A stretch of DNA of 64,000 nt from Eledone cirrhosa (Eukaryota), in NCBI GenBank assembly GCA_964016885.1, contig OZ024743.1:261144001-261208000 (forward strand), in the 5' to 3' direction. The position numbers and the translations under genes were made by a program. Below, one piece after another: positions 1-64,000 of this stretch. The notes under the pieces are model-generated. The model was not told the DNA's origin. It did not search any database and saw only the letters and a list, made by a program, of their open reading frames with translations. Position 1 is the first letter of the stretch; the number at the start of each line of letters is the position of its first letter.

Positions 1-396
1 TATTTACTGATTGCAGTAAACTAGTATATATTTAGTAGGTCTGTGCCCTAGGCAACTATCAGTTAGCCTAATGTTAGTGTTGGCCTTGTATAAAACTGTG
101 ATCCTTTAAAGTTCAGTAATTTGCCTCTCTGAGGCCTGCACTTTAGGCAGCTGCCTCGTTGGCCTTAATCATAACACCATTCCCGACTGTAATACTTGCA
201 GAACTTCACAGAAGTTTGATAGTTAGCTTGAACTTCTGTTATCTAGGGGTTGATGCACTGATAAGGAAGGACTGGAGGAAGATTTTGTATTTCAAGGTTT
301 GGTTGATAAAACACATCAGGTAAGATGAAGACTATAAGTAAGTGAATTGGATATGTTTGTCTGCAATGGTTTACAGTTTGCCTTGTATGAATGTGC

Positions 397-570
397 ATGG
401 GATAGTGGTTAGGATGTTCGGCTAACAATCATAAGGATGGGAGTTTAATTCCTGACGGTGCATTGTGTCTTTGAGCAAGACACTTTATTTCATATTACTC
501 CAGTTCACTTAGAAAATATAAGTTGTACCTGTAATTAAAAGGGCAACTTTGTCACAGTGAATCTCCTTGA
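397..570 (+). mobile_element. Decayed tRNA-derived SINE (Meta-SINE-like core)
   Basis: A-box-like TAGTGGTTAG, B-box-like GAGTTTAATTCC, then TTGTGTCTTTGAGCAAGACACTTTATTTCA, shared with copies at 36714 and 40275. Confidence 0.6.
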
Positions 571-932
571 GAATTTTATTATGGGTTCATATATTTGTTG
601 AATGTTCATCCCCCAACCCTCCACCTGCACATTAATTTCCTGAGTAGGCTGTTCCTTTGTTTGAACAACTAGAACATTCATCATCAGAATCGATGGGGGT
701 CCAACACATATTTTGATGGGTAGCAACAGTTGAACAGACAAAAATAAGGCAGAGTATGGGGGTGGGGGATAATATTCATAGTGTGTGGCTGAGTAAAGAG
801 TGTGGTCTAGAATGAGGGTGAGTGTAGCATCTGCATTATCCCAAATATATGAACAGTACTTGCTCTTTTTAACCTACCCGGGAATAATTAATCTTTTGGC
901 TTTAAACAAGAGACATTGAATGCAAGGTTTTT

Positions 933-3900
933 TATGTTACAGGTATATAAGGCAGGTCAGGGTGGTATGTTATAGTAATATAAGGCAGGCCAGATGGTAT
1001 GTTGTAGGTATTTAAGACAGGCCAGGTTGGTATGTTATAGGTATAAAAGATGAGAACAGGGTGGTATGTTATAGGTATATAAGGCAGGCCAGGTTGGTAT
1101 GTTATAGGTATAAAAGGCAGGCCAGATGGTATGTTACAGGTATATAAGGCAGGTCAGGGTGGTATGTTATAGGTATATAAGGGAGGCCAGGTTGGTATGT
1201 TACAGGTATATAAGGCAGGCCAGATGGTATGTTACAGGTATATAAGGCAGGCCAGATGGTATGTTACAGGTATATAAGGCAGGTCAGGGTGGTATGTTAT
1301 AGGTATTTAAGGCAAGCCAGGTTGGTATGTTATAGGTATATAAGGCAGGCCAGAGTGGTATGTTACAGATATATAAGAGAGGCCAGATGGTATGTTATAG
1401 GTATATAAGGTTAGAACAGGGTGGTATATTATAGGTATATAAGGCAGGCCAGGGTGGTATGTTATAGGTATATAAGGCAGGCCAGGGTGGTATGTTATAG
1501 GTATATAAGGCAGGCCAGGGTCGTATGTTATAGGTATATAAGGCAGTCCAGGGTCGTATGTTATAGGTATATAAGGCAGGCCAGAGTGGTATGTTACAGG
1601 TATATAAGGCAGGCCAGGGTGGTATGTTATAGGTATATAAGGCAGGCCAGATGGTATGTTACAGGTATATAAGGCAGGCCAGGGTGGTATGTTACAGGTA
1701 TATAAGACAGGCCAGATGGTATATTACAGGTATATAAGGCAGGCCAGGGTTGTATGTTATAGGTTTATAACGCAGGCCTGGGTGGTATTGTACAGGTATA
1801 TAAGGCAGGCCAGGGTTGTATGTTACAGGTATATAAGGCAGGCCAGGGTGGTATGTTATAGGTATATAAGGCAGGCCTGGGTGGTATTGTACAGGTATAT
1901 AAGGCAGGCCATGGTTGTATGTTACAGGTATATAAGGCAGGCCAGGGTGGTATGTTACAGGTATATAAGGCAGGCCAGGGTGGTATGTTATAGGTATATA
2001 AGGCAGGCCAGAGTGGTATGTTATAGGTATATAAGGCAGGCCAGGGTGGTATGTTATAGGTATATAAGGGGAGGTGAGGGTGGTATGTTACAGGTATATA
2101 ATCCGACCAGGGTGGTATGTTACAGGTATATAAGGAAGGCCAGGGTGGTATGTTATATGTATATAAGGCAGGCCAGGGTGGTATGTTACAGGTATATAAG
2201 GCAGGCCAGGGTGGTATGTTATAGGTATATAAGGCAGGCCAGGGTGGTATTGTACAGGTATATAAGCCAGGCCAGGGTGGTATGTTATAGGTATATAGGG
2301 CAGACCGGAGTGGTATATTACAGGTATATAAGGCAGGCCATGGTGGTATGTTATAGGTATATAAGGCAGGCCAGGGTGGTAAGTTATAGGTATATAAGGC
2401 TGGCCCGGGTGGTATGTTACAGGTATATAAGGCAGGCCAGGGTGGTATGTTATAGGTATATAAGGGGAGGTCAGGGTGGTATGTTACAGGTATATAATGA
2501 GACGAGGGTGGTATGTTACAGGTATATAAGGCAGGCCAGATGTTATGTTATAGGTGTTAAGGCATGCCAGGGTGGTATGTTACAGGTATATAAGGCAGGC
2601 CAGGGTGGTATGTTATAGGTATATAAGGCAGGTCAGGGTGGTATGTTATAGGTATATAAGGCAGGCCAGGGTTGTATGTTATAGGTATATAAGGCAGGCC
2701 AGGGTGGTATGTTATAGGTATATAAGGCAGGCCAGGGTGGTATGTTACAGGTATATAAGGCAGGCCAGGGTGGTATGTTATAGGTATATAAGGGGAGGTC
2801 AGGGTGGTATGTTACAGGTATATAATGAGACGAGGGTGGTATGTTACAGGTATATAAGGCAGGCCAGATGTTATGTTATAGGTGTTAAGGCATGCCAGGG
2901 TGGTATGTTACAGGTATATAAGGCAGGCCAGGGTGGTATGTTATAGGTATATAAGGCAGGCCAGGGTGGTATTTTACAGGTATATAAGGCAGATCGGGGT
3001 GGTATGTTACAGATATATAAGGTAGGCCAGAGTGGTATATTACAGGTATATCAGGGAGGCCAGAGTGGTATGTTACAGGTATATAAGGGGAGGTCAGGAT
3101 GGTATGTTATAGGTATATGAGGCTGGCCAGATGGTATGTTATAGATAATAAAGGCAGACCAGGGTGGTATGTTATAGGTATATAAGGCAGGCCAGAGTGG
3201 TATATTACAGGTATATCAGGGAGGCCAGAGTGGTATGTTACAGGTATATAAGGGGAGGTCAGGATGGTATGTTATAGGTATATGAGGCTGGCCAGATGGT
3301 ATGTTATAGATAATAAAGGCAGACCAGGGTGGTATGTTACAGGTATATAAGGGGAGGTCAGGTTGGTATGTTACAGGTATATAAGGCAGGCCAGAGTGGT
3401 ATATTACAGGTATATCAGGGAGGCCAGAGTGGTATGTTACAGGTATATAAGGGGAGGTCAGGATGGTATGTTATAGGTATATGAGGCTGGCCAGATGGTA
3501 TGTTATAGATAATAAAGGCAGACCAGGGTGGTATGTTACAGGTATATAAGGGGAGGTCAGGTTGGTATGTTATAGGTATATAAGGCAGACCAGATGATAT
3601 GTTATAAGTATATAAGGCAGGCCAGATGGTATGTTATAGGTATATAAGGCCTGCCAGATGGTATGTTATAGGTATATAAGGCAGACCAGATAGTATGTTA
3701 TAAGTATATAAGGCAGGCCAGATGGTATGTTATAGGTATATAAGGCAGGCCAGGGTGGTATGTTACAGGTATATAAGGCAGGCCAGGGTGGTATGTTACA
3801 GATATATAAGGCAGGTCAGTGTGGTATGTTACAGGTATATAAGGCAGGCCAAGGTGGTATGTTACAGGTATATAAGGCAGGTCAGTGTGGTATGTTACAG

Positions 3901-6900
3901 GTATAATAGGCATGCCAGGGTGGTATGTTATAAATATATAAGGCAGGCCAGGATGGTATGTTATAAATATATAAGGCAGGCCAGATGGTATGTTACAGGT
4001 ATATAAGGCAGGCCAGATGGTATGTTATAGGTATATATGAGGAGGTCAGGGTGGTATGTTATAGGTATATTAAGGCAGGCCAAGGTGGTATGTTATAGGT
4101 ATATAAGGCAGCCCAGGTTGGTATGTTATAGATATATAAGGCAGGCCGGGGTGGTATGTTATAGGTATATAAAGCAGGCCAGGAAGGTATGTTACAGGTA
4201 TATAAGGCAGGCCAGATGGTATGTTACAGGTACATAAGGTAGGCCATGGTGGTATGTTCTAGGTATATAAGGCAGGCCAGGGTTGTATGTTACAGGTATA
4301 TAAGGCAGGCCAGTGTGGTATGTTAAAGGTATATAAGGCAGGCGAGATGGTATGTTACAGGTATATAAGGCAGGCCAGGGTGGTATGTTATAGTTATATA
4401 AGGCAGGCCAGATGGTATCTTACAGGCATATAGGGCCGGCCAGGGTCATATGTTATAGGTATATAAGGCAGGCCAGGATGGTATGTTACAGGTATATAAG
4501 GCAGTCCAGATGGTATGTTACAGGTATATAAGGCAGGCCAGGGTGGTATGTTATAGGTATATAAGGCAGCCAGGGTGGTATTTTACAGGTATATAAGGCA
4601 GGCCAGATGTTATGTTATAGGTATATAAGGCAGCCAGATTGTATGTTACAGGTATATAAGGTAGGCCAGGGTGGTATGTTATAGGTATATAAGGCAGCCA
4701 GGGTGGTATTTTACAGGTATATAAGTTAGGCCAAGGTGGTATGTTATAGGTATATAAGACAGGCCAGGGTGGTATTTTATAGGTATATAAGGCAGGCCAG
4801 AGTGGTATGTTACAAGTATATAAGGCAGGCCAGATAGTATGTTACAGGTATATAAGGCAGGCCAGATGGTATGTTATAGGTATATAGGGCAGGCCGGATT
4901 GGTATATTACAGGTATATAAGGCAGGCCAGGGTGGTATGCTATAGGTATATAAGGCCGGCCAGGGTGGTATTGTAGAGGTTTATACGGCATGCCAGGGTG
5001 GTATGTTATAGGTATATAAGGCAGGCCAGAGTGGTATTGTACAGATATATAAGGCAGGTCAGGGTGGTATGTTATAGGTATATAAGGCAGGCCAAGGTGG
5101 TATGTTATAGGTATATAAGGCAGGCCAGGGTGGTATGTTATAGGAATATAAGGCAGGCCAGGGTGGTATGTTACAGGTATATAAGGCAGGCCAGGGTGGT
5201 ATGTTATAGGTATATAAGGCAGGCCAGGGTGGTATGTTATAGGTATATAAGGGGAGGTCAGGTTGGTATGTTACAGGTATATAATCCGACCAGGCTGGTA
5301 TGTTACAGGTATATAAGGCAGGCCAGATGTTATGTTATAGGTATTAAGGCAAGCCAGATGGTATGTTATATGTATATAAGGCAAGCCTGATGATATGTTA
5401 CAGGTATATAAGGCAGGCCTGATGGTATGTTATAGGTATATAAGTTGAAGTCAGTGTTGTATGTTATAGGTATATAAGGCAGGCCAGATGTTATGTTATA
5501 GGTATTAACACAGACCAGATGGTATGTTATATGTATATAAGGCAGGCCTGATGTTATGTTACAGGTATATAAGGCAGGCCTGATGGTATGTTACTGGTAT
5601 ATAAGGCAGGCCAGAGTGGTATGTTACAGGTATATAAGGCAGGTCAGTCTGGTATGTTACAGGTATATAAGGCAGGTCAGGGTGTTATTTTACAGGTATA
5701 TAAGGCAGGTCAGGGTGTTATTTTACAGGTATATAAGGCAGGTCAGGGTGGTATGTTACAGGTATATAAGGCGGGCCAGTGTGGTATGTTATATGTATAT
5801 AACGCACGCCAGATGGTATGTTATAAGTATATAAGGCAGGCCAGATGGTATGTTATAGGTATATAAGGCAGGCCAGATGGTATGTTATAGGTATATAAGG
5901 CAGGCCAGATGGTATGTTATAGGTATATAAGGCAGACCAGATGGTATGTTATAAGTATATAAGGCAGGCCAGATGGTATGTTATAGGTATATAAGGCAGA
6001 CCAGATGGTATGTTATAGGTATATAAGGCAGGTCAGATTGTATGTTACAGGTATATAAGGCAGGCCAGATGGTATGTTACAGGTATATAAGGCAGGTCAG
6101 GGTGGTATGTTATAGGTATATAAGGCAGGTCAGATGGTATGTTACAGGTATATAAGGCAGGTCAGGTTGGTATGTTATAGGTATATAAGGCAGGTCAATG
6201 GTATGTTACAGGTATATAAGGCAGCTCAGGTTGGTATGTTATAGGTATATAAGGCAGGTCACATGGTATGTTACAGGTATATAAGGCAGGCCAGATGGTA
6301 TGTTACAGGTATATAAGGCAGGTCAGGTTGGTATGTTATAGGTATATAAGGCAGGTCAGATGGTATATTACAGGTATATAAGGCAGGCCAGATGGTATGT
6401 TACAGGTATATAAGGCAGGTCAGGTTGGTATGTTATAGGTATATAAGGCAGGTCAGATGGTATGTTACAGGTATATAAGGCAGGCCAGATGGTATGTTAC
6501 AGGTATATAAGGCAGGCCAGATGGTATGTTACAGGTATATAAGGCAGGTCAGGGTGGTATGTTATAGGTATATAAGGCGGGCCTGGGTGGTATGTTATAG
6601 GTATATAAGGCAGGCCAGGGTGGTATGTTATAAGTATATAAGGCAGCCCTGATGTTATGTTACAGGTATATAAGGCAGGCCTGATGGTATGTTACTGGTA
6701 TATAAGGCAGGCCAGGGTGGTATGTTATAGGTATATAAGGCAGGTCAGATGGTATGTTACAGGTATATAAGGCAGGCCTGATGGTATGTTACAGGTATAT
6801 AAGGCAGGTCAGTGTGGTATGTTATAGGTATATAAGGCAGGCCAGATGGTATGTTATAGGTATATAAGGCTAGGCCAGGATGGTAAGTTATAGGTATATA

Positions 6901-9900
6901 AGGGGAGTCAGGGTGGTATGTTACAGATATAGAAGGCAGGCCAGGGTGGTATGTTACAGGTATAGAAGGCAGGCCAGATGGTATGTTATAGGTATATAAG
7001 GCAGGTCAAGGTGTTGTGTTATAGGTATTTAAGACAGGCTAGGTTGGTATATTATAGGTATATAAGGCAGGCCAGATATGTATGTTACAGGTATATAAGG
7101 CAGCCAGATGGTATGTTATAGGTATATAAGGCAGGCCAGATGGTATGTTACAGGTATATAAGGCAGGCCAGATGGTATGTTACAGGTATATAAGGCAGGT
7201 CAGGGTGGTATGTTATAGGTATATAAGGCGGGCCTGGGTGGTATGTTATAGGTATATAAGGGGAGTCAGGGTGGTATGTTACAGGTATATAGGCAGGCCA
7301 GTGTGGTATGTTACAGGTATAGAAGGCAGGTCAGGGTGGTATGTTATAGGTATAGACGGCAGGCCAGATGCTATGTTATAGGTATATAAGGCAGGTCAGG
7401 TTGGTATGTTATAAGTATATAAGGCAGCCCTGATGTTATGTTACAGGTATATAAGGCAGGCCTGATGGTATGTTACTGGTATATAAGGCAGGCCAGGGTG
7501 GTATGTTATAGGTATATAAGGCAGGTCAGATGGTATGTTACAGGTATATAAGGCAGGCCTGATGGTATGTTACAGGTATATAAGGCAGGTCAGTGTGGTA
7601 TGTTATAGGTATATAAGGCAGGCCAGATGGTATGTTATAGGTATATAAGGCAGGCCAGATGGTATGTTATAGGTATATAAGGCAGGCCAGATGTTATGTT
7701 ACAGGTATATAGGTCAGGCCGGAGTGGTATATTACAAGTATATAAGGCAGGACAGCGTATTATGCTATAGGTATATAAGGCAGGCCTGGGTGGTATATTA
7801 CAGGTATATAAGGCAGGCCAGGGTTGTATGTTATAGGTTTATAACGCAGGCCTGGGTGGTATTGTACAGGTATATAAGGCAGGCCAGGGTTGTATGTTAC
7901 AGGTATATAAGGCAGGCCAGGGTGGTATGTTATAGGTATATAAGGCAGGCCTGGGTGGTATTGTACAGGTATATAAGGCAGGCCATGGTTGTATGTTACA
8001 GGTATATAAGGCAGGCCAGGGTGGTATGTTACAGGTATATAAGGCAGGCCAGGGTGGTATGTTATAGGTATATAAGGCAGGCCAGAGTGGTATGTTATAG
8101 GTATATAAGGCAGGCCAGGGTGGTATGTTATAGGTATATAAGGGGAGGTGAGGGTGGTATGTTACAGGTATATAATCCGACCAGGGTGGTATGTTACAGG
8201 TATATAAGGAAGGCCAGGGTGGTATGTTATATGTATATAAGGCAGGCCAGGGTGGTATGTTACAGGTATATAAGGCAGGCCAGGGTGGTATGTTATAGGT
8301 ATATAAGGCAGGCCAGGGTGGTATTGTACAGGTATATAAGCCAGGCCAGGGTGGTATGTTATAGGTATATAGGGCAGACCGGAGTGGTATATTACAGGTA
8401 TATAAGGCAGGCCATGGTGGTATGTTATAGGTATATAAGGCAGGCCAGGGTGGTAAGTTATAGGTATATAAGGCTGGCCCGGGTGGTATTGTACAGGTAT
8501 ATAAGGCAGGCCAGGGTTGTATGTTATAGGTATATAAGGCAGGCCAGGGTGGTATGTTATAGGTATATAAGGCAGGCCAGGGTGGTATGTTACAGGTATA
8601 TAAGGCAGGCCAGGGTGGTATGTTATAGGTATATAAGGGGAGGTCAGGGTGGTATGTTACAGGTATATAATGAGACGAGGGTGGTATGTTACAGGTATAT
8701 AAGGCAGGCCAGATGTTATGTTATAGGTGTTAAGGCATGCCAGGGTGGTATGTTACAGGTATATAAGGCAGGCCAGGGTGGTATGTTATAGGTATATAAG
8801 GCAGGCCAGGGTGGTATTTTACAGGTATATAAGGCAGATCGGGGTGGTATGTTACAGATATATAAGGTAGGCCAGAGTGGTATATTACAGGTATATCAGG
8901 GAGGCCAGAGTGGTATGTTACAGGTATATAAGGGGAGGTCAGGATGGTATGTTATAGGTATATGAGGCTGGCCAGATGGTATGTTATAGATAATAAAGGC
9001 AGACCAGGGTGGTATGTTATAGGTATATAAGGCAGGCCAGAGTGGTATATTACAGGTATATCAGGGAGGCCAGAGTGGTATGTTACAGGTATATAAGGGG
9101 AGGTCAGGATGGTATGTTATAGGTATATGAGGCTGGCCAGATGGTATGTTATAGATAATAAAGGCAGACCAGGGTGGTATGTTACAGGTATATAAGGGGA
9201 GGTCAGGTTGGTATGTTACAGGTATATAAGGCAGGCCAGAGTGGTATATTACAGGTATATAAGGCAGGCCAGGGTGGTATGTTATAGGTATATAAGGGGA
9301 GGTCAGGTTGGTATGTTACAGGTATATAAGGCAGGCCAGATGGTATTTTACAGGTATATAAGGCCGGCCAGGGTGGTATTCTAGAGGTTTATACGGCAGG
9401 CCAGGGTGGTATGTTATAGGTATATAAGGCAAGCCAGGGTGGTATTATACAGGTATATAAGGCAGGCCAGGGTAGTATGTTATAGGTATATAAGGCAGGC
9501 CAGGGTGGTATGTTATAGGTACATAAGGCAGGCCAGGGTGGTATGTTGTATGTATATAAGGCAGGCCAGGGTGGTATGTTATAGGTATATAAGGCAGGCC
9601 AGGGTGGTATGTTATAGGTATATAAGGGGAGGTCAGGTTGGTATGTTACAGGTATATAAGGCAGGCCAAATGTTATGTTATAGGTATTAAGGCAGGCCAG
9701 ATGGTATGTTATATGTATATAAGGCAAGCCTGATGGTATGTTACAGGTATATAAGGCAGGCCGGGGTGGTATGTTATAGGTATATAAGCGGAGTCAGGGT
9801 GGTATATTACAGGTATAGAAGGCAGGCCAGATGCTATGTTATAGGTATATAAGGCAGGTCAGATGGTATGTTACAGGTATATAAGGCAGGTCAGATGGTA

Positions 9901-12900
9901 TGTTACAGGTATATAAGCCAGGTCAGGATGGTAAGTTATAGGTATATAAGGGGAGTCATGGTGGTATGTTACAGATATAGAAGGCATGTCAGGGTGGTAT
10001 GTTACAGGTATAGAAGGTAGGCCAGATGGTATGTTATAGGTATATAAGGCAGGTCAGGGTGGTATGTTATAGGTATATAAGGCAGGCCAGATGTTATGTT
10101 ACAGGTATATAAGGCAGGCCAGATGTTATGTTACAGGTATATAAGGCAGGCCAGATGGTATGTTACAGGTATATCAGGCAGGTCAGGTTGGTATGTTACA
10201 GGTATATAAGGCAGGCCAGATGTTATGTTACAGGTATATAAGGCAGGCCAGATGTTATGTTACAGGTATATAAGGCAGGCCAGATGGTATGTTACAGGTA
10301 TATAGGGCAGGCCGGAGTGGTATATTACAGGTATATAAGGCAGGCCAGGGTGTTATGCTATAGATATATAAGGCAGGCCAGGGTGGTATCGTACAGGTAT
10401 ATAAGGCAGGCCAGGGTGGTATGTTATAGGTATATAGGGCAGACCGGAGTGGTATGTTATAGGTATATAGGGCAGACCGGAGTGGTATATAAGGCAGGCC
10501 AGGGTGGTATCGTACAGGTATATAAGGCAGGCCAGGGTGGTATGTTACAGGTATATAAGGCAGGCCAGGGTGGTATGTTACAGGTATATAAGGCAGGCCA
10601 GGGTGGTATGTTATAGGTATATAAGGCAGGCCAGGGTGGTATGTTATAGGTATATAAGGGGAGGTCAGGGTGGTATGTTACAGGTATATAATCCGACCAG
10701 GGTGGTATGTTACAGGTATATAAGACAGGCCAAATGTTATGTTACAGGTATATAAGGCAAGCCTGATGGTATGTTACAGGTATATAAGCCTGGCCTGATG
10801 GTATGTTACAGGTATATAAGGCAGGCCAGGGTCGTATGTTACAGTTATATAAGGCAGGCGAGGGTGGTATTGTACAGGTATATAAGGCAGGCCAGCCTGG
10901 TATGTTACAGGTATATAAGGCAGGCCAGGGTGGTATGTTATAGGTATATAAGACAGGCCAGGTTGGTATTTTACAGGTATATAAGGCAGGCCAGGGTGGT
11001 ATGTTATAGGTATATAAGGCAGGCCAGGGTGGTATGTTACAGATATATAAGGTAGGCCAGGGTGGTATGTTATAGGTATATAAGGCAGGCCAGAGAGGTA
11101 TGTTATAAGTATATAAGTCAGGCCAGGGTAGTATATTACAGGTATATCAGGGAGGCCAGAGTGGTATGTTACAGGTATATAAGGGGAGGTTAGGATGGTA
11201 TGTTATAGGTATATGAGGCTGCTAGATGGTATGTTATAGGTAATTAAGCAGGCCAGGGTGGTATGTTACAGGTATATAAGTCAGGACAGATGTTATGTTA
11301 TAGGTATTAAAGCAGGCCAGATGGTATTTTATATGTATATAAGGCAGGCCTGATGGTATGTTACAGGTATATAAGGCAGGCCAGGGTGGCGCGTTACAGG
11401 TATGTAGAGCAGGACAGGGTGGTATGTTACAGGTATATAAGGCTGGCAACGTGATATGTTATAGGTATATAAGGCAGGCCATGGTGGTATGCTATAGATA
11501 TATAAGGCAGGCCTGGGTGGTATGTAACAGGTATATAAGGCAGGCCGGGGTGGTATTTAAAAGGTATATAAGACAGGCCAGGGTCGTATGTTACAGGTAT
11601 AAAGGGCAGGCCAGATGGTATGTTACAGGTATATAAGGCAGGCCAGATGGTATGTTATATGTATATAAGGCAAGCCTGATGGTATGTTACAGGTATATAA
11701 GGCAGGCCTGATGGTATGTTACTGGTATATAAGGCAGGCCAGGGTGGTATGTTATATGTATATGAGAGGAGGTCAGGGTGGTATGTTACAGGTATATAAT
11801 CCGACCAGGGTGGTATGTTACAGGTATACAAGGCAGTCCAGATGTTATGTTATATGTATATAAGGCAGGCCTGATTTTATGTTACAGGTATATAAGGCAG
11901 GCCAGGCTGGTATGTTACAGTTATATAAGGCAGGCCAGAGTCGTATGTTATAGGTATATAAGGCAGGCCAGGGTGGTATTTTACAGGTATATAAGGCCGG
12001 CCAGGGTGGTATTGTAGAGGTTTATACGGCAGGCCAGGGTGGTATGTTATAGGTATATAAGGCAGGCCAGGGTGGTATGTTATAGGTATGTAAGGCAGGC
12101 CAGGATGGTATGTTAGAGGTATATAAGGCAGGTCAGGGTGGTATGTTATATGTATATAAGGCAGGCCAGGGTGGTATGTTATAGGTATATAAGGGGAGGT
12201 CAGGTTGGTATGTTACAGGTATATAATCCGACCAGGCTGGTATGTTACAGGTATATAAGGCAGGCCAGATGTTATGTTATAGTTATTAAGGCAGGCCAGA
12301 TGGTATGTTATATGTATATAAGGCAGGCCTGATGTTATGTTACAGGTATATAAGGCAGGCCTGATGGTATGTTACTGGTATATAAGGCATGCCAGGGTGG
12401 TATGTTACAAGTATATAAGGCAGGCCAGGCTGGTATGTTAGTTATATAAGGCAGGCCAGGGTCGTATGTTATAGGTATATAAGGCAGGCCAGGGTGGTAT
12501 GTTATAGGTATATAAGGCAGGCCAGGGTGGTATGTTACAGGTATATAACGCAGGCCAGGGTGGTATTGTACAGGTATATAAGGCAGGCCAGGGTGGCATT
12601 GTACAGGTATATAAGGTAGGCCAGGGTGGTATGTTATAGGTATATAAGGCAGGCCAGGGTGGTATGTTATAGGTATATAAGGGGAGGTCAGGGTGGTATG
12701 TTACAGGTATATAAGCCGACCAGGGTGGTATGTTACAGGTATATAAGACAGGCCAAATGTTATGTTATAGGTGTTAAGGCAGGCCAGATGGTATGTTATA
12801 TATATATAAGGCAAGCCTGATGGTATGTTACAGGTATATAAGGCAGGCCTGATGGTATGTTACAGGTATATAAGGCAGGCCAGGGTGGTGTGTTACAGGT

Positions 12901-15900
12901 ATATAAGGCAGGCCAGGTTCGTATGTTACAGTTATATAAGGCAGGCGAGGGTGGTATGTTATAGGTATATAAGGCAGGCCAGGGTGGTATGTTATATGTA
13001 TATAAGGCAGGCCAGGCTGGTATGTTACAGGTATATAAGGCAGGCCTGATGGTATGTTACAGGTATATAAGGCAGGCCAGGGTGGTATGTTATATGTATA
13101 TAAGGCAGGCCAGGCTGGTATGTTACAGGTATATAAGGCAGGCCTGATGGTATGTTACAGGTATATAAGGCAGGTCAGGGTGGTATGTTATAGGTATATA
13201 AGACAGGCCATGTTGGTATTTTACAGGTATATAAGGCAGGCCAGGGTGGTATGTTATAGGTATATAAGGCAGGCCAGGGTGGTATGTTACAGGTATATAA
13301 GGCAGGCCAGGGTGGTATGTTATAGGTATATAAGGAAGTCCAGGGTGGTATTTTACAGCTATATAAGGCAGATCAGGGTGGTATGTTACAGATATATAAG
13401 GTAGGCCAGGGTGGTATGTTATAGGTATATAAGGCAGGCCAGAGTGGTATGTTATAAGTATATAAGGCAGGCCAGGGTAGTATATTACAGGTATATCAGG
13501 GAGGGCAGAGTGGTATGTTACAGGTATATAAGGGGAGGTCAGGATGGTATGTTATAGGTATATGAGGCTGGCCAGATGGTATGTTATAGATAATTAAGGC
13601 AGAACAGGGTGGTATGTTACAGGTATATAAGGCAGGACAGATGTTATGTTATAGGTATTAAAGCAGGCCAGATGGTATTTTATATGTATATAAGGCAGGC
13701 CTGATGGTATGTTACAGCCATATAAGGCAGGCCAGGGTGGTGCGTTACAGGTATGTAGAGCAGGACAGGGTGGTATGTTACAGGTATATAAGGCAGGCCA
13801 GGGTGGTATGTTATGGGTATATAAGGCAGGTCAGGGTGGTATGTTATAGGTATATAAGGCAGGCGAGGGTGGTATGTTATAGGTATATAAGGGGAGGTCA
13901 GGATGGTATGTTATAGGTATATAAAGCAGGCCAAGGTGGTATGTTACAGGCATATAAGTCAGGCCAGGGTGGTGCGTTACAGGTATGTAGAGCAGGACAG
14001 GGTGGTATGTTACAGGTATATAAGGCAGGCCAGGGTGGTATGTTATAGATAATTAAGGCAGGCTAGATGGTAGGTTACAGATATATAAGGTGAGGTCAGT
14101 GTTGTATGTTAGAGGTATATAAGGCAGGCCAGGGTGGTATGTTATATGTATATGAGGGGAGGTCGGGGTGGTATGTTACAGGTATATAATCCGACCAGGG
14201 TGGTATGTTACAGGTATACAAGGCAGGCCAGATGTTATGTTATAGGTATTAAGGCAGGCCAGATGGTATGTTATAGGTATATAAGGCAGGCCAGATGGTA
14301 TGTTATATGTATATAAGGCAGGCCTGATGTTATGTTACAGGTATATAAGGCAGGCCTGATGGTATGTTACAGGTATATAAGGCAGGCCAGTGTGGTATGT
14401 TACAGGTATATAAGGCAGGCCAGGCTGGTATTTTACAGGTATATAAGGCAGGCCAGGGTGGTATGTTATAGGTATATAAGGCAGGCCAGGATGGCATATT
14501 ACAGGTATATAAGGCAGGTCAGGGTGGTATTTTACAGGTATATAAGGCAGGTCAGGGTGGTATGTTATAAGTATATAAGGCAGGCCAGGGTGGTGTTTTA
14601 CTGGTAAATAAGGGGAAGTCTTGATGTTAGGTTATAGGTATATAAGGCAGACCATTGTAGTATGTTACAGGTATATAAGGCGGGCCAGTGTGGTATGTTA
14701 TAGGTATATAAGGCATTTCAGATGGTATGTTATAGGTATATAAGGCAGGCCAGGGTGGTGTTTTACTGGTAAATAAGGGGAGGTCTTGATGTTAGGTTAT
14801 AGGTATATAAGGGGAGGTGAGTGTGGTATGTTATAGGTAATTAAGGCAGGCCAGGGTGGTATGTTACAGGTATATTAATGGAGGTCAGGATGGTATGTTA
14901 TATGTATATAAGGCAGGCCAGTTGGTATGTTATAGGTATTTAAGGCAGGCTGGGGTGGTATGTTATAGGTATATAAGGGGAGTCAGGGTGGTATGTTACA
15001 GGTATATAAGGCAGGCCGGGGTGGTATGTTATAGGTATATAAGGGGAGTCAGGGTGGTCTGTTACAGGTATAGAAGGCAGGCCAGGGTGGTATGTTACAG
15101 GTATAGAAGGCAGGCCAGGGTGGTGTTACAGGTATAGAAGGCAGGCCAGATGCTATGTTATAGGTATATAAGGCAGGTCAGGTTGGTATGTTATAGGTAT
15201 ATAAGGCAGGCCAGATGGTATGTTACAGGTATATAAGGCAGGCCAGATGGTATGTTACAGGTATATAAGGCAGGCCAGATGGTATGTTACAGGTATATAA
15301 GGCAGGCCAGATGGTATGTTACAGGTATATAAGGCAGGCCAGATGGTATGTTACAGGTATAGAAGGCAGGCCAGGGTGGTATGTTACAGGTATAGAAGGT
15401 AGGCCAGATGGTATGTTAGAGGTATATAAGGCAGCCAGATGGTATGTTATAGGTATATAAGGCAGGTCAGATGGTTTCTAATAGGTATATAAGGCAGGCC
15501 AGATGGTATGTTACAGGTATATAAGGCAGGCCAGATGGTATGTTACAGGTATATAAGGCAGGCCAGGGTGGTATGTTATAGGTATATAAGGGGAGGTGAG
15601 TGTGGTATGTTATAGGTATATAAGGCAGGCCAGATGGTATGTTACAGGTATATAAATGGAGGTCAGGATGGTATGTTATATGTATATAAGGCAGGCCTGT
15701 TGGTATGTTCTCGGTAATTAAGGCAGGCCAGGGTGTTATGTTACAGGTATATAAGGGGAGGTGAGTGTGGTATGTTATAGGTATATAAGGCAGGCCAGGG
15801 TGGTATGTTACAGGTATATAAATGGAGGTCAGGATGGTATGTTATATGTATATAAGGCAGGCCTGTTGGTATGTTCTCGGTAATTAAGGCAGGCCAGGGT

Positions 15901-17042
15901 GGTATGTTATAGGTATATAAGGGGAGGTGAGTGTGGTATGTTATAGGTATATAAGGCAGGCCAGGGTGGTATGTTACAGGTATATAAATGGAGGTCAGGA
16001 TGGTATGTTATATGTATATAAGGCAGGCCTGTTGGTATGTTCTCGGTAATTAAGGCAGGCCAGGGTGTTATGTTACAGGTATATAAGACAGGCCAGATGG
16101 TATGTTACAGGTATATAAGGCAGGTCAGGTTGGTATGTTATAGGTATATAAGGCAGGTCAGGGTGGTATGTTATAGGTATATAAGGCAGGCCGGGGTGGT
16201 ATGTTATAGGTATATAAGGGGAGTCAGGGTGGTATGTTACAGGTATATAAGGCAGGTCAGGTTGGTATATTATAGGTATATAAGGCAGGCCAGATGGTAT
16301 GTTACAGGTAAATAGGGCAGGCCGGAGTGGTATATTACAGGTATATAAGGCAGGCCAGGGTGGTATTGTACAGGTATATAAGGCAGGCCAGGGTGGTATG
16401 TTATAGGTATATAAGGCAGGCCAGGGTGGTATGTTATATGTATATAAGGCAGGCCAGGGTGGTATGTTATATGTATATAAGGCAGGCCGGAGTGGTATAT
16501 TACAGGTATATAAATCAGGCCAGGGTGGTATGTTATATGTATATAAGGCAGGCCGGAGTGGTATATTACAGGTATATAAGGCAGGCCAGGGTGGTATGTT
16601 ATATGTATATAAGGCAGGCCGGAGTGGTATATTACAGGTATGTAAGGCAGGCCCGGGTGGTATGTTATAGGTATATAAGGCAGGCCAGGGTGGTATGTTA
16701 TAGGTATATAAGGCAGGCCAGAGTGGTATGTTATAGGTATATAAGGCAGGCCAGAGTGGTATGTTATAGGTATATAAGGCAGGCCCGGGTGGTATGTTAT
16801 AGGTATATAAGGCAGGCCAGAGTGGTATGTTATAGGTATATAAGGCAGGCCCGGGTGGTATGTTATAGGTATATAAGGCAGGCCAGAGTGGTATGTTATA
16901 GGTATATAAGGCAGGCCAGAGTGGTATGTTATAGGTATATAAGGCAGGCCCGGGTGGTATGTTATAGGTATATAAGGCAGGCCAGAGTGGTATGTTATAG
17001 GTATATAAGGCAGGCCAGGGTGGTATGTTATAGGTATATAAG
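933..17042. repeat. Tandem satellite, consensus GTGGTATGTTAYAGGTATATAAGGCAGGCCAGG (33 bp; 32- and 34-bp variants), roughly 490 units
   Basis: Unit spacing read directly (e.g. AAGGCAGGCC at 1441 and 1474). Copy number is length divided by ~33. Diagnostic variants recur in blocks. Confidence 0.98.
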
Positions 17043-17043
17043 A

Positions 17044-17200
17044 TGGCCAATTGGCAGAATTGCTAGAACAGCAGATATAAAATGTCTTGATATTTTTTCC
17101 AGCTAACTCTACTGTGAGTTCACACCCCACTGCTTACGGCTTTACCATTCATTCTTTCGAGATGAATAAACAAAAAAAAATCCCTGTCCAGTACTGGGAA
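17044..17200 (+). mobile_element. Decayed SINE (octopus OK-SINE-like)
   Basis: TGGCAGAATTGCTAG...GAGTTCACACCCCACTG...TTTACCATTCATTCTTTCG...CCAGTACTGGG resembles copies at ~45080, ~48150 and (on -) ~41900 and ~55750. Confidence 0.5.
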
Positions 17201-17203
17201 CAC

Positions 17204-17264
17204 TTCTCTCTCTCTTATATATATGTGTGTGTGTGTGTGTGTGTGCGCGTGTGTGTGTGTGTGC
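17204..17264. repeat. Compound (CT)n(TA)n(TG)n microsatellite
   Basis: Seen directly. Confidence 0.9.
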
Positions 17265-18364
17265 TTGTGCACAGTGTGGCTGAGCATTCTGCTGACATGT
17301 CTATCCATAAGAAATCAGCTGAGTTCCATCTTGAAAAGGATTTGTTTCTGCCTGATTTAAATACCCAATACGTGTGTTAGGATGATACCCTTGCGAGCCC
17401 ATCAGGAGTTAAGAATCTTTTATTTATAGGTATGTAATCACTATAAAAGACCAACAAAAATTTTGAAATCTTGCATATATTTTATAATTCAAAGGTTTTA
17501 ATTGTGTATTGTTGTATGGTGATTGTAATGCTGCAGGTGAGGTTTTCTGCGACCCACAGGGCCACCGTATATTGTCTAAATGCCCTTATGGCCAATGCAC
17601 CTCTGCTCAATCCGTTGTCAAGCGTATTATCATAAAATCTTTTTAAAGCAATGTTGTGAAAATATATAAATTTATGCATCAAAATAATTTTTTTTTTTAA
17701 TTATGAAACGTACAATTTCCTCGCCTGCCATTGTGGTAGGAGTCACAATTAAAAAAAAATCCGCTGCCTGATTGTGGTTCTAAGAATTACCCGATAAAAA
17801 AAAAATCCGCTGCCTGATTGTAGTATCGATCAAAGTGAATGAAACATGCAAACGATTGCATTTACTTTCAGATTCCATTATAAGGACTTCAGTTTTTGTG
17901 TTGTAAGGGAGATAACTACCACGAAAATTTGCTACTTTAATTTGCTACATAAATATGAAAACCCGCAAATAAAATTTTGATTTCTCACTTTAATATTATT
18001 TGTTGCCCTTCCTCCAAGTCTGCTTTTTAAAGATGGATATGTTCGATTCGAGAGAGATTTGGCCACCATTTTTAGAAAATCGGATGGCCATAATGAGCCT
18101 CTCTCATCAGCTCGTCTACACATATCTGCCCATGGTGATTTTCAAAATCTGGTGCTAAAAGATTGTTACCAATTTATATTGTATTTCAGGCATAGCTAAG
18201 GTCCAGAAATTCGTTTTCCAAATCATGTAGTTTTGGGTTCTGTCCCACTGTGCGACACTTCGGCAAGTGTCTATTATAACCTTGCATACCTCATGCCTTG
18301 TGAGTGGAATTCCGTAGAAGGACACTACAGAAGACCGTTAAAATACACGCGCACACATACACAT

Positions 18365-18366
<2 letters not shown>

Positions 18367-18409
<43 letters not shown>
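18367..18409. repeat. (TA)n microsatellite, left flank of the PLE pair
   Basis: Seen directly. Confidence 0.95.
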
Positions 18410-18413
<4 letters not shown>

Positions 18414-20226
18414 GTGAAAAATGGAACGGGAACAAAACAGAGAGGCAGTACAAACAAAGGTTTATTAGTTTCACGCTCTTGAGAGTGGGGGGGGGGGGGT
18501 TCAGGCATAAGCCCTTCTTCAGGAGAAAAGTGGGTAGGAAGAGAGTTCCGAGGGTGTGTGGGGGAGTGGTGGAGAGACATTTAGAAAAGGGGGGAAGGGA
18601 GGAGAAACGGTGGAAGGGGTACAAATAAAAATAAACATGAAGATAAACAAGTGGTGGAAGGATGTGGGGCGTGTAGGGGTGGTGGCGGGTTGAGTGGGGA
18701 GAGGGAGGCGGGGTGTCCGAGCGGGGAGGGCTGAAGGTGGTGTTTGTGTATGTGTGTAGGTGTACGTGTGTGTGTGTGTATGTGAATCTGAGAGTTGGAG
18801 GAAGAACGAGGTTCCATGTTCAGGAAAGGTGTGTGTGTGGGGTGGGGTGTAGGTCGGTGTGTTTGTGCGTGTGGATGGGGAAGGGGTGGTGGGTCAGAGG
18901 GGTGGGGGAGGGGAGGATTCCGGAGGCTGAGTGTGTATATATGTGGGAGTACGCACGTGTGTGTTGGTGTTTATACGTTTTGTGGATGTAGGTGGCGTGG
19001 TTCGAAAAAAAATTGTGAGTGTATGTCCGTGGGTAAGTTCCGTAGAGTGTGACGAGGTGCCGGATATTTTCCATGTTATGGAGTGGATAGTGGAAACGAT
19101 AGTCAATGGTGTGTAATCCGTTGGTTGTGGTAGTCGGAAGAGGGGAGATGTGGGGTGCGCGCGCAACAGGAAGTGGTCAGAGGGTCAAGGCAGGAGAAGG
19201 CATAGCAGCAGTAGAGGAGAATGGCAGGTGGAGAAAGTCAGTGTGTCAGTGTGTGCGGAGATGCAGTGGACAGGGTAGAGGATGGGTAGGTGTGAAAGGT
19301 GGAGTGGGGAGGGGGTCAAGTGGGGGGATGGGATGTGTATTAGTAGAGGTGTTAGTGGGATGTGTGTTTGTGAAGGGGTATTGTTAGTTGTAGAGTGGGC
19401 TAAGGGGGTGGGCGGTGAAAAGGAGGAGTGTGTTAGTGGTGTTAGTGGGGGATATGTGTGTGTGGGGGGGGCTGTCGAAGGCTAAAGGAATAGGGGTGGG
19501 GAGTTCAGGCCGGGGGGAGTGTGGGTCTGTAGGGTTAAGATGATGCGTTGTTCGACTCTGAGGCGGGTGGCGGGTGTTCCGTGGCATTGGAGTAGGCCAC
19601 AGACTGTGAGGTGGTGCGCGGAATGTCCAGGGAGCCAAAGTGGCGGGCGATGGGGGAACTCCCGCCCAGACGAATATCCCGGAGCTGTTCGGTGAAACGG
19701 TCCGCCAGGCGACGTCCAGTCTGTCCGACTTAAGTTGCGCTGCAGTCCGTGCAGCGAAGTCTATAGACTAGGTTGGAGGAGGTGCAGCGGAAGGCGTGCC
19801 GAACAGAGAGAGAGTGGCCGTTGGGACCCTGGAAGGTGGTGGTGTTGGTGATGTGGGGGCAAGTGTTGCAACGAGGCCTGGAACAGGGAAGGGAACCGGG
19901 GGGGATAGGAAGGGGCGGACGAGGAGGTTGCGTGCGCGTTTGAAGGAGGGGAGTGGTGGGGAAGATGTGGGAGGTGGAGGGGTCGGACTGGAGGCGGAGG
20001 AAGAGGCGGAGGATGGTGCGTGGAGGGGTGGTAGGTGATGGGAAGGGGAGACGGTGTGTGGGTGTGTGGTGGCGTGGGGTGAGGGTGGTGGAGCGGTGGA
20101 CAGTGGGGGCGGTGTGGACGAGGGAGGGGGGTAACCTCTGCGGATGAAATGGCTGACTAGGGAAAAGGTTCTAGGACTCAAAGTCAGTATCTCGGCTGCA
20201 GAGGCGGCGGATCCTGAGGAGTTGGG
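18410..20226 (-). mobile_element. 5'-truncated Penelope-like element, Neptune-type (RT thumb, Cys linker, GIY-YIG, 3' UTR)
   Basis: Manual minus-strand translation across frameshifts gives QLLRIRRLCSRDTDFES, SHFIRRGYP, SFKRARNL, PCSRPRCNTCPHI, FRCTSSNLVYRLRCTDCSAT*VGQTGRRLADRFTEQLRDIR and EQRIILTLQTHTPPGLN. The 3' end has AATAAA and abuts (TA)n. Confidence 0.85.
19482..20226 (-). pseudogene. C-terminal part of PLE RT/GIY-YIG endonuclease ORF (frameshifts; TAA in the YIG motif)
   Basis: Motifs above; terminal GLNSPPLFL* with the stop at 19482-19484. Missed by the ORF track because it is broken. Confidence 0.8.
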
Positions 20227-20990
20227 AGTTTACTTTTCTGCACTGGGTTGTTGCTGGCCTTGTGCCCGGGGTAGAAACCTTTATTATTTATTTCGTGGTA
20301 GTTTCTTTAGTATTTTGGCCCCATTTGTTGACCCGTCACCGTATGATTTACGTACTTATACCTCTTAAAAGGGTCCTTTCCTATTCCGCCCCACCTAGTT
20401 TATTTACTTATTCCGTTATTTCTTTCTTTCTTTCTTTATTTATTTATTTATTTATTTATCTAGCCTAACAATAGCTAGAGACTTAGGTCGTAGAACTTGC
20501 TTATATTCTTTTTTCTTTACACTTATTCGCTTTTCATCACTCTCAGTATTTTTTCTTTCATATATATATTTTCACCCCTCATTGTTCTACCTACCGTTTC
20601 GACTTCCTCCCCCTCCCCCTCCCCAGTATCTTCTTTGACCTCATGCCCAGCTGTAGCCGGCACTACCAACGCATGATTGGGTCTACTCCACCCCCTCCCC
20701 TTTTTCTCCTACTGGCAGGTTTAGCCACCATCTCCCCTACTAATTTGCCATCACAGAATTACTACTAACTTTTGACAATCACTTTGACCATATATGGAAT
20801 TACCCTTTGAGAAGCTCGGCTATTTAAATACCAGGATAAATTTTCATTTAGTCCAGAATTAGCCGTCGAAACGGCTTGAGCTCAGCCGTCGGGGTCTTAC
20901 TGGTTCCTATTACCCACTCTACTACCCTAAGTATTGAGTACTTTGGTGCGTTATGGTCCACCTGGTTCCTTACCACATTTCCTTCGTTAT
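20227..20990 (+). repeat. 5' pseudo-LTR of the Naiad-type PLE
   Basis: Matches 23791-24554 at constant offset 3564; about 6 substitutions seen by eye. Confidence 0.95.
20796..20907 (+). ncRNA. Type I hammerhead ribozyme, U3-A8 core variant (copy 1)
   Basis: ACCCT-TTGAGAA-G..CGGCTA...TAGCCG.C-GAAA-CGGCT(tgagctc)AGCCG-TC-GGGGT: three stems, GUC site after 20890. Confidence 0.7.
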
Positions 20991-21080
20991 CTAGCTCCTA
21001 CTCCCGTAGTAGAGCACTTTCCGACCCTACCACGCCGTATCCAGACTTTTCCGCTAAGCTCAATTTCTTTCACCCGCACC

Positions 21081-23241
21081 ATGCGAAAACGCAACATCGA
21101 CTTCTCTACCAAGAACATCCCAATCCCACCGAAACAACTTTACCTTCGGATGCTCACGCAAAAAATCGATCTATTTGCGAAAAGACTTAGATGGAGAACT
21201 TTTTTCTATGACAGATATTGCGACAACCAGGACTTCGGCACCAAGGAGAGATTCGGATTTATTACCTACAAATCCCCCCCCCCCCCCGAACCCTTTGCTC
21301 TCACCCTTCGAGAATGACCTATTCCAACTGGTCAAGAACATTAAATTCAAACCCAGACACAACCGATTCCTACAAAAACTCCGTAGCAACTTAACAGAGT
21401 ATGATAACACCAATGACATCATGGTGCATTCGGATAAAACTGGGAACCTATACTTTGTCAACCCTGACAGATACCACACACTGATCAGGAGCAGCCTAAA
21501 CTCCACCTATAAAAAGGCCAACCACTCATGCATCGAGGACATAAATCGAGATGGACAACAAATTACCTCCAGGCTCGGGGTCGCCGACCGCACGGAATCC
21601 CTAGACCCACGGACACCATACTTCACACTGAAGGACCATAAATCCGATTTTGACCGTAAACCTTCTATCAGGCTTATTAACCCAACGAAGTCCGACATAG
21701 GGAGAATCAGCAAAAAAATCCTAGACTGCGTGATACCAAAAGTCAAGCAACACGCCCGACTTAGCCTATGGATCAACACCCAGGAAGTAATCTCATGGTT
21801 CAGTAATATGGAGGATAAACGAGACACTAAATTCATACAGTTCGACATAGAGAGCTACTATGCTTCAATCACCTTACCGCTACTTACTGCTGCCTTGGAC
21901 TTCGCCGAAACACTTGTGCCCATCACCGACCAGGAAAGAAAAATCATCCTCCACGCCAGGAAGACAGTCTTACTCTTTGACAACTCTAAATGGATAAAAA
22001 GAGCTCCCGACTCACCCTTCGACGTCAGCATGGGCGCCACGGATTCGGTGGAGGTCACAGATCTTATAGGATTATTCCTAATAGCCAAACTCACCGATGT
22101 GTTTCCTGCATTCGGTGGTGGATTGTACCGTGATGATGGGCTCCTTACCCTTAAAGGGTACAACCCCAGTAGTACAGATCGGGTCCGGAAACAATTAATC
22201 AGCTTCTTCCGCGACTGGGGATTTTAAATAACCCTACAAACGTCCCTGACCCGAGTAAACTTCCTGGACGTGACCCTCGACCTCGAAAACGACCTGTACT
22301 ACCCATACAGGAAACCTAATGACAACCTGCACTACATCCACCGCCGATCAAACCATCCTAGGAACATCACCAACAACCTGGTCAAAAACATCTCCCTCCG
22401 CATATCCCGTTTGTCAGCTAATGAGCGGATATTCGATGAACATGCGCCTTATTACAATCAGGTCCTCAAGCGGAGTGGTTTCCGGGAGGAAATATCCTAC
22501 TGTCCAGCTCCCATTAGCGGAACCAACAGGAGACACCGCCGCTCACGCAATGTAACATGGTTCAATCCTCCCCACAACGCAGAGGTGACAACTCCCATCG
22601 GGAAAATATTCTTTAGGCTCATTGAAAAACACTTCCCACTACAACACCGCTACCACAACATAATTAACAAAAATACCATCAAACTCTCTTACAGCACTAC
22701 ACCAAACTTCGCACAAAACATCGTCTCCTCTAACAACAAAAAACTCAACCCCGATGGAAGAAATAACCTAAATAGCAGTGGAGAGCCGACCAGGAGGTGC
22801 AACTGTCCGGATAGATCCATTTGCCCACTCGACAATAGATGCAGAGACCGTAATGTGATCTACCAGTGCAACGTGAGGACGGACATCTCCAACAAAACTT
22901 ATATAGGACTAACCGCATGTGACTTCAAGACCCGGCTATACCAACATAGACATACCTTCCGAAACCCGGCCCGGCGTCACGCCACTGCACTTTCGGGCCA
23001 CATATGGGACCTCAAGGACAACAACATCACCTATGATCTCACTTGGAGATTACTGTCCAGAGCCAACTCTTACACTGGAGGACGCAGTCCGTGCAATTTA
23101 TGCTCGGAGGAAACTTTACAAATGTTGTTTTCGACGGACCAACTCCTAAACAAGAAAGATGAACTGGTTACTGCATGTAAACATAGATTGCGTAGGACTT
23201 ACCTCGCCCTCAAACCCCATAATGACCCGAGGGGGGGGTAG
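21081..23241 (+). pseudogene. Naiad PLE polyprotein (RT + GIY-YIG) with one frameshift and one nonsense codon
   Basis: ATG at 21081; +1 shift in the C14 run 21274-21287; FDIESYY, YRDDGL, NFLDVT; TAA at 22225-22227 where Lys is expected; VIYQC...YIGLT...KTRLYQH; CNLC..E. Confidence 0.9.
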
Positions 23242-23790
23242 ACTAGGGCTATAACACCCCCCCTGCCGATTTTGCAATGGGTAACCCCTGCTTGCCAAGG
23301 GAGACGTAAGATCTTCTCTTTATTCTTTTATCGCTTCCTTTATTTCCTTCTTCCCCCATCCCTCCTTAGTCCTTCTACCCCAGTTCTTCTTCTTTGTCGG
23401 CGTCTTTTTCTCGCCCACCCGAGGCTGCCCTTTGGCCCCTTGTAGCCTCAGTACCCCCACCCCTCCCCTAGTTTATGATAGATTTGGCGGACTCCGCTTT
23501 TTATAGCAGTTGTGTTAGACCTCGGATACTTGCCCCCTTTTCCGACCGCTCCCCCTTTTTTCCGTGCCTTCTATATTTCTTAGTGGCACTTATGCCTTAA
23601 TTTCTCGTTTCAGTATTTCTTTCTTCTCTTTTCTTTTGGGCGGGGTGGATTCTGAATTATTTTTCCGTATTCTACCTTTACTTCGTACGAACTTTCATGT
23701 AGCTTGTATAAGAACTTTTGTAGCGTGGCGGTACTTTTAGAGTTAGCATTAGTATATTTTTTTCGGGATTCAGAATTATTATCTCGTACT

Positions 23791-24550
23791 AGTTTACTTT
23801 TCTGCACTGGGTGGTTGCTGGCCTTGTGCCCAGGGTAGAAACCTTTATTATTTATTTCGTGGTAGTTTCTTTAGTATTTTGGCCCCATTTGTTGACCCGT
23901 CACCGTATGATTTACGTACTTATACCTCTTAAAAGGGTCCTTTCCTATTCCGCCCCACCTAGTTTATTTACTTATTCCGTTATTTCTTTCTTTCTTTCTT
24001 TATTTATTTATTTATTTATTTATCTAGCCTAACAATAGCTAGAGACTTAGGTCGTAGAACTTGCTTATATTCTTTTTTCTTTACACTTATTCGCTTTTCA
24101 TCACTCTCAGTATTTTTTCTTTCATATATATATTTTCACCCCTCATTGTTCTACCTACCGTTTCGACTTCCTCCCCCTCCCCCTCCCCAGTATCTTCTTT
24201 GACCTCATGCCCAGCTGTAGCCGGCACTACCAACGCATGATTGGGTCTACTCCACCCCCTCCCCTTTTTCTCCTACTGGCAGGTTTAGCCACCATCTCCC
24301 CTACTAATTTGCCATCACAGAATTACTACTAACTTTTGATAATCACTTTGACCATATATGGAATTACCCCTTGAGAAGTTCGGCTATTTAAATACCAGGA
24401 TAAATTTTCATTTAGTCCAGAATTAGCCGTCGAAACGGCTTGAGCTCAGCCGTCGGGGTCTTACTGGTTCCTATTACCCACTCTACTACCCTAAGTATTG
24501 AGTACTTTGGTGCGTTATTGTCCACCTGGTTCCTTACCACATTTCCTTCG

Positions 24551-24554
<4 letters not shown>
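23791..24554 (+). repeat. 3' pseudo-LTR of the Naiad-type PLE
   Basis: Direct repeat of 20227-20990. Confidence 0.95.
24360..24471 (+). ncRNA. Type I hammerhead ribozyme, U3-A8 core variant (copy 2)
   Basis: ACCCC-TTGAGAA (24371-24377), GAAA at 24432-24435, GUC cleavage after 24454; stem I is perfect ACCCC/GGGGT. Confidence 0.7.

Positions 24555-24607
<53 letters not shown>
24552..24607. repeat. (TA)n microsatellite, right flank of the PLE pair
   Basis: Seen directly. Confidence 0.95.
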
Positions 24608-24613
<6 letters not shown>

Positions 24614-25016
24614 TTTTTGCAAAATTCTTGATGTGAAATCATGTGTTGAAACATAGTTATATTCAGAAATGGTCATATTACCAATAAAACACACGCACTA
24701 GTTGATTTTCACTTCAGTTTTATTATTAGTTCGTTATCTTACTTAATTGTCTTATCTATCTCTTGGATGGACACACGCGTGAAACTTGCTGGGTAAGTTC
24801 TGCTTAAATTTCTATAGAAATTCTTGACTGTGAACCTTCATTTTTATACCAATTTGTAGAGGGACTGCCAGGTCAAATTTTGATCTCGTCAGTCTCTCAA
24901 AATATTCTACGCCTTTAGGCGAAATAGTTCATAAAAAGTTTTTGGGAAAAACTAACGTTTTTTAAAAAAATGGCTGAAGCTTCTTCACCAACATTCGAAG
25001 GAGGAAAGGGGAAGAT

Positions 25017-26986
25017 TGTAGCAAGAGTTGTCACTTCCGTCTTGGGACCCTATAAAAGGGATAGCTCAGGGCGATCTCACTCTCTTCTACCTGCCTGGCC
25101 CTTCGGCCAGGCGTCTTCGGCCAGGCGCGTTCGCCGAGGCTCTACTCTCTGGCAACCCTAACATGGTCTCTTGCGAGTTCACTTCAAAACGGTAACAAAT
25201 AACTTTACTTCATTCTTTCATCTACTCTTGACATGTCAACAATTCTATTCTACATAACTTCAACTTGTTAATTAAACTTTATACACACAACCTAGTGTCC
25301 CTGTTGTATTCATACAACCCAGTCTTTTGTTATAAGTGGTGACCCCGAAAAAAGAAAAAAAATGATAGGATCTGGTGTTGTGTGAATATATATAAAAAAA
25401 TTAATTAGCAGTACCCCATTTTCGTTGGAATGTGTCGACCAACATTTCGAATACGCAGCAAACTTTATTAACAAACTAGGAAAAATACGCAGACACAGAA
25501 ACGAACACACGCACATGTGAAATTCTCGTTCAGACAGACTCTTTTTCAACATGAACATTTATTTTTGCTGAATCTCAACTATTGCTTATTCTTTCCACTA
25601 AGCTTTTTTCATCGTTCACAAAAAATTGAACTTGCCATATTTGTTATACCAAGTGAAGCCTTTCTTTCTTTTTCATCATATTATCACGTTCACACACATA
25701 TTTTTAAAAATGGCTGCCAACGACCTATTGCACTATCATTTTCGCGCCATTTTCTCGCGCAATAGAATTTTTTTTTTTCAACTTGTCTTTAACCTTGTTT
25801 CGGCACGTGTGGGGAGCACACATCTCGACTCACTGAGATAACACACGCCATAGATAATGTTCCTTACCAAGGATTCTCCAGCCTTAAGCTATATTCTCCT
25901 ATTTGCCGGTTTAAAAATTTACCACGTAAATTTGCCGTTGAAAACTGCGCATTTATTCAGAATGCTTATTTCTTTGGTCGCTGGCATCTTGACCCTTCCA
26001 GGTCAACGCATTCTCAACACCGACCATCAACTTTGGCTGTTATTTCTAGCACTTTGCGCAACTCATTTTTTCTGGGAAAATTTTTACTGTGAATTTAAAC
26101 AACATCGAATACGCTCACTCCGCGAGACAACAACATCAACAACCAAAACCAGCAGAACAAAACAGAATTTATTTTTGCAGCACTCTTCCTGTGAGAAAAT
26201 CCCACCGAATTTCACGTTGTACCACAGTCTAGAGTGACCACCTGCATACATTCCCTGGAGGACACACTTTCTTTCCTGCTGTCATGTGATTGCACACCGG
26301 TGAACTGTATTTTGAACATTTGAACTTTGACCTCTTTTAGTTTGATTACATTGTATCTTTGGGTGATGGATAGATAGATGTCCAGTCGTTCTCTGGCCAA
26401 GAGCGGTTGGCTACCTTGATATCTATCATTGATTTTTGCATGCATATATTTTGCTGTTTTCCTTTTATTGCAAACATTATTTTTTTCGTAATTTTCATGC
26501 CTGGACTTTGGTGTTACATGCTCGCCATCTTACGCCATACATGGTTCATTCGATTTTTATATTTTAAAAATCTGGCGGGGGATAATGTAGCAAGAGTTGC
26601 TTCCCTTATGACAATCCCATCACCGCTCTCTAGACAGGAAGTAGCTGGAGTTACTTCCTGTTGGGGTGGAAGAACCCTTTTTGTCACTTCCGTCTTGGGA
26701 CCCTATAAAAGGGATAGCTCAGGGCGATCTCACTCTCTTCTACCTGCCTGGCCCTTCGGCCAGGCGTCTTCGGCCAGGCGCGTTCGCCGAGGCTCTACTC
26801 TCTGGCAACCCTAACATGGTCTCTTGCGAGTTCACTTCAAAACGGTAACAAATAACTTTACTTCATTCTTTCATCTACTCTTGACATGTCAACAATTCTA
26901 TTCTACATAACTTCAACTTGTTAATTAAACTTTATACACACAACTGAGTCTCCTGTTATGTTCATACAACCCAGCATTCTGTTATA
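25017..26986 (+). mobile_element. Non-autonomous LTR retrotransposon (Gypsy-like signals, TRIM/LARD-like)
   Basis: LTRs 25017-25334 and 26586-26986 (TGTAGC...GTTATA, TATAAAAG inside); PBS TGGTGACCCCGA at 25337 (tRNA-Trp-type); PPT-like CTGGCGGGGGATAA before the 3' LTR; flanks AGAT/ACAT as an imperfect 4-bp TSD; no gag/pol seen. Confidence 0.85.
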
Positions 26987-27094
26987 ACATGCTTACAGAT
27001 TCCCACTTCCACTGTCATAGTAGCAGATGTCTCAGACAAAGGTCAGCCAGAGGAAGAATTTTGTCCACCTGCTTACCAACAACTTGACGTTGCC

Positions 27095-28679
27095 ATGGCA
27101 ACAAACCAAAACGAAAAGTGTGAAACAATGAACAAAAACAACACAACCAGCGGCACCAGCAACAACAACAACAACAACAACAGCAACAATGATGACAGCA
27201 ACACCAACAAGAACAACTCCACAAAAAAAAAAAGAAACAATTTCGTTCACACAAACTGTGCAAAAGACGAACTGTATACACAGATTGACATCTCTAATGC
27301 CGGAGAATTGCTAAGAGATGCCAAGCAATACATAACTTTTGGAGAGAATGGCGTTTTTAGCATCACTTCTCCCCAAGAATTGCGTAGAGACACTGTCCTG
27401 AAAACTATAGTTTTCAGGACAATCTCAAATACCACTAGAAACCCAGCTCAATTAACTCAAAATGAAACTGAGCTGGTTCTAAGAAACTCCATGAAGGATA
27501 TTATCTTCATACAGAAGGGAAAACTCTTCGGGAGTTTATCGATAATAATGAAAGACCAATTGACTGCACAGAAATATTGTGTTGCCAATTGTGTGTGTGT
27601 GTGTGTGTGTGTGTCCCCCTACACCTTTTCTCCCCACATATATGGGAAAAGGACCCAAAAAATAAGGATAACGAGCATCACGCCAAATGTAAATATCTGG
27701 TGGATATTGAGTGGCTTTATCAACTTTGATGAAGACACAATAATTTCGGTACGAAAGTCCCCCAGGAGTATATTTAATGGTACCAGCTTAGAAGTTCTGG
27801 TCCAAATGAGGCCAGAATGAATAGCTAGAATCCCACGTGTGCCTCTGGATGAAGTTTCCTACATAAACATTTCTGTTGAGGGTAGGCGGCCTTCGTGTTA
27901 CCACTATTTAAGCAGTGGTCACCTGAGAGCTTCCTGTCCTCAATTAACTGCGGGGGAAAAAAGGCACTACTGCCGACACCCAACACAACAACACCACTCC
28001 TCCATGCCTAAAACAACAACACACAAAAATAACCAAAACAAACCAAACCGCAAACACAGTCCCACCCAACCCCTCCCTGCCTAAAACAACTCCAAAAACA
28101 CCCACAAGCACAACAGCTCCCCAAAACGTACCCATCCCCAATCACACAGACACCACAACGGACGAGGCCCCCTCATCATCACTCAGTGGTGAGAACTCCT
28201 CTGCTCCAAAAGGAAAAAAAAACATAACACGAACAAAAAAGCAACAAACACAAACATCTACAACAAAACGAAAACACACACAAGAACAACAGACAAAAAC
28301 CAACACAACACAACAAGAACATTACACATACATAAACAGTGAAAACAAAACTTTAATGGAGGTCATCTCCAACAACCCTTCGGTTTTTACCGAAGGGAAA
28401 AATTTTTCGAACTGTGTAGACAGACCCAATTTAAAGATGATTAGGGTCTCTACAGACACCTATAAGTCTTTAAAGAAAAACTTTCCTAAGGACGTGGGTA
28501 ATCCCTGCGTTAAACCCATTAACCGCGTCTATTTAAAATGTTTCCCCACCCCCATCCCACCAGACACCCCCTCCCCATCAAACATCTCCGTCCCCACCCC
28601 GCCAGAAACCACCACCTCACCAAACAACCCCTCCAACATGGAAATTGTGCAGCCTGATCCCCAGGAGACGAAGAGGTGA
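27095..28679 (+). pseudogene. LINE ORF1 (gag-like, degenerate CCHC knuckle CYHYLSSGHLRASC)
   Basis: ORFs 27095-27820 and 27839-28084 are in the same frame, separated by one TGA; later frameshift to 28356-28679; (AAC)n and (TG)n expansions inside. Confidence 0.7.
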
Positions 28680-28719
28680 GTGATTTCTTTTCCTCTTCTT
28701 TTAACTTTTCAGCACCAGC

Positions 28720-31700
28720 ATGGCCAATATAAGAGTTGGATGTGTGAATGTACGTGGCCTGGGATGCCTTGGAAACGGCAAACTCTTAAACGACCTCAGG
28801 TCGCACAGTATGGATATAGTACCCATTTGCGAGTCCAGGATCCGCAGCGCGCGACAACTGGCCCCCCCATCTTCGATGACTTTGAGATTTACGCATCTCT
28901 CTGTCAGCCGGGAGATGGGGGTGGGGTTGCCGTTTTGCTGCGGAAACACCTGTACCTCGTAACACAGACGGTTCATCTGGACCCGGAGGGTCGACTGGTG
29001 GTCCTAGACGTTGACGGTAGTGAAGGTGGAGCCTTCAGGCTGGTGGTCGCATATGCCCCATTCGGGACACCGCGGCCAGACTTCTTCAAACGTCTAGAGA
29101 TTTTTCTGGAAACGTCCCGCTCCCTGCTGTTACAGGGGGACTGGGGTGGAATCCTAGATGCACGTTGGGACTATGTGGGAGCATGTCCCGATAGAGGGGG
29201 TCAGTTAATCGGCCGATTTCAACTGGCCGATAGATATCGACTAGATTTTCCAACTGTGCCACTGTGGACGTAAACCAACCACAGCGGAACATCTACATCG
29301 TACCTAGATATGTTTCTAGTTAGAGTTAGTGATAGGGACATGTTAAGCTGTCCACAAATGTTCATGGTTGCCTATTCAGATCACAAACTAGTGACCTGCT
29401 TAGTCAACCTTGACAGAACCCATAAACAGGGACCCGGCTACGGGAAGCTGAACTTGTCGTTACCGACATGCAAAGCCTACAGTAGACGGATTAGCACTTT
29501 AGTTAAGCAGCACTTGACGGGGGCCATTGTCAACAACGGATGGTGGTAGTCTTTCAAGAGGGAAGTTAGATTAGACTCGATAGGTTTTAGTAAAGAATTA
29601 GTGTTAGATAGAAATAAGACCGAAAAAGAACTGGTAGATAAAGTAGAAGAGGCACTTAGAAGTGGCAACGTAGCCAGCGTGCTAGCGACGAGAACGGCCT
29701 TGGAGCAGTTCTTCGACGCAAAGCATGAAGGCTGCGTTGTCAGGAGCAAAATTCGTGCTCTGGAAAATGAGGGAGCCAAAGCTGTTAGCTGGGCCCGAGT
29801 GACGGAGGCGAAAAGTGGCAACAAGTCCACGATTCGGTCTTTAAAGGACCAAGACGAACGCGTGATACGTGAGCCGAAACAGATGTGCGCGGCCTTTCAG
29901 CGACCCTTTGCTCAACTGTTTGGGAAGGGCGGCGCGCCGGGAGGGGCTATGGATTTTGGTCCATAACTCGACGGCCTGCCGCGACTCTCGGACAGCGAGG
30001 CGAAGTTCTGCGAAAGGCCGATTTCGGCCGCTGAGCCAATGCGTCAAACACAAATCTCCAGGTTTCGACGGTCTACCCTACGAATTTTACGTAGCAATGC
30101 CGGACTTGTTCTCCGGTCTCCTGGAAGCGGTCTACTGCAACTGGCAGCAGAACGGGAGAATTCCCAGTTCTGTGACCAAGGGCGTAGTCACGTTAGTCAG
30201 GAAGGACGAGAATAAGGGGGATGACATAGGCAACTTCCGGCCCATAACTCTGCTAAACACAGAGTTACAGATTTTGGCCAAGGTGTTGGCAAAGAGGCTG
30301 ACGCTTGTCGTCCAAAACCTGGTGGGAGAAGCGCAGACATGCGCAATCCCGACCAGGTCCATACACGACAACCTCCATCTCATGCGATACATCATAGAGA
30401 GGTTAGGGTATAAACCCGGCTTTGGTGGGGCCCTGATCAACTTGGATCAGTCTAAGGCTTTCGATAGGGTTGACTATCGTTACCTGGAGGCGGTGCTCGA
30501 GGAGGCAGGCTTCGTACCCGTGTTCAGGGGCTGGATTGCTGCAATGCACAGCAGCAACATCTGCTCAAGGGTCAAGGTGAACGGCTACCTATCGGAGCCG
30601 TTCCATATCACGCGATCCATCCGACAGGGACGTCCTCTCTCCTCCCTTCTGTACGTACTGACTCTCGAGCCACTACTGCGGAAGTTGGAGCTATTGCAGG
30701 GCATCCCTTTGGAACCGGGACTACGAAAAGCGGCGTCGGCCTACGCCGACGACGTGACAGTAATGGTGTCGAGCGCCTCGCAAATCGGGGAGGTCGGCAC
30801 CTTACTGGAGGAATACGAAAGGTTCACAGGAGCGAAGCTGAACCGGGACAAATCCGTCGGTTTGCAACTCGGAACGTGGAGAGGCAAACCGATGCTTTCC
30901 GATGGCGTCGTCGGATGCTGGACGGAAGGACCGGTAAAGCTGCTCGAGGTCTGGTTTGGTCCGAACCTCCAAATGGAGAGGAACTGGAACGAGGTGACGG
31001 CCAAGGTGTTTGCACTCACCCGGAAGTGGGCCGAGTGCAAACTATCCTTGAAAGGTCGAGCGGAGGTGGCGAACACTTTTATAGCGTCCGTCATCTACTA
31101 CCGCTTGATCGTCGTGCCTTGTCCAGCCAAAACGCTCACCAAAATGGAGCGCGTGCTCTTCCAAGTCCTTTGGAATAAACGGGCTCCTTTGTTGAGAAGA
31201 TCCATCTGCTGCCAACACCCTTCAAACGGAGGGCTGGGGATGCCGTGGCTGACGATGCGCAAACATGCGCTCAGGCTGCGGCACATCCACGTATTCCTCA
31301 CCGGAAAACCGGTGTGGGGCCCCGTTCGTGAGGCGAGCCTTCCCACAACTCGTCTCGCTGACTGAGCTGCAGTCCTGGGTCAAGCAAAGACCGAGGGAAA
31401 TGGGCGACTGGCACATCGAATGTCCTTAGGCGCTCACAGTCCCCTGGCAAACGGACCCGGCGATCAGTGGAGACTCCACTTCGTCATTCTATAAAAGTAT
31501 GGTCCGCATCAAGTGCGACGACGCGCTCGGAGAAACTCTAGGCGTAGAGGAGGACGAACTGGCCAGTCTGTTCGGTAGGACCTTCCTCTCGTGACCGATG
31601 GACAACTTCCAAAAGTCCCTGGCCTGGCAGTGCTACCGAGGAGCTCTACAGACACGGGCGCCCGGGAAGGTACCCTTCGAAAAAGATCTGTCCGAGATGC

Positions 31701-32105
31701 GTGCGCGACGAGGAAAAAGTCGCGCACACATTTGTACACTGCCCGGACGTTACCGATCTGTGGTGCTATGTAGAACGACTATTGTCGCGGGTGGGACCAA
31801 TCCAGTTGACCACTGAGTCCATTGTCATGATCAAACCGCCACCCTCTTTCAAAAACGAGGGAGAGGCGGTTTTCCTATGTGTTATGGCTATGGTGAAAGA
31901 GGTTATATGGTGGACGAGGTTAAAAGGGCTGAGGTCAGACACCTTTCTTTCCGGCGAACAACTGATTCGTTTTTTCAAATAACATTTTGGAAGAAGAATC
32001 AGGATGGAGAGAGAGGTGCTGTACCCCAGCAAATTTTATAAAAGGTGGGTGAATGTGGCAAAGATGGCCCGAGTGGTTGGGCCTTCTCTCTATATAAGCC
32101 TGTAG
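28720..32105 (+). pseudogene. LINE ORF2 (AP endonuclease + reverse transcriptase), multiple frameshifts and stops
   Basis: MANIRVGCVNVRGL, GGGVAVLL, YSDHKLV, KSPGFDGLPYEFY, FRPITLLN, LDQSKAFDRV, RQGRPLS, YADDV, GGLGMP, HTFVHC. Confidence 0.92.
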
Positions 32106-32984
32106 GTTGAGGAAAAAGACGAAGAGAGGAAGGTAGTACTCACTCTCGGTGCTCCTGGGTTGTACATTTTTTCGGGGTATGTACAACCCCTGTATAACGA
32201 CTCCCCCCTATTGGGGATTTCAATTGTTATTTGTTATTTTATTAATAGTTTTATTTTCATATACCTGTATATAAACTCCCCATTTGTATTTGTCTCCTTC
32301 TTTTGTGCCCTTGTGGCTAATAAAGAAATTTATCTTAATTGTCAAACTTCTTTCGTCACTCATTCTGTGATATCATCAATGACTATTTGTTTTCCTCTGT
32401 GGCTCCTCTTCTTTCCACTTTTATTTTGTTTACTTCATCTTGTCTTTCTATGGTAGAATACAGTTTCCTGTGGCCATCTGCACATTGTTAACAACAACAG
32501 AATTCTGCTCCCTGCTATCCAGCAGGCTGTGTACTTCAGTCTGTTGCAGTGGCCAGAACAGTGTAGTTGCGAACAGAGGCTTACTCGGCCAGTTGTCCGA
32601 GACAGTCATACTTCCGTTCGATCCCAATAAAGGTTAGTTCCATGCATTTTTGTTTTTTTCCTGTGTTTTATAGAGGACTTAGATCTAAATTATTTCTTAA
32701 TAAAAATTATTAAAGTAGTGTTTGTCATTGTTTATTGAATCTTACTAATAACAGCTTAACTTTCAGGGCAACAAATACAGCTACACATCTCAACTCACTG
32801 AGACGCATTCACAATTTATTTGTCATAAAGTCACAAACATTTACTACTACAATTCTCCCACACTAAAATAAACAACTGACCTACCAAACGTCACTTTTTA
32901 CACACGCTTTAATGTAGTCATCACACTTACCAAATCACTAATACAAACTACATTTAGTGACACCAAACAACCTCACATAACCGC

Positions 32985-33470
32985 CACTCCTGATGGCCTT
33001 ATCCTGTGTCCCTGATCGAGAGGCAGGTGCCTTGTCTGGGACGTCAATGTTAGTGATTCTTTTGCTCTTTCCCACATCCTGGATGCTGCGGTTAGGACGA
33101 GAGCCACAGTTTCCGCAGCCGAGCGGAGTAAGACCCTCAAATACTGTGGTTTGTCGGCCAGCTACATTTTTCAGTCTGTGGCTTTCGAGACGTTTGGGGG
33201 AGTCGGGCCGCTGGCTGCGAGGTTCCTCTCTTCACTGGCGGCTCGCCTAATAAAGGTAACTGGCGAATCTCGCGAGGGCGCTTGGTTGCTCCAGCGCATT
33301 AGCGTCGCCATCACCCAAGGCAACGCTGCGAGTGTGCTGGCTTGCTTCAAAAATCATTAGAGAGGTTACCCAGTACTCCTCGCGACGTTGCTGTCTTTTG
33401 CTCTGGTGTTGGCTCGGTTATTCAACCCCTTCCTTTACATTGTCTTTAATATTGTAACATTAAAAGAATA
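32985..33470 (+). mobile_element. 3' fragment of a CRE-like non-LTR element (restriction-like endonuclease domain)
   Basis: PDGL...RGRCLVWDV...KTLKY...VAFETFGGVG...LLQRISVAITQGNAASVL. Confidence 0.8.
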
Positions 33471-33705
33471 TATCTTTCTGAAAGAATCGCGAGCAATTTA
33501 TAATGTTAACTAAGCATTTGTAATGTTATTTATGTATATATTTAAAACATATTTGTAATGTTATTCTACTGTAAATTTATTTATATGCTCTGTATACACC
33601 TATTTTATATTCTGATATAAGATATGATGGTCTGCTCCCTACACATCATTACTATCCTCGTTGATATAAACAGTTAACAAGAGTAAAGAAGATACATGCA
33701 TTTTA

Positions 33706-33770
33706 TGGAGAGCACTTAGTCGGCATCTGAGAGATACGAGGTTCGATCCCTCGTAGCAGACGCTGACAAC
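33706..33770 (+). mobile_element. Possible tRNA-derived SINE head
   Basis: GGAGAGCACTTAGTC...GAGGTTCGATCCCTC (B-box/T-arm); no complete cloverleaf. Confidence 0.35.
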
Positions 33771-34199
33771 TTTTATCCGTCTTTAACGATATTTACCTTA
33801 TTTTATAACATTTGCCAATTTTTCTTTGACTGAGCAAATCACATTTATAAAATTATCCTATTTGGTTGTATGCGTTCGAGACGTTTTTTTATTTCAGTAG
33901 AATGCATAAAAATAAACAATATAAAATTTTAAAAAAGAAGCAAAATGTGAGAGAATACACGCCCCAGCATGGATTCAGTCGAATGAATACTACGGTTAGA
34001 CACTTTTACTGCATGACAACCTTAATAATATGCCACGTGCTTGTATGTCTATGTATTTCTGTAACTCTTTAAAAATCACACGCACGTAAATGATTATTAT
34101 TCATTTTTTTTTTTTTTTTTGCATCTAGATGATAATTTATTTAAAATCTTCACAGAATGAAAATATACGCACAAATTACACAAATATTTCACTTAAAAA

Positions 34200-35270
34200 T
34201 ATAGAATCAAAACGAAAGAGAATATTAATTCAACACTAAGTATGTCGATCAGTCACACACCACTAGTGGTGCCAGAGCTTACCTGTAATACTTTTCAAGG
34301 CAAACTAACAGGTTCGCCGCATTACCGTTGGTGATAGCGAGGCTAAGGCGTTGAAACAACCAAGTACCATCGTGGACATCACCTGACACCTCGGTTAGAC
34401 GAGCCGCCAATGATGACAAGAATTTCGTTGTCAATGACCCAGCTCCCCCCAAACGTCTCAAACGTCACAGGTTGGAAAAAATAGTTTGCTGATAATTCTC
34501 GGTATTTTAGAGTTTTATTCCGTTCAGCCATAGTAGTGACCCTCACATTTACGGTAGCATCCATGATGTAGCAAAGAGCAACTGACTGTGGTGTCTCAAA
34601 TGAGACATCTATTACCCAGGGACAATTCTGGATAATCCAGCCGGTTCCAGAACTGAGGGGATATTTACCCGAGCTTAGACCCACTTAATGATCAGGTTTA
34701 GCTCGGCGTGACGAGCGAAGCGACCAGCATTGAGGCATCAAAACAAACCATGAAGGCCTGTGAAGTAGAGGGGCCTCCCACAGCGACATCTCTGTTCCTC
34801 ACCGACATTGGCTTACCGCTCTGAGTGCAACGGGGATGCAAACTGAGTGCAACGGGGATGCAAACTGAGTAGGCCACCGATGTTTGCTAGAGGCAGGGCA
34901 TCAACCTAGTTCCCTGAGAGTGTTGCGCCTGCGAAAAGTAAGCAACACCTTGAGAATTGATCAGATCGATCAAAGAGAGAGTTGATTTTCAAACTCGAAC
35001 GCAGTTTTCCAATCTCACTGCTTCCGTCTATCCTCATATGTATCAGGAACTGACAAACCTAGCTCCCTCCACAACAGTATAGCTTCATCCATCTCTCTGT
35101 TGGGACTAGTTCATGCTGGAAAGGAAAGGATGTTACCCATCAGAGGGGAGCAAGCATGGATGGTGGAAACAATACAAGAAAGAGGCAGAGACGAGAATTT
35201 ACACAGACCTTGACCCCGGTATCGTTTGGACAACGCAGCCTGATTATGAGACTCTGAAGAGAGTCTGGTG
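34200..35270 (-). mobile_element. Decayed 3' part of a CRE-like element
   Basis: Minus strand: CRCG...GLHGL (Zn knuckle), AGRFARHAELN, KTLKY, TFETFGG, WLFQRLSLAITNGNAANLL. Internal 22-bp tandem duplication at ~34821-34870. Confidence 0.75.
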
Positions 35271-35899
35271 TTGACCAATCATTCATTTCCTATAGCAATT
35301 ATGTTGTTACAATAAGTTCGCTTTCCAATCACAAGGTGCTGGGTTCTAATCCTATAGCTATTCCTGTGAGTAATTATTTCTCCAAAGTTATTCATGCACA
35401 TGCATGCTGAACATTTATGTAATTATATCCTAAAAATAAATTATTAAAATATCATTTTAAATGTATTATAGCACTTCCACGTGTCAGTAATCAACATAAA
35501 TTATAGTGTTTCTCTTATGAAAACTACAAGTTTTCCAGTTGTATGAGTGTTCATATATCTGGTAATCTATGTATATATGACATACCAATCCTGGACTCAG
35601 AACATTAAATGTATTCAACAATATTGCCGTCACTATTGACAGCACTGGTTATAAAATAATGTCGTATAATTTTTTTCCCGTTCATTTTCACTTTATTGTT
35701 TGCTATTTGTTATAGTTAAAGCTACACACAGACACACAAACTATGTGCCTCATAATGAAATCATTTATTGATGTATAGAAATATCGGATTTACTAGTCAT
35801 TCTTTGTTTTACTTTAATTGTATAAATTTACAGTAGAATAACGTTGCAAATATGTTTTAAATATATACAATACATAAATAACATAACAAATGCGTAAAT

Positions 35900-36195
35900 T
35901 ATAAATTGCTCGCAATTCGTCCAGATGGACAAATATGTCTAACCCGTGTATAAACACAATAATATAAATTCATGAACAAAAATGATAAAGGGAAGAAAAA
36001 AGTGGGGGGTAATTCACCACCAAGTGTGTCGGGCGCACCTCACACCTTAGCGGTTAGCTGCACACTTTTAGGCAAGCCATCACGCTCGCAGCATAACCAG
36101 GCACACTCACGAACATCTCCCGACACACCAGTCAGGCGAGCCGCCAGTGAAGGCATGAACCTCGAGCGGCCCAACTCCACCGAACGTCTCGAACA
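35900..36195 (-). mobile_element. Short CRE-like 3' tail
   Basis: Minus strand FETFGGVGP...SLAARLTGVSGDVRECAWL...AASVMACL, nucleotide-similar to 33183-33350. Confidence 0.65.
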
Positions 36196-36389
36196 TAATT
36201 AAATAACAAATCCAACCCAACTTTAGAATTGCTGTATATCTTGCTATTCCACCATTCGTTAGTATTTATTAATTTACAATCTGTCGTTTCTTTAATACCC
36301 TAATAACCAACTAGTCTCTATTGGCATTTAGACTCTTTAACTTCATCAGTCAAGGAGGCTAATGTTACTAAAAGCCAAATCATTTATAA

Positions 36390-36670
36390 CTGCTTGACCG
36401 ATCTCTTCCTTTTCGCGTCGGTCGTCCTCGATATGAACTACTGTTTTCCTCCGTAAAATCGGAAAGACGCGAGATGGCTATTGCCGGGTGTCGCTGGCCA
36501 TTCTCCGCGGCAATGCCTTTGCCATTCTGTCCATGAGGTGCAGCTAAAATATACTGCTCAGACTGGGGTGTACAGTCTGTCGTTCGTTTCCCTACCTTTC
36601 ATTGCTTAATTTCTTCTCTTTGCATTTCATTTCCTTATTGCCTCTATTGTACAGTTTATAATAAAATAAT
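36390..36670 (+). mobile_element. Short CRE-like 3' tail (second family)
   Basis: VSLAILRGNAFAILSMRCS* at ~36488-36547, followed by T-rich UTR and AATAAA. Confidence 0.55.
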
Positions 36671-36713
36671 GGTCAGTAATTTATAGACTGTTACAATTTA
36701 ATATGAAGCTCTA

Positions 36714-36990
36714 CAGGCGCGTGGCTTAGTGGTAAGGGTATTGGACTTAAGATCCTACTGTAGTGGGTTTGATTCCTGGCCTGTGTTGTGTTCTTGAGCA
36801 AAACACTTCATTTCTCGTTGATCCAGTATACTCAGTTGAAAATGAGTACCAGTAAAATAGCTAGAGGCTTAACCCTGCGATGGACTGGCGTCCTGTTCAG
36901 AGGAGAGTTTTGTACTCGCAGTCGCTTCTCGCCACGAAACCAGGATAAGCACCGTCCTGACGAACCTCGTGGTTTGAGACAGACTTTAGA
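36714..36990 (+). mobile_element. tRNA-derived SINE with Meta-like core and RTE-like tail
   Basis: GTGGCTTAGTGGTAAGG, GGTTTGATTCC, TTGTGTTCTTGAGCAAAACACTT, CCTGCGATGGACTGGCGTCC...GAAACCAGGATAAGC. Confidence 0.75.
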
Positions 36991-37069
36991 ACGCATAAAA
37001 ACAGTATAAGGGAGATAACTGTGATTTCGATCATTTTATCGATTTTTTTTTTCTATAACAGCACTCTTG

Positions 37070-37152
37070 CCTGATTAGCATACTAACTCTCTTCTGATTA
37101 GCATATTAAATCCTTTCTGATTAACATACTAATCCATTTTGATTAGCATAAT
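37070..37152. repeat. Short ~22-bp tandem repeat (CTGATTAGCATACTAA core, ~4 copies)
   Basis: Seen directly. Confidence 0.7.
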
Positions 37153-37759
37153 TATCTATAGAGTCAATACTTAACTCCTTTATAGTAAAACTATTTACAG
37201 TAACACATGACACACCACTACCTGTACTGTGCTATCTTAAATTAACCTCCGTAATCAATAAACTCCTTTCCCTTCCACTAATACTATTCCGATCATTATC
37301 ATATAATATTAGCATCAGTAACAATACTTTGTCTTCTTTGCGTTATTACTATAACTGTCATTATCAAACGTAATCCCTCTAATATTGATGCGAATAATAC
37401 CACAAATACATTCCTTTGACGTGTATTGATCGCTGGTTTTCGTCGTCCCCTTTCCAATTTCTCTAACTCTGTTTTGGTTCCCCTTACACTATGTGTGTGT
37501 GAGAGAGAGAGAGAGAGTCTATTTGATTAATGACATTATGTTATTCTACCATTATGTTTGGGTGACATTAGAAAAAAAAAGTTAATCAAATGATGTAGAC
37601 GGCGTGTGCTTCAGAAGTTAACTGTGGGTATGAGTTCGATGAAACTCTGCTGTGAGAAATTTTAACTATTGAAGTTGCTCTACACGGAACTAGAAACTTG
37701 GGTGTCCTTTCACAAAGTAATAAACCTGTCACTTTTTTTCTTCTCTGAAACTCTCACTT

Positions 37760-38045
37760 CATCACTGTTTAACGTCCATTTTCCATGCTACCATGGATTA
37801 GACGAGTTGTCCTGTTGAGAGACAGGCCAGACCAGATGACGGTGTCTAGCTCATACAGAACTGTTTCTGGCTTGGTTTCTATGGCTGAAGCTCTTCCTAA
37901 CGCCAACCACATTTACAGTGTGGACTGGGTGTTTTTTTTTATCATGCCACCAAAACAACTACCACACAGTGTGAACTGGGCACTTTTTGTTGTGATACCA
38001 ACACTACCACTTTGCAGTGTGGACTGGGCGTATTTTGTTGTGTCT
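37760..38045 (-). mobile_element. RTE LINE 3' UTR fragment
   Basis: TTTAACGTCCATTTTCCATGCT...CCTAACGCCAACCAC.TTTACAGTGTGGACT matches the tail at 59072-59310 and 63530-63765. Confidence 0.7.
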
Positions 38046-38571
38046 CACTTGTTCTGTACAAAATCTTTCAATTTGAAAAGAAGGCTCTGGCCATTGTCAA
38101 AACTTAGGAATTGACAAACGTTTTTTACTTTGAAATCATTTTGCATCATGGACAGCACAACTTGTGATCTCACTCATATTTCATCACAAAAATAGAGGAA
38201 AGCTAAAGACAAGAGTTTGTTATTATGAAAGATATATGGCAATGACAACATGACTGCTGATACGCTCACTAGATGCTCTTCTATAAAATCTGTTGGAATT
38301 GCAGAATTATATAAACATTTGTGTCGTTATAGGCTGACTCCATTATAACACTGTTAGATCTATGAACTTATCATTTTCTTTAGATGATGTTAAAGAGAAA
38401 AAGAAACCCCAAAACTTGTAAGAAATTCATTCTATGCTCAGGCGTAAAACCACGTTTCTAATTTTAAGTAAATATGGAATATTTGACCTTTAGCACTACT
38501 ATGATCATGACAAGCATATTCAGTTTTATTGAAGCTCCACAGTAAAGGAGTCTCAGCTACTACAGATTGAC

Positions 38572-41400
38572 TTTTTCTTCTTTGCCCACTTTTCCTGAGA
38601 GGGTGAAGTCAGTCCTTAAGCATGCCTTCCAGCAGGTCCTGTCAGAAGTAACTGTTTCCAATTGATCCTGCTGGATCTCCAAGCTCATGGATGTTAACCA
38701 GCCATCTTACTTGGGGTCTACACCTGGGTCTTCTGCCAGTTGGTTTTTCCTGTAAAATCTGTCCAGCGATTATTTCCTTACACATTCTGACCACATGTCT
38801 ATAGTATCGGAGCTGTGATTTTTTAATTTAAAGTAGTGGCTGGAGCAACTCCCTGATCTCTGAGTTACTCTATTGAGTAACATCACTCCAAAGACTCTTC
38901 AGGAGAAACCCATTTTGGCTGCTTGTATTTGTGATTGTTTCTTTTGTTCATTACACAAGATTTGTTACCATAGGTAAGGGTTGCACAAATACTAAATTAA
39001 ACATAGCGAGTTTAGCTTTTACATCTACCTCCTTTCTTCTGATGATCAAATGCTAAAGCTGGCACATTACTGCAACAGCTCCTGAAATTCTTGCACTTAA
39101 TTCAGCCTCTTGTCTTTCATCTCACATGAAAACGACTCTGAGATACTTGAACTTCTCCACCTGTTTTTGTGGAATTCCACTCATGTGCAAAGTGCATTGC
39201 ACAGGCTTCCTTGAGAGTATGAGTGACTCAGTCTTTGTAGCATTGATTTTTATTCCTGCTGAGTAGCACTCGGCAGCAAACCTATCACCTTCTGATGAGA
39301 TTAGTAGTACCATGTCACCTGCAAACTGATCCTACACCCACCAGTCTTGATGTCACTTCCAACCCAGCTGCATATGTCAATCCTGTCCATGAAGATTATG
39401 AACAGAAGAGGTAAAAGTATGCACCTTTGGTGGAATCCAACACTCCATTGAATGGTTTTAACTTAGCTGCACTTATCAGGCATTCATATAAAGACTTCAA
39501 GGCAACAAGAAGCTGCCCATCAATCCCATACTCCTGCAGAACCTTCCACAAGTCTCATGGAATGTTTTCATGCCTTTTTGAGGTCTATAAAACAAATGTA
39601 CACTTCTTGGCAAAATACTCCCATGATTTCTGAAAGACTGTGCTGCGTCCATTGTAAAAACCACACTGTCCATCAGCTAGCTTGGACTCAACAATCTTCC
39701 TGCATCTCTTTGTCATAGACTTTACCAGAGAGGCTTAACAAGGAGATTCCTCTCAGCATCTGAGAGGTTAGTCATCACTCCTAGATGCACTTCCTGTACA
39801 CCAGAAGATTTTGTTGTGACCGAGTTTAGTTGATCAGCAAAGTATTCTTTCCACATTGCGAGGATACACCTCTTGACAAGAGAAGAACCCCAAACAAGTT
39901 CCTGACAGCAGGTGTGGAAGGAGATATCTGCGAGAATACTTTATTTGCAGATCTGAAGTTGGATTCCTGTTTAACTCCAAAGTCCACCCATGTCTTAACT
40001 TTGAATGCCATTACTGTCTCTGCTGCACTTTTTTGCACCTGCTTGTACTGCAAGTGCAAGAGGGAGGGGGGACTTATTTCCAATCCAAGATTTATAAGCC
40101 TCTTTCTTTGCTCATCTTTAACCTTTTGACTGATCCAAGGTGTCCTCATGCCACCCGGCGCCACACCAAGCCACTTTTGCCCACAGAAACTGCCAAGCTG
40201 AATAGTCTCCACTCTGTTTCACTGTCCTCAGTTTGTTCAGGGAGTTCTCTGAATTTAGATGCAATAGTATCCACACATGGCTTAGTGGTTAGAGCATTGG
40301 CCTTGCAATCGAAAGGTTGTGAGTTCAATTCTCAGAACGGGTGATGTGTTGTTTCCTTGAGCAAGACACTTTATTTCACATTGCTCCAGTTTACTCAGCT
40401 GTAGAAATGAGATGATAGGGACTGGGGTCTCTATCATTCCACTGCAAAGTGGTCGTGGAGGTGCCACGGCAAAAAGCACCCAGCACTCACTGTAAATGAG
40501 GTTGGTGTTAGGAAGGGTATCCAGCTGTAGAAATCAAGCCAGAATCAGTTCCCGTCCCACCCTTGCAAGCAGGGAAAAGTGGACGTAAAATGATGATGAT
40601 GATGATACTTAATCCTGACTTTCTTATCAGCCAATGCTTCCCACTTTATTCTGTAGGGCGACCTGGTCCTGCTAGTTTTGTGGATTTTCTTGACTTTAAG
40701 TAGTCTCTGGTTACAGATAACTAGATTGTGATCAGATGACAGCTCAGCCCCTCTCTTAACATGAATATCCAACACAGAACTGAAGAGATTTGAGACAATA
40801 ATAAAATCAGTTACTGATCTCTGTCCCCGATTTCCCTTGTACCATGTATATTTATGGATTCCAATGTGCTGGAAGAAGGTGTTCATAATACAGAGTCCAT
40901 TACTAGAACAAAAGACTAAGGCCTCTCCATTCGTATTTGGATTGAGATTGTCGTTCCTTCCAATTACCCATTTCCATGTCAGGTAGTCAGTGCCAACATG
41001 TGCACTGAAGTCTTTCATTAAGATTTAGTCTTAACTGGCAATCCAAATCTACAGTACCAGGGTCACAGAACTTTGTTGTGGAAACCCCGACTATATCTAG
41101 CCAGTAGCATCTGCCCTCTACTAGTCCCTGCTCCTTACCTATAAGGGTTATAATGTTCCAGTTGCCAATTGTTACAAGTTTCTCCCTTCTGGACCCTCTT
41201 TGGGGTCTCGAGATACACAACCTTTGTGTCCATGCTTCCCAGGACAAGTTGCAAGCCCATCACCAGTTCTCACATCATTGGATGGAGGCTGCGATATACT
41301 TTAAGAACAGGCCTCTCTTCCTAAGACCTAAATGTATCCCTTTGTTACCTTGTGCGAAGGGCAAGGTTGTATGAATGCTCTCATTGCATCTGACTATACT
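38572..41400 (-). mobile_element. Decayed RTE-clade (Expander-like) LINE
   Basis: Minus strand: GNWNIITL, DFSAHVG, IMNTFFQH..HKYTWY, SSDHNLV (APE); DRFAAEC..AGIKINATKTE, QVEKFKYL (RT). 5' boundary uncertain. Confidence 0.85.
40275..40606 (+). mobile_element. SINE head plus RTE-type tail with (GAT)n, nested in the RTE LINE
   Basis: TGGCTTAGTGGTTAGAGC...GAGTTCAATTCTC...TTGAGCAAGACACTT, then TTGGTGTTAGGAAGGG...GTGGACGTAAAATGATGATGATGAT. Confidence 0.75.
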
Positions 41401-41899
41401 GCTGTTTTGATAGTTTTATTCTCACCAGTCACCAATTTGGTAATTTTCTCAGACCTGTGAAAACTAGGCTTTTTTTTGGAGGCAGCCTTTACTCACCTTG
41501 TCAGGGTTGTGAGAGTTTTTTGGGGAGCTAACAGTGTCACCCATTGCTCTATATCCCCTAGTAGTTTACCACTGTTGGTCCAATGTTGCTTATTCGTCCG
41601 ACAGGCACCTGCTTATATCATAAGTAACCATTATATCTGGTGGCTCTAATGCTATCTACCATTCTCTGGCAGAACAGCTCTATAGAATTAATTTTTCATA
41701 TAGCATGTGTCCCAACCTACGTTTTGTCAGTATTTTATTTATTTATTTTTTCAATTCAACACCACTCTAAGTTAATTCACAAAAAAAACTATAAATCTTC
41801 ACTGGTCAATCTAAGATCTAAACACAGCTGATTTCTTTCACACTGGGAGAGAGAGAGAGAGGTGAGAAAAAGATAAAGATGAAGAATCAACACATTAAC

Positions 41900-42030
41900 A
41901 CTAGTACTGGATTATTAATTTATTTCTCAACCTCAAAAGGATGAAAGGCAAAGTTTACCGTTGTGGGATTTGAACTGAGAGAGCAGAGCCAAAATAAATA
42001 ATAAATTTCTAACAGTTCTACCAATTCCCC
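41900..42030 (-). mobile_element. Decayed OK-like SINE
   Basis: AAAGGATGAAAGGCAAAGTTTAC...GGGATTTGAACT is the reverse complement of the motif at 48160-48200. Confidence 0.55.
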
Positions 42031-42064
42031 AATTAACACCTTATACATTTAAAAAAAAAAACGA

Positions 42065-42387
42065 CAACCAATTGGTCATTTTGATATACTAACACAACCT
42101 ACAAGCTTTAATCAAACCGCTGGTCATCTTTGAATATTAACACAACCCATAAGCTTTAATTAAACCACTGGTCATATTTGCTATAACAACACTAGATACA
42201 AGCTTTAATTAAACCACTGGTCATCTTTGATATAACAATACTAGATACAAGCTTTAATTAAACCATTAGTCATCTTTGATACAACAATACTAGATACAAG
42301 ATTTAACTAAACCACTGGTCATCGTTGATATGCTACAACTAGCTATAGGCTTTAATTAAACTACTGGTCATCTTTGATATACTAACA
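42065..42387. repeat. ~48-bp minisatellite, ~7 copies (ACAAGCTTTAATTAAACCACTGGTCATCTTTGATATAACAATACTAGAT)
   Basis: Seen directly. Confidence 0.9.
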
Positions 42388-42489
42388 GTACGTACAAAAT
42401 ATGTAGTCAGGTGAAGTCAAGCTGCATCATCCAGATCTCGACGAAGTCTCGTTAAACTGCACGTTAGTTAGTTTACAGCTGTAACAGCA

Positions 42490-43020
42490 CGATAGAGACA
42501 GAAAGAAAGAGCGGGGCTGAAATAGTGAGAGTCAAAGAAAGAGGGTGTTAGAAGGCTGAAGAAAAAGTAAAGAGAGTAGGTGGAAGAAAAGAATGAGTAG
42601 ACAGAGAAAGTGAAAGGAGCGAATATGTAGAGGAAGAAGAGAGAGAATGAGAGTAAAGGAATTAAAGGAGTGAGTAGGTTCACGAAGAGAAAGGAAGAAA
42701 CAAGAGAAGGCAGACAAGAGATACGGAAAGAAGTAAAACGAAAGAGTTGGCTTATGAAAAGATAGCGATAGAAAGCGTGGAAGAGGGGAAAAGATTGATG
42801 ATTTAATGAAGGATAAAAATATGGAAATAAGAGAGGTAACGAATTTGTGAGATAGACGGAAGAAACGAGATAGTAAAAAGAGAAAGAGAAAAATACATAC
42901 ACACCCTAAATATACACACACATTATATATATATATGTGCGTACGTGAGAGAGAGATGGGGGATAGTATAAGGAAATAAAAAGAAGAGAGAGAAAAGAAG
43001 GAGGGTATCAAACAGGAAGC
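42490..43020. repeat. Purine-rich (GA) low-complexity tract
   Basis: Strong A/G strand bias. Confidence 0.6.
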
Positions 43021-43498
43021 TAGATATAGTGATAGGTAATAAATATAATAAATATATTAAACAAAATATCTGTCTCTCTCTCCATCACAGTTTATGTGAG
43101 AAGTGAACCACGGAAGTAAAGCTCTCTAAAGCTCACTTTCTCTCTCACACACCATCATGTCTACCATACATCCAACATTTATTTCTACATTTCAAAATTA
43201 CACAAACAAACACTCTTAACGAATAACATACAACGCAAACAAACCGCCTTATCATTTTTCATTCATTTTATTTTCGTCTTTTCCCCTTCATTCGCAATAC
43301 GTGTGCGTTATATATATACGTATATATTCAATTTTCTCTTTCTTTCTATCTTGTCATATCTTTCTCTCCTTTATACAAACATCGATCTCATCAAACAGCG
43401 CTGACACTTTTGGATATACATACACATCATATATATATGTGTGTGTATATATATATGTATATATATATGTATATCTATAATATATAAAGGATTACACA

Positions 43499-43622
43499 AT
43501 GTCGCTGAGTAAAGGATACAGGGTTTATCGTAAAAATGAGCCACCTTACAGTGTGCTTTTGGAAAACAGAGCCCGGACTGAAGAAATGTTGATGTTTGAA
43601 TCTCATGCTGTTGCCGTACTGT
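43499..43622 (+). CDS. SYNJ1: Synaptojanin, first coding exon (N-terminus before the SAC1 domain)
   Basis: MSLSKGYRVYRKNEPPYSVLLENRARTEEMLMFESHAVAVL matches recalled vertebrate SYNJ1 [41 protein letters not shown]. Similarity ends exactly at a phase-1 GTAAGT donor (43623). No further exon found in the window. Confidence 0.88.
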
Positions 43623-44561
43623 GTAAGTATTTCTTTTTTTCTTTTGCATTTCCTGCAAACGGCCAGATTTACGTAAATGACCCACATCTTATCGCCTCAC
43701 AATCCGCAGGGTCATCCAAAAATATTTACCATAAGGTAAATAATGTTTACAATTTTTTTGTGAGACTTTCTGGCGTAATTCGTTTAAGAAGAGACCAAGG
43801 AACCCTCAAGCTTTATTTAGATTAAGACTTCGACACGTATAAATCTGTCACTATCCGTAAAATAAATTATTTCAAGGAAAGATAGTATGACAGATATATA
43901 TATATATATATATATATTATCTTTCTTTTGAAGGATGAAAGGTAAAGACGAATTTAGATTTGAAATGAATGCAACTGTTATCTTTCTCTGTCATTGCGCC
44001 AAACATTTATTTCTTGTCAACCGAATTATTGTTTATGTATGTACCTGTTTTGTCCACCCATTATGTTTGCCTATCCATTCATCCATTATGTAAATGCGTA
44101 TGTATCTGTGTCTTGTCCATCTATCCATCCATCTACTATATCACATGAATGGCTGTAGCAGCCACCAGTTCTATAATGTCTATCTCTCTCTCTATGTTTG
44201 TTCATCAACATACTGCTGCATACCCGCTTGCCCACCCTCTTTTCTTCGTCGCGCTCTGTTTAAAAGAACAACAAAACATGTTGCTGTTTAGTACTATGTT
44301 AACCCTGGTAGAACAGAACTATGATCAAAAGCATTCCAGCTGTGACTATCCTTTCTGTTTGTATACCAGGGACTAGATGATAAAGTGTGTGATTTCAGGA
44401 AGATTTGGCTGCTATTTCTAGCAAATCAAGGGATAACATAAAAAAAGTCCCTCGTTGGTTAGTCTCAAAAAATAAATTATATACATTGATGTCGAAATTA
44501 TTGATTGTATGCGTTAGTGTACGAGGTGTGTATTTAAGACTAATTATTATTACATATTAAG

Positions 44562-44872
<311 letters not shown>

Positions 44873-45074
44873 AAGTTCGTTGTAACTGCTGTCATGATCA
44901 TTCATAATTATCGCTATTAATGAACTCTAACGTTATTATTATCGTTACAGTTGTTATTGTTGTTTCGTTACAACTTATATAATATATTCTATATTCTGAT
45001 GTTGTCATAATTATTCCCACGACAATAATTATTAATAGAGGTCGTTGCTTCCATGGTTGAGTGGGCATGATCAG

Positions 45075-45290
45075 AGTAGAGCCTGGCTAAATAAGTTAAA
45101 CTATTTTCTTACACACCTCTATATCCTAGTTTCAAATTCCGCCGCGTGGTTGATATTACCTTTCTTCGCTGTGATCGATAACAAAATAAAATAAATGAGT
45201 AAATAAATCCCCTGACATCGTACTGGACTCGATATATCGGGCTTACACCGCCCCCATAGCACGTTTGTGGCCTTGTGCCAATTTCAGATA
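45075..45290 (+). mobile_element. Decayed OK-like SINE
   Basis: TTCAAATTCCGCCG...TACCTTTC...TCGATAA...GTACTGG...TGTGGCCTTGTGCC. Confidence 0.55.
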
Positions 45291-45647
45291 TTTATAATCT
45301 ATTCAGCCACTATCTCTGTCTCACGTTCTGTTTCCTTCTAGATTTATGCAGATACCGCAGGGAATCACCACACTCGATCTGCTTATTATAAATAGCCGCC
45401 AAATCCTCCTCAGATCACGCCCGAGGGGAAGGCCACATTTGATAATGTTGTCTCATCCATAAAAGAGATGGCCCCTAAATGAAATATCTGTAGTCATATA
45501 GGTCTGCTCGGTCAGAGTTGAACTAGGATTGAACAACAATACACTCCATTTTACATCGCCTCATATAAAAACGTTTTTACTTCCACCACACCCAACCTTT
45601 CTTTGTCGTTTTTAAAATAATTCCACCATGATTTTAGCATCTGTGTC

Positions 45648-45650
<3 letters not shown>

Positions 45651-45697
<47 letters not shown>
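45651..45697. repeat. (TA)n microsatellite
   Basis: Seen directly. Confidence 0.95.
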
Positions 45698-45700
<3 letters not shown>

Positions 45701-46273
45701 TCTACCAGGAGTTGCGACCGGTAGATAGTATCAGCAACGGAAAGACCATTGGAAATATTGTTTCCTTGATCCGATTTGACGAGTTTCACCCCACTCGGTA
45801 AGCGATTGAGGCCTGGGATCTTGTCGATTGTTAAGAATAAGAATATATATGTATCGGTGGCGTGGAGAGAGGAGACTGGTATGCATGGGCGACCGCTGAT
45901 CTTTCACAAAAACACTTTGCCCATAGAAGTGCCCATGGTCATTCATTCGCGAACGAAAGGATCTCATATATACATACATACAAATCATCAGGAAGGTACT
46001 TCCGAGTGATTTCAAACGAATGAAATGATTATAGTCCTGTAGAAATAATTTCTATATAAAATAAATATATATATGTTATATTCATGTCTTGTCAAACATT
46101 GGTATTAAATCACATTTATTTACATTAAACTGGAAGTGTGTGGGTGTTAGTGCGTAAAAACGTAAAAAGGCAGACAGACAGGTGTTTGTTGTAATGTTGA
46201 TTAACCGTGCATTAGGCATAACTTGTAGCAGCCGATACATCTCTGCCAATCTCATCTACATTGCAGACCCACT

Positions 46274-46307
<34 letters not shown>

Positions 46308-46781
46308 TACGTGTGTGTATATGTGTAACCTTGAATATATAATACGTGTGGCTATGTGTATAACCTTCTATATATATATATATATATATGCACATACATT
46401 TGTTTGTGTAAGCATGTGTGTCTCTCTCTCTCTCTCTCTCTCTCTCTGCGCGAATGTATAATCTTGTGTGTATAATCGTTTGTGTGTAAAATCATGTGGT
46501 GCTAATCACCTTCCTTCTCCATACGATTATAATTTCAATTAAAAATTACTTTTGTCTCACCACATCAAGTTTTGCCCGCTTGTACATAACTGCATGTTTA
46601 CCCTTTTGGGATTTTCCAATGTTAGTATATATGCATGCGTGTGTATGTATATCTATCTATATGCATGTAGGTATGTATCGATATATGTATGTACATGTAT
46701 GCTTATATATATGTAAGTAAATATATATATTTATATATATATGTGTGTATGTGTATATACGTGTGTGTGTGTGTGTGTAAG

Positions 46782-46930
46782 ATGGTTGGTTATAGGAAGG
46801 TCATCCAACCACAGTAATCATGCCAAACATGGAACATATGAACACATTTTTTTCAACCTGTCTAGTCTTAGATCGTAACAACCTGTCCAACCCATGCTGG
46901 CATTGAAGGTGTACGTAAAATGATGATGGT
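46782..46930 (+). mobile_element. RTE 3' UTR fragment
   Basis: GGTTGG...AGGAAGGTCATCCAACC...CCAACCCATGCTGGCAT...ACGTAAAATGATGATG. Confidence 0.6.
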
Positions 46931-47729
46931 TATGTTGATGTTATAATATAATCATGAGTCGTGTTAAATTAATCAACTTTAATCGCGAATAAACAGATCT
47001 ACTCACGATTAATTCAGTTGAAAAGTAACATTGTTAAATAAGACAATATAGGTTATATCTGAGAAAAAGAACCAGGCAGTACTTCTTCCTCACACATTGT
47101 TTGTTTTTCGAAGACTGTATTGAATGTTGTGTCAGAGTAGTTTAGCCTAGCACCAAACACTACTTCAATGGATCATTGTGCAATTTCTAATGTAAACTGT
47201 ACTACATCATCACCACAGTTGTTTAATGTTTGTCTTTCCTGCTAGCATGGGTGGGACGTGTCATCATGACACAAGATGAGACAGGCTGGAAAGACCTCTT
47301 CTTGCTCACATGTTCCCTATTTAGCATGGTTTCTGCACTGTCTGCCTTTCCTAACATCAATCACCTTGCACACACAATTAATCTAGAGTCTTCTCTTACA
47401 AATTCATTGTAGCAGAATATTATGCCTAAAAACCTCCCCTTTTCCTTGCTGCTTGTTTTCTAATTAGGGGTAATTCTCAGTAAACCAATCTGTGATTTCC
47501 TTATTGTTGGTGATACAATTATTGAAGAATTCAATAGTATTTATTCTTTCTGGTATCACTGGTTCTACAGTAAGGTCTTTAGACTCGTATTTGAATGTGT
47601 TTACTGTACTGACTTCTGCAGCTCTTCAACAGATAACATTTTACTATGTGACACTATTCATTCCTCCAAATATTCCACACTGACATTTTGTCAATCTCAC
47701 TTCATTGGGTAGCTTAATGTTATTAATGG

Positions 47730-48118
47730 ACGATACTCTACCGATATGGCCAATCCAAAGCGTTTTTTAAGGCCATAAATAATATCAAAGTAACTGAGAA
47801 CTACATGAGAAGAGTTGAGAAGAATTTATTGTCAGAAGCATGAAATGTCCATTAATAACTGTCTCTACTTTAGGCACAAGGCCAGCAATTACCCAGTGCA
47901 TTACTGGTACTTTACCTTACGGGGTCGATAAAATAAAGTACCAGTAATGCACTGGGTAATTGCTGGCCTTGTGCCTAAAGTAGAAACAGTTATTAATGGA
48001 CATTTCATGCTTCTGACAATAAACTCTTCTCAACTCTTCTCATGTAGTTCTCAGTTACTTTGATATTATTTATGGCCTTAAAAAACGCTTTGGATTGGCC
48101 ATATCGGTAGAGTATCGT
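47730..48118. repeat. Near-perfect inverted repeat: 185-bp arms, 19-bp spacer
   Basis: 47730-47914 is the reverse complement of 47934-48118; two mismatches seen. Confidence 0.95.
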
Positions 48119-48119
48119 A

Positions 48120-48300
48120 CAACATGCTTTGTGGCATATAATTGTTCCTTTATGTACTTAAGTTCAAATCCCACTGAGGATAGCTTTGCCTTTCATCCTC
48201 AAAGGGTCGATAAAATAAAGTACCAGTAATGTACTGCAGTCATATATAATAGACTTCTCTTCCTCCAAAATTGTTGGCCTTGTGCCTAAATCAGACACCA
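48120..48300 (+). mobile_element. OK-like SINE body/tail
   Basis: AGTTCAAATCCCACTGAGG..AGCTTTGCCTTTCATCC...GGGTCGATAAAATAAAGTACCAGT...GGCCTTGTGCCTAAA. Confidence 0.65.
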
Positions 48301-49127
48301 TTATCTATAGCCTCCATGATATGGTAGTTTTACCAAAGGTCCTTGTTAGATTATTTAACTTGGGGAATAACTTCTTCAGAAAATTTTTTCGAAATAGAAA
48401 CATAACTCTTCTTTAGCTAACCTCCCTCGTGTTGGTGATTTATATGATAAATGCACCTAGTACACTCTGTAATGTGGTTGGTGATAAGAAAAGAATCCAG
48501 TCATATTAAACTTGCCAAACAAATGATTGAGGGGAGTCTTCAGCTGTGTCAAGGATATGATAATCTCCCTAGTGTTGGTCTCATGATAAATTGCACTCGG
48601 TAGTGTGCAGCACAGTATGTAAGCAATCTGCAGACTACCAGTGCATCTGGTAGGGTGCAAAGAATGTAAGCTAGATGCAGGCTCCTGGCCCACCATGGAG
48701 TCAGTACCTCCACTGCCAGCCCATCCAAACTTTGTTAGCAGGAAAAACTGATGATGATGATGTAGTAGATTTGACATTAGAAATTACACAGTGAAGTGGT
48801 ATTTGGTGCTGTGTCTGAAGGGTGTCAATATTCAAGGTGTGGCCTTGAAGGGTGCAATATATATTTGTTTATCAGTGTCGGACAAGAACATAAAAGTAAA
48901 ACACCAGTCTGTAAACATTTGTATTGTCAGCCAGGCCTTTTTGTTTGATTTCAATGTATTTAAAATGTTTCTGCTATTAGTCCTGGTCTTTCTTAATAAT
49001 AAATAAGCACTGGCTTTATTTTGAAGGATCATGAAGTATTAACCTCAAATAGCCTTGAAAAAGAAACAGTTTTGTTTTCTCTTCCACTCTTATCCAGAAA
49101 AGACCTGTTTCAATTACCTTGAATACA

Positions 49128-50297
49128 AGTTGAGAAGATGAGTTGATAGTTGAGAAGATGAGTTGATAGTTGAGAAGATGAGTTGATAGTTGAGAAGATG
49201 AGTTGATAGTTGAGAAGATGAGTTGATAGTTGAGAAGATGAGTTGATAGTTGAGAAGATGAGTTGATAGTTGAGGTGGGGAGTTGACAGTTGAGGTGGGG
49301 AGTTGATAGTTGAGGTGGGGAGTTGATAGTTGAGGTGGGGAGTTGATAGTTGAGAAGATGAGTTGATAGTTGAGGTGGGGAGTTGATAGTTGAGAAGGGG
49401 AGTTGATAGTTGAGAAGGGGAGTTGATAGTTGAGGTGGGGAGTTGATAGTTGAGGTGGGGAGTTGATAGTTGAGGTGGGGAGTTGATAGTTGAGGTGGGG
49501 AGTTGATAGTTGAGAAGGGGAGTTGATAGTTGAGAAGGGGAGTTGATAGTTGAGAAGGGGAGTTGATAGTTGAGGTGGGGAGTTGACAGTTGAGGTGGGG
49601 AGTTGATAGTTGAGGTGGGAAGTTGACAGTTGAGGTGGGGAGTTGATAGTTGAGGTGGGGAGTTGATAGTTGAGGTGGGGAGTTGATAGTTGAGGTGGGA
49701 AGTTGACAGTTGAGGTGGGGAGTTGAGAAGGGGAGTTGATAGTTGAGGTGGGGAGTTGACAGTTGAGGTGGGGAGTTGATAGTTGAGGTGGGGAGTTGAT
49801 AGTTGAGGTGGGGAGTTGACAGTTGAGGTGGGGAGTTGACAGTTGAGAAGGGAAGTTGATAGTTGAGAAGGGAAGTTGATAGTTGAGAAGGGGAGTTGAC
49901 AGTTGAGGTGGGGAGTTGACAGTTGAGATGGGGAGTTGACAGTTGAGGTGGGGAGTTGACAGTTGAGATGGGGAGTTGACAGTTGAGAAGGGGAGTTGAT
50001 AGTTGAGGTGGGAAGTTGACAGTTGAGGTGGGGAGTTGAGGTGGGAAGTTGACAGTTGAGGTGGGGAGTTGACAGTTGAGGTGGGGAGTTGACAGTTTAG
50101 GTGGGGAGTTGACAGTTGAGAAGGGGAGTTGACAGTTGAGGTGGGGAGTTGATAATTGAGGTGGGTAGTTGACAGTTGTGGTGGGGAGTTGACAGTTGTG
50201 GTGGGTAGTTGACAGTTGTGGTGGGGAGTTGACAGTTGTGGTGGGGAGTTGACAGTTGAGGTGGGGAGTTGACAGTTGAGGTGGGGAGTTGACAGTT
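49128..50297. repeat. 20-bp minisatellite AGTTGAYAGTTGAGGTGGGG, roughly 58 copies
   Basis: Seen directly. The 430-aa minus-strand ORF is a by-product. Confidence 0.97.
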
Positions 50298-51039
50298 GCC
50301 ATACTCAATGATGCTGTTAAGAACTTGGAGGAATCTCTTGCCTTCTTGAGTGTCAGGCTTTGTTAAACAGCTTCATTCAATATAAACAACTTCGTTAGAC
50401 AAGTGCATTAAACAAGTTTCATTAGACAGTGTCATAGAAACAGCTTCATTAGACATAGAGCTATGTAGATTATATCATCATTTGAATCTTTAAAACTTAA
50501 CTCTGTTTGCTATAAAAGCTTCTGAATTATCTCCTTTGTGTCTGTGTAAATGTCTGAAGATGTTCTTTGGTTTTGCATTATAAGTTGGTTTAGTGACATG
50601 TTGCATTGCATTTCACTCATACACGTAACATACCTGTCATTTTCTTTTAATTTACAACTCATTTTTTTTTTTTTGCTGATAATAATGGGGTTGTCATATC
50701 TGAAGCTTATATTTTGTTTGCATTTTTCTAATCATTGGTGTAGCCATTTCTAAACATTTAGCCACATGTACTTGACATTTTCCAGGTTTCAGTCATCTCA
50801 ATACATGGAGTTTTGTGTTAAGTGAGACTGTTTTTGGCACTAGCTGAACTCTCAGTACTTGCAGTTGCAGGCAATTGTTCACTCATAATGGTTAATTAAT
50901 TATGTTACTAATTTTGGGTATATGCCGAAGTAGGCATAAATGTGAATTAGTTTCATACATAATGTAGTGCTATTCTATTTAAAATAGTGTCTCTTTGATA
51001 AAACAACCCTATAGTGAATCAATGTTATGTGGGGTATTA

Positions 51040-51650
51040 TTATTGTGCAAGATGGTGTACTAGAGAGAACCAAGACACTGTGGGGAGAAGTACATACAGA
51101 ATGACAGTGGAACAATTTCCCTTACTGGTGATGAAAAGAAAGATGCATGGAAGTACTACTACAAAAGGTTGCTGAATTAAGAGAATGCATGAGGGTCTAC
51201 CCCAAGGAGACACAACTGAGGGACCAGCCATCCAAGTTGACAGCAATATGGTAGATAAAGTGATTAAGGATATGAAGATATGGAAGACAGCCAGCCCATC
51301 AGGGATTGTTGCAGAGATGATTAAGCCTTTAGCATTCACATTACTCTATATTTACTATTGTATTTTCTCATAATTATCTCACATAATAGGGGATCTATGA
51401 GATTTTGATATTATTTATTTTGAGAACAATACCTTAACATCAGTTTGAGCAGCCGGTTACAGCCGGTTTGAACAGGAAGAGGTAAGAGAATTCTGGTCCG
51501 ATATGGCCAATTTAAACTATCAGTCAGATTAATAGGTCACAAGATAATCACTCACATATTTAATCAGGTAGTACAGGAAGATGTCATACCCAATGACTGG
51601 TATAGAAACATCATTGTCAACTGCCACAAAAGTTATAGGAGATGCACAAA
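51040..51650 (+). mobile_element. Internal RTE LINE fragment (same family as 59072-61160), interrupted by a MITE
   Basis: EGPAIQVDSNMVDKVIKDMK..KTASPSGIVAEM matches EGPAVQVSSNIVSKAIKDMKMGKATGPSGIAAEM; resumes at ~51535 with NQVVQEDVIPNDW. Confidence 0.75.
51325..51517. mobile_element. piggyBac-type MITE, right end lost
   Basis: TTAA|GCCTTTAGCATTCACATTACTCTATA..., same family as 56231-56450 and 61515-62416. Confidence 0.7.
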
Positions 51651-52519
51651 AGAAGTATGGTCATCATCATCATCATCATCATTGTTTTTGTTGTCATCAT
51701 CATCATCATCAACATCATCAATCAAATTACAATGATGGAACCTACCTCCTGTTTACAAAGAAGGACACAGTGGAATAGGTAGGCTGGGATGCACTACTGT
51801 AAAAAAACAAAACAAAACAAGAAACAAAACAAAAAAACGGATGAATGTCTTTGATAATAAAGTGTGGTCCATCTGAACTAACCTGGGACTAAACAACAGT
51901 ATCAAATGATATACAGAGGTAATGGTGAAGAAAATGTCAACAAGAGTGACTCCATTAGTGAGCACCTGTTGATTACATCATCTCAAAATACATACTGATT
52001 GTACTGTGTGTGTGTGTGTGTGTGTCTGGTTGTGTAAAAAGGTGTGTGAGAGAGTGGATGTGAGTGGTTGTGTAAAAGGGTGGGTGTAAGTGCTTGTGTG
52101 AGAGTGTGTGTTTTGTGGGTGTGAGTAGTTGTGTAAAAATGTGTGTGTGTGTGTAAGTGATTGTGTAAAAGGGTGTGTGAGAGTTAAATCGATTTTGGCA
52201 AACCAGAATGGTCTAATGTTAATGGTTTCTGTATTATCAGCTAGTTTGTGATAGTAAGGAGACACACACACACTCACACAGAGGAAATACAATATTTCTT
52301 TTCCTACTATACTTTCTGTTCTCTCTCTCATCGTTTTTGTCACTGATAAAATTGTTACTGAATATATAAACTCCCGTCATTTATTCAACTAATATCAATT
52401 AAATTATATAATGTTTGCAATAAAAAAAGAAAAAGGAAAACAAATTAAATAATGAAAATATGGGGAGAGGGAGTGGCAGACTTTATACCTCTGTCTAGCT
52501 GGTATATCTCAGCTGCACC

Positions 52520-54620
52520 CTGCAGTGGTGTAGGCATTGCTACAGAGACTTACTGCATCAGCCACTCCTCCCAATTTTGAAGAGGAAAACAGCAGTTCAG
52601 GGACCAAGGACTCCAGAGGTCTTCACTGTAACTGGCACAAATAAAGAAGCAGTCATTCAAGGCCTGATATTTTGACATCTTCTCCTCTTGATACGGGCAA
52701 CAGTGCCTGGGTTTGTGGCTGAAGTAACAAAGTTGGAGGTAGAGAACATGCAGCAGCATATGGCATCCCAGATGCACCTCCTTCAAGAAGGCGGCGGGTT
52801 ATCCCATCTGAGCATTTGCCATCCCCATGGTCGAGGCCAGCAGGCACCTGTTGTGAGGGGAAACTAGTTGCGTCAAGGCTCTATCTGATGATATCATTCA
52901 AGGTGGTGTGCGGAGGGAACCCACTTGCACTGTAACAACAAAAAGCAGATGTAGTGTGAATTTGTTGGCTATGGCTCCACAATGGCATTTGTGTGGCTCA
53001 CATATGCAGAGGCCAAGGTGCTGAACCTCTCCAATGTGGGTGCACACACTATCAAGAACAGTACTGGTTGATGAGGAGGGCTCTGAATAGAGCCACACAC
53101 TGCTGTTTGGCTGCGAGGCAGAACAAAAGAAAATAAGATGGTGTTGGTCCAGTCCAAGTAAAACTAAATCCGCATGAAGGTTAATCTAGACTTGATGTTG
53201 TCCCAGTTGTGTTGGTAACCTGCATACTAGGGGACAGTGAAGCCATCATCAACTCAATCAGCCATTGCTGACTTGAGTTTCTGGTCTATGACTTGTTCTG
53301 ACATCTTGCAGAGAACTTTGTTGATGGAGGTGTGGCTGGAGATGGTGAAAGGTAAGTAGGCCAACAGTGCAATGTTTGATATTACACCTCATGGTGAGTT
53401 TTGCCTGTTGTTAGCTAGCACTGTTGAAACTAACATTACAGATGAATTCAGTGCAGCAATGGATGGTGGCACTAAGTTCTTTAAGGCAGTCTACCTTAAG
53501 ATGACAAAGCACACCACATAGTGTAAAGAGAAACTTGGGAAGGGCAAAACATTTCCACAGGAAAAAAAGCATGGATGCACCAAGAGCATGGATGCCTTGG
53601 CAAGTGAATTTGTTTGGTTTCTAGGCACTTTTGTATGGCTATCAGAAGGATTGGAGAGCTAAGAATGTTGACATTGACTCTCAGAGTTAGATGTGCCTCA
53701 GTCAGAATGGGCTGAATGCTAAGGACAATATTTCATATAAAATTTTGCCATAGCTCACATTTATCACCTCAGACTAGGATGAGTTAATCTCAAGTCCGAG
53801 AAATGATAGGGCTGTGATATTGTTCTGAAGTTTGTTGATGACACTCAACAGAGCGACACAATGTCATGTTATCCAGACATGAGACATTGGCAGGCAAGTG
53901 AACTGAGTTAGCAATATCATTGACAGTTAACACACAAATGGTTACATCTGGCAGAAGTGATAATGTTTCCAGCAGCATGAGTGTGCTGAGTGTCTCATCA
54001 CGGAGATGTGCCAGCCAGCGTATAGAAGGGACCTGTCTCTGACACATCTTTAAGATATGGTCATACCTAACATGTCCACTTTTATCAGGAGTTGAGCTGA
54101 CAATGGGACTGTGTGCTTAATGAAATATCAAGCCACATGAGAAGCAGCCTTACATTTACATTTAACCCCTACTCCAAGCTGGACAGGACACAATTATTCA
54201 CTAAGGTCCATAATAACTGAACTTCAGGCTATCTTGGTCATAAGTCACTGAAATACATTGCTCACTGCAATGGGTTGGATATCTCCATCATTCCTTTTCA
54301 ACGCAGTTAGGTTGGCTAAGAAGAAAAGATTGCGGGCATGGTGAGGAAGGTCAGCTCGGAGAAGACTGTTTGTTAGAGCAGTAATTGATTAAAGCAGACA
54401 TATTCTTGCTACAGCAGAGTATAGCAGGATTAAATCTGTAGGGTGGCCAAGTCACAGGCCATCCACTCCACCACTGCTGCTCTTGGAGAATGATCTCAGG
54501 GTAGCTATCATATCTTCATTGGAGTCAGAGAAGGCGATAATCCCTGGCAGTGGTTTGAAAGTTTCTGATATCAACCAGCAGGTCTAGGTGTTTCAGGCAG
54601 AAAGTGAACAAGAGATCTGG
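52520..54620 (-). mobile_element. Long decayed CRE-like element (RT + Zn knuckle + RLE remnants)
   Basis: Minus strand: PIAVSNVF, QLGVG, LGLCICEPHKCHCGA, DGKCSDGIT, EEKMSKYQAL, EWLMQ*VSVA. Confidence 0.65.
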
Positions 54621-54689
54621 TGCATGCCAGAGGATCGTGCCGCTCAAAACTAGCACACACACCAAAACAGAAACATCACCCTTAATTGT

Positions 54690-55300
54690 ATTTTATTAAT
54701 ACATTCAAGAAAAGAGGAAAAAAAAAAAGAGGGAGGAGAAAGAGAAATAAAAAAAGAAGAGGTGGAGAAATGGGGAGCAGGGGGTGGGATGCAAAATGGC
54801 AAAAGCATTGCCATTGAGAACAGCCAGCAATGTGCACTTCTGGGTGGTATATCTCTGACAAGTATCTCTGGTATATCACTGACAAGATGGTAAAAGCATT
54901 GCCACGGAGAACAGCCAGCAACACCCACTGCATCAACCACTCCACCTTATGGGAGCAAGCTCTACATCTTTGGCTAGGTGGTATATTTCAGCTACCCCCT
55001 CCCCCCGACAAGATGATAAAAGCATTACCACGGAGAACAGCCAGCAGTACCCACTATATCAACCACTCCACCTTATGGGAGCAAGCTCTACATTTTTTGC
55101 TGGGTGGTATATCTCAGCTGTGTCCCATGGACAACAACCAGCAATACCTGCTGTATCAGCCATTCAGCTTTGCAGAGCTCCTTCTTCAGGTTTGGTGTAC
55201 TCTTCCCAATTTTGCTGAGGAAAACGGTAATCCAGTGACCAAGCCACTAAAGGTCTTAATGGTGACTGGAAACAGGAAACAGTCAGTTAACTGTATGCTC
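54690..55300 (-). mobile_element. Tandemly reiterated CRE-like 3' tails
   Basis: EWLMQWVLLAVLRGNAFTILS-type segment repeated at ~54800, ~54895, ~55020 and partially ~55125; AATAAA and UTR toward 54690. Confidence 0.6.
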
Positions 55301-55439
55301 AATAAATATTAATTTATATCTTAATTGTTTGAATAAAATTCTCTTCTCTCACCATGATTATCGTTAATTTAAATTAAAGGATTTAACAAATTACATACCA
55401 TGGTAATCAGTTCCTGGAAAGACGGTTATTTCCTAATTC

Positions 55440-55552
55440 TACTACTACTAGTACAACTACTACAATTACTACCAAGACTACAACCACTACTACTATCACC
55501 ACAACCACCACCATTACTGCTACTATCACTATCATGACTACTATTACTATTA
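55440..55552. repeat. (ACT/ACC)n low-complexity repeat
   Basis: Seen directly. Confidence 0.75.
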
Positions 55553-55749
55553 TGTAATGATGGTTTCAAATTTAGACAGAAGGCTAGCAATTTTGGAGAG
55601 TAGCAAACAGTCGATCAAATCGACCCAAGTGTATGACTGGTAGTTTATTCTATCGACCACCTCAGTAGAAGTTGAACTATTATGCAATAGGCCCAAGCCC
55701 AGAAAATCTGTTGAGAGAGAAGGGTTAGAGAATTACATGAACTCCCCAG

Positions 55750-55870
55750 TCAAATACTGGGGGTTTATTTTATTGACCACCAGAAGGATGAGAGGTAAAC
55801 TTGACTGTGGCAGGATTTGAACACAGAATGTAAAGAGCCAGTAGAAATACTGCAATGCTCTAATGATTTG
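55750..55870 (-). mobile_element. Decayed OK-like SINE (another tail at ~55560-55660)
   Basis: TTTATTGACC..CAGAAGGATGAGAGGTAAACTTGAC...GGATTTGAAC. Confidence 0.55.
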
Positions 55871-56026
55871 AAGTATGATGATAGTAATTGTTGTTTAGCT
55901 TTGTCAGGGTTAGCACTGATCCCAAAGTCCTATGATTAATACCATTCCGACCATGAACATCCCAACATTTAGACAGTTTATCCAAGACTACATTTTACTG
56001 TGTATCTAATATGCACTTAGTTTTAA

Positions 56027-56226
56027 ACTCTTTTCAAATATTCAAAATCTTTGGATTTTTTTAAATGACTTTGTCATTTTTAAGCTAGTGTTTAGAACAT
56101 GACTTAACAAATGTTAATATATAAAAGTATGATGGAAGCTTTTTAATTTAAGTATGAAAAAAAATTGTTAATGGTAGTTTTGTATAATAAAATCAGAACA
56201 GTTTCAGGTGTTTGGTATCAAAAGGG
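56027..56226. mobile_element. Possible second piggyBac-type MITE sharing a TTAA with the next element
   Basis: Ends GGTATCAAAAGGG|TTAA; degenerate left end TTAA|ACTCTTTT. Confidence 0.45.
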
Positions 56227-56230
56227 TTAA

Positions 56231-56450
56231 CCCTTTAATGTTCAAACCGGCCAAAACCAGCCAGAATTCTCTACCTCTTTCTGTTGAAACTGGCTGTAAC
56301 TGCTCACTCAAATTGATGTTAAGGTATTGTTCTCAAAATAAATACTTTCAAAATCTCATAGATTCGATATTATGTGAGATAATTATGCGAGGTAAAGCCT
56401 TTACCATGAAAATATAATAGTATATATAGAGTAATGTGAATGCTAAAGGG
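56231..56450. mobile_element. piggyBac-type MITE
   Basis: TTAA|CCCTTTA...TGCTAAAGGG|TTAA: TIRs plus TTAA TSD. Confidence 0.85.
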
Positions 56451-56894
56451 TTAAATATGATAGGATGGGATTTGCAGAAGATTTGGTTGCTATTTCTAGC
56501 AGTTTGAGCTGTAGTGTAAGACTCCACTCTGTCACAAACATTTGAGCTAGGTTTCTAGTTTGAAGGTAACACACTTTCTTCCTCCCACCTCAGAGAACCT
56601 GATGAAAATTCAAGTGCCATCAGCATTGCCTTTCTCTCCCTGACTCAGTGGCAAAACCACTGTGGTCCTGTATTTTTTCAGTGATTAATAATCTTTATTT
56701 TTATGTGGGCTTAAAGCCAATTTTCGTTCAAGACAGATATATCATTAATTAACTTGCCCCTGTGTTGCTGTTACTTTATTGAACATTAAGAGATGGCTGC
56801 TATTTCTAGCAGGTGAAGTGACTATGTAAAGACTCCCTTGTTAGCTACATAGCAGTAGATATTTTATAGTAGATGTTAATGTAGTATATGTTAA

Positions 56895-57594
56895 TCTATA
56901 TATAATATAAAAGAAAGATGTTTATTGGTTGGTTGGTTGAATCATGCACACACACACACACACACACACACATCTAAAGAGAGACACAGAAGGAGGGGCA
57001 GAAAGAGAGAGATATGCCTTTACACAGAGAAAGATACAATTAAAGTGTTAGATATTCAAAGAGAGAGAGAGTGACGTCCCACAAAAGTCTAGAAATGGCT
57101 TAAACTATAGATCTTTTGATCTATAGGAAGGTTTAATAATATTGCGTTAGCTTTTGTAAATTCATTTTACAGTCTTTGATTTTACAGAACAAAGAAAAAT
57201 TGATTCTATTTGAAATTTATCTACTCTCCAGCTTTTATCCATATATACTACTTACAGACCGTACTAACAAAGTTAAACACTTCAGAAGCAATGTTATGTA
57301 GTATATTGCTGTGTTTCAGATGATGTCCTTTGGAACTGAAAAAGATCATACTGACTATGGTTATTTCACAACATTTAAAATCGAAGGCCAATGCTACCAT
57401 TTAATCGGCAGTTTACTTCCCCAGCCTAATAAGGAAATTTTACGATTGTTTTTTTTATGTCTCTCTCACATACACACACACATTTCAGTCTCACCTCATA
57501 CTGTAAACCAGACAACACATCCAATACAGTCATTTTCTTTTTTATCCATCTTCTCTTAACTGTTCTCCTGGGCAAAGCCAGGTACCTCAGCTAG
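56895..57594 (+). mobile_element. Non-autonomous Helitron carrying a Rep fragment
   Basis: Starts TC, ends CTAG; subterminal hairpin CCTGGGCAAAGCCAGG; inserted A^T within the minisatellite unit GTTAA^TGTAGT with no TSD; FQMMSFG...FKIEGQCYHLIGSLLP is a Helitron Rep N-terminal motif. Confidence 0.9.
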
Positions 57595-58275
57595 TGTAGT
57601 ATATGTTAATGTAGTATATGTTAATGTAGTATATGTTAATGTAGTACATGTTAATGTGGTAGATGTTAATGCAGTAGATATTAATGTGGTATATGTTAAT
57701 GTGGTACATGTTAATGTAGTACATGTTAATGCAGTAGATATTAATGTGGTAAATGTTAATGTGGTATATGTTAATAATGTAGTAGATCTTAACACAGTAT
57801 ATATTAATGTGGTAGATGTTAATATAGTAGATGTTAATGTGGTATATGTTAATGTGGTAGGTGTTAATGTAGTAGATGTCAATGTGGTAGGTGTTAATGT
57901 AGTAGATGTTAATGTGGTATATGTTAATGTGGTGTATGTTAATGTGATAGGTGTTAATGTAGTAGATGTTAATGTGGTAGATGTTAATGTGGTGTATGTT
58001 AATGTGATAGGTGTTAATGTAGTAGATGTTAATGTGGTGTATGTTAATGTGATAGGTGTTAATGTAGTAGATGTTAATGTAGTGTATGTTAATGTGGTAG
58101 GTGTTAATGTGGTAGGTGTTAATGTAGTAGATGTTAATGTAGTGTATGTTAATGTAGTAGATGTTAATGTGGTAGATACTAATGTAATAGATGTCAATTT
58201 GATAGATATTTGTAATAGGTGAATTAGTGTAGTAGATATTGATGGTAGATATTAATGTGGTAAATATTGATGTGG
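57595..58275. repeat. 15-bp minisatellite GTTAATGTRGTAKAT (begins ~56860, before the Helitron)
   Basis: Seen directly. Confidence 0.95.
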
Positions 58276-58299
58276 TTTTATTAGTAACAGATAAATTCA

Positions 58300-58764
58300 G
58301 TAATCAGAAGAAGGGAGGTAGGTGTAAAAGCCAAACTCGCTGTCTTTAATTCAGTTGTCGTGCCAACCGTGACCTATGGTAATGACCAAAAGAATACAAG
58401 TGGCCAAAATGGGGTTCCTCTGAAGGGTCTTTGGAGTAACATTACTCAATAGAGTGTGTGGCTCTGAGATCAGAGAATCACTCCAGGTAGAGCTGCTACT
58501 TCTCTGGATTCAGAGATCACAGCTCCGATACTATGGGCATGTTATTAGAATGTCTCAGGAAAGAATTACTGGACAGATTTTATGGGCAAAACTAACTGGC
58601 AAGAGACCCAGGGGTAGACTCTGAGCATGATGGTTGGGTAACATCCATGAGCTTGGCTGGTCATGCTTGGAGATGGTTGCTTCTGATAGGACCCGCTGGA
58701 AGGAGTGTTTGAGGACTCTGCCCCCACGAACCTCTCAGGAATAAGTGAGCAAAGAAGAAGAAGA
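58300..58764 (+). mobile_element. 3' fragment of an Expander-like RTE LINE
   Basis: Similar to the reverse complement of 38575-39010 (TTACTCAATAGAGT, TCACAGCTCCGATACTAT, AACTGGCA.AGACCCAGG); (GAA)n tail. Confidence 0.75.
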
Positions 58765-59071
58765 TATATTAGTGCATAAGATGTTGATGTGGGAGTTGAT
58801 GTAGAATATATTAATGTAGTATATATTAACATAGTATCAAATATCTTACAATGAACCAGAAATGTCTCTAATATAATCACAAAACTCAGATACTTGTTGA
58901 CATTTTATGTTTTCTTACAAAGAAGTGGCATTATAGACAGGCTGCTTTCACCTTTTAGAAAATATTATTCTGGTTAAAATCTCTCAACTGTGAAATTAGA
59001 TGAATCAAATGAGTATCAAAAAAAGTTTTCTCTGGAAAAGTAAGCACTTTTTAAGCCTTCTGTGACTGTCT

Positions 59072-61160
59072 CATCATCATCATCGTTTTACGTCCGTTCT
59101 TCCACGCTAGCATGGGTTAGACGGGTTGTCCTGTTGTGGGCAGTGTCTGGTCGTCTGACCTTGTCTTGCTCATACAGGAACTGATTTGGCTTGATTTCTA
59201 CAGCTGGATGCCCTTCCTAACACCAACCTCATTTACAGTGAGTGCTGGGTGCTTTTTTGTGGCGCCTACACGTCCACTTTACAGTGTGGGCTGGGTGCTT
59301 TTTTGCCGTGGCACCTCCACGACCACCTTGCGGAGGGGGGTGTGGGGGCATATTGTCTATATGCTTCAGCTTGTACCCATGGGAGGTCGGGTACTCTGTA
59401 CTACGCATCACATGTCCATACCAGCGCAACCGTCTCTCCTGCACACAGCATTTGATTCCTCTTATGCTAAGTCTCTCTCTCAATTCATTTATGCTTTGTC
59501 ATTCATGTATACTACTGTTACACATCCATCGGAGCATGCAGGCTTCGTTTCTCTCTAATCTACGTAAGTCTTCCACCTTCAGCGCCCAGGTCTCACTACC
59601 ATGCAACATTGCTGTTCGGATACACGCATCATACAGTCTGCCTTTCATTCTGAGGGAGAAGCCTTTTACAGCTAGCAGTGGTAGTAGTTCCCTAAACTCC
59701 TTCCATCCCGTTCTTACCCTAGTTATTGTACTTTCTGAACACCCACCTCCGCTGCTAATTCGGTCACCTAGGTAGCAGAAGCTGTCTACTGTTTCTACAG
59801 AGCCCTCCCAGAGATCGGTGGTACTTGTTTCCTGTGGCTGTTTGCTGCTTGCTGTCTCAGCACAGCTGCTGCATGTGAAGCCTACATTCTTAATTAAGCT
59901 TCCTGAGATCCCGCTACATCTCTTGTGTACCCATTGTTTGCATTTGGGGCAAAGAATGGAGTTCCTACCTACACCTTTCCTACATACTGAGCAAGGCCAT
60001 TTCCCTGAGGGGATCTGGGTTCTGTTTTCTCGTCTACTTACAAGGACCTTAGTCTTTGTCATGTTGACTTTGAGACCCTTTCTTTCTAGTCCCTGCTTCC
60101 AAGTTTGAAATTTATTCTCTAGTTCTACCATAGATTCAGCTATGAGTGCGAGGTCATCAGCATACAGGAGTTCCCATGGGCATCCGGTCTTAAACTCTTC
60201 CGTTATTGCCTGCAGGACTATGATGAACAGGAGGGGGCTAAGAACAGAGCCCTGGTGGACCCCAACCTGTACGCTAAATTCCTCGCTATACTCATTGCTA
60301 ATCCTAACTTTGCTGACTGCTCCCCTATACATGGCTTGTACCGCTTTCACAAGCCATTCATCTACTCCTAGTTTTCTAAGAGCCCACCAGATTACAGCAC
60401 GTGGAACTCTGTCAAAGGCTTTCTCAAGGTCGACAAATGCCAAGTAGAGTGGCTTACTTTTAGCTAGGTACTTTTCCTGTAATTGCCTCATAAGGAAGAG
60501 GGCATCAGTGGTGCCTCTTCCTGGTACAAACCCAAATTGCATCTCATCTATTTCCACCCGGTCCCTAATCAACTGTGCTATAACTCTTTCTGTTACTTTC
60601 ATGACCTGGTCCATCAACTTTATACCTCTATAGTTCCCTCTATCTAGTGCATCGCCTTTACCTTTGTAGCAGTTGACAATGATGCTACTGCACCAATCTT
60701 TTGGTATGACACCTTCTAGTATTACCTGGTTAACAATACGTGTGGTTATAGTGTGACCTACAGACCCAGATGCCTTCAGCATCTCGGCAGCTATACCCGA
60801 TGGACCGGTTGCCTTCCCCATCTTCATATCTTTGATTGCCTTACTTACTATGTTGCTGCTGACTTGTACTGCTGGCCCCTCTATAGGGTCTACTTGGGGT
60901 AGGGTCTCTTCTTCCCATGCATTCTCCTCATTTAGTAATCTATCATAATGACTCTTCCATGCATCTTTCTTCTCAGCACTTGTGAGGGCAAGCTCACCTT
61001 TATCATTCCGGATACACTTCTCTCCAATGACATCACAACTATCTCTGACACACTGCCTCGCAATCTTGAATACCTCCTGTTTCTGGTCCTCACATTGCAA
61101 AACATGCTTGAATTTTCTATCCTCTGCTTCCCTCCTAGCTAAGTATACTTGTCTATCTAA
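59072..61160 (-). mobile_element. 5'-truncated RTE LINE with (GAT)n tail
   Basis: Open RT frame, 3' UTR family motif and (CAT)n at 59072. Confidence 0.92.
59499..61100 (-). CDS. RTE reverse transcriptase (uninterrupted 533 codons, N-terminally truncated) with PHD-like insert
   Basis: GNYRGIKL, QFGFVPGRGTTDA, FVDLEKAFDRV, GVHQGSVLSPLLF, LLYADDL, CSVC...CPKCKQWVHKRC...CSSC, FCYLG. Confidence 0.88.
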   Translation of the reverse strand: MQCEDQKQEVFKIARQCVRDSCDVIGEKCIRNDKGELALTSAEKKDAWKSHYDRLLNEENAWEEETLPQVDPIEGPAVQVSSNIVSKAIKDMKMGKATGPSGIAAEMLKASGSVGHTITTRIVNQVILEGVIPKDWCSSIIVNCYKGKGDALDRGNYRGIKLMDQVMKVTERVIAQLIRDRVEIDEMQFGFVPGRGTTDALFLMRQLQEKYLAKSKPLYLAFVDLEKAFDRVPRAVIWWALRKLGVDEWLVKAVQAMYRGAVSKVRISNEYSEEFSVQVGVHQGSVLSPLLFIIVLQAITEEFKTGCPWELLYADDLALIAESMVELENKFQTWKQGLERKGLKVNMTKTKVLVSRRENRTQIPSGKWPCSVCRKGVGRNSILCPKCKQWVHKRCSGISGSLIKNVGFTCSSCAETASSKQPQETSTTDLWEGSVETVDSFCYLGDRISSGGGCSESTITRVRTGWKEFRELLPLLAVKGFSLRMKGRLYDACIRTAMLHGSETWALKVEDLRRLERNEACMLRWMCNSSIHE

Positions 61161-61514
61161 TGAAATACACTAACTGCATGATCATCATCACCATCATTAT
61201 CGTTGTTGTCATCATCATCATCATCACCACCACCACCACCACCATTCTCATCGTCACCATCAAGCAGAGCTACAGACCACTCAGATGAGCCAGGGGCCCT
61301 GTGCCCCTGCATCTCTCTTACATACACTCCCACGCAAAAATTTTAATGAGTTTAATAAAATAACTTTCATTTAGTAAAATAACATACATTAACAATAGAT
61401 TTTTTTTCATTTTAATATGATGGAAAGTTTTTATTTATATATGAACACTTTAAGATAGTGCTGTAGAATCAGAAGCAGCCTTATGTGTGTTGCTATCAAC
61501 ACTAATAAGTTTAA

Positions 61515-62416
61515 CCCTTTAGCATTTACATTACTCTATATTTACTACTAGCCGAGGTACCCGACTTCGCCTGGGAGAACAGTTAAGAGAAGACAGATAA
61601 AAGAGAAAACGACTGTATTGGATGTATTGTCTGGTATGAGGTGAGACTGTAATGTGTTTGTGTGTGAGACATAAAAAAATAATAATAAAATTTCCTTATT
61701 AGGCTGAGGAAGTAAACTGCCGATTAAATGGTAACATTGACCTTGGGTTTTAAATGTTGTGAAATAACCATAGTCAGTATGATCTTTTTCAGCTCCAAAG
61801 GACGTCATCTGAAACACAGCAATATACCGCATAACATTTCTTCTGATGTGTTTAATTTCATTAGTACTGTCTGTAAGTAATATATGGATAAAAGCTGGAG
61901 GGTAGATTAAATTCAAATAGTATCAATTTTTCTTTGTTCTGTAAAATCAAAGACTGTAAAACGACTTTACAAAAGCTAACGCAATATTGTTAAAGCCTCC
62001 TATAGATCAAAGGGTCTATAGTTTAAGCCATTTCTAGACTTTTGTGGGACATCACTCTCTCTTAGAATATTTAACACTTTAATTGTATCTCTCTCTGTAT
62101 AATGGCATATCTCTCTCTTTCTGCCTCTCCCTCTGTGTCTCTCTCTCTTTAGATGTGTGTGTGTAGTTTTTGTGTGATTTAACCAACCAACCAACCAACC
62201 AACCAACCAACCAATAAACACCTCTCTTTCATATTATATATAGATTGTATTTTCGCGGTAAAGGCTTTATCTCGCATATCAAATCTATAAGTTTTTCATA
62301 TTATTTATTTTGAGAACAATACCTTAATATCTGTATGAGTGACCAGTTACGGCCGGTTTGAACAGAAAGAGGTGAGAGAATTCTAGCCAGATATGGCTGG
62401 TTTAAATGCTAAAGGG
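61515..62416. mobile_element. piggyBac-type MITE split by a Helitron
   Basis: TTAA|CCCTTTAGCATTTA...TAAATGCTAAAGGG|TTAA. Confidence 0.88.
61548..62244 (-). mobile_element. Non-autonomous Helitron, second copy
   Basis: Reverse complement of 56895-57594. Removing it restores TTTACTA^TTGTATTT, as in the uninterrupted MITE at 51351. Confidence 0.9.
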
Positions 62417-62635
62417 TTAAGGAAAGCATTTGACCATTCATGCTGGACAACACAAGCACACCTCAAAATGGCTGACTGATCACACGTACTTTTTCTCCCC
62501 CCAAATATTTTCATTTTTCTTCCTTTTCTCACTCTCCTTTATCTTTCTATTTGTTCTTCCGATGAAGGAATAATGTCAACAGTGTTAAGACTCTTTTCCT
62601 AATATATCAAGCGTTAAACTAATATATCTCTATAT

Positions 62636-62754
62636 ATATAAAGTACAGAACAATCAAATCTATGTTTAATAAACATAGATTTGATTGTTCTCATCATCAT
62701 CATCATCTTCGTTTAACGTCCATCTTCCACGCTATCATGTTCTGTACTTTATAT
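62636..62754. repeat. Perfect palindrome interrupted by a ~46-bp RTE tail
   Basis: 22-bp arms 62647-62691 with a 1-nt centre; outer arms ATATAAAGTAC/GTACTTTATAT; TGTTCT duplicated at 62686 and 62738. Confidence 0.85.
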
Positions 62755-62914
62755 TCCTGCTCTGTAATACATCTAATGTATTTACAGTGAGCTATTTTTC
62801 ATACTGGTAATAAGGTGGTAAAAAATAAAAAATACTGACCTTTCCTATTTATAATTATATATAGTTTATATATAAGTTTAAATAATATTATTATTATTAT
62901 CTATCTATATATAT

Positions 62915-63765
62915 AAAGGTTTCTCTCTAAAAATGAAAGGCAGACTGTATGATCCCTGCATACGAACAGCAATGAGACATGCGCATTGTGTGCAGAGGAT
63001 CTGCGCAGACTGGAGAAGAACGAAGCTTGCATGCTCCGTTGGATGTGTAATAGTAATATACGTGAATGGGAAAGCATAAATGAACTAAGTGAGAAATTAG
63101 GAATAAGAGGGATCAGATGCTGTTTACTTGAGAGAAGACTACTTTGGTATGGTCACGTGATGCGCATGAAAGACGACAGCTGTATAAAAAAGTGCAGGGC
63201 GATCAAAATTGATGGAAGCTACGGAGTAGGCAGACCCAGAAAAACCTGGGACAATTTGATAAATTCCGACCTTACACACTTACACCTCTCCAAGACAATG
63301 TCACTGGACCGAGATCTTTGGCGTTACGCAGTAATACAGAAGACCCGCCTTGCCTAAGTACAAAGCAAAACCTACAGTCAGTAGTAACCTCTTAACCTAA
63401 AATACACCCCAAACCCACACTACCCCTACCCGACCCCCATCTACACTACCCCTTTCTCTGTAAAGTTATGTTGGTACCACAACATCCAGTCCTAAATAAA
63501 TGAGGTAGTGTAGGTGTCACGACAAAAAAACACACAGTCCACGCTGTAATGTGGCCGCGTAGGTAACACGATAAAAACCTCCTAGTCCACACTGTAAACG
63601 TGGTTGGTGTTAGGAAGGGCATCCAGCCATAGAAAACCTGCCAGACAGTCCTATATGAGCGAGACATGGTCACCCGACCAATCTTGCCTCAAGTAGAACA
63701 ATTCCTATCTAAACCCATGCTAGCATGGAAGATAGACGTTAAACGATAATGATGATGATGATGAT
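62915..63765 (+). mobile_element. 3' fragment of an RTE LINE (same family as 59072-61160)
   Basis: KGFSLKMKGRLYD...EDLRRLEKNEACMLRWMC...GRPRKTW; 3' UTR; (GAT)n tail; flanked by TA runs. Confidence 0.88.
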
Positions 63766-64000
63766 ATATATCTTCATTGTACTGTATTGTTTTGCTGTGT
63801 TGTTTTCCGTTTACTTTTCATGCACACACATAAATACATACATACATGAAAGATGTACATGTAATATAGACACATTCAAACCGTTGGACCCTATACTAAC
63901 TTAAATTTCAGGTGAGCCTACACTGGCCAACAGAATGAATTTCCCTCATTCACCAAAAACTAACTGCAGTAAGAGTGGTTAGTCATTATGTGTGTTTATA

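Follow-up and report, generated by a model that had tools for sequence, protein, structure and literature searches.

A conserved 5' splice site at the end of ORF1 in an octopod LINE group, and the possibility that ORF2 serves as its alternative intron

By its retention across families and its fit to U1, the motif GAG/GTGAGT (the slash marks the splice point), which overlaps the ORF1 stop codon of a decayed LINE in the genome of Eledone cirrhosa, is a conserved 5' splice site of the LINE group to which that copy belongs. The donor appears to have been used in splicing, in at least two events. To what is it spliced? We propose that in this octopod LINE group the whole reverse-transcriptase gene may be an alternative intron that sets the ORF1:ORF2 ratio, and that the same donor may make mobile two-family chimeras from read-through arrays; we put the probability of this reading at roughly 0.4. 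Taken by itself, the proposal that the donor pairs with the AG in the stop codon of ORF2, some 3.4 kb further on, and that a fraction of the transcripts would then encode ORF1 only, seems to us to stand at even odds.

The window is the whole stretch of 64,000 nucleotides analysed, from a 3.0-Gb host genome, and its LINE copy is laid out in Table 1. In blastn against fetched copies this LINE is 84% identical to the young copy L034 and 91% to L286; it is dead, both ORFs carrying stops and frameshifts, and its real 5' end could be some 100 bases to the left of 27124. The broken ORF1, for whose protein no Pfam family was found in two intact copies, retains a degenerate CCHC-type zinc knuckle near 27896-27940, and the second of its open pieces, of 243 codons, is closed by the TGA at 28677-28679. 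The ATG at 28720 opens the endonuclease N-terminus of ORF2, which in intact copies is about 1145 codons long and in one of them, L036, matches Exo_endo_phos and RVT_1, with a weak, sub-threshold match to zf-RVT. The spacer between the ORFs has a pyrimidine share of 0.79-0.93 across all families. Elsewhere in the window, 21058-23241 (+) holds two open frames, a reverse transcriptase and then a GIY-YIG-like tail, with one stop between them, which resemble a Penelope-type element; 59499-61169 (-) holds a 556-codon reverse-transcriptase frame with a cysteine-rich (PHD-like) segment from another LINE, presumably RTE-like; and the 16 kb from 1001 to 17000, with a steady strong G skew of 0.47-0.58, is probably a long tandem array.

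Table 1. Parts of the LINE copy, in window coordinates
Feature	Position	Strand	Basis
L1/Tx1-type two-ORF LINE, dead copy, apparently 5'-truncated	27124..32335	+	blastn span against relatives
Broken ORF1, open over 26948-27820 and over 27948-28679	26948..28679	+	open reading frames
5' splice site GAG/GTGAGT overlapping the ORF1 stop	28673..28681	+	conserved feature; 17 genomic copies joined exactly here
Pyrimidine-rich spacer with CAG at its end	28682..28712	+	comparison with family representatives
Broken ORF2 (endonuclease, reverse transcriptase, zinc-binding tail)	28720..32105	+	RVT_1 match in the window
Candidate distal acceptor: pyrimidine-rich run and TAG/G, the TAG (32103-32105) being the ORF2 stop	32082..32106	+	inferred from sequence
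AATAAA close to the LINE 3' end	32319..32324	+	sequence

The LINE group is likely to belong to Tx1, as a non-LTR element with an AP-like endonuclease and a reverse transcriptase in ORF2 and a separate ORF1, with the reservation that no named Tx1 reference is among the 120 homologues listed and that the tree of the reverse-transcriptase group covers only families of this genome. The nearest named homologues are from Argonauta hians. L1-Tx1 elements include Kibi, Koshi and other microsatellite-targeting Tx1 elements (PMC4494074), and 13 recently active L1-Tx1 families are reported for Octopus vulgaris (PMC13282606). The elements studied here resemble them in having two ORFs, an AP-like endonuclease, a reverse transcriptase and a zinc-binding tail. 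The fetched copies are found next to (ATCT)n or (ATT)n and in head-to-tail arrays, which may reflect a target preference such as many Tx1 members have. The arrays consist of different families, with units of about 5.8-5.9 kb separated by (ATCT)n or (ATT)n (L034, L105, L111, L114, L116, L117 and L124-L130). Family B is represented by more than 100 near-identical copies among those listed. In the 5' UTR, a GTRAG motif stands within the first 100 nt of all seven full-length elements read (L034, L106, L111, L114, L115, L119 and L120), and an inverted repeat shortly precedes the ORF1 start, for example AATATTTGGGCC..GGCCCAAATATT in families B and C. Family E begins its ORF2 with ATA instead of ATG in all eight copies (L058, L070, L071, L073, L115, L116, L124 and L130), and this ATA overlaps the ORF1 stop TAG; since both ORFs of L115 are open, a family with recent activity appears to initiate ORF2 at a codon other than AUG.

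How well is the donor kept? Among 13 subfamily representatives from this genome, all carry G/GTRRGT at the end of ORF1, 28-46 nt upstream of the ORF2 start, so that conservation of the GT, which had been proposed as a check in an earlier note on this DNA, is borne out. The donor stands in codon phases 2, 1 and 0 in eight, three and two of these representatives, with the ORF1 stop at +1, +5, +27 or +36 relative to it. As all three phases occur, neither the stop codon nor the protein can be what holds the donor in place. GTRAGT as a mere by-product of the stop codon was likewise rejected, the ORF1 stop being elsewhere in 5 of the 13. The donor-bearing families have a median ORF2 identity of 64% over the first 240 residues and of 56% at fourfold sites (12 rows). 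A donor-like motif lies within 60 nt upstream of 86 of 89 ORF2 starts, as against 12 of 628 background 60-nt windows; the 90 input loci for this count comprised 30 fetched by DNA likeness that included the donor and 60 fetched by ORF2 protein only. Variation in the donor is confined to the purines at +3 and +4, and the match to U1 spans both exon and intron sides, in columns of which the invariant ones were fixed by the search motif; in most full-length elements scanned, the site at the end of ORF1 is the best or tied-best U1 match. Further families were found by searching the genome with two distant proteins. In distant marine relatives of 25-40% identity (80 loci, of which 45 could be parsed and 40 were distinct), a donor-like motif occurs in 6 of 40 spacers, taken as the 80 nt preceding ORF2, whereas upstream windows have it in 9 of 337 cases (Fisher p = 0.002, or 0.009 against a rate of 4.5% that allows for the stop codon). 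The donor is above background in these relatives, yet not general to the clade. We found no description of a conserved splice donor at the end of a LINE ORF1 in the literature searched, which took in few subscription papers or Repbase entries, and in this respect the elements differ from L1-Tx1 as described in the accounts cited above.

The earlier note, written from the letters alone, had read the spacer as a 37-nt intron whose removal fuses ORF1 to ORF2 in frame. As a description of the letters this is exact: the exon ends in GAAGAG at 28675, 28676-28712 is a 37-nt stretch running GTGAGT...TTAACTTTTCAG, the consensus 5' splice site overlaps the ORF1 stop as claimed, and deletion of the stretch yields ...ETK-STS-MANIRV, with the ORF2 ATG in the ORF1 frame. 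Does the fusion extend beyond this lineage? The near AG is absent in 6 of the 13 representatives, out of frame in two and in frame in five, at GT-to-AG lengths of 24-39 nt, so the proposed check on the AG and its phase went against the fusion, with an AG before the ORF2 start in 7 of 13 and the frame in 5 of 13. The rate of in-frame AGs is close to the one-in-three chance expectation that the note itself gave. The in-frame cases include the window, its A-old and A2 relatives, and B2; one of the seven AGs, that of family G, is private to the single copy L127, being found neither in L128 nor in five other G copies. In a young sister subfamily, in which ORF1 (643 codons) and ORF2 (1150) are intact, there is one base fewer before the donor and splicing would lead out of frame.

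Precisely spacer-less genomic copies, which had also been suggested as a check, number zero: the exact spliced junction 28675-28713 has no match in the genome, against 547 + 523 = 1070 matches to the unspliced acceptor-plus-start motif. The first 40 of the latter comprise 19 of the young, out-of-frame subfamily, 16 of the window type with an intact donor context, four of the window type changed near the donor, and one truncated copy, so that the window type makes up about 40-50% (16-20 of 40 sampled). A variable-gap pattern for shortened spacers gave three genome matches and no spliced copy among them, one being an internal deletion that retains GT and AG and two having no ORF2 start motif. 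The same junction is absent from three contig runs (one sample, of unknown kind) compared over 28300-29300 only, and no fused N-terminus was seen among 2, 3 and 120 listed matches to homologous proteins, where the N-termini of proteins longer than 1050 aa were read. Because L1 proteins act preferentially on their own encoding RNA (PMC5860796), genomic copies of a functional fused message would be expected; an inactive fusion protein, on the other hand, would leave none anyway, and the window, A-old and A2 do combine a perfect GT, a pyrimidine run and an in-frame CAG, with B2 in frame too. On this comparison we regard the fusion intron as already largely refuted for the LINE group, and a single fused protein as very improbable; the near acceptor, the branch-like TTAAC and the fused frame are no more than a lineage trait. 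What stays plausible in the earlier proposal is that splicing controls ORF1 against ORF2, as the donor is conserved and apparently used, only not by way of a 37-nt fusing intron. A U12 intron and trans-splicing were both rejected by inspection, the donor being U2-type and the AG unconserved.

What suggests that the donor has been used? The end of the family-A exon without a following GT has 32 matches in the genome: 15 reflect a point change or the loss of one base, and the other 17 enter family D', in the ORF1 tail, exactly after the D' sequence GTGCAG. The search behind this count, like those for the other families given below, took in continuations whose second letter is not T, after an exact exon end of 16-20 nt and with three of four last letters, and misses products beginning GT. 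The 17 joined copies (L132-L148) form a chimeric subfamily with an A-type ORF1 and a D'-type ORF2. Downstream of the joint they are 90-98% identical to the D' copy L129 over the first 600 bases, and upstream they are A-type of two kinds, three being truncated near the joint. Two of them, L135 and L137, are joined a second time, once more precisely at the donor; the partner site follows a CCAG and lies, in another A-type copy, 75 nt ahead of that copy's donor. At the joints AG is the sole shared sequence, and homologous sequence is duplicated, not exchanged. No joint appeared in 11 matches to a control AG placed 23 nt upstream, nor in 14 matches for families B and C or in 14 for families D and G. 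Because the elements stand in mixed-family head-to-tail arrays, the simplest reading would be that read-through transcripts were spliced and then retrotransposed, at least twice, though template switching at the two-base overlap may instead have made the joints. In the chimeras ORF1 runs beyond the ORF2 start, another sign that in-frame fusion is not needed.

The joints found in the genome bypass the acceptor that we propose for ordinary use, the AG of the ORF2 stop. In the window the inferred intron would be 28676-32105, or 3430 nt. ORF2 ends in TAG/G in 10 of 12 subfamilies, and when the donor is joined to this AG a stop follows within three codons, each subfamily being read in its own phase, in 8 of these 10 (p = 0.011 with phases taken as uniform and 0.019 with phases permuted, for a three-codon threshold set post hoc and families that are kin). 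Between A2 (phase 2, /GTGA) and young A (phase 1, /GTTGA) there is a one-base difference at each end, and each of the two stops after one codon. A strict claim of compensating indels for B against B2 was dropped, since a phase-1 copy with a B2-type 3' end exists (L297). The window's own subfamily misfits the phase test, with 10 codons to the stop in the window and 33, 50, 59, 33, 33, 33 and 3 in seven other copies, as do family D (42 codons) and the chimeras (36 and 94). In family F the donor is retained, but ORF2 ends in TAA and there is no distal AG. The pyrimidine run before the distal TAG is coding sequence, and is weak in families B and C; TAG-G is a common stop context. For family A the genome holds no copy in which the donor is joined to the ORF2-stop AG, which is to be expected if RNA without ORF2 is rarely copied.

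LINEs require ORF1 protein in large excess over ORF2 protein, and the usual account is that one unspliced RNA yields this ratio through inefficient re-initiation. In the scheme we propose, some transcripts would be spliced from the donor to the ORF2-stop AG, losing ORF2 and yielding ORF1 protein only, and such a message, lacking an ORF2, would seldom give rise to genomic copies. The unspliced RNA would be both the template and the source of ORF2, probably made by re-initiation after the ORF1 stop, with which the ATA start of family E is in keeping. Read-through transcripts of head-to-tail arrays would at times be spliced at the same donor and reverse-transcribed into joined copies, and these would survive by keeping an ORF2 on the same RNA.

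The main rival to ORF2 as an intron, although on balance we think it unlikely, is that the donor is kept as a landing site for U1 snRNP, shielding an intron-less transcript from early termination and polyadenylation, with no intended acceptor and only accidental splicing. In human cells, a strong 5' splice site protects elongation without any need for splicing (PMC12211998), and in the copia element EVD it is U1 that keeps premature termination down (PMC5580714). Family F, with a donor and no distal AG, would be accounted for, as would the second GTRAG motif near the 5' end of the seven full-length elements and, in those inspected by eye, the lack of an AG run ahead of the ORF1 start. The hexamers AATAAA and ATTAAA are frequent in the A-rich ORF1 half, with one of them some 75-320 nt ahead of the donor in 6 of 7 families, and are nearly absent from ORF2; yet ORF2, with 0-2 of them, is the part downstream of the donor, and a protection site leaves unexplained that the first stop in the 3' UTR tracks the phase of the donor in 8 of 10 subfamilies. 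Protection by U1 and ORF2 as an intron can coexist, as U1 protection and splicing do in EVD (PMC5580714).

Two further readings turn on the spacer. Might the motif and its pyrimidine run serve translation, by retaining the ribosome or loading it again between the ORF1 stop and the ORF2 start, with the likeness to a splice site secondary? The constant placement 28-46 nt before ORF2, the ATA start of family E, the T-rich spacers that by eye are common in distant relatives, and the termination-reinitiation proposed for LINE-1 and SART1 (PMC5972666) would all suit such a role. We think it improbable, however, as the U1 consensus is matched on both exon and intron sides with only the +3 and +4 purines varying (again with the invariant columns fixed by the search motif), and as joints exactly at GT point to the spliceosome. 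A shade less probable even than the fused protein is that the CAG before ORF2 serves as acceptor for the 5' UTR donor, the product being an ORF2-only mRNA comparable to the SpORF2 of human L1 (PMC2896524). Donor-like motifs exist in the 5' UTR, and an AG stands just before the start in A-type and B families, but 6 of the 13 representatives have none there, so that this could hold only for lineages with the AG; moreover, an ORF2-only RNA could itself be copied, yet all loci fetched by ORF2 protein alone show the ORF1 end and spacer upstream.

If ORF2 is indeed an alternative intron, how does the LINE compare with known systems? It is like human L1 in its bicistronic RNA, its short spacer and an ORF2 probably made by re-initiation (PMC2896524, PMC5972666), but SpORF2 removes ORF1, whereas the octopod signals would fit removal of ORF2 (PMC2896524). 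Arabidopsis Ty1/copia elements make a spliced mRNA for the structural protein only, the shGAG of EVD (PMC5580714). A spliced RNA for the structural protein, an unspliced RNA for enzyme and genome, and U1 guarding against termination are features shown in EVD, and ones that the LINE may share; EVD, however, is an LTR element that encodes a single polyprotein and whose short intron is coupled to premature termination, while the putative intron of the LINE is the whole of ORF2 (PMC5580714). Human SpIREs likewise are genomic copies joined at an element's donor and an AG, with one donor and several acceptors, but their donor is in the 5' UTR, the joint is within one element, and they are called dead ends (PMC5860796). 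The octopod donor is at the end of ORF1, it is joined to acceptors of a different element, and the resulting two-family chimera is present in 17 copies. A first metagenome scan and a viral scan gave no matches.

If the proposal is true, a LINE with a spliced ORF1-only message would have come to the same solution as the copia elements. The joined copies, for their part, suggest splicing as a route by which ORF1 may be exchanged between LINE families, and, unlike human SpIREs, the joined products appear to have multiplied.
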